Positions 1-64,000 of a stretch of 64,000 nt of DNA are shown here, one piece after another. Below the pieces are notes generated by a model. The model was not told the DNA's origin and did not search any database. It worked only from the letters and a program-made list of their open reading frames with translations. A program made the position numbers and the translations under genes. Origin of the DNA: Candidatus Woesearchaeota archaeon (GTDB lineage: Archaea > Nanobdellota > Nanobdellia > Pacearchaeales > GW2011-AR1); assembly GCA_964447315.1 (NCBI GenBank), contig CAYURQ010000001.1, positions 27,351-91,350 on the forward strand, read 5' to 3'. Every line of letters starts with the position of its first letter. Within the stretch, counting starts at the first letter, position 1.

Positions 1-72
1 ATAAAATATAATGCTTTTATTGATGTAAAAGATGAGGTTGCTCCAAAAAATAGAAAGAGTGTTAAAGAGAGG

Positions 73-372
73 ATGGATTGGAATAAAAAACCACTAAAAT
101 TATATCTTAATATCAATGATTTTAATATACAAACGAAGTCTAAAGGATTTTTTAAATCCAGAGAATTTACTCAATATTTTAGGAAAAGAATTTATCTTAG
201 TTTAAAGGGTAAAGAAGATGTTTGTCTCACATATAAATTTAAACTTAATCCTAGAAAAATGAAATTAAATATTTCTGGGGAATTTCAAGGACCTTTTAAT
301 TCAGAAAATTTACTTTATATGAATGATTTGGAAAAATTTATTTTAACTGGGGAAATCAATAAAAAAGATTGA
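73..372 (+). CDS. hypothetical protein (99 aa)
   Basis: Intact ORF with Lys/Asn-rich composition like other lineage-specific ORFs here. No recognisable motif. Confidence 0.3.
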   Translation: MDWNKKPLKLYLNINDFNIQTKSKGFFKSREFTQYFRKRIYLSLKGKEDVCLTYKFKLNPRKMKLNISGEFQGPFNSENLLYMNDLEKFILTGEINKKD

Positions 373-499
373 TTTTCATCATATATATCCTAAAATATAT
401 ATTAGCAGAATATAGAAACATTTAAAAAGCAATTTTTGGTATCTTTTATTATTAAGCAGTTATTAAAGTCATTTGCAAATATGCTATACCCTGTAAATT

Positions 500-715
500 G
501 TGTCTAAAATGAATATTCTTCAGCCTAAACAAACAAAGATGAGCGAAAAAGAAGCTCAAGAACTATTGGATAAGCTTAACATATCTAAATCTCAGTTGCC
601 AAAAATATTTTCTGATGATTCTTCACTTCCTGAGGGATGTGTTGTTGGAGATGTTATAAAAATTGAGAGAAAACAAGAAGATAAAGTAAATGTATATTAT
701 AGGGTGGTTGTTTAA
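500..715 (+). CDS. rpoH: DNA-directed RNA polymerase subunit H (Rpo5)
   Basis: C-terminal pattern 'QLPKI...GDVIKIERK...VYYRVVV' is typical of archaeal RpoH. It lies immediately upstream of rpoB. The true start may be ATG 509 rather than GTG 500. Confidence 0.8.
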   Translation: MSKMNILQPKQTKMSEKEAQELLDKLNISKSQLPKIFSDDSSLPEGCVVGDVIKIERKQEDKVNVYYRVVV

Positions 716-720
716 AAAAG

Positions 721-3700
721 ATGGCAAGAAATAATCATTTAGTTATGAAGAATTACTTAAAGAATCATTCTTTAGTTGAATCTAATATTACTTCTTTTAA
801 TAATTTTATTGAAAAAAGACTTCAGGAAATTGTAGATGAAATACAAGCCACAATTGATAATGAAGATTTTGAGATTACTTTAGGAAAGATTGAAGTTGGA
901 AATCCAAAAGTTATTGAAGCAGATGGAAGTTATTCTTTTATTACTCCTTCTGAGGCTAGACTTAGAAACTTAACTTATGCTGCTCCTGTTACAATGGAAT
1001 TAACTGTTAAGAAAGATGGGCAAGTAGATTCAGAAGTTGTTGAAATTGGTAAAATGCCTGTTATGGTGAAAAGTAATGTTTGCAATACAAATGGCATGAA
1101 TAGTGATGAACTTGTTGAGAATTATGAAGATCCATTGAATCCTGGAGGGTATTTTATTATTAAAGGAAATGAAAGAGTTATGGTTATGGCTGAAGACTTA
1201 GCAGAAAATCAACCTTTTATTGAAGAAAATAAGAAAGGCGAATTAACTCTTAAAATGTTTTCTTTGAAAGGAACTTACAGAATTCCAGTTACCTTATCAG
1301 AAGATAAAGAAGGAATCTTGAATGTTTCTTTCAGTAGATTTAAGGATTTACCAATTGTTGTTATTCTTAAAGCATTAGGATTGACAAAAGAATCTGATAT
1401 TTCTAAATTAATTGGAAAAGAAACAGATAGTTTAATTGTTAATTTATATGAATTTGTTGATTTAGCAGATAGAGAAGATGCAATGATGTATATTGCTGAA
1501 AAGACAAATTTACAGGGAACAAAGAAAGAAATTTTAGATAGAGTAAAACAAAGAATTGATTCATATTTATTTCCTCATATTGGACAAACTAAAGAAGATA
1601 GAATCAAAAAAGCAACAACCCTTTGTAAATTATTAAAACAATTTTTGATTGCTAAAGATAAACCTGAACTTAGAACAGATAAAGACCATTATGCTAATAA
1701 AAGAGTTAGACTTTCTGGTGATTTACTTGCAACTTTATTTAGAGTTAATTTAGGAATTTTAATTAGAGATATTCAGTATTCCCTTCAAAAATCTTCTAAG
1801 CGTAAGAAATTTTTCTCAATAAAAGTTTTAGCTAAATCAACTTTATTTTCTCATAGAATAGAATCAGCAATTGCAACTGGTTCTTGGACTGGTGAGCGTT
1901 CTGGTATCACTCAAAATATGGATAAAACAAACTATTTAGCGACTATTTCTCAACTTCAGAGAGTTTCAAGTATGCTTCCTGGAGATCAAGAAAATTTTAT
2001 GGCAAGAACATTACATCCAACTCATTATGGAAGATTCTGTCCAATTGAAACTCCAGAAGGTACTGAAATCGGATTACGTAAAAATCTTTCAGTTCTTAGT
2101 AGGGTTTCAACTAGAATTGATATTGATGATGAAAAATTCATGAAAGAATTACATGAGTTGGGAATGGAAAGTGAATCAGATAATCTAGAAGGATACGATG
2201 TTTCACTAAATGGAAAATTTATTGGAACTGTTAAACAAGGAATTAATTTTGTTAAATCTCTTAGGGACAAGAGAAGAGATTCTGGATTGCCAGAGCAAAT
2301 GAATTTTAGACTTGATGAAGGTTTTAGAGTTGTTTCTATTTCAACTGAGCCTGGAAGAGTTTTAAGACCAATGATTATTGTTGATGAAGGAAATCCAAGA
2401 CTAAAGAACGAACATTTAGTTGAAATTGAGCAAGGAGAATTAAACTGGCAAGATTTAGTTAAACAAGGAATTATTGAATATTTAGATGCTTCTGAAGAAG
2501 AAAATTGCTTGATTTCATTATATGAAGAAGAATTAACACCAGAACATACTCATGTAGAAATTGATGTTACTGCTTTATTTGGAGCTGTTACAAGTTTAGT
2601 TCCTTATGGAAATCACGACCAGAGTTCAAGATTGAATAGAGGAAGTAAAACGCAAAAACAGGCACTTGGACTTTACGCTGCTAATTATTTGTGTAGATTA
2701 GATACAGATGTTTCTGTTTTACAATATCCTCAAAAACCAATTGTAAGAAGTTTTGTTTATGACACTTTGAATACCTATCCTGCTGGACAAAATTTAACTG
2801 TTGCAATTATGAGTTATGAAGGATATAATATGGAAGATGCTTTAATATTAAATAAAGGAAGTTTGGATAGGGGAGTGGGAAGAAGTTTTTATTTTAGACC
2901 TTATTCTGCTATTGAAATGAATTATGCTGGTGGATTAAAAGATGAAATTGCATTGCCTGAAAAAGATGCATCAGGTTATAGAACAGAAAAAAGTTATAGA
3001 TTATTAGAAGATGATGGTATTATTTATCCAGAAGCTAATGTTGATGAAGGAGATGTAATTATTGGTAAAATGTCTCCCCCTAAATTCTTGTCAGAAGCTA
3101 GAGAAATTTCAGTAAGAACAAAGAAAGAATCTAGTGTTACAATGAGGCAAGAAGAAAAAGGAATTATTGAATCTGTATTTATTACAGAAGACGATGAAGG
3201 CAATAAAATTGTTCAAGCTAAAACTCGTGATCAAAGAATTCCTGAATTAGGAGATAAATTTGCTACTTCACATGGTCAGAAAGGAGTTATTGGAGAAATT
3301 GTTCCTGAAGATGATGTTCCTTTTACTGCAAATGGGATTAAACCAGATATTATTTTCAATCCACATGGTTTACCAAGTCGTATGACAGTAGGATATTTAC
3401 TTGAATTACTTGCTGGTAAAGTTGGATGTGTTAAAGGAGAAGTTGTTGATGGAACTTCATTCTCTGGAGAAAGTAAATATAATTTAGAACAACAAATGGA
3501 GAAATTAGGATTTAGATTTGATGGTAAAGAAACAATGTATAATGGTATAACTGGAAAGAAAATGAAATCAAAGATTTTTGTTGGGAATTTGTATTATCTT
3601 AAGCTTAAATATATGGTTGGTAATAAGATGCATGGTAGAGCATCTGGTAAAGTTGCACTTTTAACAAGACAACCAATTGAAGGACGTTCTAGGGGTGGAG

Positions 3701-3981
3701 CTTTAAGATTAGGTGAAATGGAACAGCAAGCATTAGTTGCCCATGGTTCTTCATTATTACTTAAGGAAAGATATGATTCAGATAAAGTTGTATTACCAAT
3801 TTGTGCTAAATGCGGAGCAATGGCAGTAGAAGATAAAATACGTAAAAAAATATCTTGTCCAATTTGTGCAAGCGAAACAATAGAACCTGTTGAAGTATCA
3901 TATGCATTCAAGCTTCTTATAGAGGAGTTGCAAGGGTTACATGTAAATACAACTTTTGATTTAAAAAATAAATACGAATAA
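721..3981 (+). CDS. rpoB: DNA-directed RNA polymerase subunit B (Rpo2), unsplit
   Basis: 1086 aa with conserved blocks 'GRFCPIETPEG', 'SHGQKGV', 'NPHGLPSRMTVG', 'MHGRASG' and a C-terminal Cys4 zinc ribbon 'CAKCG...CPIC'. Confidence 0.97.
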   Translation: MARNNHLVMKNYLKNHSLVESNITSFNNFIEKRLQEIVDEIQATIDNEDFEITLGKIEVGNPKVIEADGSYSFITPSEARLRNLTYAAPVTMELTVKKDGQVDSEVVEIGKMPVMVKSNVCNTNGMNSDELVENYEDPLNPGGYFIIKGNERVMVMAEDLAENQPFIEENKKGELTLKMFSLKGTYRIPVTLSEDKEGILNVSFSRFKDLPIVVILKALGLTKESDISKLIGKETDSLIVNLYEFVDLADREDAMMYIAEKTNLQGTKKEILDRVKQRIDSYLFPHIGQTKEDRIKKATTLCKLLKQFLIAKDKPELRTDKDHYANKRVRLSGDLLATLFRVNLGILIRDIQYSLQKSSKRKKFFSIKVLAKSTLFSHRIESAIATGSWTGERSGITQNMDKTNYLATISQLQRVSSMLPGDQENFMARTLHPTHYGRFCPIETPEGTEIGLRKNLSVLSRVSTRIDIDDEKFMKELHELGMESESDNLEGYDVSLNGKFIGTVKQGINFVKSLRDKRRDSGLPEQMNFRLDEGFRVVSISTEPGRVLRPMIIVDEGNPRLKNEHLVEIEQGELNWQDLVKQGIIEYLDASEEENCLISLYEEELTPEHTHVEIDVTALFGAVTSLVPYGNHDQSSRLNRGSKTQKQALGLYAANYLCRLDTDVSVLQYPQKPIVRSFVYDTLNTYPAGQNLTVAIMSYEGYNMEDALILNKGSLDRGVGRSFYFRPYSAIEMNYAGGLKDEIALPEKDASGYRTEKSYRLLEDDGIIYPEANVDEGDVIIGKMSPPKFLSEAREISVRTKKESSVTMRQEEKGIIESVFITEDDEGNKIVQAKTRDQRIPELGDKFATSHGQKGVIGEIVPEDDVPFTANGIKPDIIFNPHGLPSRMTVGYLLELLAGKVGCVKGEVVDGTSFSGESKYNLEQQMEKLGFRFDGKETMYNGITGKKMKSKIFVGNLYYLKLKYMVGNKMHGRASGKVALLTRQPIEGRSRGGALRLGEMEQQALVAHGSSLLLKERYDSDKVVLPICAKCGAMAVEDKIRKKISCPICASETIEPVEVSYAFKLLIEELQGLHVNTTFDLKNKYE

Positions 3982-3982
3982 A

Positions 3983-6900
3983 ATGAACAAGCCAATAAGA
4001 AAAAGAATAAAGAGTTTGAATTTTAGCTTACTTAGCCCTGAGCAAGTTAAGAAATTAAGCTCAGCAAAAATAGTTACTCCTGAACTTTATGATATTGATG
4101 GTTATCCAGTTGATGGAGGGTTAATGGATTTAAGGTTAGGCGCTGTAGACCCTGGTGTTAGATGTAGAACTTGTGGTGGAAGAATTAAGGAATGTTTAGG
4201 ACATCCAGGAAGTATTGACATGGCAAGAGCTGTTATTCACTTGAAATATATTCCTTTAATTGAAATGTGCTTAAGATGTTTTTGCCAAGATTGTGGAAAA
4301 TTAATGCTATCTGAGAAAGATATGGAAAAATATAGTGCAAGTCAAAGAGCTAAGAAAGCAAAAGACTCAAAGAAATGTCCTCATTGTCAAGCTTCTCAGG
4401 AAAAAATGAAGTTAGATAAACCAACAAGTTTTTATAAAGGTAAAACAAGAATTTTTCCAACTGAAATTAGAGAGATGCTTGTTAATATTCCTAATGAAGA
4501 ATTAGAAAAAGTTGGAGTTAATTGTAAAACTTCAAGACCTGAGTGGGCTGTCATTACTTCATTATTAGTTCCGCCTGTAACAGTTAGGCCTAGTATTATC
4601 TTGGAAACAGGAGAACGTTCAGAGGATGATTTAACACATAAACTTTCAGATATTATTAGAGCTAATCAAAGACTTTGGGAAAATTTAAATGCTGGTGCTC
4701 CAGAAGTTATTATTGAGGATTTGTGGGATTTACTGCAATTTCATGTAACAACTTTCTTTGATAATACAGTTACTAGAATTCCACCTGCTAGGCACAGAAG
4801 TGGACAACCACTTAAGACTATAACTGAAAGAATTAAAGGTAAAGAAGGAAGAATTAGAAAAAATATTGCTGGTAAGAGAGTAAATTATTCTGGTAGAACA
4901 GTTATTTCTCCTGATCCATTTATTGGAATTAATGAAGTTGGAGTTCCTTATGAAATTGCAAAAGTAGTTACAGTTGCTGAAACAGTTAATGATTTAAACA
5001 TCAAAAAATTAAAAAAATTGATTCAAAAAGGTAGTGAATATCCTGGTTCTAGTTATGTTATTAGACCAGATGGAAAAAGAAAGAAAGTTACTGAAGAACT
5101 TAAAGAAGAGATAATTTCTGAATTGGCTCCGGGGTATAAAGTTGAAAGACATTTACAAGAAGGAGATGTTGTTTTATTTAATAGGCACCCAAGCCTTCAT
5201 AGAGGAAGTTTAATGGCTCATTTTGTTAGAGTTTTACCTGGTAGAACTTTCCGTATGCATCCTTCTGCTGCTGCACCATATAATGCTGATTACGATGGAG
5301 ATGAAATGAATATTCATAGCCCTCAAAATGAAGAAGCACGTGCAGAAGCTAAAATTTTACTTGATGTTAAAAAAAATTTAATGTCCCCAAAAAATAATAC
5401 TAACTTGGTTGGAAGTATTAAAGATTCTAACACTGGAAATTATTTATTAGGACTAGATGAATTTACTTCAGATGAAGCAAATCAATTATTTTATTATTCT
5501 GGAATTGATGCTTATGCATCAAAGAAACATATAACAGGATTTGAACTATTTTCAGAAATTTTTCCAAAAAGTGTTAATTTCAAGAATGATTCAATCACAA
5601 TAAAAGATGGGGTTGTTGAAAAAGGTGTTATTGATAAAACTACTTTTGGAGATGAAGATGGTGATTTAGTTAAGGTTTTAGATAATACTCTTGGTAGAGA
5701 TGAAACTTTCAAAATTTTAAAGAATGCTTTTGATTTAGGAAAGAATCATATTACTAATAGAGGAATTACAATTTCAGTTAATGATTTGGATTTAAGAAAA
5801 GATGTTATTGAAATGGGTGAAGAGATAATTAAGAAATCAGAAAAGAAAACTCAAGATTTAATTAATTCTTATAATGATGGAACTTTAGAAATTATTCCTG
5901 GTAAAACATTAGAGGAGTCTAGAGAGCTGAAAATTGTTCAGACATTGAATGAAGTAAGAACGAAGATTGGTGAAATTGTTAGGAGAGAATATCCTAAAAC
6001 TAATCCTGTAAATCATATGATTAGATCAGGTGGTGGAGGTAATATACTTAATGTAACTCAGATGGCTTCATGTGTTGGACAGCAAGCATTCATGGGGGGA
6101 AGAATCAATATTGGGTATAATGGAAGAACTTTATCATTATTCAAACCAGGAGATTTAAGTCCTGAAGCTCATGGATTTATTAAAAGTTCTTTTATTAAAG
6201 GATTAAGACCAGATGAATTCTTTTTCCAGGCTGTTACTGGAAGAGACTCACTTATGGATACTGGTTTAAGAACTCCAAAATCAGGCTATTTATATAGGAG
6301 ATTAGCAAATGCTCTTCAAGATTTAAGAGTGGAATATGACGGAACAATTAGAGACAGCAATAATAATATTATTGAATTCTTATTTGGAGATGATGGAATA
6401 GATGTTTCAAAAATGCATACTAAAGGAAAACTTGACAGTGGAGAAGCAATTGGAATTGTTACTGCTCAGAGTTTTGGTGAAAGTTCGACACAGATGGTTC
6501 TTAATACATTCCATATGGCTGGTGTAGCTGAAATGCAGGTTACTTCTGGTTTACCAAGATTAATTGAAATTTTTGATGCTAGAAAAACACCTTCTTCACC
6601 AAAAATGGAAATTTTCTTAAATAAAGAATATAATGATGAGAAAAATGCAAGAATATTTGCTGAAAAAATAAAAGAAATTACCCTTAAAGAAATTGCTTCT
6701 GAGATTAATTTAGATTTTGGAAATAAAAAAATTGAGATTGTTATTGATAAACAAGGATTAAGACAAACACATTCAAGTGTTAAAACAATTGTTGATAGAT
6801 TAAAGGATTTACACTTTAAAGCTAAGGATAAAGGGGATTTAATACAATTAGATGCAGGGGATATGAATTTCAGAGAAATTTATAAACTTAAAGAAAAACT

Positions 6901-7474
6901 TAAAGGCACTTTAATTTCAGGAATTAAAGGAGTAAAGCAAATATTAGTTGTAAAAAGAGATAGAGATTATGTTATTGTGACTCTTGGAACAAATTTAAAA
7001 GAAATTATTCAAATGAAAGAAGTTAATCCTAATAAGTTGATTTCAAATGATTTTTATGAAGTGGCAGATATTTTTGGTATTGAAGCTGCTCATTCTTTGA
7101 TTATCAAAGAAATTTTAGAAGTTCTTAAATCCCAGGGTATTGATATTGATATGAGACACTTAAAGCTTGTTGCAGATGCAATGACAAATACTGGAGAAGT
7201 TAAAGGAGTTACTAGAATGGGAATTATTGCACAAAAATCTTCAATCCTTGCAAGAGCAACATTTGAAACACCTGTTAAACAATTTGTTAATGCATCAATT
7301 AAAGGAAATAAAGATGAATTATCAAGTGTTATTGAAAATATAATTCTTAATCAACCAGTTCCAGTTGGAACAGGATTACCAGGACTTTTAGTTAAGGTAA
7401 CAGGGCCTTTAGTTAAAGATGAAAAAAACAAGAAAAAAGCTGATTCCAAGATTGTAGATATTGTTAATAATTAA
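3983..7474 (+). CDS. rpoA: DNA-directed RNA polymerase largest subunit, A' and A'' parts fused in one ORF (Rpo1)
   Basis: One uninterrupted 1163-aa ORF. It contains the N-terminal zinc motifs, the catalytic 'NADYDGDEMN' (A' part) and the trigger-loop block 'GEAIGIVTAQSFGESSTQMVLNTFHMAGV' (A'' part). It starts 1 nt after the rpoB stop. Confidence 0.95.
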   Translation: MNKPIRKRIKSLNFSLLSPEQVKKLSSAKIVTPELYDIDGYPVDGGLMDLRLGAVDPGVRCRTCGGRIKECLGHPGSIDMARAVIHLKYIPLIEMCLRCFCQDCGKLMLSEKDMEKYSASQRAKKAKDSKKCPHCQASQEKMKLDKPTSFYKGKTRIFPTEIREMLVNIPNEELEKVGVNCKTSRPEWAVITSLLVPPVTVRPSIILETGERSEDDLTHKLSDIIRANQRLWENLNAGAPEVIIEDLWDLLQFHVTTFFDNTVTRIPPARHRSGQPLKTITERIKGKEGRIRKNIAGKRVNYSGRTVISPDPFIGINEVGVPYEIAKVVTVAETVNDLNIKKLKKLIQKGSEYPGSSYVIRPDGKRKKVTEELKEEIISELAPGYKVERHLQEGDVVLFNRHPSLHRGSLMAHFVRVLPGRTFRMHPSAAAPYNADYDGDEMNIHSPQNEEARAEAKILLDVKKNLMSPKNNTNLVGSIKDSNTGNYLLGLDEFTSDEANQLFYYSGIDAYASKKHITGFELFSEIFPKSVNFKNDSITIKDGVVEKGVIDKTTFGDEDGDLVKVLDNTLGRDETFKILKNAFDLGKNHITNRGITISVNDLDLRKDVIEMGEEIIKKSEKKTQDLINSYNDGTLEIIPGKTLEESRELKIVQTLNEVRTKIGEIVRREYPKTNPVNHMIRSGGGGNILNVTQMASCVGQQAFMGGRINIGYNGRTLSLFKPGDLSPEAHGFIKSSFIKGLRPDEFFFQAVTGRDSLMDTGLRTPKSGYLYRRLANALQDLRVEYDGTIRDSNNNIIEFLFGDDGIDVSKMHTKGKLDSGEAIGIVTAQSFGESSTQMVLNTFHMAGVAEMQVTSGLPRLIEIFDARKTPSSPKMEIFLNKEYNDEKNARIFAEKIKEITLKEIASEINLDFGNKKIEIVIDKQGLRQTHSSVKTIVDRLKDLHFKAKDKGDLIQLDAGDMNFREIYKLKEKLKGTLISGIKGVKQILVVKRDRDYVIVTLGTNLKEIIQMKEVNPNKLISNDFYEVADIFGIEAAHSLIIKEILEVLKSQGIDIDMRHLKLVADAMTNTGEVKGVTRMGIIAQKSSILARATFETPVKQFVNASIKGNKDELSSVIENIILNQPVPVGTGLPGLLVKVTGPLVKDEKNKKKADSKIVDIVNN

Positions 7475-7588
7475 TTAAATTCTTTAAATAAAATTTTCAA
7501 TAAAAGTAGTAAATCCAAGCAAGAGAAATTTACCGTCGATAAAACTTAAAATTAAATAATGTAAAGGTTTAAAAACTAAATCCTTCTA

Positions 7589-8020
7589 ATGCTTTTATCT
7601 AAAATGGTTAATACAATTGACATGCAAGATTTGAGATACTTGAATTTATTTTCTAAAGTTACTAGAATTAGTACTAAATATTGTTTTATGTATAATAATG
7701 TTGTAGTTTTTGCTGTTCCTAAAGCACTTATTTCAAAAGCACTTGGAAAAGATGTTATTAACTTGAAAAAAATTAGTAATGTTCTTAAAAAAAGAGTTAA
7801 GGTTGTTGCAATTCCAGAAGGAATTAAAGACGCAAGAAAATTAATTGAAGCAATTGTTAGTCCAGTTACTTTTAAGGATTTGGAAATAACTGAAAATGAA
7901 ATAATTCTTAATGCAGGGCCTCAAAACAAAGCTGCTTTAATTGGTAGAAATAAAAGACGTTTAATGGAAATGCAAGAAATTGTAAAAGATTTTTTTCATA
8001 AAGAATTTAGGATTGTTTGA
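7589..8020 (+). CDS. nusA: NusA-like KH-domain protein (archaeal NusA homologue)
   Basis: About 140 aa with KH-like 'KALGKDVINLKKIS' and 'AALIGRNKRRL'. It occupies the canonical position after rpoA. A TATA-like box at 7564-7576 favours ATG 7604 as the start. Confidence 0.7.
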   Translation: MLLSKMVNTIDMQDLRYLNLFSKVTRISTKYCFMYNNVVVFAVPKALISKALGKDVINLKKISNVLKKRVKVVAIPEGIKDARKLIEAIVSPVTFKDLEITENEIILNAGPQNKAALIGRNKRRLMEMQEIVKDFFHKEFRIV

Positions 8021-8064
8021 ATTTTTTAATATATATTTTTTAAATTAATTATATTTATAAAAGA

Positions 8065-8655
8065 TTGATTGGTTTATTTTTTATGGATAAAGAAGATTTA
8101 CATATATATGAATTATTTGATGGGGAGCATTTATATTATAGCAGTCATACTTTAGAAATGTTGCATTCTAATGAGGATTATTTAAAATCTTATTATTCCA
8201 AAAATATTAAAAATGTTAATTTCAATGACATAAAAAAGATTCAAAATCATTTAGATGAATATACTCTTAATCCTTATTTAATGTTGACTGGCTTTGAAAG
8301 TTTCACTCAAGAAAATGAAATTTTTGAGAAACTACTTGACATTATTCCTTTATTCTGGCAAGAGGATTATCATATAAAGGATAAAAAAATATGGCGTTCT
8401 TCTGGGGAGACTCCCCTTGATAATTATATAAAAAGATTGGAAAATCCAGGAAGAGATATGAAATTTCTTGAGAGAATGTTAAATATGGTTACTTCAAATA
8501 ATAACCTAGGAAGATTTAGAGATGCAAAAAAAGCAGAAAAATTATTTATGCAATATTCTGATGAGGAATCAATTCCATTACTTATGGAAAAATTAAAACT
8601 TCATTCTAGTTTGTATAATAAATTTGGAAATTCCAGAGAAAGCATAGAAGATTAA
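8065..8655 (+). CDS. hypothetical protein inserted between nusA and rps12
   Basis: Intact ORF with no recognisable motif. The likely start is ATG 8083. Confidence 0.45.
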   Translation: MIGLFFMDKEDLHIYELFDGEHLYYSSHTLEMLHSNEDYLKSYYSKNIKNVNFNDIKKIQNHLDEYTLNPYLMLTGFESFTQENEIFEKLLDIIPLFWQEDYHIKDKKIWRSSGETPLDNYIKRLENPGRDMKFLERMLNMVTSNNNLGRFRDAKKAEKLFMQYSDEESIPLLMEKLKLHSSLYNKFGNSRESIED

Positions 8656-8762
8656 TAATCTTTAAAAGACGTAGGATTTTCTATTGACAGCAAGCTTTAA
8701 AAACTAATTTTATTAAGGATAGTTGTTATAATCGTTGTATTATATTATATATTTCAAATAAA

Positions 8763-9185
8763 ATGGGATTAAAAAGCGCATCAAAAAAGCAAAAGGACAG
8801 GAAAAAGTTTAGGTGGAACTCTCGGGATTATAAAGTTAGAGTTCTTGATTTATATGCTAAGTCAGACCCTTTAGCAGGAGCTAATCAAGCAAAAGGGATT
8901 GTTTTATCTAAAGTTCAAAGAGAAGCAAAGCAGCCAAACTCAGCTATGAGGAAATGTTGCAAGGTTCAGTTAACAAAAAATGGAAGACAAGTAACTGCTT
9001 TTATTCCGGGTAATTTAGCTCAAAAATTTATTGATGAGCACGATGAAGTTATGATTGAAAGAATTGGTGGCAAGCAAGGAAGAAGTAAGGGAGATATTCC
9101 TGGTGTTAGATTTCAAGTGATTAAAGTGAATGATCAACCATTAGCTAGATTAGTTAAGGGTAAGATTGAGAAGGGTAGAAGATAA
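8763..9185 (+). CDS. rps12: 30S ribosomal protein S12 (uS12)
   Basis: '[20 protein letters not shown]' and '[13 protein letters not shown]' are uS12 signatures. Confidence 0.95.
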
Positions 9186-9188
9186 AAA

Positions 9189-9455
9189 ATGGAAATTAAC
9201 AAAAAAAACAACAAAATAATAATTAACTTAACTAAAAAAGATTATGATGAAAAAGTTTCGGGTTTTTTAGAAAAAAAATATTCTGAAAATATAGTTACTC
9301 AAAGAGGAAAGTATGCATTTATAGCATCTAATGAAAATAGTCAAGTAAATGTTGTTCCCTATCCTTTTGAAACTCCTAATAATCCAGAAACAGTTATGTT
9401 AGTTATTCCAGAAGGAAAAGGAAAATTAAAAAAAGAATTAGAGAGGTTATTATAA
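9189..9455 (+). CDS. hypothetical 88-aa protein wedged between rps12 and rps7
   Basis: It starts 3 nt after the rps12 stop and ends 1 nt before the rps7 start. No recognisable motif. Confidence 0.5.
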   Translation: MEINKKNNKIIINLTKKDYDEKVSGFLEKKYSENIVTQRGKYAFIASNENSQVNVVPYPFETPNNPETVMLVIPEGKGKLKKELERLL

Positions 9456-9456
9456 A

Positions 9457-10083
9457 ATGTCAGAACAAATACAAAAACAATCAAATATACTAAATTTTAA
9501 AATTTTTGACAAATATGATTTATCAGAGGTTAAAGTAACTGATCCTGGTTTAAAGTCAGCGATAAATCTTGAACCAAAATTAATTTTAAAATCTCAAGGA
9601 AGAAATGTTGTTAAACATGGACAAGCAAAAGTTAATGTTGTTGAAAGATTAATGAACAAGTTATCTGTTGCAGGACACAGAAACAAAAAACATAGAATTG
9701 AGAAAGGTGATTCTACTGGAAAATATTCTAAAAATATGAAAATTGTTTTAGAAGCACTTGAATTAGTTGAAAAAAGAACTCATAAAAATCCAGTCCAGGT
9801 TTTAGTGAATGCAATTGAAAATGCTGCTCCAAGAGATGAAACAACTGTAATTGAATACGGAGGAGCAAGGTATCCTCAAGCGGTTGATGTTGCCCCTTTA
9901 AGAAGAGTAAATTTATCATTAAAACATCTTGTTCATGGTGCAAGTGATAAAGCTTTCAAAAAGAAAAAGAAACTTTCACAAGCTCTTGGAGAAGAAATAA
10001 TTATGGCTGCTGATAATAACGGAGATGGCATGTCAATTCGTAAGAAAAAAGAATCAGAAGCTCAAGCTGATTCTGCACGATAA
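9457..10083 (+). CDS. rps7: 30S ribosomal protein S7 (uS7)
   Basis: 'NAIENAAPRDETT.IEYGGARYPQAVDV.P.RR' is the uS7 signature. Canonical position after S12. Confidence 0.93.
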   Translation: MSEQIQKQSNILNFKIFDKYDLSEVKVTDPGLKSAINLEPKLILKSQGRNVVKHGQAKVNVVERLMNKLSVAGHRNKKHRIEKGDSTGKYSKNMKIVLEALELVEKRTHKNPVQVLVNAIENAAPRDETTVIEYGGARYPQAVDVAPLRRVNLSLKHLVHGASDKAFKKKKKLSQALGEEIIMAADNNGDGMSIRKKKESEAQADSAR

Positions 10084-10098
10084 AGATATTTCATAATC

Positions 10099-10359
10099 AT
10101 GATTTTAGATAATCTTACTATAGAAGAAATTAATTTTTTAGGAAAAATTAATCAAGAATTTAAAAATAAGAATCTAAATGGAAATGTTTACTTAATTAAT
10201 GAAAAGATTAATGGAAAAATAAAAATACTTAATTTTATTGTTAATATGGTAAGTCATAAAGATATTATTTTAAATCTCAAAAAAGATGTAGAAAAATTTA
10301 TTCCTTGTGTTTATGTTTCTAATATATCAAAATATCATGCTTATTGCAAAATTTATTGA
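10099..10359 (+). CDS. hypothetical protein (86 aa)
   Basis: Intact ORF between rps7 and fusA. No motif. Confidence 0.35.
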   Translation: MILDNLTIEEINFLGKINQEFKNKNLNGNVYLINEKINGKIKILNFIVNMVSHKDIILNLKKDVEKFIPCVYVSNISKYHAYCKIY

Positions 10360-10362
10360 TAG

Positions 10363-10380
10363 ATAACTTTTTAAACTAAT
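10363..10380 (+). promoter_or_regulatory. BRE/TATA-like promoter of fusA (leaderless geometry)
   Basis: 'ataactttttaaactaat' is centred about 27 nt upstream of ATG 10399. The same pattern and spacing recur at many genes in the window. Confidence 0.5.
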
Positions 10381-10398
10381 TTTTGTAAATGTATTGTT

Positions 10399-12558
10399 AT
10401 GGCTGAAAAAGTTGATTTTGTGAAATTAATGAAAAATCAAAATAGGATTAGAAATATAGCTATTGCTGCTCATATTGACCATGGTAAAACTACTTTCTCT
10501 GATAATTTGCTTGCTGGTGCTGGAATGCTTTCAGAAGAAACAGCTGGAAAGCAAAGAGCTTTAGATTTTCACGAAGATGAAGCTTCAAGAGGCATTACTA
10601 TTGATAGTGCAAGTGTTTCAATGTTGCATAATGTTGGAGGTCAGGAATATTTAATTAATTTAATTGACACTCCAGGACATGTTGATTTTGGAGGAGATGT
10701 TACAAGAGCTATGCGTGCTGTTGATGGATGTGTTATTTTAACATGTGCTGTTGAAGGAGTTATGCCTCAAACAGAAACAGTTGTGAGACAAGCTTTAAAA
10801 GAGCTGGTTAAACCAGTTTTATTTATCAATAAAGTTGATAGATTAATCAAAGAAGTTAAGTTAACTCCAGAAGAAATGCAAAAGAAGTTTATTGGAATTA
10901 TTGAACATGTTAATAGATTAATAGAGCAAATTGCACCAGAGGGATATAAAGAAAAATGGAAAGTAGGGGTTGGTGAAGGAACAGTAGCGTTTGGAAGTGC
11001 TTTTCATAACTGGGCTTTAAGTTTTGAGTACATGCAAGAAAAAGGAATTTCATTCAAAGATGTTATTGATGCTTATGAAAATGATAATTATAAGGAATTA
11101 GCTAAAAAAGCTCCTTTACATGAAGTTGTTTTAGGAATGTCTATTAAACATCACCCAGATCCAAAAACAGCTCAAAAGTATAGAATTCCAAAGATTTGGT
11201 ACGGGGATTCAGAAAGTGATATTGGAAAGGATTTGGTTAATTGTGATCCAAGCGGAGAACCTGTATTTGTTCCCACTAAAATTGTTGTTGATAAGCATGC
11301 TGGTGAAATTGCAGCAGGTAGATTATTTTCAGGAACAATTAAACAAGGAGATGAAGTGATGCTAATTCAGCATGGTACAAAAACAAGGGTTCAGCAAGTT
11401 TCTGTTTACAAAGGAGCTCAAAGAATTGTTTTAGATAGTGTTTCAGCTGGTAATATTGTTGGAATTGTTGGTTTAAGAGATATTGTTGCAGGAGAGACTG
11501 TTTCAAAAAATGAAATGGAACCTTTTGAAGCTATAACTCATTTATTTGACCCTGTTGTTACTAAATCAATTGAAGCTACAAAAGCAGCTGATTTGCCAAA
11601 ATTAATTGAAGTTTTAAGACAAGTTGGTAAAGAAGATCCTTCTATTAAAGTTCAAATTAATGATCAAACAGGTGAAAGTTTAATTTCTGGTATGGGTGAA
11701 TTACATTTAGAAATTATTGAAAATAGAATTAAAACAGAAAAAGGACTAGAAGTTAAAACTTCTCCTCCAATTATTGTTTATAGAGAAACAGTTACTAAAG
11801 AATCAAATGCTTCAGAAGGAAGAAGCCCTAATAAGCACAATATTTTTTACATGAAAGTTGAACCATTAGAAGATGAATTGTATCATGCTATTCATGAGGG
11901 AGTTTTACCTGAAGGACGTGTTAAGAAAAAAAGTCAAGCTGTTATTGATGGGCTAACAAATATGGATTGGTCAAGTGATGAAATTAGAAATGTTAAAGAT
12001 ATTTACAAAGGCAATATGTTTTTAGATGAAACTCGTGGAGAAGTTCATATTGGTGAAGTTATTGAAATGGTTATGGATGCTTTTGAAATGGTTATGGATG
12101 AAGGTCCTTTGGCAAGAGAACCATGTATGAAAATGAAAGTTACTCTTGTTGATATTAGGTTGCATGAAGATGCTATTCATAGAGGTCCTGCTCAAGTTTA
12201 TCCTGCTGTGAGAGATGCTGTTAAGCAATCAATGGCTAAAGCTGGTCCAGCTATTTTTGAACCATTACAGGTTCATGTCATTGAATGTCCTGATGAATTT
12301 ATGGGAACAATCACTAAATTAGTTGGAAGTAAGAGAGGACAAATGCTTGATATGGGGCAAGAAGGTTCATTATCACAGATTAAAGCTAAACTTCCAGTAG
12401 CTGAAATGATTGGATGGAGTAATGATTTAAGAAGTGCTACTGAAGGACGTGGGACAAGCTCAATCTTAGAACAGGAATTTGAAAGAGTTCCTCAATCATT
12501 ACAAGACGGAATTATCCAAAAGATTAGAGATAGAAAAGGTTTAGCTGAAAACCAGTAA
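10399..12558 (+). CDS. fusA: translation elongation factor 2 (aEF-2)
   Basis: GTPase motifs 'AHIDHGKTT', 'DTPGHVDF', 'NKVD' and the diphthamide-loop 'HEDAIHRGPAQ'. Confidence 0.97.
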   Translation: MAEKVDFVKLMKNQNRIRNIAIAAHIDHGKTTFSDNLLAGAGMLSEETAGKQRALDFHEDEASRGITIDSASVSMLHNVGGQEYLINLIDTPGHVDFGGDVTRAMRAVDGCVILTCAVEGVMPQTETVVRQALKELVKPVLFINKVDRLIKEVKLTPEEMQKKFIGIIEHVNRLIEQIAPEGYKEKWKVGVGEGTVAFGSAFHNWALSFEYMQEKGISFKDVIDAYENDNYKELAKKAPLHEVVLGMSIKHHPDPKTAQKYRIPKIWYGDSESDIGKDLVNCDPSGEPVFVPTKIVVDKHAGEIAAGRLFSGTIKQGDEVMLIQHGTKTRVQQVSVYKGAQRIVLDSVSAGNIVGIVGLRDIVAGETVSKNEMEPFEAITHLFDPVVTKSIEATKAADLPKLIEVLRQVGKEDPSIKVQINDQTGESLISGMGELHLEIIENRIKTEKGLEVKTSPPIIVYRETVTKESNASEGRSPNKHNIFYMKVEPLEDELYHAIHEGVLPEGRVKKKSQAVIDGLTNMDWSSDEIRNVKDIYKGNMFLDETRGEVHIGEVIEMVMDAFEMVMDEGPLAREPCMKMKVTLVDIRLHEDAIHRGPAQVYPAVRDAVKQSMAKAGPAIFEPLQVHVIECPDEFMGTITKLVGSKRGQMLDMGQEGSLSQIKAKLPVAEMIGWSNDLRSATEGRGTSSILEQEFERVPQSLQDGIIQKIRDRKGLAENQ

Positions 12559-12587
12559 TTTCAATAAAATTCTAAAAATCAATTAAA

Positions 12588-12872
12588 ATGACTAATGAAA
12601 AATATTTAAACCATGTAACTGAAGCAAAATTAGTTGATACTTTGGAACATATTCAAGATCTTGAAGGAATCTTTTTGGATAATGGGAATCCTATTGATGG
12701 ATTTTTGTTGCTAAAGGAGTATTATGATTATATTGATTCTGGAAAAGAGGATTCTCTTTATGTCCACTTTTATGAAAGAATAAACGACATCATAAATTAT
12801 CTTTCTAGAAAAAAACATCACAGACCAAAATTATTGAGGAATTTCAATGAATATTGGAAGAAAAAAGATTAA
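12588..12872 (+). CDS. hypothetical protein (94 aa)
   Basis: Intact ORF, no motif. Confidence 0.35.
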   Translation: MTNEKYLNHVTEAKLVDTLEHIQDLEGIFLDNGNPIDGFLLLKEYYDYIDSGKEDSLYVHFYERINDIINYLSRKKHHRPKLLRNFNEYWKKKD

Positions 12873-12983
12873 TCAATCTTAGGGTCCCAATCATTATCCT
12901 CTAAAGTCTTTCACAAAGGTGGAAAAACCCAATATATAATAAATATTGATAATCTTTTTATACATCAGATTTTTTTTCTTGAT

Positions 12984-13247
12984 ATGAATGATGAAAGCAA
13001 ACTTGAAAAAGCTCTTAAAAAAATTAGTGAAAAAAGGGATTTGCTTTTAGAAGATTTTTCAAAAAAACGAGCTAGAAAATTAAGAAAAAAACTTCAAAAT
13101 TATGTTAATGATTTTAATATTCAAATGGATTTAAATGATATAAAAAAATATACTTCAGAGATATATAATCTAGAAAAATATATTGCACAAGAGACAACAA
13201 AACAACAAGCCATAAAATATTATGACAAAATGAACAATAATTCTTAA
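12984..13247 (+). CDS. hypothetical protein (87 aa), predicted helical and charged
   Basis: Intact ORF, Lys/Glu-rich, no motif. Confidence 0.35.
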   Translation: MNDESKLEKALKKISEKRDLLLEDFSKKRARKLRKKLQNYVNDFNIQMDLNDIKKYTSEIYNLEKYIAQETTKQQAIKYYDKMNNNS

Positions 13248-13270
13248 AAACCCATAAATTATACAATTTC

Positions 13271-13555
13271 ATGAAAAAGGAATATACTTTTAAAGAGTTA
13301 GAAGATTTTAATAAATTAGAGAATTATTTAAAAATTTTTCCTATGTTACAACAAAATTTTCTTAGAGACCCTAATGTTAAGAATGCAAGCATTTTTTCTA
13401 AAATATTAAATGAATATGAAAAAGTAGGTAGTCCTTATTTTAGTGAATTTGAAAATTCTTGGATTGACAAAATGCATGAAGGTATTAGAGATTATTTCAT
13501 GGATAAAATAAATACAAAATACTTAGGGATTTTTTGGGATGAAAGTGAATTATAA
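13271..13555 (+). CDS. hypothetical protein (94 aa)
   Basis: Intact ORF, no motif. Confidence 0.35.
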   Translation: MKKEYTFKELEDFNKLENYLKIFPMLQQNFLRDPNVKNASIFSKILNEYEKVGSPYFSEFENSWIDKMHEGIRDYFMDKINTKYLGIFWDESEL

Positions 13556-13590
13556 ATAAATTTTAAATACTTTAATAATAATATATTTTA

Positions 13591-13884
13591 ATGGAAGATT
13601 ATAAAGAATCTAACTTGAGGAAAGAAGTTATTAATTCTAAAAAAGCTTCTAAATTATCTGAAACAATTCATAAAAATATGCCTTCTGAAATTCGTGCTGA
13701 AGAAGCTATTAGACATTATAAAAGATATAAAAAAGCTACAAATAAATACATTAACAAAAAAATAAGATATTTGAGAAGATGTATAGCAGCAAAATATTTG
13801 CCTTGGACTGATTTATATCAAACAAGACACCCTAAACATCCAACTCCAAAAATTGAAAATGACTTAGAGTCTAAATTAGATTAA
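13591..13884 (+). CDS. hypothetical basic protein (97 aa)
   Basis: Intact ORF, Lys/Arg-rich, no motif. Confidence 0.35.
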   Translation: MEDYKESNLRKEVINSKKASKLSETIHKNMPSEIRAEEAIRHYKRYKKATNKYINKKIRYLRRCIAAKYLPWTDLYQTRHPKHPTPKIENDLESKLD

Positions 13885-13897
13885 TTTTTTTTAATCA

Positions 13898-14710
13898 TTA
13901 TATGAAAAAACTTGCAATCATTAACAGTGCAAAAATTAAAACAAACCATCCGAAATTAATCTTCTTTGAAAGTTTTATCAAAACATGAATTGTCAGTAAA
14001 CCAAAAATAAAACTTGTTATTAAAGATATTACTGAAAAAGCAGTAAAACTAAAGTCTGGTACGTTGAGAATTATATTTCCAAAGAAAACAATTGGAAGAC
14101 TCATTAAGAAACTCAAACGCAAGGCTGTTGTATCATTAAATTTACGGAGCATTAATGTTGAAACAGTTATTCCTGAACGTGAGAGTCCTGGTAGTGATGA
14201 AAGTCCCTGAGCAAAACCAAGCAATATTCCGTCGCTGAGTGTTAGATGTTTAATAGAACGTAATTTTGAATCATGATTTTTTTTAATTTTTAATTGCAAC
14301 AATCCTGTTATTAATAACAAGATTCCTACTGCAAGTGAAATAACTTTTCCTGTTACTGAAAATTTATCTTGATACATTCCTAGTCCTGTAATTAAAATAA
14401 ATCCAAGAATTCCTGATATTATTGTTGAGATAATTAAAAATTTTAATGTCTTTTTTGTTGGCTTATCAGACTTTTTATATTGGAATAAGGAAATAAATAA
14501 ATGTGCTACGTCTTTTCTAAAGTAAATTAATGCTGCAAAAAAAGTACCTAAGTGCAACCATAAAATATTTTGAATTATAACACTTAAGTCAGTTATTTGA
14601 AAAAAGTTTGCAAATACTAAAGCTAGAAAACCACTTGAGCTTATTGGAATCCATTCTGTGATTCCTTGAATAATTCCTACGAGAATTTGCTGCAGTATTG
14701 TTAAGTCCAT
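13898..14710 (-). CDS. uppP: undecaprenyl-diphosphate phosphatase (BacA/UppP family)
   Basis: 'GIIQGITEWIPISSSG' and 'LPGLSRSGITVS' are signature motifs. Polytopic membrane protein. Confidence 0.9.
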   Translation of the reverse strand: MDLTILQQILVGIIQGITEWIPISSSGFLALVFANFFQITDLSVIIQNILWLHLGTFFAALIYFRKDVAHLFISLFQYKKSDKPTKKTLKFLIISTIISGILGFILITGLGMYQDKFSVTGKVISLAVGILLLITGLLQLKIKKNHDSKLRSIKHLTLSDGILLGFAQGLSSLPGLSRSGITVSTLMLRKFNDTTALRLSFLMSLPIVFFGNIILNVPDFSFTAFSVISLITSFIFGLLTIHVLIKLSKKINFGWFVLIFALLMIASFFI

Positions 14711-14789
14711 AAATGCATTAATAAAAGAGGGATTAAATAATTATTGTCTTTAACATAATAATTATTAAATACTTGAAAAAATTAATTCA

Positions 14790-15032
14790 ATGATGAGTGA
14801 TGGAATATCAGAAGCATGGAGAGATAATGATTTATCTAAAATATATGAAAAAATAAGAAATATTGAAGATAAATTCAAGGAAAATGAATCTATTGATTTA
14901 GCTGAAGAAATTTTAAAAGAATTTGATGTTTTAAAGAGAATGAGAAGAGGATATTGGAAAACAATCAATCATAAAGCAATTGACGAGAAAATTTCTTATT
15001 ATAAAGAATATATAATTAAATATCGAATATAA
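14790..15032 (+). CDS. hypothetical protein (80 aa)
   Basis: Intact ORF. The antisense ORF 14765..14968 is judged spurious. Confidence 0.35.
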   Translation: MMSDGISEAWRDNDLSKIYEKIRNIEDKFKENESIDLAEEILKEFDVLKRMRRGYWKTINHKAIDEKISYYKEYIIKYRI

Positions 15033-15150
15033 AATAAAATAAAAATAATTATAAGACTATTTTCTAGGTTATAGAAAAGTTTATAAACTCAAATTTTTTA
15101 ACATAATCACTTAAACAAATCTAATTTAAGATTAAAAATATTAAGATAAA

Positions 15151-16437
15151 ATGGCAAAGGAAAAACCAAGCATGAATGTTGTGTTCGTTGGACACGTTGA
15201 CGCAGGAAAATCTACTTGTGTAGGTAGAATGTTTTTTGATGGTGGCGGTGTTTCAGAACAGGAAATGAAAAAACTTAAAGATGAAGCTGAAAAGCATGGT
15301 AAAGCTGGATTTGAATTTGCTTATGTAATGGATAATATTAAAGAAGAAAGAGAAAGAGGAGTTACTATTGATTTATCTTATAAGAAATTAGTTACTAATA
15401 AATTTGAAATCACAATTATTGATGCACCTGGTCACAAAGACTTTGTTAAGAATATGATTACTGGTGCTTCACAAGCTGATGCTGCTTTCTTAGTGATTGC
15501 TGCTCCTTCAGGAGTTCAACCACAAACCACTGAACATTTATGGTTATTAAGAACAATGGGTGTTAAGAACATTTCAGTTGCTATTAATAAAATGGATGCA
15601 GTTGACTATGATGAAGCTAAATTCAATAAAGTTAAAGAAGATGTTTCTACATTATTAAAACAAGTTGGAATTAACCCAGAAACTACACCTTTTTTAGCAG
15701 TTAGTGGATTAATGGGAGATAATGTTTTCAAGAAATCAGAGAAAATGCCTTGGTACAAAGGATCTACAATTCAAGAGCAAATTGATTCATTCCCAGCTCC
15801 TGAATTACCAACTAACTTACCTATGAGAATGCCTGTTCAAGATGTTTATGATATTACTGGAATTGGAACTGTTCCTGTAGGAAAGATTGAAACTGGTATT
15901 ATGAAAGTAGGACAAAAAGTTGTTGTTTTACCAGGTAGAACAGGAACTGGAATTTCTGGAGAAGTTAAAACTATTGAAGCTCACCATGAAACTTTAAAAG
16001 AAGCACCTGCTGGAGAAAATGTAGGGATTAATGTTAGAGGGGTTGGTAAAAAAGATATTACAAGAGGAGATGTTATTTGCGAAGCAAGTACACCAATACC
16101 AATTGTAGAAGAATTTATTGCTCAAATTGCAGTAATCAATCACCCAACTGTATTAGCTAAAGGATATACACCTGTATTCCATGTACACACAGCTCAGGTT
16201 CCTTGCCAATTCATTGAATTACTTGAACAAATTGATCCTAAGACTGGACAAGTTATTAAAGAAAATCCAGATTTCTTAAAGAACGGAGACGTAGCAAAAG
16301 TAAGAATTAAACCTGCTGGAAACTTATGTTTAGAAACAACTAAAGACAACCCATACATGGGAAGATTTGCAGTAAGAGATGCTGGTGCTACTGTTGCTGC
16401 TGGTATGTGCTTGGAAATTACCAAGAAAAAGAACTAA
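15151..16437 (+). CDS. tuf: translation elongation factor 1-alpha (aEF-1A)
   Basis: 'GHVDAGKST', 'DAPGHKDF', 'NKMD' and overall EF-1A architecture. A BRE/TATA-like 'agaaaagtttataaac' lies at 15074-15088. Confidence 0.97.
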   Translation: MAKEKPSMNVVFVGHVDAGKSTCVGRMFFDGGGVSEQEMKKLKDEAEKHGKAGFEFAYVMDNIKEERERGVTIDLSYKKLVTNKFEITIIDAPGHKDFVKNMITGASQADAAFLVIAAPSGVQPQTTEHLWLLRTMGVKNISVAINKMDAVDYDEAKFNKVKEDVSTLLKQVGINPETTPFLAVSGLMGDNVFKKSEKMPWYKGSTIQEQIDSFPAPELPTNLPMRMPVQDVYDITGIGTVPVGKIETGIMKVGQKVVVLPGRTGTGISGEVKTIEAHHETLKEAPAGENVGINVRGVGKKDITRGDVICEASTPIPIVEEFIAQIAVINHPTVLAKGYTPVFHVHTAQVPCQFIELLEQIDPKTGQVIKENPDFLKNGDVAKVRIKPAGNLCLETTKDNPYMGRFAVRDAGATVAAGMCLEITKKKN

Positions 16438-16489
16438 AATTCTTGTATTCTAGATATTACTCAAATTATTTAGTGAATGTTTTTTTCTC

Positions 16490-16510
16490 AATAGTAAAAA
16501 TATTGTGAAA
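16490..16510 (+). promoter_or_regulatory. 21-nt exact repeat 'aatagtaaaaatattgtgaaa', copy 1, just upstream of a TATA box
   Basis: Identical 21-mer at 16883..16903. Both copies sit just 5' of the TATA-like boxes of consecutive small genes. Confidence 0.35.
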
Positions 16511-16551
16511 TAATTAGTTAGTTTTAAAAATAGATTATTTCTTTGGTTTTT

Positions 16552-16863
16552 ATGTTTAAATTGAAACAAACACAAACTCATATTGGAAAGTTTATTTGCA
16601 AACATAGTGAAAATACAACTCCTACATGGATTCAAGAAAATGAGAAAGTTATCCCTGCTAAAAAAATGGAAGTTTATTTTATGAAAGACTCTAAAGGCAT
16701 GGATCTTATCAAAATTACTGATTTTTTAACAACAGAAGAAGATGGGATGGATTATGGCAAATTAAATGCTGCAATAGATAAATATTATGAAAGGTATGAT
16801 GGACAGAGGCTTCGTAGATGTCAGGTTTATGATAGTAATTTAGAAAAAGTTTTTTCAATGTAA
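16552..16863 (+). CDS. hypothetical protein (start moved from TTG 16543 to ATG 16552)
   Basis: The TATA-like 'gttttaaaaata' at 16521-16532 is about 26 nt upstream of ATG 16552. Confidence 0.4.
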   Translation: MFKLKQTQTHIGKFICKHSENTTPTWIQENEKVIPAKKMEVYFMKDSKGMDLIKITDFLTTEEDGMDYGKLNAAIDKYYERYDGQRLRRCQVYDSNLEKVFSM

Positions 16864-16882
16864 TATCTTAAAAATAATTCTT

Positions 16883-16903
16883 AATAGTAAAAATATTGTG
16901 AAA
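16883..16903 (+). promoter_or_regulatory. 21-nt exact repeat 'aatagtaaaaatattgtgaaa', copy 2
   Basis: It sits immediately 5' of the TATA-like 'gacttataaac' (16905-16915), which is 28 nt before ATG 16938. Confidence 0.35.
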
Positions 16904-16937
16904 AGACTTATAAACTGAATTCAATAGTAAACTTATT

Positions 16938-17324
16938 ATGAAGAAAAAAATTGAGGTAAATATTGAAAAGTATTCTGATGTTTATTTTGAAAATGTTCAA
17001 GATAGTGAATCAAGAGCTTATGAAAAAAACAAGAATATAGAAAACAATAAAGGAAAACCTTATTTTGGATATCAGATAACAATAAACTCTTCTAATCCTC
17101 AAATATTTGCTAGAAACTACATTGAAAAAATTAATGGACATTATATTTTTAAAGAAGGTGGTAATTTTAAAGAATCTAAAAATATTGATATTGCTCACAC
17201 TCTTGAAGAGGCATATAAAAAAGCATATGAACATATTTCTAAAAAACCAAAAGAAAAAATTGAAAAAATGATGGATGATTGTGGTCTTGAAAAAATAATT
17301 CATGATAAAGAATCTTATTATTAA
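16938..17324 (+). CDS. hypothetical protein (128 aa)
   Basis: Intact ORF with a well-placed promoter. The antisense ORF 17010..17303 is judged spurious. Confidence 0.4.
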   Translation: MKKKIEVNIEKYSDVYFENVQDSESRAYEKNKNIENNKGKPYFGYQITINSSNPQIFARNYIEKINGHYIFKEGGNFKESKNIDIAHTLEEAYKKAYEHISKKPKEKIEKMMDDCGLEKIIHDKESYY

Positions 17325-17365
17325 ATTATAATAATCCTTATAAAGGGATATTTAGTTTTAAAAAA

Positions 17366-17656
17366 ATGGAAAACAACAATAGTAAAGAAAGTAATTTATA
17401 TGATAAGTTTAAAGTTGATTATGTTGTTAGCATTAGATCAAATGGAACAAAGGAAAAATTAAAGGAATCTGCTATTTTTGCTTGTGATAATATAAATAAA
17501 GTTTCTAATTTCATGAGAAAAATGTTGGGAGATGATTTAATTAAATTTCACATTAATAGAGTAAGTGAAAAATCATATTATAAAGGAGTTTTAAGAGATA
17601 CAAGTGGAAAAATCCCTTTTTATAGTGGGAATGAATTTGAACATTATTGCAGATAA
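17366..17656 (+). CDS. hypothetical protein (96 aa)
   Basis: TATA-like 'ccttataaagg' at 17336-17346 is about 25 nt before the ATG. Confidence 0.4.
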   Translation: MENNNSKESNLYDKFKVDYVVSIRSNGTKEKLKESAIFACDNINKVSNFMRKMLGDDLIKFHINRVSEKSYYKGVLRDTSGKIPFYSGNEFEHYCR

Positions 17657-17688
17657 ATACTTAAAAACAATAAAATACTGTTTCAATA

Positions 17689-18243
17689 ATGTTATCTAAA
17701 GACATGTCAAAAGGGGAGATAGATAGAGAATTAGATGGAAAAGGGGATTATATTCAGATAGATTTGTTGAATAAATTTATTGAAGATAAGCCATCTATTT
17801 TAATGAAAAGATATGCTTATACTAAACTAGCTCAGATTTATCAAAGCAAAAAAATGTTTAAAGATGCTGCAAAAAATTATGAACATTTGGCTGTTTTATC
17901 TGTTGCATTTACTGACAAAGTAAAGTATTTTCTTATTGCAGCTGAATTTTATATAAAAGATGGGTCTTTTGAAGAAGCAGATTATTCAACTAAAAAAGCT
18001 ATGCAAGAAGGTAATTCTTATGAAAGTGGAGAAATTTATCATTCAATTAAACATACTTATAAAAAACAAGCCCAAGAATATGAATCTCAAGGAAAATGGA
18101 GTAAGTCAAGCCTTATTTATGAAAAATTACTTTCAATGAAAATAACTGAACAAGAAGAAAAAGATTTCAGAGCAAAACTTTTAGATATATATGAAAAACT
18201 TGGTAAATTTAAAGAGTATAAAATTTTAGATGAGAAAAAGTAA
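17689..18243 (+). CDS. hypothetical protein with TPR-like helical repeats
   Basis: Repeated 'A..Y......F.DAAKNYE..A'-type helical-hairpin pattern. TATA-like box at 17657-17668 is 26 nt before the ATG. Confidence 0.4.
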   Translation: MLSKDMSKGEIDRELDGKGDYIQIDLLNKFIEDKPSILMKRYAYTKLAQIYQSKKMFKDAAKNYEHLAVLSVAFTDKVKYFLIAAEFYIKDGSFEEADYSTKKAMQEGNSYESGEIYHSIKHTYKKQAQEYESQGKWSKSSLIYEKLLSMKITEQEEKDFRAKLLDIYEKLGKFKEYKILDEKK

Positions 18244-18514
18244 TTTAACTTCTAGTGTTATTTGGATTTAAATCTTTGGAAAATAAATTAATAAATTAAA
18301 AGAAACCTTTAAATAGGTATTTTATCTTTTTTAAGATAGTTAGAAGAATATCATTAGATTTTAATGTTTATTACTAATACACATCATATTCACATAAAGC
18401 AAAAAACCTAGATATTTTGGGAATTTTGTAAAAGAAAGTAAGTATTTTGATATTTTTCTAAGAAGTAAAATCATAAGATTTTACTGCAATTAAATATAAT
18501 AAGGAGAAACTAAA

Positions 18515-19693
18515 ATGGCTAAAGTAAGTCCAGTATCAATTAAATATATGATACATGCTAATTTCTCAGCTGAAGGTGCTTTAGAAAAACCTGATGTAAT
18601 CGGAGCTTTATTCGGACAAACAGAAGGTCTATTGGGCGCAGATTTAGAAATGCGTGAATTGCAGAAAGAAGGAAAAATTGGTAGGATTGAAGTTGAATTA
18701 GAAAGAAATGGTAAAAAAACAGTTGGAGTAATAAAAATTCCTACTGCTTTAGATCAATCTGAAACTACTTTAATTGCTGCTGCAATTGAAACTATTGAAA
18801 GAATTGGGCCTAGTGACTCTCAAATAGAAATTGAAAAGATTGAAGATGTCAGAGGAAGTAAAAGAGATTATATCTTGGAAAGAGCTAAAAAACTTATGAA
18901 AGATGTTCATGGTTCTGCTGATTCCAGAGATATTTCAAATCAGATAAAAGATTCTTCTAGAACTTCAATGATTGAAAAATACGGTAAAGAAGAACTTCCT
19001 TGTGGAAATTTATCAGGTGGAGAAGTAATAGTTGTTGAAGGCAGAGCAGATGTTGTTAACTTGTTGAAAGCAGGAGTAAATAATGTTATTGCTATGAATG
19101 GTACAAAACTTCCAGATGCTATCAAAGAATTAGGTAGGAATAAAGAGCTTACTCTTTTTGTTGATGGAGACCGTGGAGGTAAATTAATCATTCAAAATGC
19201 TACTGATAATGCAAATATTGCTTATATTGCTATTGCACCAGATGGAAAAGAAGTTGAAGAATTAACAGGAAAAGAGATTCTTATGAATTTAAGAAAAAAA
19301 GTTACTGTTAAGGAATTCTTCAGGAATGATTCAAGAAATAACTCTAGATATTCTTATCACCAAGAGAAAATATCTAAAGATGAATTAGATGAGGTTATTG
19401 AAGAAATTAAGATTGATGAAACTGAAAAAGTAAAGCTTAAAGGAATTTCAGATAAAATATCTGGAACTGGTAAAGCACTGCTTTTAGATTCAAATTTAGA
19501 AGAATACAAATCAACTTCTGCCCGAAGCATTTCAGGTTTATTGAGAAAACTTGATAAAAAACCAGTGGTAATTGTAATGGATGGAAGTGTTACATCTGGA
19601 ATAATTTCAGCTGCAGAAGAAGTAAAGTGTCAAGTTATTGTTGCAAATAATTTTAGTGCAACAAGTCCAAATATTCAGTTATTAAGTCTTTAA
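18515..19693 (+). CDS. dnaG: archaeal DnaG-like primase (Toprim domain)
   Basis: N-terminus 'IKYMIHANFSAEGALEKPDVIGALFGQTEGLLG..LE.RELQK.GKIGRIEV' is the archaeal DnaG hallmark. Toprim blocks 'VVEGRADV' and 'FVDGDRGG' are present. An 'aaggag' precedes the ATG. Confidence 0.9.
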   Translation: MAKVSPVSIKYMIHANFSAEGALEKPDVIGALFGQTEGLLGADLEMRELQKEGKIGRIEVELERNGKKTVGVIKIPTALDQSETTLIAAAIETIERIGPSDSQIEIEKIEDVRGSKRDYILERAKKLMKDVHGSADSRDISNQIKDSSRTSMIEKYGKEELPCGNLSGGEVIVVEGRADVVNLLKAGVNNVIAMNGTKLPDAIKELGRNKELTLFVDGDRGGKLIIQNATDNANIAYIAIAPDGKEVEELTGKEILMNLRKKVTVKEFFRNDSRNNSRYSYHQEKISKDELDEVIEEIKIDETEKVKLKGISDKISGTGKALLLDSNLEEYKSTSARSISGLLRKLDKKPVVIVMDGSVTSGIISAAEEVKCQVIVANNFSATSPNIQLLSL

Positions 19694-19787
19694 TTTAAAT
19701 TAAAGGCTTAATTTTTTATTTTTTATTATTGTTATTATTTATTAGTTACAACATATAGAAAGATTTTTAAAGTAAAATTAATTGTAA

Positions 19788-20270
19788 ATGATTAAAATGA
19801 CAATTACAAAAAAAGTATTAGAGAATACATTTGACTTATATGATGAAGTTGGTAAGGATAGAAAGTTGTATCTTTATGCAGAACTAAAAGAAAATAAAGA
19901 AGTTCTTGAAAAAACAAGACAAAAGACAATTCAAAGAATTAATAATTATTTACATAATAAAGAATTAAAACCAGCTGAGAGAGATTATTTGGAAAGTTTA
20001 AAACAAGAATATTCAAAATTAAGACAAAAACCAACATTGAAAACAAAATTAATGGAATTAGATTTTGATGAAAAAATATTAGGAAAAATATGTGCTTTCT
20101 TAAATCAAAAGTATGAAACTAAATCAATAACTCCTGGAAATGTAACTTATTCATACTTAGAAAATATCAGTGAAAAAGAACTTTTAGAAACAAAAGGGTT
20201 TGGATTAAAAAGTGTTCATGAAATAAAGAATATTCTTGAAAAGCGTGGGTTTAAATTAAAGAAAGAATAA
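19788..20270 (+). CDS. hypothetical protein with C-terminal helix-hairpin-helix resembling bacterial RNAP alpha-CTD
   Basis: C-terminus 'SEKELLETKGFGLKSVHEIKNILEKRGFKL' matches the alpha-CTD pattern '..EELL.I.NFGKKSL.EIK..L...GL.L'. Pattern level only. Confidence 0.45.
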   Translation: MIKMTITKKVLENTFDLYDEVGKDRKLYLYAELKENKEVLEKTRQKTIQRINNYLHNKELKPAERDYLESLKQEYSKLRQKPTLKTKLMELDFDEKILGKICAFLNQKYETKSITPGNVTYSYLENISEKELLETKGFGLKSVHEIKNILEKRGFKLKKE

Positions 20271-20271
20271 A

Positions 20272-20820
20272 ATGGTAAAATCAGACAGGAATTATAGTTT
20301 AACTAATGCAAGAAAAACCCTAGGTTTAACTCAGGCACAATTATCTAGTAGATTAGGAATAAAACCAGAAGTATATAACACTTATGAAACTGGGAGTTAT
20401 ATTCCTTCATTAGATACTCAAGTTAGAATAAGTAATTACTTTGTTGATAATGGAGTTCCAGTTATTGAAAGTGATTTGTTTCCTGAAAAAGAAAGAAGCT
20501 TTGAAAAAGAAAAATTCTATGATAAATTTTTTGATGAAAATCTTGCTTTAGATTTTGAAAACAAAGATCATTTTGATAGTTGTCTTGAAAGAATATTAAC
20601 TCCAAGAGCAGGTGTTAAACCCAGGCAAATAGATATTTTAAAAAGATTTTATGGTATTGGTTGTAATCCAGAATCTGTAGAAGAGATTGCAAAAACAGCA
20701 GGAAAAAATGGGCAGAGCATGAGTAAAGCAAGGGTTTACCAAATGATGCAATCTGCAGTTAATAAAATAAGGAGAGATGTTCTCACTGATAAAAAAAAGC
20801 ATTATTTAATTGAGTTTTAA
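20272..20820 (+). CDS. XRE-type HTH (N-terminal) fused to sigma-70 region-4-like HTH (C-terminal)
   Basis: N-terminus 'LTNARKTLGLTQAQLSSRLGI....YNTYETG' is XRE-like. C-terminus 'ILKRFYGIGCNPESVEEIAK.....MSKARVYQMMQSAVNKIRR' parallels region 4.2 'VLRMRFGI....TLEEVGK...VTRERIRQIEAKALRKLR'. It starts 1 nt after the upstream stop. Confidence 0.55.
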   Translation: MVKSDRNYSLTNARKTLGLTQAQLSSRLGIKPEVYNTYETGSYIPSLDTQVRISNYFVDNGVPVIESDLFPEKERSFEKEKFYDKFFDENLALDFENKDHFDSCLERILTPRAGVKPRQIDILKRFYGIGCNPESVEEIAKTAGKNGQSMSKARVYQMMQSAVNKIRRDVLTDKKKHYLIEF

Positions 20821-20906
20821 AAGATGTTTTTACCTTGGATAAAATTAAAAATGATAAGATATGCCTATTTGTTTAGACATTTAGTTACATATTATGAAAA
20901 TTATTC

Positions 20907-20928
20907 ACTATGTGTTAAAACACATAGT
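20907..20928. promoter_or_regulatory. palindrome 'actatgtgtt-aa-aacacatagt' upstream of the surface-protein promoter
   Basis: Perfect 10-bp arms with a 2-nt spacer, about 40 nt upstream of the TATA-like 'aagatttataaatg' (about 20963-20976). Confidence 0.3.
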
Positions 20929-21032
20929 ATATATGATGTCATTATAAAGTTACACTAATAGTAAGATTTATAAATGAAATTTACTCTCAATAAGTATCAG
21001 AAAACAAAGTTTTTCTGAAGAATTAAATAAAA

Positions 21033-22262
21033 ATGTCGACAAACAAAAACACGAAAATGAACACAAAAAACCTTATGGTTTCTTTATGTGCAATTGTAGT
21101 TGCAATGTTTTTAGTGGTTACTGTTGCTGCTGCTGACGTAACATCAAGTATTTCTATTGAAGTAGATGATATTGACGTAGCTGACAATCCATCAGTTGTT
21201 GCTGGTGAATCTGTCGCTATTGAAGTTAAATTTACTGCTGATGTAGATGCTTCAGATGTTAGAGTTAAAGCAGAAATTGAAGGCGACAAAGTTGATGTAT
21301 ATGTAATGTCTAGACCATTTGATGTGGAAGCTGGTCACACATATAAGAAAACTTTATCTGTGAAAGTTCCTTTTGAACTTAAAGATGAAATTTCAGAAGA
21401 TATTCACTTAAATGTGAAAATCTGGAATGGAGACTATAAAACAGAAGTTGAAAACTTAGTATTAAGAGTTCAAAGACCTTCATATAACCCTGTTATCAAG
21501 TCTGTAAGTGTTTCTCAAAATATTGAAGCTGGTGAAACTTTCCCAGTGGATATTGTTTTAAAGAACATGGGATACAATGACTTAGATGACATCTATGTAA
21601 CAGTTAGTGTTCCAGAATTAGGAGTTAAGAAAACTTCTTATTTCGGAGACTTAGTTCCAATTGAAACTTGTAATGAAGACTGTGAAGAAGAAGACACTGT
21701 TAGTGGGAGACTTTATTTAGAAGTTCCTTACGAAGCAGAAGCTGGTGTTTACGAATTAGAAGTTAACGTTAAAACTGATGATGTTGATAGCACTGTTTCA
21801 GAACAATTTGCTATTAAAAATGACTTCACTTCAAACGTTATTGTAACTTCTGAAAGTAAAACAGCTAACGTGGGTCAAGATGCTGAATACAGCTTGTTAC
21901 TTGTAAACCCAACAAACAGTTTAAAAGTATACAGAGTTGTTACAGAATCTAGCGGTGAATTAAGCACAGGTGTTGATGAATCTGTTGTTGCTGTTCCAGC
22001 TGGATCAAGCAAGACAGTTACTGTAATGGCTAAAGCTTCTGAAGCTGGTGAGTACAATTTTAATGTACACATCTTTTCAGGAGAAAAATTAACTGATACA
22101 GTTTCTCTTTCATTAACTGCAGAAGATAACGCTGCTACAAACCCAATTGTAGTCTTAACAGTTGTTTTAGCAATTATCTTTTTAGTACTTTTAATTGTAT
22201 TAATTGTACTATTAGGAAAGAAACCTAGAAAACAAGAAGAATTCGGAGAAAGTTATTACTAA
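21033..22262 (+). CDS. secreted surface (S-layer/CARDB-like) protein with C-terminal membrane anchor
   Basis: N-terminal signal-like 'LMVSLCAIVVAMFLVVTVAAA'. Acidic beta-rich repeats of the type 'DIVLKNMGYNDLDDIYVTVSVPELGV'. C-terminal TM 'IVVLTVVLAIIFLVLLIVLIVLL' followed by 'GKKPRK'. Visibly less AT-rich than its neighbours. Confidence 0.6.
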   Translation: MSTNKNTKMNTKNLMVSLCAIVVAMFLVVTVAAADVTSSISIEVDDIDVADNPSVVAGESVAIEVKFTADVDASDVRVKAEIEGDKVDVYVMSRPFDVEAGHTYKKTLSVKVPFELKDEISEDIHLNVKIWNGDYKTEVENLVLRVQRPSYNPVIKSVSVSQNIEAGETFPVDIVLKNMGYNDLDDIYVTVSVPELGVKKTSYFGDLVPIETCNEDCEEEDTVSGRLYLEVPYEAEAGVYELEVNVKTDDVDSTVSEQFAIKNDFTSNVIVTSESKTANVGQDAEYSLLLVNPTNSLKVYRVVTESSGELSTGVDESVVAVPAGSSKTVTVMAKASEAGEYNFNVHIFSGEKLTDTVSLSLTAEDNAATNPIVVLTVVLAIIFLVLLIVLIVLLGKKPRKQEEFGESYY

Positions 22263-22275
22263 CTTTTAATGTAAA

Positions 22276-22326
22276 TTTTTTATTTTTATTTTTTAACTTT
22301 CTCTTTTCTTTTTTTAGAAAAGAGAA
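22276..22326 (+). terminator. oligo-T tracts plus 10-bp stem hairpin after the surface-protein gene
   Basis: T-runs at 22276-22294. Stem 22299-22308 'ttctcttttc' pairs with 22317-22326 'gaaaagagaa' around an 8-nt loop. Confidence 0.5.
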
Positions 22327-22385
22327 TATTCTTCTTTTTGATATGATAGAAAAAATTAATAAAGAAAATATCTTAAATTAATAAA

Positions 22386-22694
22386 ATGCCCAACAATAAT
22401 ATAATAAGAAAATATTATTTTGCTCTTAAAAAGAATCAAAATATTGGTGGAAATTTTAATGATATATTAAAAGAAAAATACCAAAATACCCCTAATTTTA
22501 TTGAATTTAACCAATTAAAAGATTTTTATATTGTTCATGATAATTCATGTACTGTAATTAGTTATTTAATGGAGCCAGATGATATAGTTGAGATAACTGG
22601 CACTAATAAAAAAATAAAAGAAACCAGGCAAATATTAGAGGAAAAATTAGAGAACTGGAAACTTAAGAGATTTGATGAAAAAGAAGATGAATGA
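22386..22694 (+). CDS. hypothetical protein (102 aa)
   Basis: Intact ORF, no motif. Confidence 0.35.
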   Translation: MPNNNIIRKYYFALKKNQNIGGNFNDILKEKYQNTPNFIEFNQLKDFYIVHDNSCTVISYLMEPDDIVEITGTNKKIKETRQILEEKLENWKLKRFDEKEDE

Positions 22695-22956
22695 AAAAGA
22701 AAAAATTGAGAATCTTAGAAATAGTTCAATATTTCAGGAAAAAATAAAATATCAAAGTAGCATTTTCTTTAGTTCATTAATAATAGCAGGATTACTTGAG
22801 ATTAATATTAATGAGTATAAAAAATATAAATTTATTGATAATATTGTTAATTCATATATTCAAGAAATTCAAACAAGAAATGATTCTATTAATCAAGCCA
22901 ATAAAAACTGGAAATTTTATGAACATAAACTAGAATTAGAAGATATTATTAAATAA
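22672..22956 (+). CDS. hypothetical protein (94 aa) with one hydrophobic segment
   Basis: Intact ORF overlapping the previous one by 23 nt. The start is uncertain. Confidence 0.3.
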   Translation: MMKKKMNEKEKIENLRNSSIFQEKIKYQSSIFFSSLIIAGLLEININEYKKYKFIDNIVNSYIQEIQTRNDSINQANKNWKFYEHKLELEDIIK

Positions 22957-22973
22957 GTTCTTTGAGGAAAAAT

Positions 22974-25832
22974 CTAAACTTTCAAACTCACAATCTTGCT
23001 AACTCCGTCATGCATACTTACTCCAAATAAATTAGTTGCATTAGTAATTATTTCATCGTTGTGAGTTATAACAAGATATTGTCCTTTTCTCATGAATTTT
23101 TGAAGAAGTCCTGCAAGTCTGCCTGAATTACGCTTGTCTAATGCAGCATCTATCTCATCAAGTATGTAAAAGCAGTAAGGATTTAATTCCTGGATTGCAA
23201 ATATCAGTGAAAGTGCAACCATTGTTTGTTCACCCCCACTTAAAGATGTAACGTCAAAATATTTACCATGCCCTGTTTTAACTACAATTCCAACTCCTCC
23301 ATCAAATGGATCTTTTTTATTTTCTAGTTCTAAAAATACTTGTCCTTTTTCTGAAATAGAAGCAAAATTTCTAGAAAATATTGTATTAAGTTCCTCAAAA
23401 GTTTTCATGAAGGATTTTTTCTTTTTAATATCAATCTCATGAATAATTCTTAAGATGCTATTTTTTTCTTTTTCAATAATCTCTACACGACTTTGAACTG
23501 CTTGGTATTCTTTTTTAATTTCATCGTAAACTTCTAAAGAACGCATATTAACATTACCCATATTATTTAGAGTTGCTTGAGTTTTATTGAATCTTTCTTG
23601 AAGAACCTCTCTGGATTGTTTTATTATTTCAACATTTGGAAATTCCAACAATTCTGTTTCAAAATTTTCAATCTCAGCACTAAAACGTGCTTTTTCAACT
23701 TTAAAATTATTTATCTCTTGTTCAATGTTATAAATTATATTTTTCTTGATTGAAAATTGTTGTTCGTTTTCACGTATTTTTTGATTGCAGAAATCTTTAT
23801 CTTTTAACATGGTATGGTGTTTCCTTGTTAATTCTTCGTCTTGTTTTCTTTTTTCATTTAATTTTCTTTGTTTTTCATTAAAAGATTCTTTTAATTTTTC
23901 TAATTCTTCTGTTATATCTTGAACTTCACGGGCATTTTGTTTTATTGATATTTTTGCACGTTCAAGTTCTCTTTGTTTAAAGGATATTTCTGAATTGATA
24001 TTTTCTGTTGTACGCATTGAAATTTCTTGCATTTCAATTGAAAATTTATCATATTTTTCTTCAACTCCTGAATAATTTTCAAAATCTTTTTCAAGCTTTT
24101 GTTTAATCTTTTCTAGTCCTTGTAATTCTCCTTGTGCAAGATTAATTTTTTCTTGAAGAGCTTTAATCTGTGATTTTTTTTCATTAATACTTGATATTTT
24201 ATTTAAATCATTTTCACGTTTTGATATTTCTTGAGATATTTTTTCAATTTCTTGTTTAAGCATATCTCTATTTGTTTGAATTGTAGTTAAATCTGAGTCA
24301 GAAATAGAAATCTTATCTTCAAGTTTTTTCACTTCTGAATTCACTTCTGAATGAATTGTACTTATATGGTCTTTTGTTATTTTACTTTTACATAAAGGAC
24401 AAATATCCATTTTAGATATTTTTTCAATCATCTTTCTTTGCTTTTCAATTTCTGCTTCATTTGCAAATGAAATTTTATCTAATTCACGTTCTTTTAATAT
24501 TAAATCTTCAAAAAATTCTTTTTTTTGTGCTAATTCAATTCTTAAATTATCAAGAATTTCAATAGAAGTTTTTTTATCAAATAAATCATTAACTGCAGAA
24601 TCAATTTGCTTTATTAAAAAATCTGATTCATTTTTATAATTTTGTAAAATAGATCTTTTATCATCGAACCTTTCACGTATTGATTTTAATTCAGAACGTG
24701 TTGTATAAAATTTCTTTCTTTGTTCTTCTAATTCATCTAATTTTTGTTTTTTTGTTTTAAGCTCTTTTTCTTTTTTAGCAAGGCTTGGAGATTCTTTTTG
24801 AAGTGTTTTTAATTCTAACTCGTTATCACGAATTGAATTTTCTAATTCAACTTTTGATTTTTTCAAGGAATTTAACTTTGTTTCATTATTTTCAATTCTT
24901 ACTTTAAGGCCTTCTAAATCTGCCCTAAGTGTTGCAATTTCTGAATTAAGTTTTTCTTGTTCTAATCCTGTTGATTCTGTTATCTTTGAATCTATTGTTT
25001 TTACTTTTTCTTCAAGATTTTTAATAACTGCTTGGATATTTACAATTGTTTTTTTAACTTTTTCAATTTCTTTGTTTTTCTTTTCAATATTATCATCAAT
25101 TGAAGAAGCGTGTTTTTGTTTTTTATTTAAATCATGAGTTAATATGCTGGCTTTAAATTTTTTAATATCTTCCTGATATTTTTTATAACGTAGAGCTTGT
25201 TCTCTTTCTTTTTCAAGATTATTTAAGTAAGATGTTCTTTCACGAAGTATGGATAATACATCTTTTAACTTGTTTTCAGTCCTGTTTAATTCTTTTAGTG
25301 ATTTTTCTTTCCTAGATTCATAGATTGAGATTCCAGATACTTCTTCAATAATTTTACGTCTTTCTTCAGTATGCATTCTTACAAAGTTTTGAATTTCACC
25401 TTGCAAGATTATATTGAATCCATTTGGATCAATTCCTGCTTGGGCAAGTAAACCAAGTATTTCTTGTCTTGTTTTTGTTTGATTATTTATTTTGTATATG
25501 CTTTGTCCGTTTCTACGTACAATACGTTTAATTGATATTTCTTTATCATTTATTGAAAAAGCATTGTCTGAATTATCAAAAATCATTTCAACTGATGCTT
25601 CTTTTGCAGGTGAAGCAGCTTTTGTTCCCATGAAAATAAGATTTTTGGCTTTTGCAGCACGCATTGATTTAACACTTAATCTACCTAAAACAAAGCATAA
25701 TGCATCTGAAACATTACTCTTACCAGAACCATTAGGACCTAAAATTACATTAATTCCTGAAGTAAATGGAATTTCTGTTTTTCTAGGGAAACTTTTGAAA
25801 CCATGCATCACCAGTTTTTTAATATAAGCCAT
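22974..25832 (-). CDS. SMC-family ATPase with zinc-hook-like CxxC in place of a hinge (952 aa)
   Basis: SMC-type N-terminal head 'GFKSF...GPNGSGKSN..DA.CFVLG'. C-terminal head 'LSGGEQTMVALSLIFAIQ...FYILDEIDAALD'. The middle is continuous coiled coil with 'CPLC' at residues 478-481 of 952 (nt 24390-24401) and no globular hinge. Confidence 0.85.
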   Translation of the reverse strand: MAYIKKLVMHGFKSFPRKTEIPFTSGINVILGPNGSGKSNVSDALCFVLGRLSVKSMRAAKAKNLIFMGTKAASPAKEASVEMIFDNSDNAFSINDKEISIKRIVRRNGQSIYKINNQTKTRQEILGLLAQAGIDPNGFNIILQGEIQNFVRMHTEERRKIIEEVSGISIYESRKEKSLKELNRTENKLKDVLSILRERTSYLNNLEKEREQALRYKKYQEDIKKFKASILTHDLNKKQKHASSIDDNIEKKNKEIEKVKKTIVNIQAVIKNLEEKVKTIDSKITESTGLEQEKLNSEIATLRADLEGLKVRIENNETKLNSLKKSKVELENSIRDNELELKTLQKESPSLAKKEKELKTKKQKLDELEEQRKKFYTTRSELKSIRERFDDKRSILQNYKNESDFLIKQIDSAVNDLFDKKTSIEILDNLRIELAQKKEFFEDLILKERELDKISFANEAEIEKQRKMIEKISKMDICPLCKSKITKDHISTIHSEVNSEVKKLEDKISISDSDLTTIQTNRDMLKQEIEKISQEISKRENDLNKISSINEKKSQIKALQEKINLAQGELQGLEKIKQKLEKDFENYSGVEEKYDKFSIEMQEISMRTTENINSEISFKQRELERAKISIKQNAREVQDITEELEKLKESFNEKQRKLNEKRKQDEELTRKHHTMLKDKDFCNQKIRENEQQFSIKKNIIYNIEQEINNFKVEKARFSAEIENFETELLEFPNVEIIKQSREVLQERFNKTQATLNNMGNVNMRSLEVYDEIKKEYQAVQSRVEIIEKEKNSILRIIHEIDIKKKKSFMKTFEELNTIFSRNFASISEKGQVFLELENKKDPFDGGVGIVVKTGHGKYFDVTSLSGGEQTMVALSLIFAIQELNPYCFYILDEIDAALDKRNSGRLAGLLQKFMRKGQYLVITHNDEIITNATNLFGVSMHDGVSKIVSLKV

Positions 25833-25881
25833 TTTATCTAATATTTATAAAAGAAATAAGGGTTTTTAAGATTTTATTGGA

Positions 25882-26550
25882 TTACAACCTTCTTTGAGCT
25901 AATTTTTCAAATGCTTTTTTCCAGGTTTCCCAGGTTTTTCTAAATATTCCTGCATTTTGCTGTTTTTCTGCATTTTTTTCAAGATACATTATTGTTAAAG
26001 GGTCTGAAGTGTATCCTGAGCCAATTTCTTTTCCATATTTTTCACGTATTTTATCCATTTCTTTTTCACGCACACATTTTGCGAGAATTGAAGCAGCAGA
26101 TACAGCAATATGGTTTTTATCTGCTTTGTGCTCGCAGATTAATTCAATTGTACTCATATCTTTAACTAAACTTCTTACAACATCTTTCCACTTTTCTATA
26201 CTAACAGAAGGGCAATCAATAACAATTTTTATTTTTTTATAACCTTTATTTATTTTATTAATTATATCTGAAGTCATTTTAGCTTCTAATTTATTAAGAT
26301 TTTTTCCATTCTTTAATGCATTGTCAATTTCAAGAGGATTTGCAAGAACTATTTCAAAGGTTTCTGCTTTTTCTTTTATTATTTTAGAAAAGTGTTCACG
26401 TCTTTTATTTGTTAGTTGTTTTGAATCTTTAATTCCTATTCTACGAAACTCTTTTTCAGTTTCTTTTGTTACTAAACATCCTGCAAGAACCATTGGGCCT
26501 ATAACTGGACCACGACCAGCATCATCAATTCCTAAAATAAATTCTGTCAT
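25882..26550 (-). CDS. rnhB: ribonuclease HII
   Basis: 'GIDDAGRGPVIGPMVLAG', 'DSKQL' and 'KADK.H..VSAASILAK' are RNase HII motifs. Confidence 0.92.
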   Translation of the reverse strand: MTEFILGIDDAGRGPVIGPMVLAGCLVTKETEKEFRRIGIKDSKQLTNKRREHFSKIIKEKAETFEIVLANPLEIDNALKNGKNLNKLEAKMTSDIINKINKGYKKIKIVIDCPSVSIEKWKDVVRSLVKDMSTIELICEHKADKNHIAVSAASILAKCVREKEMDKIREKYGKEIGSGYTSDPLTIMYLEKNAEKQQNAGIFRKTWETWKKAFEKLAQRRL

Positions 26551-26596
26551 AATAGTCTCAAATGGATTGTGTTTTATAAGTATTGTTGTCTAGTGA

Positions 26597-27004
26597 TTAT
26601 TTCTTTTTATTTTTTCTTTTCTTTAAAATTAGTAATAAAATACAAATAACTATTATTCCTAATATTGTTAAAAAACTATTCATTAAGTTTATTGCCAAAC
26701 CAATTAAATTCAAGTAAAATACAACTAATGGAACAATTGCAATACTTAGTCCAAAGCTTAAAGCAATTCTTTCAAGCCAGTTTATAGTTCCTTTTTTATT
26801 GTCTTCATTTTTGGTTGTTTCAAGGAAAAAAACATAACTTAGTATAAATCCTGGAAGGAATAAAACATAAACACTTCCAAATACAATTCTGAAACTTGTT
26901 GATAATTCAATCATGCTGAACATTGCAATAGCTAAACTAATAAAAGCAAGAATAAAAACAACTCCTCCTGCACTCCAGAACCATTTTTTAATATCTTTAT
27001 TCAT
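26597..27004 (-). CDS. small polytopic membrane protein (135 aa; the track ORF was trimmed to Met130)
   Basis: Starts 'MNKDIKKWFW'. Hydrophobic segments and a basic tail 'KKRKNKKK'. The longer form overlaps the real divergent gene at 27057. Confidence 0.5.
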   Translation of the reverse strand: MNKDIKKWFWSAGGVVFILAFISLAIAMFSMIELSTSFRIVFGSVYVLFLPGFILSYVFFLETTKNEDNKKGTINWLERIALSFGLSIAIVPLVVFYLNLIGLAINLMNSFLTILGIIVICILLLILKKRKNKKK

Positions 27005-27056
27005 AAATATAAGTAGGTGAAAATATTTATAAACATTATGATATAATTTATTTGTT

Positions 27057-27740
27057 ATGGTTAAAAAGAGGAAGCACAAATATAAGAGGAAAGCTAAGAA
27101 AAATGGAAAACCCCGTATGAATTCTACAACTAAATGGTTGATTTTTGGAGTTATTATGGGATTATTTATTATTGCTGTATTAGGTGCTATATTTGTTTTA
27201 CAACCTGAGATATTAGATGAGATATCTGCAAAATTTTTTAATAATGCAGAAGTTAATTTAGGGGCAACTTCTAATGTAAAAGAAAATAGCTCTTTAAGTT
27301 TTTCTGGACAATCTGTTCCTAATCCAAGCAAAAGTAATTCAGGAGTAGGAGCTGTGGTTTCATTATCAGCTCCGAGTGTTGATAATTCCATTTATTATTC
27401 AGGTTTAGCAAGCATGTTAAGTGAAACTCCAATGGTTCAGGATATTCCTAAAGGAGAAACAATTTTACTACGATTTTACAACTTTAATACTGGATACAGA
27501 GAGTTTGAAGAATCATTTATCTTAACAAAAGGAGCTGTAAAACCTGGGTATACAGAAGATGTTGAAATAACAATAGTAATGCATAGTAAATATCTTCCTG
27601 AATTAAGTAAGGATAATCTTTGCAGTACAATTACAAAGGCAAATGAGAATGGAGATGTTGGGATTTACACTGATTTGTCAACAACAAAAATAATTATGAA
27701 ATTTAATAGTATGATGGAGTATAAAGATTGTTTGATGTGA
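27057..27740 (+). CDS. membrane-anchored extracytoplasmic protein (227 aa)
   Basis: Basic N-terminus followed by TM 'WLIFGVIMGLFIIAVLGAIFVL', then a soluble domain. Confidence 0.5.
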   Translation: MVKKRKHKYKRKAKKNGKPRMNSTTKWLIFGVIMGLFIIAVLGAIFVLQPEILDEISAKFFNNAEVNLGATSNVKENSSLSFSGQSVPNPSKSNSGVGAVVSLSAPSVDNSIYYSGLASMLSETPMVQDIPKGETILLRFYNFNTGYREFEESFILTKGAVKPGYTEDVEITIVMHSKYLPELSKDNLCSTITKANENGDVGIYTDLSTTKIIMKFNSMMEYKDCLM

Positions 27741-27800
27741 AAATAGCAAAGCGTATTTTTTTAAATTATATATTAGAATATTTCATATAAAACTAATGTT

Positions 27801-27827
27801 TTTTATTCTTCATAAGGGAGTGTTGGA
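27801..27827 (+). repeat. G-rich element, truncated copy
   Basis: 'ttttattcttcataagggagtgttgga' aligns with 'ttttatttttcataaggggtgttggttgga' (35.7 kb). It is followed by the BRE/TATA 'gaaaagtttatataat'. Confidence 0.45.
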
Positions 27828-27910
27828 ATAAAGAAAAGTTTATATAATATTAGAACATTAAAATATAGAGGTGATGGAACCTCAAGATTCCCAATTCTTG
27901 AAAAAATACT

Positions 27911-29068
27911 ATGGCGCAAGTTAAAATGCAAGCACCATTATTAGAAAATATTTTAGATGTTTCTAACTCATTTTACTTAGATACTTTAGGATATAAACCT
28001 GAGAGAACTTCTTTGCAAGAACTTCCTAAAGAAAGTTGGAGTAATCTTGCTAATGAAAGAGGTCTAAACACAAATTCATCTGGAGTATATTTTCCAAGAA
28101 ACCAATTAGCAGTAATAAAACAAGAGAATCCCTTGAGTTTATTTCATGAGTATTTTGGACATGGATTATATTGCGAACAAAGCTTAGATGGAAGAAAATT
28201 AGTTGAATTAGAAAAAAAGCTTTTAGAAAAAGAAAAAAACAGATTTAATGGATATGAATTTACTTTAAAGGAATTGCAGGAGTTTAGGATAGAAAATCCT
28301 ACATTTCAAGAATTAAATAGATTTAAAGAAGAAAACTTAGGAAAATATGAATTATTTGCCTTATGGACAGAATATTTATTGTCAAAAGAGAATAATATGC
28401 TTGGAGATTTTGAAAGAAGATATGATAATTTTTCAAGGAAAGATAAAGAAGTTATTGATTCTACAATAAACTTTTCAGAAAGTTATGGTAATTTAGCTGC
28501 TTTTTATGCTCAAGGAATGAGCAAAATAATGACCAAAGATAGAGTGACAAAATTAATCAAAGATATTTATAAAAAAGATTTAGATAAGATAAAATTTGCA
28601 TTAGTTTATGGTTCTAAAAAACCTTTTAGTGATATTGATGTATTTATGGTTGGCAAGGGAGCTCCTATTGAATCTCATACAGATTGGTTAGATGCAAAAT
28701 ACAAGAATACTGTAGAATTTCAAAATGGATTAAGAAATTTTGATGTAAGAATAAGTGTTCCTTTAATGAATGGGGAATTTTTATTTGGAGATGAAGAATA
28801 TTTCGAAAAATCAAAACAAAAAATACTCTCTCAACCTATTACTGAAAAATCGATAAAATACAATCTGAGATGGTCTTCTAGAATGCAAAGATTGAAAGAA
28901 GAAAATCAAGAAAATGAATTTTTAAGAAAAAAATTTAAAGGATACAGTCTTACTTATATTAATAATGCATTGGCTTTAAGAAAAGGAAAAAGAATCTTTA
29001 CTAAAGAAGGTTTGCTTTCATATTCGCCTAGCGAAAGTAACACAGAATTAAAAGGAGGAAAAGCATAA
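27911..29068 (+). CDS. multi-domain protein: N-terminal region with 'HEYFGH' motif plus a possible minimal nucleotidyltransferase segment
   Basis: 'KFALVYGSKKPFSDIDVFMVG' resembles the Pol-beta NTase GS...DxD strand, but the spacer is shorter than canonical. 'HEYFGH' is HExxxH, not HExxH. The alternative start ATG 27926 cannot be excluded. Confidence 0.45.
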   Translation: MAQVKMQAPLLENILDVSNSFYLDTLGYKPERTSLQELPKESWSNLANERGLNTNSSGVYFPRNQLAVIKQENPLSLFHEYFGHGLYCEQSLDGRKLVELEKKLLEKEKNRFNGYEFTLKELQEFRIENPTFQELNRFKEENLGKYELFALWTEYLLSKENNMLGDFERRYDNFSRKDKEVIDSTINFSESYGNLAAFYAQGMSKIMTKDRVTKLIKDIYKKDLDKIKFALVYGSKKPFSDIDVFMVGKGAPIESHTDWLDAKYKNTVEFQNGLRNFDVRISVPLMNGEFLFGDEEYFEKSKQKILSQPITEKSIKYNLRWSSRMQRLKEENQENEFLRKKFKGYSLTYINNALALRKGKRIFTKEGLLSYSPSESNTELKGGKA

Positions 29069-29368
29069 ATGAAACTTGAACAAATGACTGGAGAAATTTC
29101 ACAAGCATCTCAAGGAAGGAGCAAATACTTCGTGGTTGGAGATTTAAGTTACTTGTCTGGATCTCATTTATATATGGCTGATGAACTATATATAAAGAAT
29201 TTTAGAGATGGAAGTATACTCCACATTCATGAAGTAGATGGTAGAATCACTGGTGCTAATATTAGGGGCACTAATGATTTAAGAGGGACTCCAATTAGCA
29301 ACTATCAAGCAACAATGTTAGATGTCTTGCCTGGAAGCTCTAGAACAATCATAAAAAACGGATCATAA
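29069..29368 (+). CDS. hypothetical protein (99 aa), translationally coupled
   Basis: The ATG directly abuts the upstream stop. No motif. Confidence 0.45.
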   Translation: MKLEQMTGEISQASQGRSKYFVVGDLSYLSGSHLYMADELYIKNFRDGSILHIHEVDGRITGANIRGTNDLRGTPISNYQATMLDVLPGSSRTIIKNGS

Positions 29369-29369
29369 A

Positions 29370-29612
29370 ATGGTTTCAGAAAAGCAGATTAAGCACGAGC
29401 TTATAGCCATATATTCTAATTATCTTTCCAGTAAAGAGGATAAAAAGAATAGAGAAAAAGGGTATAAGCTTTATACAAAGTATTTCAATGGTGCAGAAAC
29501 TCTTTTTAGAGAAAATGTGAGTACTGCAATTTGGCAAGCCTTTAATCTGTACGAAGGCAAACTAAAAGAATCCAATGCAAAAAAGATTCTTGAAGATCTT
29601 CGCAAGACTTAA
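29370..29612 (+). CDS. hypothetical protein (80 aa), translationally coupled
   Basis: ATG 1 nt after the upstream stop. No motif. Confidence 0.45.
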   Translation: MVSEKQIKHELIAIYSNYLSSKEDKKNREKGYKLYTKYFNGAETLFRENVSTAIWQAFNLYEGKLKESNAKKILEDLRKT

Positions 29613-29661
29613 TTTTTATTTTATTTTTTATTTTTAGATAATAAAATTCATATTTAGAAAA

Positions 29662-30147
29662 ATGAAAAAACAAGAAATACTAGAAGAACTTAAAAAACAA
29701 TTTGAATTAACAAAGAAAAAACTTAATTTCAAAGCTAGTTATGATGAAATAAATAACATGTCCTATATTGAGGATATGGCTTTAAGCCAGGGTTTTGTTA
29801 GTAACCAATTCCCAAGGCAGATGATTAACAGAATTGTTGAAACCTTTTATGGATGGGTTGGAGAGATTTATTCCTGGATTTATACCCCGCAAATGGACCT
29901 TATTCATGGGCATGAGGGAAAAAGACTTTCTGAACAAGAAAAAAAAGAATTACTTAATATGATTGATAGAATTATGTATTTAGTTAGAAAAAATAAAAGA
30001 ATTGCTTTTCAAGGTTTAATTGAAAAACAAGAAGGAGAATTTGTTGATGAATTAGTTGAATTTGATAAAAAATACTTTAATCCTTTTATGTTAAAATATC
30101 ATAAAAAATTTGAGAATATCTGGAAACAAGAAATAGATAAAAATTAA
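29662..30147 (+). CDS. hypothetical protein (161 aa)
   Basis: Intact ORF after a T-rich 49-nt gap. No motif. Confidence 0.4.
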   Translation: MKKQEILEELKKQFELTKKKLNFKASYDEINNMSYIEDMALSQGFVSNQFPRQMINRIVETFYGWVGEIYSWIYTPQMDLIHGHEGKRLSEQEKKELLNMIDRIMYLVRKNKRIAFQGLIEKQEGEFVDELVEFDKKYFNPFMLKYHKKFENIWKQEIDKN

Positions 30148-30158
30148 ATATTTTTCAA

Positions 30159-30467
30159 TTAATAAGGTATCTTTTCACCTTCCCTAGAGCAATGCGTGCA
30201 ATTGCCTTCAAGACCACATTCTCCTCCAGAAAGCCTTAATCCTTGTCCAGGAGCATTATAATTTCCTTGATAATATCTACATCTTGGTTCAATAAGAAAT
30301 TCTTGCCATCCTCCTGAAGATCCAAGAGTGCTACGTCTAGATACTTTCATTCCCCCTCGAACTTCAACATCTTTTTCTTTAGAAGTGCAAGTGAATGGAT
30401 GATCATACTTTTCTCTTAAATTTTCCATTACTTCTTTAAGAACTGAATTTGAATATTCATAACTCAT
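30159..30467 (-). CDS. Cys-rich small protein, paralogue B (102 aa; start moved to 'MSYEYS')
   Basis: It shares 'KYDHPF.C', 'VRG.M.V', 'F.IEP.C.YY.G.Y' and a terminal 'C....C..C' with the upstream gene. Trimming removes the overlap with 30475..30783. Confidence 0.55.
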   Translation of the reverse strand: MSYEYSNSVLKEVMENLREKYDHPFTCTSKEKDVEVRGGMKVSRRSTLGSSGGWQEFLIEPRCRYYQGNYNAPGQGLRLSGGECGLEGNCTHCSREGEKIPY

Positions 30468-30474
30468 TTTTAAA

Positions 30475-30783
30475 TTATACATTTCCTCCATCTGTTTCAC
30501 AGGCTCTGCAAACACTTTTTCCTGGTTTTCCACAAATTCCAGTGTCTCCTCCTGTATATCCTCCCCTATAATAACTACATTTTGGTTCAATAAAGAATTT
30601 TTGATATCCGCTATTACTAGGAGCTGATCCAGGATACCACCTAACAGTCATCCCTCTAACCCGCACCCCTATCTCCTGCGCTTTTTTACTCCCTCCCTTT
30701 GCAAGAATATTTAGATACCCACAAATAAACGGATGATCATATTTTTTTTCCAGATCCTTTTTTATTTCATTAACATCTGACAT
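30475..30783 (-). CDS. Cys-rich small protein, paralogue A (102 aa)
   Basis: Same conserved blocks as paralogue B. Visibly higher G+C than the surroundings. Confidence 0.55.
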   Translation of the reverse strand: MSDVNEIKKDLEKKYDHPFICGYLNILAKGGSKKAQEIGVRVRGMTVRWYPGSAPSNSGYQKFFIEPKCSYYRGGYTGGDTGICGKPGKSVCRACETDGGNV

Positions 30784-30901
30784 TAAAAAATAATGCTCTT
30801 AATATTTAAATAAATTATTGTACTGAAAAATACTCTTCCTCTAAAACAGTAAACTAAGTAAAACAGATAATACTTCTGTAAAAGACGAAAGATTTAAATA
30901 G

Positions 30902-30919
30902 TAATATCAATTGATATTA
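30902..30919. promoter_or_regulatory. perfect 18-bp palindrome 'taatatcaattgatatta' between TATA box and start of 30940
   Basis: It lies between the TATA-like 'gaaagatttaaatag' (30889-30903) and 'aggag'/ATG 30940. The core 'atcaattgat' recurs at 59555-59566 in front of the paralogous gene. Confidence 0.55.
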
Positions 30920-30939
30920 TCATAAAAATAGGAGTTAAA

Positions 30940-31218
30940 ATGCCATTATTACAAAAAAGAAATCCAAATGCAAGGTCACCAACATTACAAACAGTATTGA
31001 TGGTTGAAAAATTCATTGAAGAAAATAGTGGAGAGTATAAAAAAACAGAATTGTTCAAAAAACTTCCTAGAAAAGTAATGTGGCAAACATTTCAAATAAT
31101 AGTGCAATATCTTGAAGAAAATTATAAAATAATTATTGGAAAGGATGGAATAGTAACCTACATATGGAATCCAAATTTCTATGAAAAAATTAAAGATAGG
31201 CCAGAGATAAAAATATGA
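30940..31218 (+). CDS. small winged-helix-like DNA-binding protein, putative antitoxin
   Basis: 92 aa, paralogous to 59574..59861 ('SPTL.TV.MVE..I.ENSGE.KKT......LP.K.MW.T......YL.E.....I..DG...YIWNP'). It overlaps the downstream toxin-like gene by 4 nt. Confidence 0.45.
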   Translation: MPLLQKRNPNARSPTLQTVLMVEKFIEENSGEYKKTELFKKLPRKVMWQTFQIIVQYLEENYKIIIGKDGIVTYIWNPNFYEKIKDRPEIKI

Positions 31219-31535
31219 AATCAAAGGTTGTTTTTGTTGATAATAGCCTAGAAAAAGCGTTTAATTCTCTTGATGAATCAGACCCTATTAAAAAAGCATT
31301 AATTAGGGCAATAAAAAATATTCAACAAGATCCAAAAGCTGGAAGGAGTGTTATAAAAAGAATGATTCCAGAGAGACTAATTAAGAAATATGGGATAAAT
31401 AACTTGATGATTTACAATTTGCCAAATGCATGGAGAATGTTATATTCAGTAACTACTTCTGGAGATATAGAATTGGTGGCTGTAATACTTGATTGGATGA
31501 ATCACAAGGACTATGAGAGATTATTCAAGTTTTAA
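31215..31535 (+). CDS. RelE/ParE-superfamily toxin-like protein
   Basis: '...NLPNAWRMLYSV....IELVAVILDWMNHKDYERLF' fits the RelE/ParE C-terminal pattern. ATGA overlap with the upstream small gene. Confidence 0.5.
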   Translation: MKSKVVFVDNSLEKAFNSLDESDPIKKALIRAIKNIQQDPKAGRSVIKRMIPERLIKKYGINNLMIYNLPNAWRMLYSVTTSGDIELVAVILDWMNHKDYERLFKF

Positions 31536-31832
31536 TTATTCTTCATCTTCCTCAAGAACTAGTAAACTAAGTAAAACAATTAATACTCCTGCTATTATAG
31601 AAATTACCCAGCTTAGCCAACCTAACTCTAGAGTCTTAAACTTAATTATTAAAAAACCTGCAATACCAAGCAATCCTATGAATATATAATCTTTTCGTAT
31701 TTTTTCTTTGATAATTGGGGCGTGTTCTGAAAATACATCAAGAATTCCAGTAACAATTACAACAACCAATAATATATTTAAGTTAAGATAAGTGCTAACA
31801 AGTCCTGCCCATATTTGTTCAATCAATAACAA
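31536..31832 (-). CDS. small membrane protein, 'LGW' family copy 1 (98 aa; TTG start as tracked)
   Basis: Three hydrophobic segments and an acidic tail. Paralogues at 33542, 36225, 38237 and the C-terminal half of 44150..44632. Confidence 0.55.
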   Translation of the reverse strand: MLLIEQIWAGLVSTYLNLNILLVVVIVTGILDVFSEHAPIIKEKIRKDYIFIGLLGIAGFLIIKFKTLELGWLSWVISIIAGVLIVLLSLLVLEEDEE

Positions 31833-31903
31833 TATTAGATAAGTTACTAAGACTGTTTGAAAGATGTGATTTACTAGGGATGCGTTGTGTCTGTGGAAAA
31901 GGG

Positions 31904-31917
31904 AAAAGTTTATAGAA
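31904..31917 (+). promoter_or_regulatory. BRE/TATA-like promoter of 31938 (leaderless geometry)
   Basis: 'aaaagtttatagaa' centred 26 nt before ATG 31938. Duplicate at 36599-36612. Confidence 0.5.
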
Positions 31918-31937
31918 TTTTAAATTATTATTAAAAC

Positions 31938-32324
31938 ATGGAAGAAAGAGATGTAATAATTAAGATTTATGATAAAAAAGAAGAAATTAATAAAATAATT
32001 AAAGAATTAAAAAAATATTCATTTGAAGATTACATTAAAACTGGCCATTATGAAATTTCTTTATTAACTAAAGGAACAGATGAAGATAAATTGAGAGAGA
32101 TTTATCCTAAATTTGATATTATAGAATTAATAGCATTGAGGAGGCATAAAAATGGTTATGAGAATTATGATGTTTATTATGAACTTGAAAAAGGAAATTA
32201 TGCTTTGTTTGCCATAAATCTAGAAGGTAAAAAACCTAAAATAGATAATGCATTTATAGCTAATAGAATATTCAAAAATTTCTTAAAATCTATGGTAAAA
32301 AGATATGGTAATAAAATGGTTTAA
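31938..32324 (+). CDS. hypothetical protein (128 aa), possibly toxin-like
   Basis: No firm motif, only a loose resemblance to small RNase-fold toxins. Convergent with the DUF2283-like gene, overlapping it by 4 nt. Confidence 0.4.
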   Translation: MEERDVIIKIYDKKEEINKIIKELKKYSFEDYIKTGHYEISLLTKGTDEDKLREIYPKFDIIELIALRRHKNGYENYDVYYELEKGNYALFAINLEGKKPKIDNAFIANRIFKNFLKSMVKRYGNKMV

Positions 32325-32656
32325 TTAGTCATGCATTGCATAGGTATATTTGCTATAGGAATTTGTTTTATTCCTGCTTTTTCATCTTCTAATCCCACCC
32401 CAATAAATAATTGATCTCTGCTTGGTTTTACAATAAGATTTAATTTTTCAAAGTCTTTTATTTGTTGTATATTAAACCCTATTGCCTCAAGAAAATTAGA
32501 AAACTCTCTTACTTCTAAACTAACTACTTTTCCGTTTCCAGTAGTGCTAATAATAAAATCTCCAAAGCTAAAATTCTTCTTAACTTTCTCATTATCTTGA
32601 ATAGAAGCCACAATTAAGCTGTCTGTATTCTCATCATATTTAGAGACTTTTATCAT
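32321..32656 (-). CDS. DUF2283-like small protein
   Basis: N-terminal 'MIKVSKYDENTDSLIVAS' fits the DUF2283 'YD.e.D.lyi' pattern. Confidence 0.45.
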   Translation of the reverse strand: MIKVSKYDENTDSLIVASIQDNEKVKKNFSFGDFIISTTGNGKVVSLEVREFSNFLEAIGFNIQQIKDFEKLNLIVKPSRDQLFIGVGLEDEKAGIKQIPIANIPMQCMTN

Positions 32657-32756
32657 ATTTTATAATAATATTTTGTTTATTTATACCTTTCTATTCATCT
32701 TCTAGAGGCAAGTAAAACATATAAATCTTAATAAATAATTAAAACTCCTTTTCTTA

Positions 32757-33545
32757 ATGGGAATTGATTCATCTGAAGCAAATCAAATAATAAACGCTAT
32801 TGATTTTGTAAATCATCATTATGGAGGTTCTGCAAAAGTTACTGGAGAATTCTTTTGTAAAGACTGTAATGAGAAATTTCCTTCTGGAGAATTTCGTTAT
32901 GATAAAGGAGGGTATATTCCAGGGCCAGGTTTAATTAATTTGTCTTCTGAAAGGGCTGCATTTCCCCTTCATGAGTTTCATACTGTTCTTGCTTTAAAAG
33001 ATTCTGATGAGATCTATGAAAAAAGAGTGATTTTAGACTTATTTAATAAATCAAGAAACTGGAATTTTTATGATGTTCCAGAAAGATGCTTTGAGGATTA
33101 TATGAAAATAATGAAAACAAGCTCACTAATTTCTATTGCTAGTCTAGAAGCTAATCATTGGTGTTATTCACTTCATTCAACACCAGATTTTACAGAAGAA
33201 GAAATGCTGGAGGATCCTATTAAAAGGGATATTCTAGAAATGGATAGGAAGATTAATCTTAGGCCAAATAAATTAGAAAATGAGGTTAAACCAGAAATAA
33301 ATCGGGTTTTCAAAGACATAATTGGTAATAGAGAAATTCCAATAATTTATATTATTCCAGAAGAATTTAGAGGAGATTTTGGAGAGGAATATTATAAAAG
33401 GGATTTTATTGAAGCAACATACAATACTTTTAAAGCAAAGAACATACTTTTTCCAGATGAAAAAAGAAATTCTGTTATTAAAATAATTGATTCTTACTTT
33501 AAAGAAGCAGAATTAAAGCATGAAAGACACCCTTCTCCTTTTTAG
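32757..33545 (+). CDS. hypothetical protein (262 aa)
   Basis: Intact ORF with a single 'CKDC' pair and no recognisable domain. Confidence 0.45.
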   Translation: MGIDSSEANQIINAIDFVNHHYGGSAKVTGEFFCKDCNEKFPSGEFRYDKGGYIPGPGLINLSSERAAFPLHEFHTVLALKDSDEIYEKRVILDLFNKSRNWNFYDVPERCFEDYMKIMKTSSLISIASLEANHWCYSLHSTPDFTEEEMLEDPIKRDILEMDRKINLRPNKLENEVKPEINRVFKDIIGNREIPIIYIIPEEFRGDFGEEYYKRDFIEATYNTFKAKNILFPDEKRNSVIKIIDSYFKEAELKHERHPSPF

Positions 33546-33844
33546 GATTCTTCATCCTCTTCTAAAACAAGTAAACTAAGTAAAACAATTAATACTCCTG
33601 CAACAAGAGATATTACCCATGACAACCATCCTAATTCTAGTGTTTTAAACTTGATTATCAGGAAACCTGCAATACCAAGCAATCCTATAAATATGTAATC
33701 TTTAGGTTTTATTTTTTCTTTAATAATTGGAGCGTGTTCTGAAAATACATCAAGAATTCCAGTAACAATTACAACAACTAATAAGATATTTAAGTTAAGA
33801 TAAGTGCTAACAAGTCCTGCCCATATTTGCTCAATTAATAACAA
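33542..33844 (-). CDS. small membrane protein, 'LGW' family copy 2 (100 aa)
   Basis: About 90% identical by eye to 31536..31832. Confidence 0.55.
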   Translation of the reverse strand: MLLIEQIWAGLVSTYLNLNILLVVVIVTGILDVFSEHAPIIKEKIKPKDYIFIGLLGIAGFLIIKFKTLELGWLSWVISLVAGVLIVLLSLLVLEEDEES

Positions 33845-33913
33845 TATTAGATAAGTTACTAAGACTGTTTGAAAGGTGTGATTTACTAGGGATGTGTTGT
33901 GTCCACGGAATAG

Positions 33914-33952
33914 GAGGTGTTGGAGTGAGGGTTTGGGAATGTTGATAGGATT
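33914..33952 (+). repeat. G-rich element, subfamily 2
   Basis: 'gaggtgttggagtgagggtttgggaatgttgataggatt' aligns with 58345-58389 and 59480-59524. Confidence 0.5.
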
Positions 33953-33960
33953 ATTTTAAT

Positions 33961-34602
33961 TTATATAGAAGAATTAATATCTCCATGCACTACTAATGAT
34001 TGATAATTTTCAAATAAGAAAGGGGCATAAAATTGGGCTTCTGGAAAATCTTTAGTTGTACTTAGATACCAAATATTCTCTTCCATTTTATCTTTAGCTC
34101 TTTCAACTGACTTTTCTATAGTAGAACCTTCTATTAATGCTTTAACAAGGATATTTGAGGGTTCTAAAAATAATTTTGCTATTTTATCTCTTCTTGGAGA
34201 TGCCTCCTGATTAGGATCTTTCCCAAGATTAAAATCTCTCTCATATCCAATAAAACAAATGGCTCCTTTAGTAACTATTATCTTCCCTAGTTTTTGTCCT
34301 GATGAACAAGTTAGGGAATAAACAACCATGCCTGAAAGAACTTTTGCATTTTCTTTAGAGATTATTATCTCATTTTTATGCCCAGCAATCAAATCAGGAT
34401 TACCATGCCCATTAAACATAATAAAATCTGGTTTTTGCTTTTTTATAATTTTTAAGATTTCTTTTTTATTTGCTTTTTCTCTTTCCCTATTTATTGTTTT
34501 GTTTCCTCTTTCTTTCGAATATTTAACTAATTCTTTACTATAATAATATAAATAAGAGAGGGTCCCATCATGCTCGGGTCTGGAAAAAATAATATTACTC
34601 AT
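33961..34602 (-). CDS. minimal CHAT/caspase-like (clan CD) cysteine peptidase candidate (213 aa)
   Basis: Strand+His-Gly 'DFIMFNGHG' (His66) and strand+Cys 'VVYSLTCSSG' (Cys99), followed by 'KGAICFIGY', in the order and spacing typical of caspase-fold enzymes. Confidence 0.4.
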   Translation of the reverse strand: MSNIIFSRPEHDGTLSYLYYYSKELVKYSKERGNKTINREREKANKKEILKIIKKQKPDFIMFNGHGNPDLIAGHKNEIIISKENAKVLSGMVVYSLTCSSGQKLGKIIVTKGAICFIGYERDFNLGKDPNQEASPRRDKIAKLFLEPSNILVKALIEGSTIEKSVERAKDKMEENIWYLSTTKDFPEAQFYAPFLFENYQSLVVHGDINSSI

Positions 34603-34604
34603 AA

Positions 34605-34841
34605 TTATTGTTTTACTAAAAAACCTCTTTTGAAAGCTTTAAGATAGTTTAATTGGATTTCAACTATTCTATTTCCAATATCTGTATTATCTTCTATGTT
34701 TTTTATCAACTCATCTCTTTTCATAAATTTTCCATCAGACATTCCAAATGAAACACTTACATTTGGGGAAGCCTGCCTAATTCTTTCTATGACTATTTCT
34801 TTCTTTAACTGATCTATATTCTCTTGTTTATTTTCTTTCAT
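34605..34841 (-). CDS. hypothetical protein (78 aa), middle gene of the operon
   Basis: 2-nt gap to the downstream gene and a 4-nt overlap with the upstream gene. Confidence 0.45.
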   Translation of the reverse strand: MKENKQENIDQLKKEIVIERIRQASPNVSVSFGMSDGKFMKRDELIKNIEDNTDIGNRIVEIQLNYLKAFKRGFLVKQ

Positions 34842-35020
34842 ATTATTTCTAACTCTTTTAGTATTTTTAATATTTTCTCTCCATTTTCTGTCTTATTCTT
34901 TATTTCTTGGTAAGCAAGATTCCAACTTATTGGATTTTTATCTATAATTACTATTGTATTGTTTCTTTCTTTTATAGGCACTCCAGAATAAACTTTAAAG
35001 AAATCTTCTTCATTTACCAT
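34838..35020 (-). CDS. hypothetical protein (60 aa), first gene of the operon
   Basis: Intact ORF coupled to the next gene. Confidence 0.4.
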   Translation of the reverse strand: MVNEEDFFKVYSGVPIKERNNTIVIIDKNPISWNLAYQEIKNKTENGEKILKILKELEII

Positions 35021-35054
35021 TATTAAATTAGTAAATTAATCTTTTTAATTTTTG

Positions 35055-35165
35055 TCATTTCTTTTTCCTCGGCTTATTCCAATAAGGACTTTGGGGTTTC
35101 ATGAAACACTGAAGAGAAAAGGATATTTAAATGCTGTTTTTTGGAGTGTGGGTAAAACAATTCAT
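35055..35165 (-). pseudogene. decayed copy of the small zinc-ribbon gene (compare 46276..46413)
   Basis: It reads 'MNCFTHTPKNSI*ISFSLQCFMKPQSPYWNKPRKKK*'. The tail matches '...CPKCKSPYWNKPKKK' of the intact gene. It has an in-frame TAA and has lost Cys ligands. Confidence 0.55.
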
Positions 35166-35203
35166 CTTAATCTATATATTTTTTAATTAATGATTCTATA
35201 ATT

Positions 35204-35464
35204 TTAATTATACACTTTATCTCTTTTATCAATTTTTACTATCAAAATTATTTTCTGAGCTTCTTTAATTTTATATAATGCTCTAAAGTACCCAATTCTA
35301 TACCTAAAAACCATCTCATTATTATCTCTCCCAATAAACTTTGAATCACTTGGTACAGGAGTATTTTCAAGGTTTTTTAATCTCTTTTCAATCCTTTCTC
35401 TTTCTTTGGTATCTAATTTGTTTAAAAAATCCTGGGCTTTAACAGACAGCTCTACAGAATACAT
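35204..35464 (-). CDS. relE: RelE-family toxin (archaeal type)
   Basis: '...FRYRIGYFRALYKI.....I.IVKI.KRDKVY' is the archaeal RelE pattern. Confidence 0.7.
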   Translation of the reverse strand: MYSVELSVKAQDFLNKLDTKERERIEKRLKNLENTPVPSDSKFIGRDNNEMVFRYRIGYFRALYKIKEAQKIILIVKIDKRDKVYN

Positions 35465-35465
35465 T

Positions 35466-35627
35466 TTACAGTCTCTTTGTTCTGCCTTCTTTTAAATCTT
35501 CTTCAGCTTGATTTAAAGAGTTTATGTCGTCTTGGGTTAGAGTTACATCTATTATGTGCTCCTTTAAAGAATCCATATCTTTTTTTAAATTGTCTAGTTT
35601 ACTTATGATTAATTCTTCGTTTTCCAT
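35466..35627 (-). CDS. relB: RelB-like antitoxin (53 aa, absent from the ORF track)
   Basis: My translation is 'MENEELIISKLDNLKKDMDSLKEHIIDVTLTQDDINSLNQAEEDLKEGRTKRL'. Its stop is 1 nt before the relE ATG. Confidence 0.6.
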   Translation of the reverse strand: MENEELIISKLDNLKKDMDSLKEHIIDVTLTQDDINSLNQAEEDLKEGRTKRL

Positions 35628-35665
35628 ATCTTCCAATATAAAAATAACTATATAATCTTTTCGTA

Positions 35666-35715
35666 TTTTTTATTTTTCATAAGGGGTGTTGGTTGGAGCA
35701 TTTTAGGGAGTATTG
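35666..35715 (+). repeat. G-rich element, subfamily 1 (3'-end remnant of a paralogue of gene 46504)
   Basis: In frame it reads '...FVFFIFHKGCWLEHFREYCKLKKKK*', versus '...FFIFHRGCWLEHFREYYQLNKKK*' in the intact gene. There is no start codon upstream. Confidence 0.6.
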
Positions 35716-35781
35716 TAAATTAAAAAAAAAGAAATAATTAGCAGAACAATCAAAAAAAATTAGAAAAGATATGGAAAGAAT

Positions 35782-36189
35782 CTACAAAATTTCTTTTAAA
35801 TAATTAGATAAATTTAAATCCCTAATTTCTTGTTTTCTTAACCATTTATAATCTTCATGTTCTTTACTTAACTTAACATTCTCTGGTTTTTCATGAGTTT
35901 TTAATATATATATTATTCTTAAAAGATGAACTTTTTTCCCTTGTTTCTCATATTCTTTACTTAATATTCTATAGATTGAAACTATTTCTGTATCGAGACT
36001 TGTTTCTTCCTTAACTTCTCTAAGTACAGCTTCAGAAGGATCTTCTCCAAATTCAACTCTTCCTCCAGGAATTTCCCATTCTCGAGAACCATCTACTTCT
36101 TTTGAATTTCTTTTAAGAAAAAGAAACTTATCTTGTATCTGAATCAATCCATTTGCTAAAATATTTGTTTTTTTCTTAATTTCTGACAT
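35782..36189 (-). CDS. Nudix hydrolase
   Basis: Nudix box 'GGRVEFGEDPSEAVLREVKEETSL'. It lies in the 543-bp unique spacer between the two 4.15-kb repeat copies. Confidence 0.85.
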   Translation of the reverse strand: MSEIKKKTNILANGLIQIQDKFLFLKRNSKEVDGSREWEIPGGRVEFGEDPSEAVLREVKEETSLDTEIVSIYRILSKEYEKQGKKVHLLRIIYILKTHEKPENVKLSKEHEDYKWLRKQEIRDLNLSNYLKEIL

Positions 36190-36224
36190 GTTTTAATAAA
36201 AGAATACATTTTATTTAAGGTTTT

Positions 36225-36527
36225 CTAATCTTGTTGTTCACCTTCTTCTAAAACAAGCAAACTAAGTAAAACAATTAATACTCCTGCTATTATAGAAATT
36301 ACCCAGCTTAGCCAACCTAACTCTAGAGTCTTAAACTTAATTATTAAAAAACCTGCAATACCAAGCAATCCTATGAATATATAATCTTTTCGTATTTTTT
36401 CTTTGATAATTGGGGCGTGTTCTGAAAATACATCAAGAATTCCAGTAACAATTACAACAACCAATAATATATTTAAGTTAAGATAAGTGCTAACAAGTCC
36501 TGCCCATATTTGTTCAATCAATAACAA
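36225..36527 (-). CDS. small membrane protein, 'LGW' family copy 3 (100 aa)
   Basis: Same as 31536..31832 except for the C-terminal tail ('LEEGEQQD' versus 'LEEDEE'). The repeat boundary falls in its 3' end. Confidence 0.55.
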   Translation of the reverse strand: MLLIEQIWAGLVSTYLNLNILLVVVIVTGILDVFSEHAPIIKEKIRKDYIFIGLLGIAGFLIIKFKTLELGWLSWVISIIAGVLIVLLSLLVLEEGEQQD

Positions 36528-36632
36528 TATTAGATAAGTTACTAAGACTGTTTGAAAGATGTGATTTACTAGGGATGCGTTGTGTCTGTGGAAAAGGGAA
36601 AAGTTTATAGAATTTTAAATTATTATTAAAAC

Positions 36633-37019
36633 ATGGAAGAAAGAGATGTAATAATTAAGATTTATGATAAAAAAGAAGAAATTAATAAAATAATTAAAGA
36701 ATTAAAAAAATATTCATTTGAAGATTACATTAAAACTGGCCATTATGAAATTTCTTTATTAACTAAAGGAACAGATGAAGATAAATTGAGAGAGATTTAT
36801 CCTAAATTTGATATTATAGAATTAATAGCATTGAGGAGGCATAAAAATGGTTATGAGAATTATGATGTTTATTATGAACTTGAAAAAGGAAATTATGCTT
36901 TGTTTGCCATAAATCTAGAAGGTAAAAAACCTAAAATAGATAATGCATTTATAGCTAATAGAATATTCAAAAATTTCTTAAAATCTATGGTAAAAAGATA
37001 TGGTAATAAAATGGTTTAA
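36633..37019 (+). CDS. hypothetical protein (128 aa), duplicate of 31938..32324
   Basis: Identical translation. Confidence 0.4.
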   Translation: MEERDVIIKIYDKKEEINKIIKELKKYSFEDYIKTGHYEISLLTKGTDEDKLREIYPKFDIIELIALRRHKNGYENYDVYYELEKGNYALFAINLEGKKPKIDNAFIANRIFKNFLKSMVKRYGNKMV

Positions 37020-37351
37020 TTAGTCATGCATTGCATAGGTATATTTGCTATAGGAATTTGTTTTATTCCTGCTTTTTCATCTTCTAATCCCACCCCAATA
37101 AATAATTGATCTCTGCTTGGTTTTACAATAAGATTTAATTTTTCAAAGTCTTTTATTTGTTGTATATTAAACCCTATTGCCTCAAGAAAATTAGAAAACT
37201 CTCTTACTTCTAAACTAACTACTTTTCCGTTTCCAGTAGTGCTAATAATAAAATCTCCAAAGCTAAAATTCTTCTTAACTTTCTCATTATCTTGAATAGA
37301 AGCCACAATTAAGCTGTCTGTATTCTCATCATATTTAGAGACTTTTATCAT
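37016..37351 (-). CDS. DUF2283-like small protein, duplicate of 32321..32656
   Basis: Identical translation. Confidence 0.45.
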   Translation of the reverse strand: MIKVSKYDENTDSLIVASIQDNEKVKKNFSFGDFIISTTGNGKVVSLEVREFSNFLEAIGFNIQQIKDFEKLNLIVKPSRDQLFIGVGLEDEKAGIKQIPIANIPMQCMTN

Positions 37352-37451
37352 ATTTTATAATAATATTTTGTTTATTTATACCTTTCTATTCATCTTCTAG
37401 AGGCAAGTAAAACATATAAATCTTAATAAATAATTAAAACTCCTTTTCTTA

Positions 37452-38240
37452 ATGGGAATTGATTCATCTGAAGCAAATCAAATAATAAACGCTATTGATT
37501 TTGTAAATCATCATTATGGAGGTTCTGCAAAAGTTACTGGAGAATTCTTTTGTAAAGACTGTAATGAGAAATTTCCTTCTGGAGAATTTCGTTATGATAA
37601 AGGAGGGTATATTCCAGGGCCAGGTTTAATTAATTTGTCTTCTGAAAGGGCTGCATTTCCCCTTCATGAGTTTCATACTGTTCTTGCTTTAAAAGATTCT
37701 GATGAGATCTATGAAAAAAGAGTGATTTTAGACTTATTTAATAAATCAAGAAACTGGAATTTTTATGATGTTCCAGAAAGATGCTTTGAGGATTATATGA
37801 AAATAATGAAAACAAGCTCACTAATTTCTATTGCTAGTCTAGAAGCTAATCATTGGTGTTATTCACTTCATTCAACACCAGATTTTACAGAAGAAGAAAT
37901 GCTGGAGGATCCTATTAAAAGGGATATTCTAGAAATGGATAGGAAGATTAATCTTAGGCCAAATAAATTAGAAAATGAGGTTAAACCAGAAATAAATCGG
38001 GTTTTCAAAGACATAATTGGTAATAGAGAAATTCCAATAATTTATATTATTCCAGAAGAATTTAGAGGAGATTTTGGAGAGGAATATTATAAAAGGGATT
38101 TTATTGAAGCAACATACAATACTTTTAAAGCAAAGAACATACTTTTTCCAGATGAAAAAAGAAATTCTGTTATTAAAATAATTGATTCTTACTTTAAAGA
38201 AGCAGAATTAAAGCATGAAAGACACCCTTCTCCTTTTTAG
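37452..38240 (+). CDS. hypothetical protein (262 aa), duplicate of 32757..33545
   Basis: Identical translation. Confidence 0.45.
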   Translation: MGIDSSEANQIINAIDFVNHHYGGSAKVTGEFFCKDCNEKFPSGEFRYDKGGYIPGPGLINLSSERAAFPLHEFHTVLALKDSDEIYEKRVILDLFNKSRNWNFYDVPERCFEDYMKIMKTSSLISIASLEANHWCYSLHSTPDFTEEEMLEDPIKRDILEMDRKINLRPNKLENEVKPEINRVFKDIIGNREIPIIYIIPEEFRGDFGEEYYKRDFIEATYNTFKAKNILFPDEKRNSVIKIIDSYFKEAELKHERHPSPF

Positions 38241-38539
38241 GATTCTTCATCCTCTTCTAAAACAAGTAAACTAAGTAAAACAATTAATACTCCTGCAACA
38301 AGAGATATTACCCATGACAACCATCCTAATTCTAGTGTTTTAAACTTGATTATCAGGAAACCTGCAATACCAAGCAATCCTATAAATATGTAATCTTTAG
38401 GTTTTATTTTTTCTTTAATAATTGGAGCGTGTTCTGAAAATACATCAAGAATTCCAGTAACAATTACAACAACTAATAAGATATTTAAGTTAAGATAAGT
38501 GCTAACAAGTCCTGCCCATATTTGCTCAATTAATAACAA
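38237..38539 (-). CDS. small membrane protein, 'LGW' family copy 4
   Basis: Translation identical to 33542..33844. Confidence 0.55.
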   Translation of the reverse strand: MLLIEQIWAGLVSTYLNLNILLVVVIVTGILDVFSEHAPIIKEKIKPKDYIFIGLLGIAGFLIIKFKTLELGWLSWVISLVAGVLIVLLSLLVLEEDEES

Positions 38540-38608
38540 TATTAGATAAGTTACTAAGACTGTTTGAAAGGTGTGATTTACTAGGGATGTGTTGTGTCCA
38601 CGGAATAG

Positions 38609-38647
38609 GAGGTGTTGGAGTGAGGGTTTGGGAATGTTGATAGGATT
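38609..38647 (+). repeat. G-rich element, subfamily 2 (duplicate of 33914..33952)
   Basis: Lies within repeat copy 2. Confidence 0.5.
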
Positions 38648-38655
38648 ATTTTAAT

Positions 38656-39297
38656 TTATATAGAAGAATTAATATCTCCATGCACTACTAATGATTGATA
38701 ATTTTCAAATAAGAAAGGGGCATAAAATTGGGCTTCTGGAAAATCTTTAGTTGTACTTAGATACCAAATATTCTCTTCCATTTTATCTTTAGCTCTTTCA
38801 ACTGACTTTTCTATAGTAGAACCTTCTATTAATGCTTTAACAAGGATATTTGAGGGTTCTAAAAATAATTTTGCTATTTTATCTCTTCTTGGAGATGCCT
38901 CCTGATTAGGATCTTTCCCAAGATTAAAATCTCTCTCATATCCAATAAAACAAATGGCTCCTTTAGTAACTATTATCTTCCCTAGTTTTTGTCCTGATGA
39001 ACAAGTTAGGGAATAAACAACCATGCCTGAAAGAACTTTTGCATTTTCTTTAGAGATTATTATCTCATTTTTATGCCCAGCAATCAAATCAGGATTACCA
39101 TGCCCATTAAACATAATAAAATCTGGTTTTTGCTTTTTTATAATTTTTAAGATTTCTTTTTTATTTGCTTTTTCTCTTTCCCTATTTATTGTTTTGTTTC
39201 CTCTTTCTTTCGAATATTTAACTAATTCTTTACTATAATAATATAAATAAGAGAGGGTCCCATCATGCTCGGGTCTGGAAAAAATAATATTACTCAT
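38656..39297 (-). CDS. minimal CHAT/caspase-like peptidase candidate, duplicate of 33961..34602
   Basis: Identical translation. Confidence 0.4.
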   Translation of the reverse strand: MSNIIFSRPEHDGTLSYLYYYSKELVKYSKERGNKTINREREKANKKEILKIIKKQKPDFIMFNGHGNPDLIAGHKNEIIISKENAKVLSGMVVYSLTCSSGQKLGKIIVTKGAICFIGYERDFNLGKDPNQEASPRRDKIAKLFLEPSNILVKALIEGSTIEKSVERAKDKMEENIWYLSTTKDFPEAQFYAPFLFENYQSLVVHGDINSSI

Positions 39298-39299
39298 AA

Positions 39300-39536
39300 T
39301 TATTGTTTTACTAAAAAACCTCTTTTGAAAGCTTTAAGATAGTTTAATTGGATTTCAACTATTCTATTTCCAATATCTGTATTATCTTCTATGTTTTTTA
39401 TCAACTCATCTCTTTTCATAAATTTTCCATCAGACATTCCAAATGAAACACTTACATTTGGGGAAGCCTGCCTAATTCTTTCTATGACTATTTCTTTCTT
39501 TAACTGATCTATATTCTCTTGTTTATTTTCTTTCAT
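39300..39536 (-). CDS. hypothetical protein (78 aa), duplicate of 34605..34841
   Basis: Identical translation. Confidence 0.45.
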   Translation of the reverse strand: MKENKQENIDQLKKEIVIERIRQASPNVSVSFGMSDGKFMKRDELIKNIEDNTDIGNRIVEIQLNYLKAFKRGFLVKQ

Positions 39537-39715
39537 ATTATTTCTAACTCTTTTAGTATTTTTAATATTTTCTCTCCATTTTCTGTCTTATTCTTTATTT
39601 CTTGGTAAGCAAGATTCCAACTTATTGGATTTTTATCTATAATTACTATTGTATTGTTTCTTTCTTTTATAGGCACTCCAGAATAAACTTTAAAGAAATC
39701 TTCTTCATTTACCAT
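39533..39715 (-). CDS. hypothetical protein (60 aa), duplicate of 34838..35020
   Basis: Identical translation. Confidence 0.4.
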   Translation of the reverse strand: MVNEEDFFKVYSGVPIKERNNTIVIIDKNPISWNLAYQEIKNKTENGEKILKILKELEII

Positions 39716-39749
39716 TATTAAATTAGTAAATTAATCTTTTTAATTTTTG

Positions 39750-39860
39750 TCATTTCTTTTTCCTCGGCTTATTCCAATAAGGACTTTGGGGTTTCATGAA
39801 ACACTGAAGAGAAAAGGATATTTAAATGCTGTTTTTTGGAGTGTGGGTAAAACAATTCAT
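39750..39860 (-). pseudogene. decayed zinc-ribbon gene copy (duplicate of 35055..35165)
   Basis: Lies within repeat copy 2. Confidence 0.55.
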
Positions 39861-39898
39861 CTTAATCTATATATTTTTTAATTAATGATTCTATAATT

Positions 39899-40159
39899 TT
39901 AATTATACACTTTATCTCTTTTATCAATTTTTACTATCAAAATTATTTTCTGAGCTTCTTTAATTTTATATAATGCTCTAAAGTACCCAATTCTATACCT
40001 AAAAACCATCTCATTATTATCTCTCCCAATAAACTTTGAATCACTTGGTACAGGAGTATTTTCAAGGTTTTTTAATCTCTTTTCAATCCTTTCTCTTTCT
40101 TTGGTATCTAATTTGTTTAAAAAATCCTGGGCTTTAACAGACAGCTCTACAGAATACAT
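39899..40159 (-). CDS. relE: RelE-family toxin, duplicate of 35204..35464
   Basis: Identical translation. Confidence 0.7.
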   Translation of the reverse strand: MYSVELSVKAQDFLNKLDTKERERIEKRLKNLENTPVPSDSKFIGRDNNEMVFRYRIGYFRALYKIKEAQKIILIVKIDKRDKVYN

Positions 40160-40160
40160 T

Positions 40161-40322
40161 TTACAGTCTCTTTGTTCTGCCTTCTTTTAAATCTTCTTCA
40201 GCTTGATTTAAAGAGTTTATGTCGTCTTGGGTTAGAGTTACATCTATTATGTGCTCCTTTAAAGAATCCATATCTTTTTTTAAATTGTCTAGTTTACTTA
40301 TGATTAATTCTTCGTTTTCCAT
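40161..40322 (-). CDS. relB: RelB-like antitoxin, duplicate of 35466..35627
   Basis: Offset 4,695 bp within repeat copy 2. Confidence 0.6.
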   Translation of the reverse strand: MENEELIISKLDNLKKDMDSLKEHIIDVTLTQDDINSLNQAEEDLKEGRTKRL

Positions 40323-40360
40323 ATCTTCCAATATAAAAATAACTATATAATCTTTTCGTA

Positions 40361-40410
40361 TTTTTTATTTTTCATAAGGGGTGTTGGTTGGAGCATTTTA
40401 GGGAGTATTG
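40361..40410 (+). repeat. G-rich element, subfamily 1 (duplicate of 35666..35715; the downstream tail differs)
   Basis: After 40410 it continues 'ggggaggaagggaaaagtagataaatatt', which is homologous to the tail of the 41.5-kb copy rather than the 35.7-kb copy. Confidence 0.6.
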
Positions 40411-40591
40411 GGGGAGGAAGGGAAAAGTAGATAAATATTCATTAAACAATAATATCACAATGAGAAAAAGTTTATATATCCCGCATTGTTTGATAAATTA
40501 TGAGAGTAAAATGGGGGGTGAATGTATTTTCTGAAAGATAGTTTTATAAATATAATTAAATCTCTCTTTTATAAAGATTTTAAGTAAAAAA

Positions 40592-40846
40592 ATGGAACAG
40601 CAATTTATGACAAATAATTCAGATAATTTGCAAGAACTCTTTGATTCTAAAAAAAATGAAGTTGTTTCTCTTTGTAAGGAAGTTGCTGAAAATGAATTTG
40701 ACTTATTTGAATTTAATCTTTTCTTAGCTTCTATGGGGAAGAAAAAATTAGATGAATCTACTAAGAAAGTAAGAGAACTTAGAAAGAAAGTAGATAAAGG
40801 AAAGATTGATTTAACAAAAGACGAAGATATGTTGGATGATTATTAA
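40592..40846 (+). CDS. hypothetical acidic protein (84 aa)
   Basis: Intact ORF, convergent with 40843..41427 (4-nt overlap). Confidence 0.35.
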   Translation: MEQQFMTNNSDNLQELFDSKKNEVVSLCKEVAENEFDLFEFNLFLASMGKKKLDESTKKVRELRKKVDKGKIDLTKDEDMLDDY

Positions 40847-41427
40847 TGCCTTTTCTTTTTATTAGAATGTTTATTTTTTGAAAAATTTCTTAACATCTTA
40901 TTTACCTCTTGTTCTGATCCAGGTTCTATAATTGTTGGTACATCCAAATCAATATTTAAATAATTACAAGGATCTTGAAAATCTCTTCTATTATTTGTTG
41001 AGATGCAATTTATTCCAGCAATACAATATACAGATATTATTCTTAAATCATTATCCCCTGCCTTCCAATTATTGTCTTTTCTTTCTGTTTTTAGTTTGTC
41101 AAAAAGTGCATTTACCTTGGCTTGATTTACATCTTTCTTTTTTATGGGTTTTATCCTATTTCTTCTTAAAAAATTAAAGATTTCTCTTTTATTTAATTCT
41201 TTATCTGGATTCTTTTTAGATAACAGATTTAATAATTCACTAAAAACAATATAATTTGTATGAAGAAAATTGCCTCTTTTTGCAATTCTAGGCCTATATC
41301 CCCAAGTTCCTTTTTCATTTTCCATCCAAGAAAAAGAGTTATCTGTATCTAAACCAATTTTTCTTAAAATTTTATTTCTTGCTACAACTCTTTCCATATG
41401 AATAACCTTCTTTTTCTTATTATCCAT
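40843..41427 (-). CDS. hypothetical protein with possible PIN-like C-terminal motif (194 aa; trimmed to 'MDNKKKK')
   Basis: 'DNDLRIISVYCIAGINCISTNNRRDF' resembles the PIN 'D..I.A.A...G..L.T.D.DF' end. The tracked N-terminal 61 aa merely reads through the G-rich element. Confidence 0.3.
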   Translation of the reverse strand: MDNKKKKVIHMERVVARNKILRKIGLDTDNSFSWMENEKGTWGYRPRIAKRGNFLHTNYIVFSELLNLLSKKNPDKELNKREIFNFLRRNRIKPIKKKDVNQAKVNALFDKLKTERKDNNWKAGDNDLRIISVYCIAGINCISTNNRRDFQDPCNYLNIDLDVPTIIEPGSEQEVNKMLRNFSKNKHSNKKKRH

Positions 41428-41467
41428 TATTTGTTTAATCAAACTAAATTTAAAAATATATAGCAAG

Positions 41468-41514
41468 ATTAAAGAATTTTTTATTTTCCATAGGGGGTGT
41501 TGGTTGGAGCATTT
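41468..41514 (+). repeat. 47-nt exact direct repeat (left copy), G-rich element subfamily 1
   Basis: 'attaaagaattttttattttccatagggggtgttggttggagcattt' is identical to 46609..46655. It is followed by 'gggaaaagtagataaatg', which acts as BRE/TATA for 41576. Confidence 0.85.
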
Positions 41515-41575
41515 GGGGGAGTGTTTGGAGGGAGAGAGGGAAAAGTAGATAAATGTTAAAACAATCTCTTTTTTT

Positions 41576-42445
41576 ATGGAGATTGCATCAGTTATAGAAA
41601 TAGGAAGCAAGTTTTTATCCTATGTTCTTGGGTTTTCAAGCATAGAATCAAATGAGATGGTGTTATACAGAATTCTTGCAGTATTTATTCTTGGTTGGTT
41701 GTGCTTATTTGGTTTTTTAATCATAAGAAAATCAAAATCCTTAAAACATTGGAGAATTCCCCATTTAGTTAGTATTAGTGCCATAATCTTAGTAAGTTCA
41801 GTTGGATTTTTTATTAGTTATATTCTCATATTAAATTTTAATATGTTAATTATTATAACAGAAAATATAAATGAACCAATAAACTTTCTAACAGTACTCT
41901 TTTTTATGATTTTTTACATTTCATTTGGTCTTGATTCAATAAATAAAAAATTAGGGAATGGGGAAAACTCTGAAGAATTAATTCCAAAAGAGGTGGGAAT
42001 CTTTGTCTGGAGATCAATTATGCTTGGATTTGGATTGCTAGTTGTTGTATTGTCCCAATTATTTCTATTAAAATATCTAGGGAGACTTCCTTTTGACTTA
42101 AATGTTTCTCCATCTCCTCCTTGGTTTTATTTAGCTGCGTTTCTTTTCTTTTTTTTAGCTGGAATTCTCCTTTGTTATTTTTCACTTGCAAGAAAAAAAT
42201 CTACTGAATTTTTTAATAAAATGGACAAATTTATGGAAAATAATCTTAGAGTGCCATTCATTTTTATGTTTGTTATTTTCATAATAATATTAATAGATAA
42301 AATAATAAGAAAAGATTCTGATAATTTAATACGTTCAGCTTTTATAAGCGCAGTTTTCTTAGTTATTTCTATTTTTATTAAAAAAATAAATAAGTGGGTA
42401 GTAGATTTTTTGAAAAATCTGGGTACTTTGGAAAAGAAAAAGTAA
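41576..42445 (+). CDS. polytopic membrane protein (289 aa)
   Basis: Multiple hydrophobic segments. The TATA-like box at 41545-41555 is 26 nt before the ATG. Confidence 0.55.
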   Translation: MEIASVIEIGSKFLSYVLGFSSIESNEMVLYRILAVFILGWLCLFGFLIIRKSKSLKHWRIPHLVSISAIILVSSVGFFISYILILNFNMLIIITENINEPINFLTVLFFMIFYISFGLDSINKKLGNGENSEELIPKEVGIFVWRSIMLGFGLLVVVLSQLFLLKYLGRLPFDLNVSPSPPWFYLAAFLFFFLAGILLCYFSLARKKSTEFFNKMDKFMENNLRVPFIFMFVIFIIILIDKIIRKDSDNLIRSAFISAVFLVISIFIKKINKWVVDFLKNLGTLEKKK

Positions 42446-42471
42446 TTAAACTTAAAAGCTTCTTTAAAAAT

Positions 42472-42645
42472 ATGAAAGATTATATTGAAAATGCCGAAGT
42501 TGTTATAGAAGATGAAATGACTGTCAAAGGTTCTGTAGAGATTGATGAAGATGGAACAGTCACAATAATCAGGGGTGATGGCAGATATAGAGGAAAAAGA
42601 GTTTTAACCCATATTTCTAAGTGCATTATAAAAGAATTATCTTGA
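42472..42645 (+). CDS. hypothetical small protein (57 aa; trimmed from 42394)
   Basis: The tracked ORF overlaps the end of 41576..42445. The first internal ATG removes the overlap. No motif. Confidence 0.3.
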   Translation: MKDYIENAEVVIEDEMTVKGSVEIDEDGTVTIIRGDGRYRGKRVLTHISKCIIKELS

Positions 42646-42730
42646 TTTAGTTTCTCCACAAATTACTAATCTCCCTGAATGAATTTATAAGAAAAGTGAA
42701 TTATTTAAATCCTATTCTATATAAGGAAGT

Positions 42731-44074
42731 ATGAAAAAACTCCACACAATTCTTCTAATAGGGTTTATCCTATTAGCTGTAATACTTAATTTTTTACCTA
42801 GGTTGGATTATAATTATCCAATACATGTAGATGAGTATGTTCATATTCAGTATGGGAATCACTTATCTGGTGGGGCTCCCCTTTATTTTGGAGGAGAGTA
42901 TAATAGTCTGGAAGCAGGGTTTCATTATTTAATTGCTACTCTTAATTCTATTGGGGTTCCATATTTGACTATGTTTCAGTTTTTTGCTTCAATAATAACT
43001 ATTCTTATTTGTTTAGGAGTATTTATTTTGGCTAGGAGATTATTTAATGAAAGAGCAGGAGTATATGCTGTTTTATTTATTGCTGTTTTAAAATCAACAA
43101 CAATGATTTTAGGGCCTATGTTCTTTGTTCCAATGGCTATTGGAATGTTTTTTATTGCAATGATTTTGTTTTTAATTGAAATAGGTAGTAAAGCCTGGAT
43201 ACTTTTCCTTGCAGGAATTTTAATGATTCATCCTCCAACTGCAACTGCAATTTTATTGTTAATTAATATTAGGTTTATTTTCTTAAAGAAAAATTATATA
43301 AAGAACTTAGGTTATCAGGCAATTGCAGGATTAATTGCCCTGCCAATGTATATTCCTCACTTCATAAGCAAAGGAGTAGAAACAATTAATTCTCTATCTT
43401 TTACTCCAATAGTAAGTGCATTATTTATTCCGAGATTTTTAACTTATTTTGTAATATTAATAGTAATTGCAGGAATTTATTTTACAGCAGAGAAAAAGAA
43501 GTATTCAATAATAACTTATGCTATTTCATTGCTGATATTTATATTTATATTTTATAAATTTAGAATAGAAGTGTTTATTCCATATCCAAGAGCATTAATG
43601 TATCTTTTTGTTGTATTTGCTCTTTTGTTTGGATATGGGTCTTCAGAATTAATTAAACTTTCAAAGAATAAAAAAATACAAGCAGTAATTCTTATTTTAA
43701 TAATAGCTTTGACATTAATATTTGCACTCCCTTCAAAAATAACTTCTACAAAAGAGCATTTTCAGATAATGGATGATAAAGATTATCAGGCATTTAATTA
43801 TATTAAAGAAAACACTCTTGAAAATTCAATAATTCTTGCAGATCCCTGGAAAGCAAATGCAATAACTCCTTTTGCTGAAAGAGTAGTTTACACTAGGATA
43901 GTTCAGGGGCCTAATGAAGAAAGTGAAATAAAAAACCAAGAATCTTATGATTTTTTTAAAAACAATTGTGAGGATATTAATTTCCTTGTTAATAATCAGA
44001 TAAATGTTGTGTATGGGGAGTGTGGGAATTCTTCTTTGGAGATGGTTTATGAGAATGTTTATTTTCTTAGATAA
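42731..44074 (+). CDS. polytopic membrane protein, possible GT-C-fold glycosyltransferase
   Basis: First loop 'YPIHVDEYVH' resembles the acidic first-loop motif of GT-C enzymes. About 11 TM segments plus a C-terminal soluble domain. Confidence 0.35.
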   Translation: MKKLHTILLIGFILLAVILNFLPRLDYNYPIHVDEYVHIQYGNHLSGGAPLYFGGEYNSLEAGFHYLIATLNSIGVPYLTMFQFFASIITILICLGVFILARRLFNERAGVYAVLFIAVLKSTTMILGPMFFVPMAIGMFFIAMILFLIEIGSKAWILFLAGILMIHPPTATAILLLINIRFIFLKKNYIKNLGYQAIAGLIALPMYIPHFISKGVETINSLSFTPIVSALFIPRFLTYFVILIVIAGIYFTAEKKKYSIITYAISLLIFIFIFYKFRIEVFIPYPRALMYLFVVFALLFGYGSSELIKLSKNKKIQAVILILIIALTLIFALPSKITSTKEHFQIMDDKDYQAFNYIKENTLENSIILADPWKANAITPFAERVVYTRIVQGPNEESEIKNQESYDFFKNNCEDINFLVNNQINVVYGECGNSSLEMVYENVYFLR

Positions 44075-44149
44075 ACAAATAAAGTATTAAGTAACCCTAT
44101 AATTAAAGTAATCAAACCCTTATATTCTTTTTTTATAATGTTTATTTGA

Positions 44150-44632
44150 CTAAGAATAATGAGATATCCTATTTCTATCTTCTATTGAATAATCCCTTTC
44201 TTCTTGAGGTGGTTCATAGTGAGATTCATTTTTATTTTCAGGCTCGTCTTTTTCAGTAAGAACCATCCAGCTTAATAAAATAATAATTAATCCTCCTAGT
44301 ATTGCAATTGCATAACCAATCCAACCTAAATCTTTTAACTTAAGATAAATAATTCCTGCTCCTAATATTCCTAAAATAATTATGAAAACTTTGTCTTTCC
44401 ATGTTATTGGCTTTTCTTTTTGTTTCTTTATTTTTGGAGGAAAAATAATGCTTATTGCTCCAACAATGATTACTGCAAACATGAACCAATTAATATTAAT
44501 CAAGGAATCAATTGTTGTTTGATAAAATTCTCTTAATAACAAGGTAATTAAAAACAAGAACAACAATATTTGAAATGTTGTGTGAAATATGTGCTTCACA
44601 TGTTCTATTATTATTTTTTGTTTTCTGTTCAT
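44150..44632 (-). CDS. membrane protein whose C-terminal half belongs to the 'LGW' family (copy 5)
   Basis: 'DKVFIIILGILGAGIIYLKLKDLGWIGYAIAILGGLIIILLSWMVLTEKDE' parallels 'DYIFIGLLGIAGFLIIKFKTLELGWLSWVISIIAGVLIVLLSLLVLEEDE'. Confidence 0.55.
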   Translation of the reverse strand: MNRKQKIIIEHVKHIFHTTFQILLFLFLITLLLREFYQTTIDSLININWFMFAVIIVGAISIIFPPKIKKQKEKPITWKDKVFIIILGILGAGIIYLKLKDLGWIGYAIAILGGLIIILLSWMVLTEKDEPENKNESHYEPPQEERDYSIEDRNRISHYS

Positions 44633-45132
44633 TCTACCTTAACCTTCTTTAATTTATCTGCAAGAGCTTTTAATTCTTCATCTGAAGCTCTTGGACCTTC
44701 AATAGAAGTTATATATCCTGGATATTCTTTGAAAAAAACTTCTAAATCATCTAAATATTGTTTCCATTCCCCTTTTTTAAGATGTTCTGTTTTATGCATA
44801 GGAAAAAGCTTAGTATGGGTATGATCTATTCCCATTCCTTCTGCCATAAGTCCAACTCTTCCAACATCCTTGAAATGTTTTTTTAATATTTTAGATACTT
44901 TTTTTGATGCAATTATAAGTTCTTTTAAATTGTTATCTTGTAAATCAAGAACATCGCTTTTTAGATGTTTTTTAGTTATAACTACTGTTGAACCCTCTGT
45001 ACTTGGAAAAGGAGATAAAAATGCCATGTGTTTTTTATCTTCCCAGAATAATCCATGAAGAGGAATGTTTCCTTTAACTATTTCACAGAAAATGCATTTT
45101 CCCTCTTTTGTTTTTGAATCATAGTTTGCCAT
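44629..45132 (-). CDS. HIT-family (histidine triad) hydrolase
   Basis: 'CIFCEIVKG' N-terminal motif and the triad 'IDHTHTKLFP'. Confidence 0.8.
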   Translation of the reverse strand: MANYDSKTKEGKCIFCEIVKGNIPLHGLFWEDKKHMAFLSPFPSTEGSTVVITKKHLKSDVLDLQDNNLKELIIASKKVSKILKKHFKDVGRVGLMAEGMGIDHTHTKLFPMHKTEHLKKGEWKQYLDDLEVFFKEYPGYITSIEGPRASDEELKALADKLKKVKVE

Positions 45133-46274
45133 TATCCAAACAACCCCTTAAAATTTACATAATCATTAATATTAAACTTTTCTGCATTACCACTATCTAT
45201 TTCCCATACAACATGATAAATATAATCCATAATATATCCTTCATATTTCTTTGAATCAACATACCAATCTCCTTGCTGTGAATCATAACTTAATTCTGGT
45301 TGTTCTAAAACAATTACATACAATGGAGGATATTTCCCTTCCCCTAAATGTGGGACATAAATCCAATGAACATTCCAGTAAAATGAATTCTTGAAATACA
45401 ATGTATTCGGAGCATAAAATATAATTCCTAGTTTTTTATCTTCATTATAAAATATTTCATATTTTGAATTGTTTATTTCGTGGGTAGAGCCTTGTCGGAT
45501 TGTTACTAATTTATTTGTATCAACAATTTCTGAAACACTCTCACGAAGTTCTTGTGAAATATTTGTTGTTTGAGTTCCATTTTCCCTTAATATTATATCT
45601 ATTGTTTGGTTTGTTTCTGTTAAGCTATAATCATTATTGTAAATCTCTAATTTATCTGTGTAAATATCATATCCAGAAAGAATTAATCCATATGCAAAGT
45701 TGCCAAGCTCTGAATTATCATTTGAAGAAGCTGAAAATTCTATCTTGAAATAAGGTTTTTGTTTGAATAAATAATAATCAAACCCTGAATTTAAGTTTTC
45801 AGAGTATAAATCAACTGAAACTTCTTTTATCCTTTTTTCATTAGTTTCTGAAACTGAAGTTTGGTTTGGATTTGTAAACCATCCTATTTTGGTTACTTGT
45901 TCGGGGTCTGTTGTCAAAGAATCAATAATAATTCCATTTGAAGTAGATAAGGTAGTATAATTTGTTCCATTATAAGTTATTATTTGTCTATAACTTTCTT
46001 TTCCAAATAATCTATCTTCATTATTATTTAGATTTAGTTTAGACTCCCATCCACTTAAAAGAAATGTGTTTGAATTTTTGTAATAATTGTAAGAAGTTAT
46101 TCCAGTTGAATTTGAATTTCTTATACTCATTAAATCGGCATTTTTAGAGGGTTCTGCAAACATGAAGATTCCAACAAAAACTAAAATAATCAATAGGATT
46201 GCTCCAAATAAAACCCAATGGTGTTTTATCTCGTATTCTATTTCTTCAATTAAATTATGTTCGTGTTCAGGCAT
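45132..46274 (-). CDS. membrane-anchored extracytoplasmic protein (380 aa; start moved to 'MPEHEH')
   Basis: N-terminal TM 'WVLFGAILLIILVFVGIFMF', then an Asn/Ser/Thr/Tyr-rich domain. The new start sits 1 nt after the stop of the zinc-ribbon gene. Confidence 0.5.
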   Translation of the reverse strand: MPEHEHNLIEEIEYEIKHHWVLFGAILLIILVFVGIFMFAEPSKNADLMSIRNSNSTGITSYNYYKNSNTFLLSGWESKLNLNNNEDRLFGKESYRQIITYNGTNYTTLSTSNGIIIDSLTTDPEQVTKIGWFTNPNQTSVSETNEKRIKEVSVDLYSENLNSGFDYYLFKQKPYFKIEFSASSNDNSELGNFAYGLILSGYDIYTDKLEIYNNDYSLTETNQTIDIILRENGTQTTNISQELRESVSEIVDTNKLVTIRQGSTHEINNSKYEIFYNEDKKLGIIFYAPNTLYFKNSFYWNVHWIYVPHLGEGKYPPLYVIVLEQPELSYDSQQGDWYVDSKKYEGYIMDYIYHVVWEIDSGNAEKFNINDYVNFKGLFG

Positions 46275-46275
46275 T

Positions 46276-46413
46276 TTATTTTTTCTTAGGCTTATTCCAA
46301 TAAGGACTTTTACATTTAGGGCAAACCATAGGCAACTCATTAGAACGAGTTATCCAAGAATGATTACATCTCTCACATTTACATTCAAAAACCTTAATCT
46401 CTTTCTTAGACAT
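46276..46413 (-). CDS. small zinc-ribbon protein (45 aa, absent from the ORF track)
   Basis: My translation is 'MSKKEIKVFECKCERCNHSWITRSNELPMVCPKCKSPYWNKPKKK'. It has two CxxC pairs and is coupled to the downstream gene ('TAAAATG'). Confidence 0.6.
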   Translation of the reverse strand: MSKKEIKVFECKCERCNHSWITRSNELPMVCPKCKSPYWNKPKKK

Positions 46414-46503
46414 AATTATCAAAACCATTCCAAGTTTAAATGTATTACTATGATAATATACTCACATAAATTTATAAACTATATATATCTATAATATATT
46501 ACT

Positions 46504-46689
46504 ATGAGTAACTACAAACCCAAAACAAGATATTGTTCTAAGTGCCTTCAGAGTATAGATGAAACCAAAGATGATTATGTTATGTTAATTAGTAAAACAG
46601 GGCAAAAAATTAAAGAATTTTTTATTTTCCATAGGGGGTGTTGGTTGGAGCATTTTAGGGAGTATTATCAATTAAACAAAAAGAAATAA
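46504..46689 (+). CDS. small zinc-finger-like protein (61 aa) whose 3' end is the G-rich repeat
   Basis: 'CSKC'...'HRGC' ligand pairs. The TATA-like 'aaatttataaact' (46468-46480) is about 26-30 nt before the ATG. The 3' third equals repeat subfamily 1. Confidence 0.5.
   Translation: MSNYKPKTRYCSKCLQSIDETKDDYVMLISKTGQKIKEFFIFHRGCWLEHFREYYQLNKKK
46609..46655 (+). repeat. 47-nt exact direct repeat (right copy), inside CDS 46504..46689
   Basis: Identical to 41468..41514. It encodes 'IKEFFIFHRGCWLEH'. Confidence 0.85.
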
Positions 46690-46718
46690 TTTAAATAGAA
46701 TATTTAGTATCTCTTATT

Positions 46719-47783
46719 ATGGCTAGCATGATTAAAAATAGTACAATTGTTGTTGCTGGAATAATAATCAGTAATTTATTGGCTTATGTATTTCACATTT
46801 ATGTTGGTAGGAGTTTAGGTCCTGCTGAATATGGGGTTTTTGGTGTATTAATGGCATTGCTTACAATAATCTCCTTGCCTGCAGGAGCAATAAGCAGTTC
46901 TTCTACAAAATATATTGCTAAATATAATGTTCAAAAAAAACAAGGGCAAATTGGATTATTAAGAAGAAATTTAAGTATAAAGATAATAACTTATTCCCTA
47001 ATAGTTTTTCTATTAATAATCCTATTAAGTAAACCAATTGCTAATTATCTTAATATAGAATCACAGATTTCAGTTGTTATTGTTGGATTAGCTTCTATTT
47101 TTGCATTAATGCTTCCTATTAATAGAGGAGTTTTACAAGGAATGAAGAAGTTTAAAGCTTATAGCATGAATACAATATTAGAATCAACAATAAGATTAGT
47201 TTTAGTGGTGTTATTTATTTACGCTGGATTAAAATCAGAAGGAGCAATATTAGCTTATGGATTAGCATACTTTTTTGCATTCTTGCTAATCTTTCCATTA
47301 ACAAAAGAAGTAAATTCTCATGACAAAAATGAAAAACTTATTTCTCCTAATTTCTTGAAATTTGCAATCTTGGTTTTAATAGTGAATTTAATAATACAAG
47401 GAATAATTAATATCCCCACAATATTTATTAAACATTATTTAACAGCAGAGTTTACAGGATTATGGACAGCAGCATTAACTTTAGCTAGAATTAGCTTATT
47501 TGTGGTTGGAGGAATAATTTTAGTTATGTTTCCAGAAGTAGCTGAAAAATCAAACCATAAAGATAAAAGAGCTGTGTTAAAGAAGGCATTCATATTAACA
47601 CTTATCTGCTCATTTGGCATTGCATTAATTTTCTGGATAATTCCTGAACCATTTATTAATATTTTATATGGCTCAGAATTCCTTGGAGCAGTTCCAATAT
47701 TAAAATGGATGAGTATTGCAATGATTGGAATAGCCTCACTTCAGCTTAGTTTGAATTATTGGTTGGCGGGGAAGAAAGAATAA
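46719..47783 (+). CDS. oligosaccharide flippase (Wzx/MOP family), short form
   Basis: N-terminus 'IKNSTIVVAGIIISNLLAYVFHIYVGRSLGPAEYGVFG' is typical of polysaccharide-biosynthesis flippases. About 10 TM segments. Confidence 0.65.
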   Translation: MASMIKNSTIVVAGIIISNLLAYVFHIYVGRSLGPAEYGVFGVLMALLTIISLPAGAISSSSTKYIAKYNVQKKQGQIGLLRRNLSIKIITYSLIVFLLIILLSKPIANYLNIESQISVVIVGLASIFALMLPINRGVLQGMKKFKAYSMNTILESTIRLVLVVLFIYAGLKSEGAILAYGLAYFFAFLLIFPLTKEVNSHDKNEKLISPNFLKFAILVLIVNLIIQGIINIPTIFIKHYLTAEFTGLWTAALTLARISLFVVGGIILVMFPEVAEKSNHKDKRAVLKKAFILTLICSFGIALIFWIIPEPFINILYGSEFLGAVPILKWMSIAMIGIASLQLSLNYWLAGKKE

Positions 47784-47824
47784 AAAACAAAAATTTTAAA
47801 TAAACTTAATAATTCTAAAAAAAA

Positions 47825-48547
47825 ATGGTTAAGAAGATATTAGATTTTGGATGTGGGAAAGGAATAATAAGCAATTACCTAACTAAAAAAAATAAAAATT
47901 CCTATATATATGGAATAGACATCTCTAAAGAAAACATTAAAGAATGTAAAAAAAATAAAATATCAGAAAACCAATATTTTAAAATTAACGTAGGCAATAA
48001 AACTCATTTCAAAGATGATTATTTTGATGAAGTACATTGTTATGAAGTTTTAGAACATGTAAAAAATGTAAAAAAAACTTTATCTGAAATAAAGAGAGTA
48101 TTAAAAAATGGTGGGAGATTATATTTGTCGGTTCCTTTAGAAAAGAGTGAAAAGATACTCCAAAAGTATAATAAAAAATATATGAATCAAATAGGCCACA
48201 AGAGAACCTTCAGTAAAAATAAAATAATTCAAACACTAAACGAAAGAGATTTTGCGATAATCAATTACAAGCAAATTAACTCTATAAAACATTTATATTG
48301 GAGATTTCTTTTTAGGAATAAAATAGAAATATTGGACCAAAATGCAAAAATCAAATCAAAAAAATTAGCATTTTTTAAGTTAATCAATGTATTTCTTTCT
48401 AGAGGGTCCTATGCTCTTTATCTTGGAGAAAAATCTCAAAAAAGATTCATTTATTTAATTTGTATTCTTGGAACGCCTTTTGGAATTATTTTAGATTTAT
48501 TTTTAATAAAAAAACAACAAAAAATAACATCCATAAATATAAAGTAG
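47825..48547 (+). CDS. class I SAM-dependent methyltransferase
   Basis: Motif I 'ILDFGCGKG' and the post-I/II blocks 'FDEVHCYEVLEHV' and 'LKNGGRLYLSVP'. Confidence 0.8.
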   Translation: MVKKILDFGCGKGIISNYLTKKNKNSYIYGIDISKENIKECKKNKISENQYFKINVGNKTHFKDDYFDEVHCYEVLEHVKNVKKTLSEIKRVLKNGGRLYLSVPLEKSEKILQKYNKKYMNQIGHKRTFSKNKIIQTLNERDFAIINYKQINSIKHLYWRFLFRNKIEILDQNAKIKSKKLAFFKLINVFLSRGSYALYLGEKSQKRFIYLICILGTPFGIILDLFLIKKQQKITSINIK

Positions 48548-48560
48548 AGTTTAGACTAAT

Positions 48561-50684
48561 TTAAATTTCAAAAGGAACTCCTGGTTCTGGATTTACTCCA
48601 AAGATATAAATTTCATTCTCAGAATCTTCATAAATTTTTTTAAAATATTCTTTGTCTTCAAATTTATCCATAACCCCCACGTATGATTTAATATCATACT
48701 TTGTTGTTATTATTATCTTTTTTGAATTTATTACTTTCTCCTCCATAGCATCACATCTTCCATCCCTATAAAGATACTGATGAGGATTTATTCCGCAAAA
48801 ATAAAATGTGCAAGAACCAGATTCATTATTTGAAAGATTTTTAATTTTTTCATATGCTGTATATGAATCATTTAGTAAAAATATTTCTTTTATACAATCA
48901 GGGGTTTCAAATGGGTCCTCTGTAGAGTTTCTTGCAAAAACGTGGTAACTTCTACTTCTTTGGGCTATTCCTCTATAATCCCAATCTAAAGAAAGAGAAA
49001 TAATTTGATTGTCAAATGTATCTTCTCTGTCCAAGCTATCAGAAGCTAGATTAAAATACTCCGGAGAGCAAGAAAAAATATTCCTTTCTTCATTTGAATT
49101 ATTAAGTTGAATATACGAATTACTAAAGATTAAAAATGAAATTAAAACTATGAAAATTACTTTAATAAATATTCTTTTTCTGAAAAATAAATTGAGAACA
49201 TTAAATAATCCAAAAGCAGAGATTATAGCTACTAAAGGATTTAAATAACCTATCAATCTGTTCATCATAGGAAATGGAAGGAATAATAAAAAAATTCCTA
49301 TAAGAGTTATAAAAAATATTGATCCGTATTTTTGATTATTTTTATTTTTCATAAGTGAGAATAATCCTATAAAAAAGAATATAATAATAGAAAGATTATA
49401 CATATTCATAAAGGAATTAATAATATTTATTAATCCATCAACTTTCAAATCCCAATTTTCGGACCAAAGAAATAATAATTTTGGATTCCAAAATAAAGAA
49501 ATTAAAAACAAAAATAATGTAGAAATTGATAAAATAATTATGATTACCTTTTTTAGCTTCTCATTATTAGATATGAACCTTTCATAGATTAAATAAGAAA
49601 AAATAAAAATTGCGATTAAAGATCCCATCAGTGTGTGAACTAAAATACCAAGATAAATTATGGGTAGAGATAGAAACAAGTATCTTCTAATATTTTTCTT
49701 AAATAAAAATCGCATTAAAGGGAGGGAGATAATTAAAAATAAGGGCAAGATTATTCCTATGGAGTCTACAAAAGAAAATACCCTTTGAGAAGAATAAGTT
49801 AAATACAATAATAAAAAGAAAAATAGTGTAAAAGTAAATAACAAAATTAAAAATTTTGAAAAGTCAGATTTATTCAAATTCTTAAGATTTTCATTTTCAC
49901 ATACATTATAAAAATAGGAAAGAATTATAGGAAATAGTACCAATATGATTGTTCTTGGAGAAATTTCATATAGTGATATTGGAACAAAATTATATGTTAA
50001 AGTAAAAATTCCTATAAGTGAGGATATCAAAGAAATTCCTTTATTTTTAGTAAAAAGATATGAAAGATTGTATATTCCAAAAGAATATGTGGCGAATAAG
50101 AGAATTTCTAAACAAAAAAGCAAAATATTCTCATATCCTATTAAATTAGAAAAGAAAATTCCAAATGAAGTTAAAAGATGTATACTATTTAGATAGTCTC
50201 CATTGAAATAGAAAAAATTATCTAAAGTTATAAGATTAATTATGTGTCTATGAGTGTTACTATCACATCCAGATAGAATTCCCACCTTAGTAAATCCCAG
50301 GATTAATATAAATGCTACCAAACCTATAAAAACGGATAAGAAAATAGGAGAAATTTTTAATGAAATATTAAACTTTCTATTTAAAATATCTTCTTTAGAT
50401 TTAATAATTGTTCCTAATATAGAGAATAATAATATTAAAATTGAATAAAAAGTAAGATTAAATATTTTAAAGTAATTCATTAAATATCCTAAAACTACTA
50501 AAAAAGTAAACCCAATGCTCCAGTATAAAATAAATTTATTAAAGAAGCTAATCTTTTCTAATTTCAAAGATAATAACCTTATTAATCCAAAAGTTATCGA
50601 ACTACCCACTAAATAAGGAACTATTAGAAATACTGGCAAAACAAATATTGCTTTTAGGATATTATGTATCTGGATGGCATTCAA
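48561..50684 (-). CDS. large polytopic membrane protein with C-terminal soluble domain; possible divergent GT-C/oligosaccharyltransferase
   Basis: More than 12 TM segments, then 'SLDWDYRGIA', which is reminiscent of the STT3/AglB 'WWDYG' motif. Pattern level only. Confidence 0.35.
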   Translation of the reverse strand: MNAIQIHNILKAIFVLPVFLIVPYLVGSSITFGLIRLLSLKLEKISFFNKFILYWSIGFTFLVVLGYLMNYFKIFNLTFYSILILLFSILGTIIKSKEDILNRKFNISLKISPIFLSVFIGLVAFILILGFTKVGILSGCDSNTHRHIINLITLDNFFYFNGDYLNSIHLLTSFGIFFSNLIGYENILLFCLEILLFATYSFGIYNLSYLFTKNKGISLISSLIGIFTLTYNFVPISLYEISPRTIILVLFPIILSYFYNVCENENLKNLNKSDFSKFLILLFTFTLFFFLLLYLTYSSQRVFSFVDSIGIILPLFLIISLPLMRFLFKKNIRRYLFLSLPIIYLGILVHTLMGSLIAIFIFSYLIYERFISNNEKLKKVIIIILSISTLFLFLISLFWNPKLLFLWSENWDLKVDGLINIINSFMNMYNLSIIIFFFIGLFSLMKNKNNQKYGSIFFITLIGIFLLFLPFPMMNRLIGYLNPLVAIISAFGLFNVLNLFFRKRIFIKVIFIVLISFLIFSNSYIQLNNSNEERNIFSCSPEYFNLASDSLDREDTFDNQIISLSLDWDYRGIAQRSRSYHVFARNSTEDPFETPDCIKEIFLLNDSYTAYEKIKNLSNNESGSCTFYFCGINPHQYLYRDGRCDAMEEKVINSKKIIITTKYDIKSYVGVMDKFEDKEYFKKIYEDSENEIYIFGVNPEPGVPFEI

Positions 50685-50764
50685 TATAAAAAATGCCTAC
50701 ATCAAATATATTAAAAAAATTGTTTCTAAAGAAAATATTTTACTCTTAAATTTCATTTTAATAA

Positions 50765-51805
50765 TCACACCATATTTATTACAGATTTAATTGTTTCCTT
50801 TATGCTTTTAAAAAACCCAAGAGATATTCCTTTTTTATAAATTTCTTTGTCAGAAAATATTCTTTTTGATTGTATTTTCTTTCTTTCTATCTTATTCTTC
50901 TTAAGATCTCTAAAAAAAGAAAAGTTTGCCTTACATATTGAAAAAGCATTAGAAAATTTTCCTTTAAAGCAAAATAAAACTATTGATCCAAAACTATATA
51001 TTAGAGAATAGAAAAATATATTTGAGAACACAGAAATTTTTTTCTGAGGATATTTAAAAAGATTAGACAATCTGTTTTTCCATAAGTTAAATAAATAAAA
51101 ATCTGAACGTTCGCTTTTTTTTGAAGATCCCCTTACTTTATGCCAATAAATAGAAGATGGAATTGAAATTATATTATATCCTTTAGTCCAAGCATTCCAT
51201 CCTAAAGACATATCTTCACCATACATAAAGTAATTCTCATCAAAACCTTTTAACTTTAGAAAGATAGTTTTTTTTATGAACATTCCTGCTCCTGAAGGGT
51301 GGAATGTAAATTTTATTTCTTTATCCATCTTATAAATTTTTTTTCCAGAATCTTCTGAAATAAAAGATCCAAATGAAGTTTTTTTTAGATTATTCACTAA
51401 AACTTTATCTTTATTATAATAATCTAACATCAAAGAGGATCCGATAAATAATTTTTTTTCTAGCAAAACATTTATTGCCCCAGAAACCCAATCTTTATCT
51501 ACGGAAGTATCTGAATTAAGAAATGCTAAATATTCTCCTTTAGCAAATCTTGCTCCCTTATTATTTCCTCTTGCAAAACCATAATTTTTCTTAAGTTCCA
51601 ATATTTTTATCCAAGGATATTTATTTTTTGTGTATTCAACAGAATTATCTTGAGAATTATTATCAACCATGATAACTTCATAATTGGATTTTGGATAATT
51701 TATTTTCTTTAGAGAATCAAAACATTCTTTGATATGTTGTTTTCCATTATAATTAAGAACAATTATGCTTACTTTAGGGTAATTTATTTTACTTTTTCTT
51801 TTCAT
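50765..51805 (-). CDS. family 2 glycosyltransferase
   Basis: 'VSIIVLNYNG......C..SL....YP..EVIMVDNNSQDNS' and 'FLNSD' are GT2 motifs. Confidence 0.85.
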   Translation of the reverse strand: MKRKSKINYPKVSIIVLNYNGKQHIKECFDSLKKINYPKSNYEVIMVDNNSQDNSVEYTKNKYPWIKILELKKNYGFARGNNKGARFAKGEYLAFLNSDTSVDKDWVSGAINVLLEKKLFIGSSLMLDYYNKDKVLVNNLKKTSFGSFISEDSGKKIYKMDKEIKFTFHPSGAGMFIKKTIFLKLKGFDENYFMYGEDMSLGWNAWTKGYNIISIPSSIYWHKVRGSSKKSERSDFYLFNLWKNRLSNLFKYPQKKISVFSNIFFYSLIYSFGSIVLFCFKGKFSNAFSICKANFSFFRDLKKNKIERKKIQSKRIFSDKEIYKKGISLGFFKSIKETIKSVINMV

Positions 51806-52988
51806 ATATCTCTTTCATTTTCTCATTTATTTTCTTTGCTATTTTCTCTCTATTAAAATTTTCCTCTGCAAATTTTCTTCCTTCTACTGACATTTCTTTG
51901 ATTTGAATTTCTTTTAAATTATTAATTACATTTGCTAATTCTTTAGGGTTATTTTTGCAAAGGATTCCTGATTTTGATTCATTTATAACATTTTTTATTT
52001 CTCCTTTTCCTGTAGCTATAAATGGTAACCCACAAGACATATACTCATAAACTTTTGTTGGAACAGCATAAACTAAAGAAGGAAGATCTGCTAAAGGGGC
52101 AAATCCAATAAGAGATTTATTTAATATCTCTGGTATTTTTTCTCTTGGAATTGATTCTTTTATTTTTACTTTATTTTCTAATTTTAAATCTTTTATTAAA
52201 TTCTTTAATTTTTCTTTTTCTTCTCCATCACCTACAATTAGCAATTTATAATCTTTAATTTCCTTCATAGCTAAAATTATGTTCTCTATTTTTTGGGCAT
52301 AACCCAATCTACCTGTATAAATAATTATTTTTTCTTTATTAATTTTTAATTCTGGTTTAAATAAATCCATATCAGAACCATTATAAATTACTTCTATTTT
52401 CTTAGAATCCAAATAAGGATGGCTTTTTAACAATAAACTTTTTTGTTTTTTAGAAGTAACTCTTGTAAATTTAGACTTTGATATTAGAAATTTTTCAATC
52501 CATCTTGAAAATTTTTCATTAAAACTTCCTTTTTTTATAAAACCTAAATCTATTCCTGCATCAATCCACAAGTCTCCATAATCTAAAATTGTATCCGTTC
52601 CTTTTATTTTATTAATATATCCTACAAATCCTGTAAACAATGGAGGGGCTATAGCTATGCAAAAATTATATTTTTTTAAAAACAATAAAGAATAAAATGT
52701 TGTGTTAAAAGGGAAGATAAGGTAATAAAGTAATCTTGAGAAAAAAGAAGGTTCTTGTTTTTTTGGTTGCCACGTCCAAATACTAAAAACATTGAACCCA
52801 TATTTTTCTTTCCTTTTATCTATAAAATTCCATTTCCTTTTATATTTCCCAAAAGGATAAGTTGGGTGAGGACAAAAAACATCTACATCATTTCCCAATT
52901 TTGATAAATATTTTGCTAAATCATAAGCTCTAGATGCTCCCCCTCCAAGTTCTGGAGAAAAATTTTGAGAAAGAATCATTATTCTCAT
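51789..52988 (-). CDS. family 4 (GT-B) glycosyltransferase
   Basis: C-terminal 'PTKVYEYMSCGLPFIAT..GE....I.....G' is the E-x7-E region. GT-B length. Confidence 0.8.
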   Translation of the reverse strand: MRIMILSQNFSPELGGGASRAYDLAKYLSKLGNDVDVFCPHPTYPFGKYKRKWNFIDKRKEKYGFNVFSIWTWQPKKQEPSFFSRLLYYLIFPFNTTFYSLLFLKKYNFCIAIAPPLFTGFVGYINKIKGTDTILDYGDLWIDAGIDLGFIKKGSFNEKFSRWIEKFLISKSKFTRVTSKKQKSLLLKSHPYLDSKKIEVIYNGSDMDLFKPELKINKEKIIIYTGRLGYAQKIENIILAMKEIKDYKLLIVGDGEEKEKLKNLIKDLKLENKVKIKESIPREKIPEILNKSLIGFAPLADLPSLVYAVPTKVYEYMSCGLPFIATGKGEIKNVINESKSGILCKNNPKELANVINNLKEIQIKEMSVEGRKFAEENFNREKIAKKINEKMKEIYEKKK

Positions 52989-54070
52989 TTTATCAAAACC
53001 TCCACAATCCTTTTAGAAGTATTTCCATCCCAAAATTCTGGAATTTTTCCTTTTTTGTTTTTTCCTTCTAGAATGTCATTCACAGAGGAAATTATCAATG
53101 ATTTATCTAATCCCGTTAGAATATTCGTTCCTTCTTCTATTGTTATTGGTCTTTCGGTATTTTCTCTTAAGGTTATACAAGGAACACCAAGATAAGTTGT
53201 TTCTTCTTGTATACCTCCTGAATCTGTTAAAATAAGTTTTGAATTTACTACAAGATTCATAAAATTTAGATAATCTAAGGGTTCTGTTATAATTAAATTC
53301 TTCATCTCTTCTAATTCTTTATTCAAACTAAATTTTTCAATATTATTTTTTGTTCTTGGATGTATTGGAAATATTAATTTCTTGTTTTCCTGGACTTTTT
53401 TAATTATATTTAAAAGATTTGATAGGCTTTCCTTATTGTCTACATTACTCGGCCTATGAAGTGTTAATAGTATGTAGTCTTTTTCTTTTAATTTATATTT
53501 TTTGAAAGTATCTTTTTTATTTATCTTATCTAAAAGAAATTTTAAAGTATCAATCATCACATTACCAACAAAAAATATATTTTCTTCTGAAAAGCCTTCT
53601 TTTTTTAAATTTTCTATTCCTGATTTTTCTGTTATAAATAGGTAATTAGATATTCTATCTGTTAATATCCTATTTATTTCTTCCGGCATATTTTTATCAA
53701 AACTTCTCAATCCTGCTTCGACATGAGCAACTTTTATTCCTAATTTTACAGCTACTAAAGAACAAGCAATTGTTGAATTAACATCTCCAACAACTAAAAC
53801 TAAATCTGGTTTTTCTTTGATACAAATCTTTTCAAACTCAATCATTATCTTAGCTGTTTGTTCTGTATGGCTTCCACTTCCAACACCTAAATTATAATCT
53901 GGTTTTGGAATTTCTAAATCTATAAAAAAACTCTCACTCATATTTTTATCATAGTGTTGTCCTGTATGAACCAAAATAGGTTTTATATTAGAATGATTCT
54001 TATATTCTCTCATTAATGGAGCAATCTTCATAAAATTTGGTCTAGCTCCAACGACATTAATAATTTTCAT
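52985..54070 (-). CDS. wecB: UDP-N-acetylglucosamine 2-epimerase (non-hydrolysing)
   Basis: 'GARPNFMKIAPL', 'HTGQHYD', 'GSGSHTEQTA', 'VEAGLRS' and 'TDSGGIQEE' are WecB blocks. Confidence 0.9.
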   Translation of the reverse strand: MKIINVVGARPNFMKIAPLMREYKNHSNIKPILVHTGQHYDKNMSESFFIDLEIPKPDYNLGVGSGSHTEQTAKIMIEFEKICIKEKPDLVLVVGDVNSTIACSLVAVKLGIKVAHVEAGLRSFDKNMPEEINRILTDRISNYLFITEKSGIENLKKEGFSEENIFFVGNVMIDTLKFLLDKINKKDTFKKYKLKEKDYILLTLHRPSNVDNKESLSNLLNIIKKVQENKKLIFPIHPRTKNNIEKFSLNKELEEMKNLIITEPLDYLNFMNLVVNSKLILTDSGGIQEETTYLGVPCITLRENTERPITIEEGTNILTGLDKSLIISSVNDILEGKNKKGKIPEFWDGNTSKRIVEVLIK

Positions 54071-54073
54071 CCC

Positions 54074-54469
54074 TTAAATCCTCCGGGATTTCTTTTTTTC
54101 TTGCTTTTGTTCTTGCTTTTGCTCTTTTTTTTGTTTCTCTAACTCCAAAGGTTTCAATGCAACAATCCTGGTTAATTTTTCTAATCTGTCTTCTGTTTTT
54201 CTGTTTCGTATTGTTAAATAAAAAATAACTATGAACAAAAACATAAATGCTAAAATCATGTATAAATCCATTACACGAATTATGTTTAATGGGTCAAGTA
54301 TTTTGTTAACTTGATTGTGGAGAACCACTAAGAGTATTCCTATAAACCAAATAATATTCCAAAACCATAATCCAACTTTTGTTAAACTTTTTCTTTGATA
54401 TTGCAACATTGTAAAGTAAAACATTGCTAAGATGAATACAATCCCTATAACTTCAAATGCATATACCAT
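54074..54469 (-). CDS. DUF2304-like small membrane protein (GT2-associated)
   Basis: Four TM segments plus a charged coiled tail. It is coupled between wecB and a GT2 gene, as is typical for this family. Confidence 0.5.
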   Translation of the reverse strand: MVYAFEVIGIVFILAMFYFTMLQYQRKSLTKVGLWFWNIIWFIGILLVVLHNQVNKILDPLNIIRVMDLYMILAFMFLFIVIFYLTIRNRKTEDRLEKLTRIVALKPLELEKQKKEQKQEQKQEKKKSRRI

Positions 54470-54491
54470 TTTATTTTATTTATTATTTTAT

Positions 54492-55184
54492 TTATTTGTT
54501 GAACTTTAAATTTAACATTTTATTTGCTATTTTAATACCATCTATGATGGTTGTTCCTTTTTGATTTTCAAAGTAAATTGTTCTTACTTCTTGAGGAACA
54601 TATCTTATTTTATGTGTTTCAGCATTTATTAACATTTCTGAAGCAACTGCATAATCTCTTGATTTCCATCTTATTTTTCTATATGCATCTGCTGTAAATA
54701 ATCTATATCCTGTTTGAGTATCTCTTACTTTAATTCCAAAAATATATTTTGAAAATACATTAAAGAATTTATTACCCATTTTCTTTACAAAAGGCATTGT
54801 TTTATTAAATGGCCTTTCTCCAAAAACAGCATCACATTTATTTTTTATTAGTGCATTAATTAACTTTGGTATTTCATGAGGGTCGTGCTGTCCATCTCCA
54901 TCTAATGTTATTAATATGTCTGCTCCAAGAATTAAACCAGCATCACATCCTGTTTTAAGTGTTCCACCTAAACCTAAATTTATCTCATGTCGGAGAGCAA
55001 TTGCTCCTGCTTTTCTTGCTAATTCTTGTGTATTGTCAGTGCTTGCATCATCCACAACAATTACTTTGTCAACATACTTTTTTGTGTCTTCAACAACTTT
55101 GCTAATATATTTAGATTCATTATGTGCAGGAATAACAGCAATTATTGTTTTCCCATTCATACCATTATATTGTTTTCTTATCAT
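54492..55184 (-). CDS. family 2 glycosyltransferase, polyprenyl-phosphate sugar synthase-like
   Basis: 'AVIPAHNES..I..VV......VDKVIVVDDASTDNT', 'LDGDGQHDP' and 'DTQTGYR'. Confidence 0.85.
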   Translation of the reverse strand: MIRKQYNGMNGKTIIAVIPAHNESKYISKVVEDTKKYVDKVIVVDDASTDNTQELARKAGAIALRHEINLGLGGTLKTGCDAGLILGADILITLDGDGQHDPHEIPKLINALIKNKCDAVFGERPFNKTMPFVKKMGNKFFNVFSKYIFGIKVRDTQTGYRLFTADAYRKIRWKSRDYAVASEMLINAETHKIRYVPQEVRTIYFENQKGTTIIDGIKIANKMLNLKFNK

Positions 55185-55189
55185 TTAAA

Positions 55190-55320
55190 TTTATCCTTTG
55201 ATTTAGTTTGTTTATTATTTATCCTTTGATTTAGTTTGTTTGGTTTGTTTAGTTTCTTTATCTTTTATCATGTTTTTGTTTGGGTTGTTTGGTTGTTTGG
55301 TTTGTTTAGTTTGTTTATCA
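55190..55320. repeat. low-complexity T/G-rich tandem repeats in an intergenic region
   Basis: 'tttatcctttgatttagtttgttt' occurs twice (starts 55190 and 55218, period 28). It is followed by 'ggtttgtttagttt' variants up to 55320. Confidence 0.7.
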
Positions 55321-55321
55321 T

Positions 55322-56056
55322 TTATTCTATTGTTTCTGTTACATTCCAGGAATCATCCTGGAATTCGTATTTTTTAATTGAAGAATCTATAATTAAATCT
55401 TGAAGAGCATAAACATGTCTTTTCCTTTCTCTGAGTTTTGGGTTGTTTAAGTATGCAGATATTCCTTTAACGTGTGCTTGTCCAATAAAATAAGGTACTT
55501 TTCCCTGGAATTGCACTTTTTTAGTTAATTTGTCTATGTTTGCTGCACTGACCAAATTTCTATAATCATGGATTACTCCATATTTTAAAGCATCATCAAT
55601 AATTATATGTTCATTTCTTTTTGGGCTTTCAAGAAATATTGATAAAGGAGATCCTAACATCAAATATAAACCAGCAAGTCCTTTTCCTGATTTTTTTAAA
55701 AAATCCCTTCTTGAGAAATCTTTTTTTGGCTTTCCAAAAGAATTTGCAAAAAGAGAAATTCCTATTGTCAATTGAACTGCGTCTGGAAGCAAATAAGAAG
55801 TTTTTGAAGTATCTGGAATATAAATGGGTTTTCCTGCTTCTTGTGCAAATTTTGCTATCTCTCCATAAAAACCATTTTCAATTGATCTGCCCCTTTCACC
55901 ATCTTCAATAAATATTGCTGGTGCATTATCTGCATTTTCTTTAAGAAGATTTTTATTTTTATTGAAAAATTCTTTATTATGTATAACTCCAACTAAATCT
56001 ATATCTATTCCATTAACTTTTTCTTGTAAAATTATTGGTAATTTTTGTTTTTTCAT
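55322..56056 (-). CDS. hypothetical protein with internal twin-arginine-like segment
   Basis: 'FSRRDFLKKSGKGLAGLYLMLGSPLSIFL' lies around residues 114-142 of 244. There is a loose TraB/GumN-like N-terminus 'IDLVGVIHN'. Confidence 0.45.
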   Translation of the reverse strand: MKKQKLPIILQEKVNGIDIDLVGVIHNKEFFNKNKNLLKENADNAPAIFIEDGERGRSIENGFYGEIAKFAQEAGKPIYIPDTSKTSYLLPDAVQLTIGISLFANSFGKPKKDFSRRDFLKKSGKGLAGLYLMLGSPLSIFLESPKRNEHIIIDDALKYGVIHDYRNLVSAANIDKLTKKVQFQGKVPYFIGQAHVKGISAYLNNPKLRERKRHVYALQDLIIDSSIKKYEFQDDSWNVTETIE

Positions 56057-56063
56057 TTAAACT

Positions 56064-56450
56064 TTACTCCTTATTGCCTATTGGTCCTTTAAAAATATCT
56101 TTAATTTCTTGAATGGCGAATTGAAGTTTTCCTTGGTGGCTTGGATCTTTGCTATCTAGGTAGTAACTAAGCATTTGGTATCTGTGCTTTGCAGCATTAA
56201 TTACATAATTAACTCCTGCACTTCCTCCATCTTTGAAGTATAAATCAAATATTTGTTCTTCAGGATTACTTGGGGTCGGGATATTGTATCTTTGGAAGAA
56301 TAAAGGGTCTTTTTGCACTATTTCACTTGTTTCTTTTTTAATTATATAAGATAATGAAGGGGTTTTTTCATCAAATACTTGAAATCCTGCTTGTTTAAGT
56401 CTTTCATTAACTTGTTTCATAAATTCTTTTCTTTGTTCTGGGTTTGTCAT
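56064..56450 (-). CDS. hypothetical protein (128 aa), full-length member of a duplicated pair
   Basis: It shares 'VNERLKQAGFQVFDEKTPSLSYIIKKETSEIVQKDPLFFQR' with 57971..58243. Confidence 0.45.
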   Translation of the reverse strand: MTNPEQRKEFMKQVNERLKQAGFQVFDEKTPSLSYIIKKETSEIVQKDPLFFQRYNIPTPSNPEEQIFDLYFKDGGSAGVNYVINAAKHRYQMLSYYLDSKDPSHQGKLQFAIQEIKDIFKGPIGNKE

Positions 56451-56551
56451 GTAAATATATTCTTAATTTATGTATATAAATGTTATGTTTTGTTGTAATT
56501 TAGAAGTGGTGGTATTATGGTAAGGTTTAATCTTATTTAATAGGGGAATTA

Positions 56552-56617
56552 AAAACTTTCCTTCTGAAAAGGAAAGTTTTATATAAAGTTTCCTTCTTAA
56601 AAGGAAAGTTTTATATA
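56552..56617 (+). promoter_or_regulatory. tandemly duplicated palindrome+TATA module upstream of the AAA ATPase
   Basis: 29-nt unit 'tttccttctNaaaaggaaagttttatata' at 56557-56585 and 56589-56617 (1 mismatch). The first unit lies inside a 12-bp-arm inverted repeat, 56552-56563 / 56569-56580. The second TATA is 26 nt before ATG 56640. Confidence 0.55.
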
Positions 56618-56639
56618 TATTAATTGTGTTAAAAAAAGC

Positions 56640-57914
56640 ATGATAAGTCGAGAAATTTTGAAAGATATCTTACTTGAAAAACCAAGACACAAAAAGATAA
56701 TTAAAAGAGACATAAACTTGGTAGATATTGATAAGATTTTTTCTATAATAGGTCCAAGAAGAGCAGGTAAAACTTATTTTCTATTTCAAATAATTGAAAA
56801 TTTAATTGAAAAAGGTGTGGAAGAATCTCAAATTTTATACATTAATTTTGAAGATGATAGATTAAGTGATATTGAAAAGGAGGATTTGCAATTGATACTT
56901 GATACTTTTTATGAGCTTTTTCCAGAAAATAGAAATAAAAAAATTTATTTTATGTTTGATGAGGTACAAAATGTTCCCTCTTGGTCAAAATTTATCAGAA
57001 GATTGCAAGATAAAGAAAATTGCAAAATATATCTTACAGGAAGTTCAGCAAAATTACTTAGCAAAGAGATAGCAACAGAATTAAGAGGAAGAACTTGGTC
57101 GTATTACATTTACCCTTTCTCATTCAAAGAATATCTTTTGAAAAAAGAGATTAATTTAAATAAAAATACAATCTATACAAAAGATAAACATCTTATAATA
57201 AATTATTTTAATAAATATCTAGAACAAGGAGGTTTTCCAGAAACAATTGAGTTAGGAGAAAGAGAAAGAATTATTCTCCATCAAAATTATTATGATAGTG
57301 TTCTTTTTAGAGACATTATAGAAAGATATAATCCCTCTAATGTAGACATTATTAGAGAATTATTTAAAAGTTTAATAAACAATTTTGCTAGATCCTTTTC
57401 TGTTCATAAATTTTATAACAATCTAAAATCTCAAAACAGGGCAATTAGTAAAGATTATCTTTATCCATTAGTTAATTATCTAGAAGATACAATGTATTTC
57501 TTTTTTGTCCCAATATATTCGGAATCCCAAAATATTAGAACAACTAATCCCAAGAAAGTTTATCTCGTGGATAATGGATTAATAAAAAGCATAATTTCTA
57601 AACCAGAGGAAGAAGGATGGCTTTATGAAAACCTAGTGGCAATAGAATTATTAAGGCAGGGAAAAGAGATATCTTATTTTAAAGGTAAAGGAGAATGTGA
57701 TTTTATCTCTATAGATAAAATTAAGAAAATATCTATGCCCATCCAAGTTACTTTAGAGCCTGATTCAGAAAGAGAAATCCAAGGTTTATTAGAAGCAATG
57801 AACAGAATTAATGTAAACCAAGGAACCATTATAACAAAAGCTGAAGATAAGACTATTGAAAAAGAAGGCAAAAAAATAATCATAATTCCTCTTTGGAAAT
57901 GGTTATTAATTTAA
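56640..57914 (+). CDS. AAA-family ATPase with DUF4143-type C-terminal domain
   Basis: Walker A 'GPRRAGKTY', Walker B 'YFMFDEVQNVPSW' and the length and architecture of the AAA_14/DUF4143 family. Confidence 0.75.
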   Translation: MISREILKDILLEKPRHKKIIKRDINLVDIDKIFSIIGPRRAGKTYFLFQIIENLIEKGVEESQILYINFEDDRLSDIEKEDLQLILDTFYELFPENRNKKIYFMFDEVQNVPSWSKFIRRLQDKENCKIYLTGSSAKLLSKEIATELRGRTWSYYIYPFSFKEYLLKKEINLNKNTIYTKDKHLIINYFNKYLEQGGFPETIELGERERIILHQNYYDSVLFRDIIERYNPSNVDIIRELFKSLINNFARSFSVHKFYNNLKSQNRAISKDYLYPLVNYLEDTMYFFFVPIYSESQNIRTTNPKKVYLVDNGLIKSIISKPEEEGWLYENLVAIELLRQGKEISYFKGKGECDFISIDKIKKISMPIQVTLEPDSEREIQGLLEAMNRINVNQGTIITKAEDKTIEKEGKKIIIIPLWKWLLI

Positions 57915-57970
57915 GAATTTAATTCCATAAACAAAATTAGCTACACCAATATATACAGAAACTCTCTTTT

Positions 57971-58243
57971 TTATTTTAATAAAAAGAATCCGGCATTACA
58001 TAGGTATTTTGTTACTTTTCCATAATCTGGGTAGTATAAATCAAATATTTTTTCTTCTGGGTTGTTTGGAATGCTTAAATTATGTCTTTGGAAGAATAAA
58101 GGGTCTTTTTGCACTATTTCACTTGTTTCTTTTTTAATTATATAAGATAATGAAGGGGTTTTTTCATCAAATACTTGAAATCCTGCTTGTTTAAGTCTTT
58201 CATTAACTTTTTTCATATATTTTTCTTTTTCTTGTTGTTTCAT
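57971..58243 (-). CDS. truncated paralogue of 56064..56450 (90 aa; start moved to 'MKQQEKEKY')
   Basis: About 124 nt are identical to 56289-56412 at offset 1,796. The C-terminus diverges and ends early. The tracked N-terminal 25 aa read through the promoter. Confidence 0.4.
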   Translation of the reverse strand: MKQQEKEKYMKKVNERLKQAGFQVFDEKTPSLSYIIKKETSEIVQKDPLFFQRHNLSIPNNPEEKIFDLYYPDYGKVTKYLCNAGFFLLK

Positions 58244-58344
58244 GTAAATATATGCTTGATTTATGTATTTAAATGTTATGTTTTTGTTGTAATTTAGTAG
58301 TGACAAGTTTATCTCCATGTGGTTGGAATATTTTAAGAGAATTA

Positions 58345-58389
58345 GAGGTTGTTGGAGTTAATTGTGGGTTGGAATATGTTGATAGGATG
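58345..58389 (+). repeat. G-rich element, subfamily 2
   Basis: 'gaggttgttggagttaattgtgggttggaatatgttgataggatg'. The G-rich sequence continues to about 58410. Confidence 0.5.
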
Positions 58390-58427
58390 TTTTGGGATTG
58401 TTGGGGGTGTTTTATGTGGATTTATTT

Positions 58428-58468
58428 TACCCCTACAAAATAGGAAGATTTATAAATATGTGGGGGTA
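58428..58468 (+). promoter_or_regulatory. inverted repeat 'tacccctaca' ... 'tgtgggggta' bracketing the TATA box of Fic gene 1
   Basis: Arms at 58428-58437 and 58459-58468 (1 mismatch). The spacer contains 'aagatttataaata'. The same 10-mer inverted repeat brackets the promoter of Fic gene 2. Confidence 0.6.
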
Positions 58469-58477
58469 AATATATTT

Positions 58478-59428
58478 ATGTATAAAAAAATTAAAAAAAT
58501 AAATAATAAAGAGTATGAATACTTAGTGGAATCATTTAGGTTGCCTGATGGAAAACTGAAAAAAGCAGAAGTATTGGTTAAGAGTATGGGTAGAGAAAAA
58601 GATAAAAAAACTCTCTCTAGGAAAATTCTTGAAAAAAAGAAAAAGGAATTCCTTAAATATATGTTAAGCACTTATGAAACAGATGCCATCTTTAGTGAAG
58701 AGGAATTTGAAAAAATAGAAAATATTAGAGTTGAGTATATTAATTTATTAAAAAATGTTCCTAATCAAGCTAAAAAAGACTTATTTGACAGATTTACTGC
58801 TAATTTCACTTATGAAAGCAATTCTCTGGAAGGAAATTCCCTGACTTTAAAAGATGTTAATATAATTATGTTTGAAAACATTTCTATAAAAGGAAAAGAT
58901 CTCAGGGAGATATATGAAACCAGAAACTCCAGAGAAGTAGTTGAAAAAATAATTAAGGGAAAATTTAAAGTTACTGAAAAAGACATAATAGAAATGCATA
59001 AAATCCTTTGCAGAGACTTAGATATTTCATTAGGATATAAAAAATTTCCAAATGTGTTAATTGGAAAAAAGATAGAATTAACCCCTCCTGAAAAGGTTGA
59101 AAGTGAAATGAGAAAATTAATTGCATGGTATAATGAAAACAAGTCAAAGATTCATCCACTAAAGTTAGCTTCTTTATTTCATGGGAAATTTCAGCAAATA
59201 CATCCTTTTGAAGATGGAAATGGGAGAGTTGGAAGATTCATAATAAACGTTATTTTAACAGAAAATAAGTATCCTCCTTTAATCATAAGAAAATCTCAAA
59301 GAATATCTTATCTTACTGCTTTAGAAAAATTTGATAAAAAATATCCTACTTCTTTAGAAAGATTTATTCTGGAAAAATTCAAAGAAACATACAGGAATTT
59401 CTTTGAAATTTATGTTAGATATTTGTAG
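58478..59428 (+). CDS. Fic-family protein (316 aa; start moved to 'MYKKIKK')
   Basis: Fic motif 'HPFEDGNGRVGR'. The tracked 43-aa N-terminal extension reads through the G-rich element and promoter. Confidence 0.85.
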   Translation: MYKKIKKINNKEYEYLVESFRLPDGKLKKAEVLVKSMGREKDKKTLSRKILEKKKKEFLKYMLSTYETDAIFSEEEFEKIENIRVEYINLLKNVPNQAKKDLFDRFTANFTYESNSLEGNSLTLKDVNIIMFENISIKGKDLREIYETRNSREVVEKIIKGKFKVTEKDIIEMHKILCRDLDISLGYKKFPNVLIGKKIELTPPEKVESEMRKLIAWYNENKSKIHPLKLASLFHGKFQQIHPFEDGNGRVGRFIINVILTENKYPPLIIRKSQRISYLTALEKFDKKYPTSLERFILEKFKETYRNFFEIYVRYL

Positions 59429-59479
59429 TTAATATTGATTTTTGTTATTATTTTATATTTACAAGATTATAGAGGATTA

Positions 59480-59524
59480 GGGTTGTTAGGGTTAATTTGG
59501 GGTTGGAATATGTTGAGAGGATGG
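59480..59524 (+). repeat. G-rich element, subfamily 2
   Basis: 'gggttgttagggttaatttggggttggaatatgttgagaggatgg'. Confidence 0.5.
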
Positions 59525-59554
59525 TACATTTTGTAATACAAATATTTATAAACC

Positions 59555-59566
59555 TATCAATTGATA
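59555..59566. promoter_or_regulatory. 12-bp palindrome 'tatcaattgata' between TATA box and ATG 59574
   Basis: Same core as the 18-bp palindrome at 30902-30919. The TATA-like 'aaatatttataaacc' lies at 59540-59554. Confidence 0.5.
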
Positions 59567-59573
59567 TGTATAT

Positions 59574-59861
59574 ATGGAATTAAAATCAATTAATAGAAAT
59601 AAGAAAGTTGCAAAAATATTTAGATCTCCTACTTTAGAAACTGTAAAAATGGTAGAGAGAACAATAAAAGAAAATAGTGGAGAATTTAAGAAAACCCAAA
59701 TTTGGGAGAAATTACCAAAAAAAATAATGTGGCCGACTTATTTAACTATTTTAAATTATCTTCAAGAGATAAATAAAATAATAATGGAAGAAGACGGAGA
59801 GATTACTTATATTTGGAACCCAGAATTGTTAAAGAAAGTAATGAACCGAAAAAGATATTAA
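59574..59861 (+). CDS. small winged-helix-like DNA-binding protein, paralogue of 30940..31218
   Basis: Collinear similarity over the whole length. There is no toxin-like gene downstream on the same strand. Confidence 0.45.
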   Translation: MELKSINRNKKVAKIFRSPTLETVKMVERTIKENSGEFKKTQIWEKLPKKIMWPTYLTILNYLQEINKIIMEEDGEITYIWNPELLKKVMNRKRY

Positions 59862-60409
59862 CTATTCTCAAGTATTTCTTTTGTTTTGTTCACAAAAGAA
59901 ATTGTTTTTGTTTGCAGTTCTTTTGCTTGTTCTTGATTATGCTTTTCTATTCCATATGAAGCTTGCTCTCTTCTGGCTTTTGCTTCTACAAAATAACTAA
60001 TCTCCTGTTTTTCCATGGAACTCTTTATTATTAATTCAATGTCTTTTTTATTGAGTTTATTGGATTCTTTTTGTTCTCCTTCATATGAATAATACAAATA
60101 AATTAATGCGCAAAGTGTTGCTAAATGATTCTTTGAAGAGTATCCTTTAACAGATAATAATGATAATGAAGAATGATAAATAGCATAATAACACCCCACA
60201 ATTGTCCAATCATAGAATCTCTTTTCTTTTAACAAATGATTAATGAAATCAATATTGTTATCTGCTTTATTAATATGGGATTTGCTCAAATAATATTTTT
60301 CTGATTCTTTTTTAATTGTGTTATTCTTTAAATACAACTTGAATGATTTTTTTGCTCTAGACTTATTTTGCATCCAAATTTCCCAAATTGTTTTTTTTAT
60401 TCTTCCCAT
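59858..60409 (-). CDS. HEPN-domain protein (partner of the upstream nucleotidyltransferase)
   Basis: Helical protein with the HEPN-like 'AKARREQASYG' segment. It overlaps the MNT gene by 13 nt. Confidence 0.55.
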   Translation of the reverse strand: MGRIKKTIWEIWMQNKSRAKKSFKLYLKNNTIKKESEKYYLSKSHINKADNNIDFINHLLKEKRFYDWTIVGCYYAIYHSSLSLLSVKGYSSKNHLATLCALIYLYYSYEGEQKESNKLNKKDIELIIKSSMEKQEISYFVEAKARREQASYGIEKHNQEQAKELQTKTISFVNKTKEILENS

Positions 60410-60981
60410 TTTATTTCACTAAGTTTTTTATAAAAATAAATACTTCCTGTTAGGGGGTATCCTGTAAGAAACATGTGGTTTATTGATTCATTCTTCTTAC
60501 TTAATTGATTGAAATCTATTTCCATTATTGATGCTCTTATCCCGTATTTTTCTGAAATCTCTTCATATTCTATTTTAGGAAGTTTGTCATAAACAAAAAG
60601 AAGATCTATGTCGCTTTTGTTATTTGAGGTTTCTTTTGCTACTGATCCAAATAATACTGCCACTGTTGGTTTAAGAAACTCTATATATTCTTCAATTGCT
60701 TTTCTTCTTGCAAAAGGCATTTTTTGGAATTTTATTTTATTAATTAAGTCTAGTAAAGCAATGGAGATATTATTTTCATAATTGACTGAATAAAAAGTGT
60801 TGCTCTTATTCTTTTCTTTCTTTAATACATTTATCTCTACAAGATTATTTAAATTTTTTAACAAATTATTTTTACTTTTTATTTTTGTTCTTTCTTGTAT
60901 TTGATTGAAGTAATATTTATTTTTGCCTAAAGTCTCAACTATTTTTAGAGCATTCTTATTTATTAATTCTTTATAGTCCAT
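60397..60981 (-). CDS. winged-helix + minimal nucleotidyltransferase (MNT) protein
   Basis: 'AVLFGSVAKETSNNKSDIDLLFVY' is the canonical GS-x10-DxD motif. The N-terminal region is HTH-like. Confidence 0.75.
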   Translation of the reverse strand: MDYKELINKNALKIVETLGKNKYYFNQIQERTKIKSKNNLLKNLNNLVEINVLKKEKNKSNTFYSVNYENNISIALLDLINKIKFQKMPFARRKAIEEYIEFLKPTVAVLFGSVAKETSNNKSDIDLLFVYDKLPKIEYEEISEKYGIRASIMEIDFNQLSKKNESINHMFLTGYPLTGSIYFYKKLSEIKWEE

Positions 60982-61034
60982 TTTTAATACTAATTAGTAT
61001 TAATTTGATACTTTATATATTTTTTGGTTGTTAA

Positions 61035-61460
61035 TCATATCTTAGGCATTCTTGGCCTAATAGAATGTTCCTTAGGAGGATAAACCAAAGGAGTTAAAAC
61101 ATCTTCTATGTTTGGAGTTAAAGTATATGTCCACTCTTCATTAAATTCCGCTTTAAGTTTAGTAGCTAATTTATTTGCTTTGTCAAGATATTTTTCATTT
61201 GAAACATCTACATGATTTAGGTATAAATTTATGGCTCCAAATTCTTGATAACCTGAAAAAAATCTATTTGTATGAACACTTAAAATATTATTTGGAAGAT
61301 TTCCCTTATCTACTTCTGGTGAAAGAACCATAGTATCAATTAATCTTGTTAATTTTGATTTTCTTATTACTTTTTCTGTTATTTCTCTTACTTTTTCTTT
61401 TTTAAATTGAAGTTCTGTTGGAGTTTTTCCAACTTTTTTAGCCCAATAAAATTCACTCAT
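61035..61460 (-). CDS. hypothetical protein (141 aa)
   Basis: Intact ORF, no motif. Confidence 0.35.
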   Translation of the reverse strand: MSEFYWAKKVGKTPTELQFKKEKVREITEKVIRKSKLTRLIDTMVLSPEVDKGNLPNNILSVHTNRFFSGYQEFGAINLYLNHVDVSNEKYLDKANKLATKLKAEFNEEWTYTLTPNIEDVLTPLVYPPKEHSIRPRMPKI

Positions 61461-61491
61461 GGTTTTTCAAGAAATAAATTGTATATAAGAA

Positions 61492-61902
61492 TTATTGTGA
61501 TAAAGTATCAGCAGGACCTAATAAATCCAAAACTTCTCCAAGAGTGTTTCTTCTGTTTACATATTTATTGAAAAACCAAGGGGATAAATCATTATGAAAT
61601 CCCACAGCGTAAACAATTGGTTTACTATTTAACTTAAAAGGCATTATTGCGCTCCCAAATTCCATTGGCAATGTTGTTCCTTTATCTTTTTCTGTTAAGT
61701 AAATAAAAACATCTGAATTTGCAATTCCCTCCAACTCATTTTCAGAATACTCTTTTGCATAATCTTGATTTTCCACATAGGGTTTTATTGGTTTGTGTGT
61801 TGTCCAATCATAAGAAACCTCATGCCCCATTTATTTAAGTTTTTTGTATGCTTCAAGAACAAGTTCTTTTTTCTCAAACTTGGCAGCAATATATATTTTC
61901 AT
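61492..61902 (-). pseudogene. nucleoside 2-deoxyribosyltransferase-like gene interrupted by one in-frame TAA
   Basis: 'MKIYIAAKFEKKELVLEAYKKLK' (61902-61834), then TAA (61833-61831), then 'MGHEVSYDW...SDVFIYL....GTTLPMEFGSA'. Together they fit the family's N-terminal strand and the D/G-T...E-G-A core. Confidence 0.5.
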
Positions 61903-61943
61903 AAGATTTCAATTGAAAAATTGTATATAAGGATTATTGTGGT

Positions 61944-62804
61944 TTATTTCTTAATTCTTTTTTTATGGATTGCTAAATATCTTCTTAAAAAATAATCTAA
62001 AAATCCTTCTTGGTTTTTTGTAAATGCTTTGTAGTAAGAACTTCTTTTTTTGTATTCAATTATAATCATTGGATATCCTGCATGCCATAGTATAAAATTC
62101 ATTAGTAATCTCCCAACCCTTCCATTTCCATCTCCAAAAGGGTGGATGCTCTCAAATATATAATGTGCTCTTCCTGCAAGTTCTACAGGATTCATCTCTT
62201 TGCTCTCTTTCTCTATAAAATCTATAAGCTTATTCATTAATGGCTTTACTTCTTGCCAATCTGGGGCCAAATAAGGTCCAACCCTTACAAGATAATCTCT
62301 AAATTTTCCTGCAATATCTGGTTTGGTTTCTTTGAAAGTTTCTTTATGCCAATTTAATAAAAGTTTATTAGTAACTTTTTCTTTTTTATTTAACATTTTA
62401 AGAAATACTCTATTATGTGCTTCTGTTTCTTTAACATCTCTTAAAGGTTTGTTAGGAGATATTTTATCATGAATAATTTCTCTTGCTTCTTCTAGAGTTA
62501 TCGTAGATCCTTCAATGGCATTTGTATTGTATGTAAAAGCAATAGAAATCTCTTCTTTTTGTTTTTCTTTAGCAGATTTGGGAAGTCTCTTCCATTCTTC
62601 TTGAAAATCTTTTTTAATATTCTCTAATTTTTTATATAAATCTGATTTTAATTCCCTCATAAATTCACTTTTTATCTTATCTATATCTTTTGGAATTTCA
62701 GTTCCAAGATATTTTTCTTTTTTTATTATTTTATTTCCATTTCTAACACTATGCTCAAGATAAAAATATTTCTTAGTTCCTTTTATTCTTCTTCTAATTA
62801 TCAT
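61944..62804 (-). CDS. Fic-family protein (286 aa)
   Basis: Fic motif 'HPFGDGNGRVGR'. Confidence 0.88.
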   Translation of the reverse strand: MIIRRRIKGTKKYFYLEHSVRNGNKIIKKEKYLGTEIPKDIDKIKSEFMRELKSDLYKKLENIKKDFQEEWKRLPKSAKEKQKEEISIAFTYNTNAIEGSTITLEEAREIIHDKISPNKPLRDVKETEAHNRVFLKMLNKKEKVTNKLLLNWHKETFKETKPDIAGKFRDYLVRVGPYLAPDWQEVKPLMNKLIDFIEKESKEMNPVELAGRAHYIFESIHPFGDGNGRVGRLLMNFILWHAGYPMIIIEYKKRSSYYKAFTKNQEGFLDYFLRRYLAIHKKRIKK

Positions 62805-62814
62805 TATAATAATG

Positions 62815-62865
62815 TACCCCTACAAGTTTATATACTTTTTGTTTTTATTATATAATGTAGGGGTA
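62815..62865 (-). promoter_or_regulatory. inverted repeat 'tacccctaca' ... 'tgtaggggta' bracketing the TATA box of Fic gene 2
   Basis: Perfect arms at 62815-62824 and 62856-62865. The minus-strand TATA 'gtatataaact' (62825-62835) is 21-31 nt before ATG 62804. A related 'tgtagggtctaca' lies at 62881-62893. Confidence 0.6.
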
Positions 62866-62934
62866 TATAATATTTTCTATTGTAGGGTCTACATTTTCAA
62901 TATTTTGTAGTCATCTAACTAAAATTATTGTGGT

Positions 62935-63276
62935 TTATTTTAATCCACTTGGTCCTAGATTATGTAATACGCTTCTTATTTCCTCTATTGTTTTTTGTTG
63001 GGATTTTTTATCTGACATTCTTACAAATCTTAATAATAAATCTGTTAAAGTTTTTTCATCGAATAATTTTAATTTATCTCCTTCAACAATAAAATAAAAT
63101 CTAAATGATTTATATCTTATTTCCTTAATTAAAATTCCTGCAACAACCCCCAAAGTTTTTCCTTTTTTTGGATTTTCTTCTAAAGTTCTTAACAAAGAAA
63201 TAATTTCATGTGTTTCCCCTTTGAATTTTTTCTTAATCTCTTTTGCCAGTGAATCGACTATTTCGACTTTGGCCAT
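62935..63276 (-). CDS. RelE/ParE-like toxin candidate with C-terminal extension
   Basis: 'LIKEIRYKSFRFYFIVEGDKLKLF' fits the RelE-type beta core. It overlaps the upstream small antitoxin-like gene. Confidence 0.4.
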   Translation of the reverse strand: MAKVEIVDSLAKEIKKKFKGETHEIISLLRTLEENPKKGKTLGVVAGILIKEIRYKSFRFYFIVEGDKLKLFDEKTLTDLLLRFVRMSDKKSQQKTIEEIRSVLHNLGPSGLK

Positions 63277-63470
63277 TCTTTTTCAACCTCTTTTTCAAAT
63301 TCATCAAGAGAAATTGTATTTTTAGAGGACATTAGAAAATCTCTAAGTTGTTCTTTGACAGCAAAATCATAAATCCTATTAATAATTTTGTCGTAGCTTT
63401 CTCCTTTTGTTCCAAAAGTACTTATTTTTTCTTTTGTTTCTTTACTTAATTGAATTGTTGTTATTTCCAT
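63258..63470 (-). CDS. small antitoxin-like protein (70 aa)
   Basis: 'TIQLSKETKEKISTFGTKGESYDKIINRIYD' resembles archaeal antitoxins of the '...KG.S..E.I..L' type. Confidence 0.4.
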   Translation of the reverse strand: MEITTIQLSKETKEKISTFGTKGESYDKIINRIYDFAVKEQLRDFLMSSKNTISLDEFEKEVEKEWPKSK

Positions 63471-63513
63471 TTTAATCTATAACAACTATAGTGGCTATAG
63501 TTTATAAATGTTT

Positions 63514-63927
63514 TTATTCATCTAAATGTTTTCTTAATTCTTGAATTATTTCAGGAATTTCTTTTAATGCATTTTTTACTGTTGAAATATCTATGTCATC
63601 TCCATAGTAATTTATTCCATGTCTTAGCTTTCTGTATCTGTCAAATTTCATTGAGATTTTTTCTTGTTTAAGAACATCTTTTAGGAAATAAGTAATTACT
63701 TCATGTGAATTGAATTTATATCCTTTTGAGAAACCAATTGCCTCACAATATTGCCTAAGGCCCTCATATAATTCTCTAAATACAGATTTTATAGTTACTT
63801 CATTTAAAGGTATTAGTTTTGCTGTTTTTACTGCTTGTTCTGCTGATTTTGCAATACTCTTGGCTCTGATTGGATTTTTAATTCTTTTTTGAGCATATCC
63901 TTTTTTAATGCTATTTTCAAAGTTCAT
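63514..63927 (-). CDS. HEPN-domain protein
   Basis: 'RYRKLRHGINYYG' is the HEPN R-x4-H-type motif. Its start overlaps the stop of the upstream gene by 1 nt. Confidence 0.7.
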   Translation of the reverse strand: MNFENSIKKGYAQKRIKNPIRAKSIAKSAEQAVKTAKLIPLNEVTIKSVFRELYEGLRQYCEAIGFSKGYKFNSHEVITYFLKDVLKQEKISMKFDRYRKLRHGINYYGDDIDISTVKNALKEIPEIIQELRKHLDE

Positions 63928-64000
63928 TATAAAACCTCTAAATTTCCATTTACTGTAATTCCATTAATTATGTTATTTAGCAATTCTTTATTTTTTTCTT
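63927..64000 (-). CDS. 3' end of a gene running off the window (probable MNT partner of the HEPN gene)
   Basis: The open frame reads '...KKNKELLNNIINGITVNGNLEVL*'. The identity is inferred only from the usual MNT-HEPN gene order. Confidence 0.3.
   Translation of the reverse strand, partial: EKNKELLNNIINGITVNGNLEVL

Follow-up and report, generated by a model that had tools for sequence, protein, structure and literature searches.

How did the assembled sequence of a low-GC archaeon of the DPANN/Nanoarchaeota come to contain two identical copies of a 4-kb segment, each with about ten small accessory genes, inside a single accessory island of ~19.5 kb? We addressed this question in a contig stretch of 64,000 nucleotides (the window), to which all coordinates refer (Table 1). 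The analysis points to homologous recombination between older paralogous segments as the probable source of the repeat, and two resident genes, here called M and Z, supply its boundaries.

The repeat and the island that carries it

A base-by-base comparison at an offset of 4,695 gave one unbroken run of identity, 4,152 bp long and with no mismatch, so that the boundaries placed by eye in an earlier sequence-only reading were exact to the base. The self-BLAST, a check suggested with that reading, extended the alignment by 28 nt to the left (31536-35715 against 36231-40410, 99.81% of 4,180); all eight mismatches fall within this 28-nt tail of the M gene, which is 71% identical, and the copies show no substantial divergence. 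Rightward of 35715/40410, both flanks are mutually unrelated. Because the underlying DNA is identical, so are the translations of the eight pairs of open reading frames singled out previously. Likewise, the different protein tails at the left boundary (...LEEDEE and ...LEEGEQQD) and the bipartite layout of each copy were borne out, with two membrane-protein genes per copy that are 88% identical over ~376 nt. These paralogues thus differ at 12% of positions, in contrast to the copies that contain them. Chance cannot account for a perfect repeat of 4 kb, whose base composition equals that of its surroundings.

The island extends from a conserved DUF1616 gene to a glycosylation cluster (46.7-56 kb). 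This DUF1616 gene is 58-60% identical to the M-adjacent DUF1616 genes of related loci L003 and L006, and in relatives DUF1616 natively follows M on its downstream side: at the position of the island, 32-34 of 38 related loci keep the order ~500-aa gene, M, DUF1616. No such ~500-aa gene is present in the window. In some relatives, other small modules separate M from DUF1616, for example a HicAB pair (L022) or a hydrolase (L018).

Each copy carries two blocks of cargo. Those genes in cargo A have no Pfam or PHROG matches, and homologues of its 128-/111-aa pair occur less than 10 kb from M in relatives L016 and L044; its 262-aa protein (structure prediction with pLDDT 40) may conceivably be a novel Rep protein. 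Cargo B, which has a match to phrog_1213, includes a toxin of 86 aa (ParE_toxin, E=6e-7) with a putative antitoxin of 56 aa. Its 213-aa product, modelled by AF2 with pLDDT 97.9, has structural matches to SAVED-CHAT, gingipain and caspase and retains invariant His/Cys, which suggests a caspase/CHAT-like, putative protease.

The spacer between the copies begins with the continuation of a Z fragment (35665-35739 is 93% identical to 46617-46691, the Z 3' end and flank), and it does contain the Nudix gene that had been proposed, as supported by its Pfam match. The exact Nudix protein is recorded only on the 104-kb NCBI contig, and not in the Logan assembly of SRR7048221. A RelE/ParE-like toxin gene had also been proposed to the left of copy 1. 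The gene is there (106 aa, 31215-31535), but its ParE_toxin match is below threshold (E=0.019, 16 bits, cut-off 23); homologues of the 92-aa/106-aa pair to which it belongs were found near M in relative L017.

Table 1. Features of the island, in order of position in the window
Feature	Position	Strand	Description or evidence
DUF1616 gene	26600..27007	-	left island edge; PF07760
Orphan M fragment	30834..30888	-	M 3' fragment, left of the 92-aa/106-aa pair; nhmmer, BLASTN
Left flank of copy 1	30940..31535	+	92-aa gene and 106-aa gene (weakly ParE-like)
Ma	31536..31916	-	M copy; nhmmer E=1e-113
Repeat copy 1	31564..35715		4,152 bp, 0 mismatches to 36259-40410
Cargo A	31938..33545		128 aa (+), 111 aa (-), 262 aa (+)
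Mb	33542..33928	-	second M paralogue in copy 1; 88% nt identity to Ma; nhmmer
Cargo B	33961..35636	-	caspase/CHAT-like 213 aa; 78 aa; 60 aa; ParE/RelE toxin; antitoxin
G1	35648..35737	+	start-less Z 3' fragment (…FFIFHKGCWLEHFREYCKLKKKK*); tblastn E=1.5e-7
Unique spacer	35716..36258		543 bp; natural 3' flank of Z fragment, Nudix gene, divergent 28-nt Mc tail
Nudix hydrolase gene	35782..36189	-	135 aa; PF00293, E=1e-17
Mc	36225..36611	-	M copy; body is repeat copy 2, last 28 nt (...EEGEQQD) its own
Repeat copy 2	36259..40410		perfect direct repeat of 31564-35715
Mb'	38237..38623	-	duplicate of Mb in copy 2; base identity, nhmmer
G2	40343..40440	+	chimeric Z fragment (GGGGAGGAAGGGAAAAGTAGATAAAT); alignment, tblastn
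G3	41462..41548	+	start-less Z 3' fragment (SKIKEFFIFHRGCWLEH…); tblastn E=1e-8
Diverged M paralogue	44150..44632	-	160 aa, ~35% identity, intact ATG
Z	46504..46689	+	intact open reading frame, 61 aa, Cys/His-rich (CxxC...HxxC...H)

Genes M and Z at the repeat boundaries

M is a conserved small membrane protein of DPANN archaea, encoded here on the minus strand, with homologues at 62-87% identity, most of them of 121-139 aa. Each of the 38 related loci has one M gene, against four copies plus fragments in the island; the small membrane-protein gene of the sequence-only reading is a copy, displaced and multiplied, of a gene that relatives carry once and in synteny. Its multiplication provides abundant substrates for ectopic recombination. 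The left boundary of the repeat lies 28 nt from the stop codon of Ma, a frame open for 127 codons whose sole canonical start, a TTG, comes 28 codons into it. Codon differences between Ma and Mb are synonymous in 24 cases and non-synonymous in 12, eight of the latter being in the first 18 codons. The orphan fragment, a member of repeat family D3, covers positions 348-403 of the nhmmer profile (E=0.023) and is 85% identical over 54 nt in BLASTN.

The right boundary had been located inside a G-rich element; the location stands, and the element itself proved to be coding sequence, the 3' end of Z. This gene sits at the right island edge, directly upstream of a flippase gene. Its intact frame, its one database homologue (P0125, 68% identity) and the 11 synonymous differences in the codon comparison, against 23 identical and 16 non-synonymous codons, show that Z is a real gene. 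G1 is joined on its left to 46 nt from the central loop of M, includes the boundary at 35715 and, beyond it, runs on into the natural stop and flank of Z. G2 equals G1 up to 40410 and then continues into a flank shared with G3 (40360-40439 against 41476-41557, 86.6%), and is thus a chimera of G1 and G3-type sequence with its junction at 40410. A 21-mer of the element had no match elsewhere in three public collections.

Origin of the repeat

The sequence-only reading had reported neither transposase, integrase nor terminal inverted repeats, and our profile and repeat scans concur. Searches against Pfam, NCBIfam and PHROGs revealed no integrase or transposase among the reading frames of the repeat and most others of the island, no scanned frame between 22 and 61 kb had a recombinase domain, and no Cas1-like gene was found in the island. 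No IntI-type tyrosine recombinase with attI was found, ARAGORN found no tRNA and Rfam gave no matches. At the copy ends, repeat scans detected no terminal inverted repeats, and in place of a target-site duplication the flanks are homologous gene sequence; a short-range scan for inverted repeats gave weak AT-rich pairs, with no recurring boundary element and no attC-like palindromes. Cargo is flanked by M and Z fragments of varying extent, the Z fragments being upstream of intact Z. The scans lend no support to a transposon, insertion sequence or composite transposon: no transposase appeared in the frames scanned, and neither terminal inverted repeats nor a target-site duplication at the copy ends. 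A dedicated copy-paste mechanism is likewise unsupported by these scans, which found no integrase, transposase, tRNA, terminal inverted repeat or attC-like site.

Both endpoints of the repeat lie inside pre-existing homology, in M and Z, and identity drops abruptly at each of them, which is the signature of homologous recombination. Together with the perfect identity and the switch within G2, this makes it probable that the repeat arose very recently as a segmental duplication, through homologous recombination among older paralogous segments scattered in the hypervariable island and not through a mobile-element enzyme. Gene conversion is efficient in archaea (PMC8223754, PMC11276520). In line with such an origin, independent short-read contigs from run SRR7048221 agree fully with the interior of the repeat and end at M and Z homologies. 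We infer an ancestral order L - Ma - A - Mb - B - G1 - Nudix - Mc - [other or no cargo] - G2 - R, where L and R are the flanks and A and B the cargo blocks, and take both copies to sit on one chromosome. A non-reciprocal transfer would have copied Ma-A-Mb-B-G1 into the adjacent slot, with one exchange point near the M 3' end and the other inside the Z fragment, and the sequence formerly between Mc and G2 would have been overwritten. Gene conversion or a double crossover may have been the route, and an unequal exchange in M followed by deletion from one Z fragment to another would be equivalent. One unequal crossover alone cannot produce the structure, which takes two exchanges or a single conversion tract of 4.15 kb or more. 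Segmental duplication and gene conversion, offered separately by the earlier reading, are variants of one process, and the evidence favours them over its two further suggestions, an unrecognised copy-paste mechanism and an assembly artefact. No sister genome with the ancestral order was found in three public collections, where the closest M homologues are at most 87% identical. If real, the duplication doubles the dosage of about ten small genes, the ParE toxin-antitoxin pair and the caspase/CHAT-like protease included, and a direct repeat of 4 kb should readily loop out a circle of 4,695 bp.

An assembly artefact is unlikely, although several observations speak for it. With C for the repeat and S for the spacer, two slightly different copies could have been collapsed to a consensus edge that was then written twice, inflating identity, or the order L-C-S-C-R could have been wrongly resolved in a graph tangled by repeats, from a metagenome assembly or co-assembly that mixes variant strains. 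De Bruijn assemblers traverse a simple loop once and collapse near-identical bubbles. The source is apparently an uncultured, metagenome-assembled genome, and its proteins are recorded nowhere but on a single NCBI contig of 104,207 bp and on short contigs from Logan. Short-read contigs of the same organism stop precisely where the M and Z homologies lie, and the Nudix spacer has no record in the Logan assembly of SRR7048221. Moreover, contig L011 mixes Ma and Mb alleles in one chimera, so M paralogues do confuse assemblers, and Logan contigs pop the bubbles that paralogues form. However, if S joins the end of C to its start, any linear genome with S needs C on both sides. The junctions of S also make biological sense: an M tail continues its body in frame, and a Z fragment leads into its natural stop and flank, which a random mis-join would not yield. 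In all, the event looks like an ordinary recent copy made through homologous recombination, or partly a product of assembly.

The same graph would not tell a tandem from a circle, and C+S might be, or have been, a circular molecule of 4,695 bp beside a chromosome of structure L-C-R, the tandem then being the product of a Campbell-type crossover or of an assembly merge. A single crossover anywhere in C would give exactly L-C-S-C-R, perfect direct repeats of 4 kb are expected to interconvert with a circle, and the unit carries a ParE toxin-antitoxin pair, a typical plasmid-maintenance module. We nevertheless consider a circle improbable. Pfam and PHROGs recognised no replication initiator, integrase or partition gene in C+S, its composition is that of the chromosome, and the homologues of its genes are in chromosomal M neighbourhoods of relatives, and not in viral or plasmid-like settings. 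Within S, the Mc tail with its divergence and the Z flank also resemble resident island sequence.

Highly improbable, in turn, is a dedicated cassette system with site-specific recombination, whether it resembles an integron or is an integrative element that targets M or Z; the M tail and the Z 3' fragment would be the sites at which it copies or moves cassettes. Gene fragments of comparable extent do recur along the array: three clear Z 3' fragments start within ~20 nt of each other (35666, 40361, 41462), and there is an orphan M 3' fragment; the small toxin-antitoxin and defence-like cargo recalls chromosomal integrons, and L022 and L018 also have small modules between M and DUF1616. Yet no gene for a recombinase of the tyrosine or serine type, a transposase or a Cas1-like protein was found in the island, nor were attC-like palindromes or terminal inverted repeats. 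The boundaries of the fragments differ, Z fragments upstream of the intact gene are on the wrong side for classical 3'-end integration, and homology-driven exchange explains the endpoints without any special enzyme. A bolder version of recombination through homology, to which we assign little probability, would make the island an integrase-free, homology-anchored cassette array, with M and Z fragments as portable anchors to capture, duplicate and reshuffle defence and toxin-antitoxin modules. If so, the perfect repeat would show this process under way at a conserved cell-surface locus, and it may interconvert with a circle of 4,695 bp.

Comparison with known systems

Duplication by homologous recombination, our preferred reading, has its closest parallels in non-allelic exchange between rrn operons, insertion sequence copies or paralogues, and in gene conversion in Haloferax (PMC8223754). 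These share direct identical copies, endpoints within older homology, an abrupt drop of identity and the lack of a dedicated enzyme or site; the host here, in contrast, is a DPANN archaeon. Unlike in a simple tandem duplication, the ends belong to two different repeat families (M tail and Z fragment) and a unique spacer of 543 bp was kept, which points to a conversion tract or a double exchange. Campbell-type integration would leave the same product of homology, unique part and homology, in direct orientation and reversible, but replicon or integrase functions are not recognisable in the 4,695-bp unit.

Chromosomal integron arrays resemble the island in being variable regions of small genes, mostly unknown or toxin-antitoxin, with recurring short elements. 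They differ in having IntI, attI and attC hairpins; here the recurring elements are fragments of two protein-coding genes and genes are on both strands. Some integrative elements of archaea and bacteria, with att sites in tRNA or protein genes, copy a portion of the gene they target and so leave truncated host-gene copies beside accessory DNA, comparable to the M fragment at 30834-30888 and the Z fragments. In this island, however, there is neither integrase nor tRNA, the M copies have almost their full length and are not att-sized pieces, and the Z fragments are wrong-sided. Finally, flexible islands beside cell-surface glycosylation clusters, known from prokaryotic populations, offer a similar setting, in which relatives carry different small modules; what sets this one apart is that the ~500-aa neighbour is missing from the window and that the conserved resident gene M has itself been multiplied.

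A perfect 4.15-kb direct repeat in an accessory-gene island

Self-comparison of the window at an offset of 4,695 bore out the direct repeat described in the sequence-only reading: its two 4,152-bp copies (unit C) match in a single unbroken run with 0 mismatches. Self-BLAST paired 31536-35715 with 36231-40410 at 99.81% identity, thereby adding 28 nt leftwards with 8 mismatches, and found no alignment between the copies to the right of 35715/40410. The composition of the repeat is that of its surroundings. The eight ORF pairs with identical translations, the different C-terminal tails of the small membrane-protein gene M (…LEEDEE vs …LEEGEQQD) and the two-part structure of the copies agree with that reading, as does the 543-bp spacer (S), whose Nudix gene matches PF00293 (E=1e-17). 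The gene to the left of copy 1, taken there for a RelE/ParE-like toxin, is indeed present, with a weak identity as such, the ParE_toxin match being sub-threshold (E=0.019).

The window has a GC content of 27.6% and opens with the archaeal core genes for RpoB, RpoA'/A'', aEF-2, EF-1alpha and SMC. At 721-7474, RpoB is an unsplit protein of 1,086 aa, and RpoA' and RpoA'' are fused in one ORF of 1,163 aa, whereas the NCBIfam models A' and A'' represent two separate subunits. No tRNA genes or Rfam families were found in the window. The genes analysed have homologues in metagenome-assembled genomes of Nanoarchaeota, Pacearchaeota and Woesearchaeota, which makes the source a DPANN archaeon. The repeat sits in a stretch of small genes, at ca. 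27.0-46.5 kb, most of them without assigned function, which includes ParE-type toxins, a PIN-like gene, and Nudix and HIT genes.

Coordinates of the repeat, of its bounds and of copies and fragments of genes M and Z
Feature	Position	Strand	Remarks
DUF1616 gene	26600-27007	-	left bound of the small-gene stretch
Orphan M 3' fragment	30834-30888		
Ma	31536-31916	-	M copy
Repeat unit C, copy 1	31564-35715		
Mb	33542-33928	-	M copy
M central-loop fragment, short	35633-35686		
G1	35648-35737		Z stop codon and downstream flank kept; 93% over 75 nt to 46617-46691
Spacer S	35716-36258		
Nudix gene	35782-36189	-	
Mc	36225-36611	-	M copy
Repeat unit C, copy 2	36259-40410		
Mb'	38237-38623	-	M copy
M central-loop fragment, short	40328-40382		
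G2	40343-40440		flank of G3 type (86.6%)
G3	41462-41548		flank unlike that of Z (…GGAGGGAGAGAGGGAAAAGTAGATAAAT)
Diverged intact M paralogue	44150-44632		
Z	46504-46689	+	intact 61-aa ORF MSNYKPKTRYCSKCLQSIDETKDDYVMLISKTGQKIKEFFIFHRGCWLEHFREYYQLNKKK, directly upstream of the flippase gene
Glycosylation cluster	46.7-56 kb		right bound; flippase, methyltransferase, GT2, GT1, UDP-GlcNAc 2-epimerase

The cargo of the island is consistent with accessory or defence functions. Cargo B, between Mb and the Z fragment G1, codes for a ParE/RelE toxin and, upstream of it, a small partner. A 213-aa cargo protein (33961-34602, minus strand; copy at 38656-39297), whose gene adjoins two tiny genes and a ParE toxin-antitoxin pair, is predicted to have a stand-alone caspase/CHAT-like fold: its AF2 model reached a pLDDT of 97.9, with SAVED-CHAT 8tl0, gingipain RgpB, caspase-11 and Craspase TPR-CHAT as best PDB matches. 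The GHG…C dyad (His/Cys pair) is invariant in 47 homologues, and the family comprises more than 1,000 cluster representatives of ca. 215 aa each, with no Pfam model above threshold. The predicted structure of a 262-aa cargo protein reached a pLDDT of only 40.

Other paralogues occur in and around the island. At 30159-30783 on the minus strand, Cys-rich ORFs of 143 and 102 aa that overlap or adjoin each other share a 55-nt repeat with 76% identity (30257-30311 vs 30555-30609) and look like a tandem paralogue pair. A 281-bp direct repeat, 89% identical (56229-56508 vs 58025-58302), lies in the region of paralogous genes of 128 aa (56064-56450) and 115 aa (57971-58318), both on the minus strand, that lie on either side of an AAA_14/DUF4143 ATPase gene (56640-57914), a second instance of paralogue copies bracketing a cargo gene. 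The 92-aa partner of the ParE-like gene (30940-31218) has a paralogue 28 kb away (59574-59861; 67% nucleotide identity), adjoining a Fic gene and a HEPN/nucleotidyltransferase pair (58349-60981), which suggests that the toxin-antitoxin-rich accessory region runs on past the glycosylation cluster.

Multiplication of gene M and fragments of gene Z

The 98-100-aa ORFs of Ma, Mb, Mc and Mb' belong to one strongly conserved family, with no Pfam assignment and more than 150 database homologues, 62-87% identical and mostly of 121-139 aa. The reading frame is open for 28 codons further upstream of the TTG picked by the ORF finder, and these codons encode the conserved N-terminus of the family (…LFHRHNASLVNHIFQTVLVTYL…); none of them is ATG, GTG or TTG in any of the four copies, and use of the TTG would cut away most of the first transmembrane helix. 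The M copies could be pseudogenes, could encode proteins truncated at the N-terminus, or could start at non-canonical codons (ATA/ATT). At the DNA level, Ma and Mb share 88% identity, with 24 synonymous vs 12 non-synonymous codon differences, eight of the latter in the first 18 codons; this mostly synonymous divergence, with its clustered replacements, suggests that both diverged as functional genes before coming side by side.

Relatives carry a single M, found once in each of 38 genome loci and as one match, at most 75% identical, in each of 12 metagenome loci; we found no array of several M copies among these 38 and 12 loci, and saw no large repeats in relatives. In 32-34 of the 38 genome loci, M is part of a fixed trio on the same strand, preceded by a gene for a ca. 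500-aa protein and followed by the DUF1616 gene. This trio is broken in the window, where the DUF1616 gene is kept without an adjacent M, the M copies lie 4.5-12 kb away and no homologue of the ca. 500-aa protein occurs anywhere; the island therefore appears to occupy the native place of the ca. 500-aa gene and M, with M multiplied inside. For several island cargo genes, homologues lie no further than 10 kb from M in relatives, a few of which also contain small modules between M and DUF1616, such as the HicAB pair of locus L022, suggesting that the locus gathers accessory genes repeatedly in the clade.

The G-rich element that the sequence-only reading placed at the right end of the repeat turned out to be coding sequence on its plus strand, for the C-terminus of a small Cys/His-rich protein, Z, with a CxxC...HxxC...H pattern. 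Four copies of the 21-mer GGGGTGTTGGTTGGAGCATTT are present in the window vs 0 expected, one in the intact gene Z and three in start-less 3' fragments of it (G1, G2 and G3), which encode …FFIFH(K/R)GCWLEH…. Exact-pattern scans gave 0 matches to this 21-mer in GTDB genomes and JGI metagenomes, collections that include neither the source genome nor its close kin. The only database homologue of Z, protein P0125, is 68% identical, and the codon pattern between them (23 identical, 11 synonymous and 16 non-synonymous) shows Z to be a genuine gene. On their left side, G1 and G2 run into 46 nt derived from the central loop of M, among them 22 consecutive identical bases.

A reading of the G-rich element as non-coding DNA, a small RNA or an att site was rejected, as Rfam was empty and the plus strand encodes a small protein's conserved C-terminal part. 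An alternative in which the minus strand of the element forms the 5' end and start codon of M was discarded as well: locally aligned with the 5' region of Mb, it scored only z~2.4 above shuffles, and the relative with Z lacks M there. A 255-aa ORF with a TTG start (40843-41610, minus strand) overlaps G3; more probably, the PIN-like gene starts at the ATG at 41427 (194 aa), so that G3 would be intergenic. Further, strongly diverged Z-like 3' fragments occur at 27800-27850 and 33905-33940 (…FFILHKGVLE* and …NRRCWSEGL…), the second with its Z-like stretch (33909-33935) after Mb. Both are followed by a BRE/TATA-like motif, GAAAAGTTTATA or TTTATATAG, and Z-derived sequence seems to travel with a promoter-like stretch.

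Repeat boundaries and probable origin of the repeat

Both ends of the repeat fall inside older homologies. On the left, the perfect match starts 28 nt in from the 3' end of M; outside it the M tails are still homologous, with identity down to 71%. On the right, the match ends within a Z fragment: G2 equals G1 as far as 40410 and bears a G3-type flank from 40411, where G1 runs on into the Z-type flank. Each endpoint is thus best read as a crossover point in sequence that pre-existed at both places. A single unequal crossover, M by M or Z fragment by Z fragment, was rejected because it would also have duplicated the Nudix spacer, which is single; the structure hence requires one conversion tract, 4.15 kb long or longer, or else a pair of exchanges. 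The most economical starting arrangement would be L-Ma-A-Mb-B-G1-Nudix-Mc-X-G2-R, where L and R are the flanks, A the cargo between Ma and Mb, and X a putative overwritten cargo; a copy of Ma…G1 would then have overwritten the segment between Mc and G2. On balance, we favour a very recent duplication in the accessory island of this DPANN archaeon, made by homologous recombination at dispersed M and Z homologies through either a conversion or a double exchange.

An assembly-related artefact is unlikely, although the proteins of the window are on record only in one NCBI contig of 104,207 bp and in short Logan contigs of SRR7048221, and the exact Nudix protein only in the former. Logan contigs L001 and L002 match the repeat interior exactly (31834-33563 and 33846-35712) and end at the M and Z homologies. 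A third, L011 (25979-31863), passes the left boundary unbroken; its last two variable positions are Mb alleles, making it a Ma/Mb chimera, and, with paralogue bubbles popped in this way, these contigs are unfit for deciding copy number. However, S is joined to both the end and the start of C, so that any linear genome with S has C on both sides, and the S junctions make biological sense, with the M frame kept and the Z fragment continuing into the natural end of Z. It may also be that the two copies differ slightly and were both written from one collapsed consensus, or that only part of the population has the tandem form. Less probable still is a Campbell-type or circular form; C and S might also exist as a 4,695-bp circle, which in an assembly graph would look the same as the tandem. 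A dedicated cassette system is very improbable: in line with the sequence-only reading, Pfam, NCBIfam and PHROGs searches revealed no transposase, integrase or other recombinase among the ORFs of the repeat and most other ORFs of the island, and repeat scans found no terminal inverted repeats or attC-like palindromes.

The genomes of DPANN archaea are tiny, and what is known of how these organisms recombine and how their genomes change comes almost entirely from metagenomes. If real, the repeat represents a clean, very young ectopic homologous recombination, by conversion or duplication, in one of them. It also draws attention to the locus between DUF1616 and the glycosylation cluster. Here a membrane-protein gene that is highly conserved and usually present once is multiplied, and accessory modules accumulate, among them Nudix, PIN, ParE toxin-antitoxin pairs and the predicted stand-alone caspase/CHAT-like protease. 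The repeat is also a caution for those who run annotation or binning pipelines: its genes are counted twice, and assembly may have produced the perfect identity. The architecture of the island, with a conserved gene for a membrane protein, single-copy as a rule, multiplied in start-less form and Z fragments marking cassette borders, is the more interesting by-product. The repeat does not indicate a new mechanism. Archaea offer well-studied examples of gene conversion (PMC8223754, PMC11276520). The kind of event is a familiar one; the host is unusual.

What the first reader, a model, noticed from the sequence alone, without database searches (positions are those of the whole stretch)
33961..35020. 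Three-gene operon ending in a minimal (213 aa) CHAT/caspase-like protease candidate, present in two exact copies
The 213-aa product carries the two hallmark elements of caspase-fold (clan CD) peptidases in the right order. These are a hydrophobic strand ending in His-Gly ('DFIMFNGHG', His66) and, 33 residues later, a hydrophobic strand ending in Cys ('VVYSLTCSSG', Cys99). They are followed by 'KGAICFIGYERDF', which resembles the post-catalytic G-A strand of CHAT domains.

The protein has no fused sensor, repeat or effector domain, and it is much shorter than the CHAT/caspase-like proteins I know from defence systems. It is translationally coupled to two tiny motif-less ORFs (60 aa and 78 aa; 4-nt overlap and 2-nt gap). 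Upstream lie a decayed zinc-ribbon gene and a RelBE pair, and downstream a small 'LGW' membrane protein. The whole set is duplicated exactly at 38656-39715.

This is my best candidate for an undescribed compact protease-based toxin/defence module. The function is pure inference.
Basis: partly seen in the sequence, partly recalled or inferred. Interest (0 to 1): 0.68.

Follow-up and report, generated by a model that had tools for sequence, protein, structure and literature searches.

The report
Minimal caspase-fold protease three-gene cassette
A tiny archaeon carries, in two exact copies, an unannotated three-gene cassette that recurs across DPANN archaea: two small conserved proteins followed by a 213-residue enzyme with the fold and catalytic His/Cys pair of caspase/gingipain-type proteases, most likely a self-contained protease switch of the toxin/defence kind.

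Summary
Three tightly coupled minus-strand ORFs of 60, 78 and 213 aa lie at 33961-35020 and recur exactly at 38656-39715, inside a 4152-nt exact duplication.

It reaches no Pfam, NCBIfam, PADLOC or PHROG threshold. It is therefore a new sequence family in a known clan, slightly closer to gingipain (C25) than to CHAT.

The 60/78/213 order is conserved in 32 of 33 distinct loci where it could be judged, from Woese-, Pace-, Nano-, Micr- and Iainarchaeota; the exception is a decayed copy. Flanking genes are never conserved. They include MNT/HEPN pairs, an integrase fragment and a transposase, but also housekeeping genes.

The small proteins match no known family or fold.

My best reading is an autonomous protease module of the tripartite toxin-antitoxin or abortive-infection type. 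The fold and dyad are computationally supported. The conflict role is inferred.

The parts
34838..35020 (-). Gene A, copy 1: 60-aa conserved small protein, first gene of the cassette
   Evidence: ORF. It has 261 stand-alone homologues of 59-100 aa. It lies directly upstream of B in 29+ loci. F7, R19 and W33 are invariant. No Pfam, NCBIfam, PADLOC or PHROG family.
34605..34841 (-). Gene B, copy 1: 78-aa conserved small protein. It overlaps the A stop by 4 nt and ends 2 nt before C.
33961..34602 (-). Gene C, copy 1: 213-aa stand-alone clan CD (caspase-hemoglobinase fold) cysteine peptidase candidate. Dyad His66/Cys99; invariant Asp12, Asp139, Ser149 and Asn150.
39533..39715 (-). Gene A, copy 2 (identical)
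39300..39536 (-). Gene B, copy 2 (identical)
38656..39297 (-). Gene C, copy 2 (identical)
35021..35203 (-). Upstream spacer of copy 1, presumed to hold the promoter. An AT-rich box AAAATTAAAAAG lies about 20-32 nt before the A start codon.
   Evidence: Read directly from the sequence. It is inference only. No conserved operator palindrome was found.
31564..35715 (.). 4152-nt block that carries copy 1 and is repeated exactly at 36259-40410. This is context, not part of the cassette.
   Evidence: Other genes in the block are not linked to the triad in other genomes.

Best explanation
Gene C encodes an active cytoplasmic Cys-His endopeptidase of the caspase-hemoglobinase fold. It belongs to a new, minimal sequence family nearest to gingipains and CHAT proteases. 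It works with the two small proteins A and B as a self-contained, co-translated three-protein cassette.

The most likely logic is that of a tripartite toxin-antitoxin or abortive-infection module. A and/or B bind C and keep it silent, or are themselves its first substrates. When that restraint is lost, C cleaves cellular proteins and arrests the cell. Cleavage is possibly after Arg/Lys, given an invariant Asp12 at the position of the gingipain S1 aspartate.

Computationally supported: the fold, the invariant dyad, the gene order and coupling, the wide conservation in DPANN, and the autonomy from neighbouring genes.

Inferred: catalytic activity, P1 preference, physical A/B-C interaction, toxicity, and a conflict role.
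For: Fold:
- AF2 model pLDDT 96.2.
- Foldseek agrees.

Active site:
- Strand 60-64 leads to His66-Gly, and strand 93-97 leads to Cys99.
- Both residues are invariant in 32 proteins down to 26% identity, together with D12, N64, G65, G67, G119, Y120, F124, D139, S149 and N150.
- The His-to-Cys spacing of 33 equals that of RgpB H211-C244.
- A sub-threshold Pfam C25 match spans both residues.

Cassette:
- The A-B-C order is present in 32 of 33 distinct loci where it could be judged, from five DPANN lineages. These are the 31 loci analysed onward, plus L040 and L043; duplicate records of the same locus are not counted separately, and L042 was too short to judge. The exception, L037, is a decayed copy.
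- The A/B overlap is 4 nt in 23 of 29 loci. The B/C gap is between -8 and +4 nt in 24 of 29.
- All three proteins diverge at similar rates.

Accessory character:
- No flanking gene is conserved.
- MNT/HEPN pairs, SLFN_AlbA_2, an Eco57I methylase, an IS66 transposase, an integrase fragment and ParE/RelE lie nearby.
- Only 28 of 185,579 species genomes matched, although the scan used the near-invariant [LF]IMFNGHG motif.
- L037 is a frameshifted copy with His replaced by Tyr.
- The cassette here lies in a segmental duplication next to a RelE/ParE pair.

Precedent: bacterial defence caspase-like proteases (type IV Thoeris caspase, PCaspase) act as promiscuous Arg-specific executioners (10.1101/2024.10.24.620036; 10.1101/2023.06.23.546230).
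Against: - No PADLOC, PHROG or viral-contig match.
- Neighbours also include housekeeping genes: ribosomal proteins, SRP54 and GrpE.
- A, B and C are as well conserved as many housekeeping proteins, and their divergence roughly tracks taxonomy. That pattern is less typical of fast-moving defence genes.
- No DNA-binding or known antitoxin domain could be shown in A or B.
- No conserved operator was found.
- The equivalence of Asp12 to the gingipain S1 Asp163 rests on topology only. The profile-to-sequence alignment with RgpB was not significant.
Confidence: 0.45

Rival explanations
1. Housekeeping or regulatory processing protease. C is a dedicated maturation or regulatory protease of DPANN archaea. 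A and B are its specific substrates or cofactors, for example two small regulators inactivated by cleavage (as with ImmA/ImmR) or proteins that need processing (as with Prp and ribosomal protein L27). There is no toxic or defence role.
For: - All three proteins show high, similar conservation, and divergence roughly follows lineage.
- The window is chromosomal: rpoB, EF-2 and SMC.
- Some neighbours are housekeeping genes.
- No defence-database hit.
- B shows faint similarity to the OmpR-type DNA-binding helix pair.
Against: - The species distribution is sparse despite a motif-based scan.
- There is no conserved synteny.
- One copy is decayed (L037).
- The cassette here is duplicated inside a block full of TA-like genes.
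- The fold search did not confirm the wHTH idea for B.
Confidence: 0.27
2. Transpeptidase or ligase rather than hydrolase. Like the gingipain-family sortase PorU, legumain-type ligases or GPI8, C cleaves a partner (A or B) and transfers it to another protein or molecule.
For: - A has a sharply conserved C-terminal end...L-E/K-I-I-stop.
Against: - A and B show no recognisable sorting signal, Gly-Gly end or cleavable tail.
- C has no signal peptide or membrane anchor.
- Nothing in the neighbourhood suggests an acceptor pathway.
Confidence: 0.08
3. Catalytically dead caspase-fold scaffold. C only binds A and B, as with c-FLIP or Raptor-type pseudo-caspases.
Against: His66, Gly67 and Cys99 are invariant across 32 sequences at 26-80% identity, as are the flanking strand residues. 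The one copy with His replaced by Tyr is a frameshifted pseudogene.
Confidence: 0.04

Closest known systems
Gingipains R and K (MEROPS C25; RgpB 4ief/1cvr, Kgp 4rbm)
   Same: - Same His-then-Cys order and an identical 33-residue spacing.
- The only sequence signal is a sub-threshold Pfam C25 hit.
- An invariant Asp (D12) caps the helix after strand 1, as the S1 Asp163 does in RgpB. This last point is inference.
   Different: - Gingipains are secreted, roughly 50-kDa and larger, multi-domain virulence proteases. They have a prodomain, an Ig-like domain and a T9SS C-terminal domain.
- C is 213 aa, cytoplasmic and archaeal, and is paired with two small proteins.
- Its Pfam score (16.6 bits) is below the 23-bit cut-off.
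CHAT proteases of defence systems (SAVED-CHAT 8tl0; TPR-CHAT/Csx29 of type III-E Craspase; DdvA)
   Same: - Foldseek top hit, E 1e-6.
- These are proteases that act as switches on specific partner proteins in conflict systems.
   Different: - CHAT proteins carry fused sensor domains (SAVED, TPR, transmembrane) and are 480-900 aa. C has none.
- No member of the family hits Pfam CHAT at E <= 0.1.
- No CRISPR or cyclic-nucleotide genes lie nearby.
[quoted passage not shown]
   Same: These are a caspase-fold protease acting as the effector of a small operon. They are promiscuous Arg-specific cleavers that cause abortive infection (10.1101/2023.06.23.546230; 10.1101/2024.10.24.620036).
   Different: - They are activated by an upstream protease or by a TIR-made nucleotide. 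Here there is no sensor or signal-generating enzyme, only two small proteins of unknown fold.
- C has no Peptidase_C14 hit.
Tripartite toxin-antitoxin operons such as omega-epsilon-zeta
   Same: The layout is the same: two small upstream genes, then a larger enzyme gene, translationally coupled, autonomous and found in variable neighbourhoods.
   Different: - The omega-epsilon-zeta toxin is a kinase, not a protease.
- No DNA-binding fold could be shown in A or B.
- Toxicity and neutralisation are untested.
- I found no described TA toxin with a caspase fold in the searches I ran.

Membership tests
Clan CD / caspase-hemoglobinase fold peptidases | Alpha/beta/alpha sandwich with a six-stranded sheet, superimposable on known members | tested here: met
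   [not shown]
Clan CD / caspase-hemoglobinase fold peptidases | Catalytic His (His-Gly) after strand 3 and Cys after strand 4, in that order, both conserved | tested here: met
   His66-Gly67 follows strand 60-64 and Cys99 follows strand 93-97. Both are invariant in 32 sequences. The 3-D His-Cys distance could not be measured because coordinates are not exposed.
Clan CD / caspase-hemoglobinase fold peptidases | Demonstrated peptidase activity that depends on the dyad | not testable with these tools
   Needs biochemistry.
CHAT domain (Pfam PF12770) | Sequence match to the family model at its threshold | tested here: not met
   No CHAT hit at E <= 0.1 in any of 32 members or in 10 divergent representatives.
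Peptidase C25 (gingipain, Pfam PF01364) | Sequence match to the family model at its gathering score (23 bits) | tested here: not met
   The window protein scores 16.6 bits, E 0.0048. Five of 32 members hit below threshold, best E 4e-4. A profile search against PDB sequences found nothing. hhalign against RgpB was not significant.
Peptidase C25 (gingipain, Pfam PF01364) | Secretion signal, prodomain and Ig-like or C-terminal sorting domains | tested here: not met
   The 213-aa protein starts directly with strand 1 and ends with strand 6. It has no extra domains.
Peptidase C14 (caspases, metacaspases, orthocaspases) | Sequence match to Peptidase_C14 | tested here: not met
   [not shown]
Toxin-antitoxin module (tripartite type) | Small partner genes directly upstream of, and coupled to, the enzyme gene; an autonomous cassette in variable contexts | tested here: met
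Toxin-antitoxin module (tripartite type) | Antitoxin or regulator with a recognisable DNA-binding domain and an operator | tested here: inconclusive
   [not shown]
Toxin-antitoxin module (tripartite type) | Toxicity of the enzyme and neutralisation by the partner(s) | not testable with these tools
   Needs expression experiments.
Catalogued anti-phage defence systems (PADLOC-DB 2.0) | Match of any component to a defence-system model | tested here: not met
   C and A have no hit. B has only noise-level hits at E about 0.01.

The most novel reading that the evidence does not exclude
The triad is a previously undescribed kind of toxin-antitoxin or abortive-infection system, found so far only in DPANN archaea. 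Its toxin is a minimal, sensor-less caspase-fold protease. Two small, distantly paralogous proteins of a new fold hold it in check or are cleaved by it. It would be an archaeal analogue of caspase-driven cell arrest, reduced to about 350 residues in total.
Probability: 0.3. Interest if true: 0.78.

Novelty: new variant of a known kind. Interest (0 to 1): 0.6.

Why it matters
Caspase-fold proteases are emerging as executioners of prokaryotic immunity, but the known ones are bacterial, large, or wired to sensors such as CRISPR, TIR and SAVED.

This family would be the smallest stand-alone version, at about 213 aa. It is confined, as far as sampled, to genome-reduced DPANN archaea, and it always travels with two small proteins of unknown fold. 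All members seen are labelled 'hypothetical' and lie outside Pfam, NCBIfam and PADLOC.

If it is a protease-toxin module, it would add a new toxin class to archaeal TA and defence biology. It would also give a very compact system for studying how caspase-fold enzymes are restrained without a prodomain or a sensor.

If it is a housekeeping processing protease, it would mark an unknown DPANN-specific pathway.

Either way, the triad defines three new protein families with a clear, testable hypothesis.

Tried and rejected
- A or B related to DUF5678, a small protein next to an aspartic protease in L009. hhalign probability was 0.2%. Rejected.
- Natural B-C or A-X fusions as Rosetta stones.
  - The long 'C' ORF in L031 was an ORF-calling artefact; B is intact in another frame.
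  - A in L032 runs in frame with a decayed integrase.
  - The N-terminal extension of A in L043 looked AbrB-like by eye but has no Pfam hit.
- Predicting a B-linker-C construct to see docking.
- Linkage to the 'LGW' membrane gene, the 262-, 111- and 128-aa genes or RelBE. None of these accompanies the triad elsewhere, except a p128/p111-like pair in one locus.
- Viral or plasmid origin. No viral contig and no PHROG.
- RNA elements. No Rfam hit in the window.
- Operator palindromes upstream of A. Only AT-rich chance palindromes, not conserved.
- Sequence-level alignment to RgpB to place Asp12 on Asp163. Not significant, so the equivalence stays topological.
- Literature search for a description of this family. 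Nothing found.

Full report
**What is in the sequence**

Three minus-strand ORFs lie at 34838-35020 (60 aa, here called A), 34605-34841 (78 aa, B) and 33961-34602 (213 aa, C).
- The A stop overlaps the B start (ATGA).
- Two nucleotides separate the B stop from the C start.
- The same three ORFs recur at 39533-39715, 39300-39536 and 38656-39297.

The repeat is exact. Window 31564-35715 equals 36259-40410, 4152 nt, with a NUDIX gene in between. A separate Logan assembly of run SRR7048221 yields a 1867-nt contig corresponding to window 33846-35712. It stops at the repeat boundaries, as expected if the repeat is real.

The window has 27.6% G+C. It carries rpoB, EF-2 and SMC, so it is chromosomal DNA of a small archaeon.

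**The 213-aa protein has a caspase-type fold**

With a 32-sequence alignment, AlphaFold2 gives pLDDT 96.2 and pTM 0.92. Strands lie at 3-8, 35-40, 60-64, 93-97, 116-120 and 203-207.

Fold searches agree:
- Foldseek against the PDB ranks the SAVED-CHAT filament (8tl0, E 1e-6), gingipain RgpB (4ief), Craspase TPR-CHAT and caspase-11 first.

His66-Gly follows strand 3 and Cys99 follows strand 4, the canonical positions. Coordinates are not exposed by the tools, so I could not measure the His-Cys distance. The juxtaposition is inferred from the topology and the superpositions.

**Conservation of the active site**

In 32 proteins from DPANN lineages, at 26-80% identity to the window protein, the invariant residues are D12, Y17, I61, N64, G65, H66, G67, C99, G106, G119, Y120, F124, D139, S149, N150 and G207.

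The only copy with His replaced (FNGYG) is a triad in L037 in which all three genes carry frameshifts. It is a pseudogene.

I checked a remembered RgpB fragment against 4ief_B.
- H211 and C244 are 33 residues apart, exactly as His66 and Cys99 are.
- The S1 aspartate D163 sits at the N-cap of the helix after strand 1, as the invariant Asp12 does.
- That Asp12 plays the same role is my inference. The profile-to-sequence alignment with RgpB was not significant.
- If the inference is right, the enzyme would prefer Arg/Lys at P1, like gingipains and the bacterial defence caspases (10.1101/2024.10.24.620036).

**Family status**

The protein reaches no curated threshold.
- Pfam gives only Peptidase_C25 at 16.6 bits (cut-off 23) over residues 32-103, and sub-threshold C25 hits in 5 of 32 members.
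- There is no CHAT or C14 hit.
- NCBIfam gave only a far-sub-threshold hit. PADLOC, PHROGs and PDB sequence searches gave nothing meaningful.
- All named database members are 'hypothetical protein'.

A profile search of 1.84 billion cluster representatives finds 1890 proteins at E <= 1e-3, 808 at <= 1e-10 and 249 at <= 1e-30. The top 150 are stand-alone proteins, nearly all of about 205-220 aa apart from truncated fragments.

It is therefore a sizeable, undescribed sequence family within a known fold. It is marginally nearer to gingipains than to CHAT.

**The triad is the unit**

I scanned one genome per species (185,579 species) with the near-invariant motif [LF]IMFNGHG and a second motif. 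This found 28 loci. By record title they come from Woese-, Pace-, Nano-, Micr- and Iainarchaeota; three records are titled 'uncultured Methanosarcinales archaeon', which I did not check.

Together with contigs found by exact protein look-up, I judged 33 distinct loci: the 31 analysed from then on, plus L040 and L043. Duplicate records of the same locus are not counted separately, and L042 was too short to judge. A-like and B-like genes lie immediately upstream of C in 32 of them. The exception is the decayed L037.
- A and B overlap by 4 nt in 23 of 29 loci.
- The B-C distance is -8 to +4 nt in 24 of 29 loci.
- A has 261 database homologues and B has 38. All are stand-alone small proteins.
- Identities of A, B and C to the window versions fall in parallel. 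In L004 they are 77, 69 and 71%. In the Iainarchaeum locus they are about 35, 27 and 31%.

That parallel divergence fits three co-evolving partners better than an enzyme with fast-changing substrates.

**What A and B are**

Neither matches a family.
- A profile comparison of A with B gives a weak shared segment: 27 columns, E 1e-4, probability 56%. The segment has the pattern ...(S/R)xxLxxEIxNxTxxGxKI.... They may be distant paralogues.
- The B model (pLDDT 85.7) is a long N-terminal helix, a beta-hairpin at 28-40 and two helices.

Their function remains open.

**Context**

No flanking gene is conserved across 31 loci. A Pfam survey of 137 neighbours within 2 kb shows two kinds of gene.
- TA, defence or mobile types: nucleotidyltransferase (Polbeta/NTP_transf_2) proteins (6 members) and HEPN proteins (2 members), SLFN_AlbA_2, an Eco57I-type methylase, a YhcG nuclease and an IS66 transposase.
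- Housekeeping types: ribosomal proteins, SRP54, GrpE and PPDK.

One locus has a tyrosine-recombinase fragment abutting A. In the window the cassette sits next to a RelE/ParE pair inside a duplicated block. Neither that pair nor the 'LGW' membrane gene accompanies the triad elsewhere. No viral contig carries it.

**Interpretation**

The protease identity is well supported computationally. I put about 0.85 on C being an active clan CD peptidase.

For the role, several features fit a selfish or conflict module of the tripartite TA or abortive-infection type, with C as effector and A/B as restraint and/or first substrates:
- an autonomous, tightly coupled small-small-enzyme layout;
- sparse species distribution despite a sensitive motif;
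- ever-changing neighbourhoods that often hold TA or mobile genes;
- a decayed copy;
- local duplication.

Precedents are the promiscuous Arg-specific caspase-like executioners of type IV Thoeris and of the SAVED-CHAT/PCaspase cascade (10.1101/2024.10.24.620036; 10.1101/2023.06.23.546230).

Four points count against this reading:
- there is no hit in defence catalogues;
- no antitoxin-type domain is recognisable;
- conservation is rather high and tracks lineage;
- housekeeping genes are frequent neighbours.

A dedicated processing or regulatory protease is the main rival (0.27). Transpeptidase (0.08) and pseudo-protease (0.04) readings are less likely. I give the whole conflict-module statement 0.45.

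**Novelty and verdict**

The fold and chemistry are known. The sequence family, its minimal sensor-less form, its apparent restriction to DPANN, and its obligate pairing with two small proteins of unassigned fold are not described in the libraries or papers I could search. I rate it a new variant of a known kind, with interest 0.6.

Its interpretation is partly supported: the fold, dyad and triad are right. 'CHAT' is not the best label. The RelBE and LGW neighbours are incidental. The defence role is still inference.

Noticed in passing
window 31564-35715 and 36259-40410: An exact 4152-nt segmental duplication carries seven or more genes, separated by a unique NUDIX gene (35782-36189). An independent Logan contig (L039) ends at the repeat edges, which suggests the repeat is real rather than a scaffolding artefact.
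   Followed up: partly
window 31536-31832, 33542-33844, 36225-36527, 38237-38539 (all - strand): There are four copies of a roughly 100-aa hydrophobic 'LGW' protein in two variants. The variants are about 96% identical in protein and differ by a 3-nt indel. Two copies lie in each duplicated block. I found no homologue in any of the 38 loci fetched at that point.
   Followed up: partly
window 31938-32324 (+) and 32321-32656 (-); L018 1954-2412 (+) and 2415-2846 (-): A convergent, end-overlapping pair of 128-aa and 111-aa genes recurs at 27-29% identity about 0.5-1 kb downstream of the triad in a Pacearchaeota contig. It may be another small two-gene module. No Pfam family matches.
   Followed up: no
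L037 5500-6700: A complete but decayed triad. A, B and C all carry frameshifts or stops, and the catalytic His is replaced (FNGYG).
   Followed up: partly
L032 4595-5752: A Phage_integrase-family ORF (Pfam E 4.6e-9) runs in frame, without a stop, into the A gene of a Micrarchaeia triad. This suggests that a mobile-element remnant abuts the cassette.
   Followed up: partly
L043 3-482: An A homologue carries an N-terminal extension of about 65 residues (MKLQRHVSRKVKNKVYTKWALTIPNKTINKLDWKHGAKLKEEILNKKLVI...). By eye it resembles an AbrB/SpoVT swapped-hairpin, but it has no Pfam hit at E <= 0.1. The contig starts inside the ORF.
   Followed up: partly
L040 1638-1928 and L041 1296-1586: In the branch with a 246-aa C homologue, a fourth gene of 96 aa starts immediately after the stop codon of C. 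It has no family match.
   Followed up: no
window 33845-33960 and 35040-35160: The 116-nt spacer downstream of C is strikingly C-rich and G-poor on the coding strand. The spacer upstream of A has a locally G+C-richer stretch with a 13-nt inverted repeat at 35089-35114. There is no Rfam hit.
   Followed up: no
window 27900-46400: About 18 kb around the cassette is almost entirely 'dark'. ORFs of 385, 161, 143, 106, 289, 447 and 402 aa gave no Pfam hit at E <= 1e-3, in contrast to the rpoB/EF-2/SMC region upstream.
   Followed up: no
A (34838-35020) versus B (34605-34841): The two small proteins share a weak motif, ...xxLxxEIxNxTxxGxKIL... (hhalign E 1e-4, probability 56%). They may be ancient paralogues.
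   Followed up: partly
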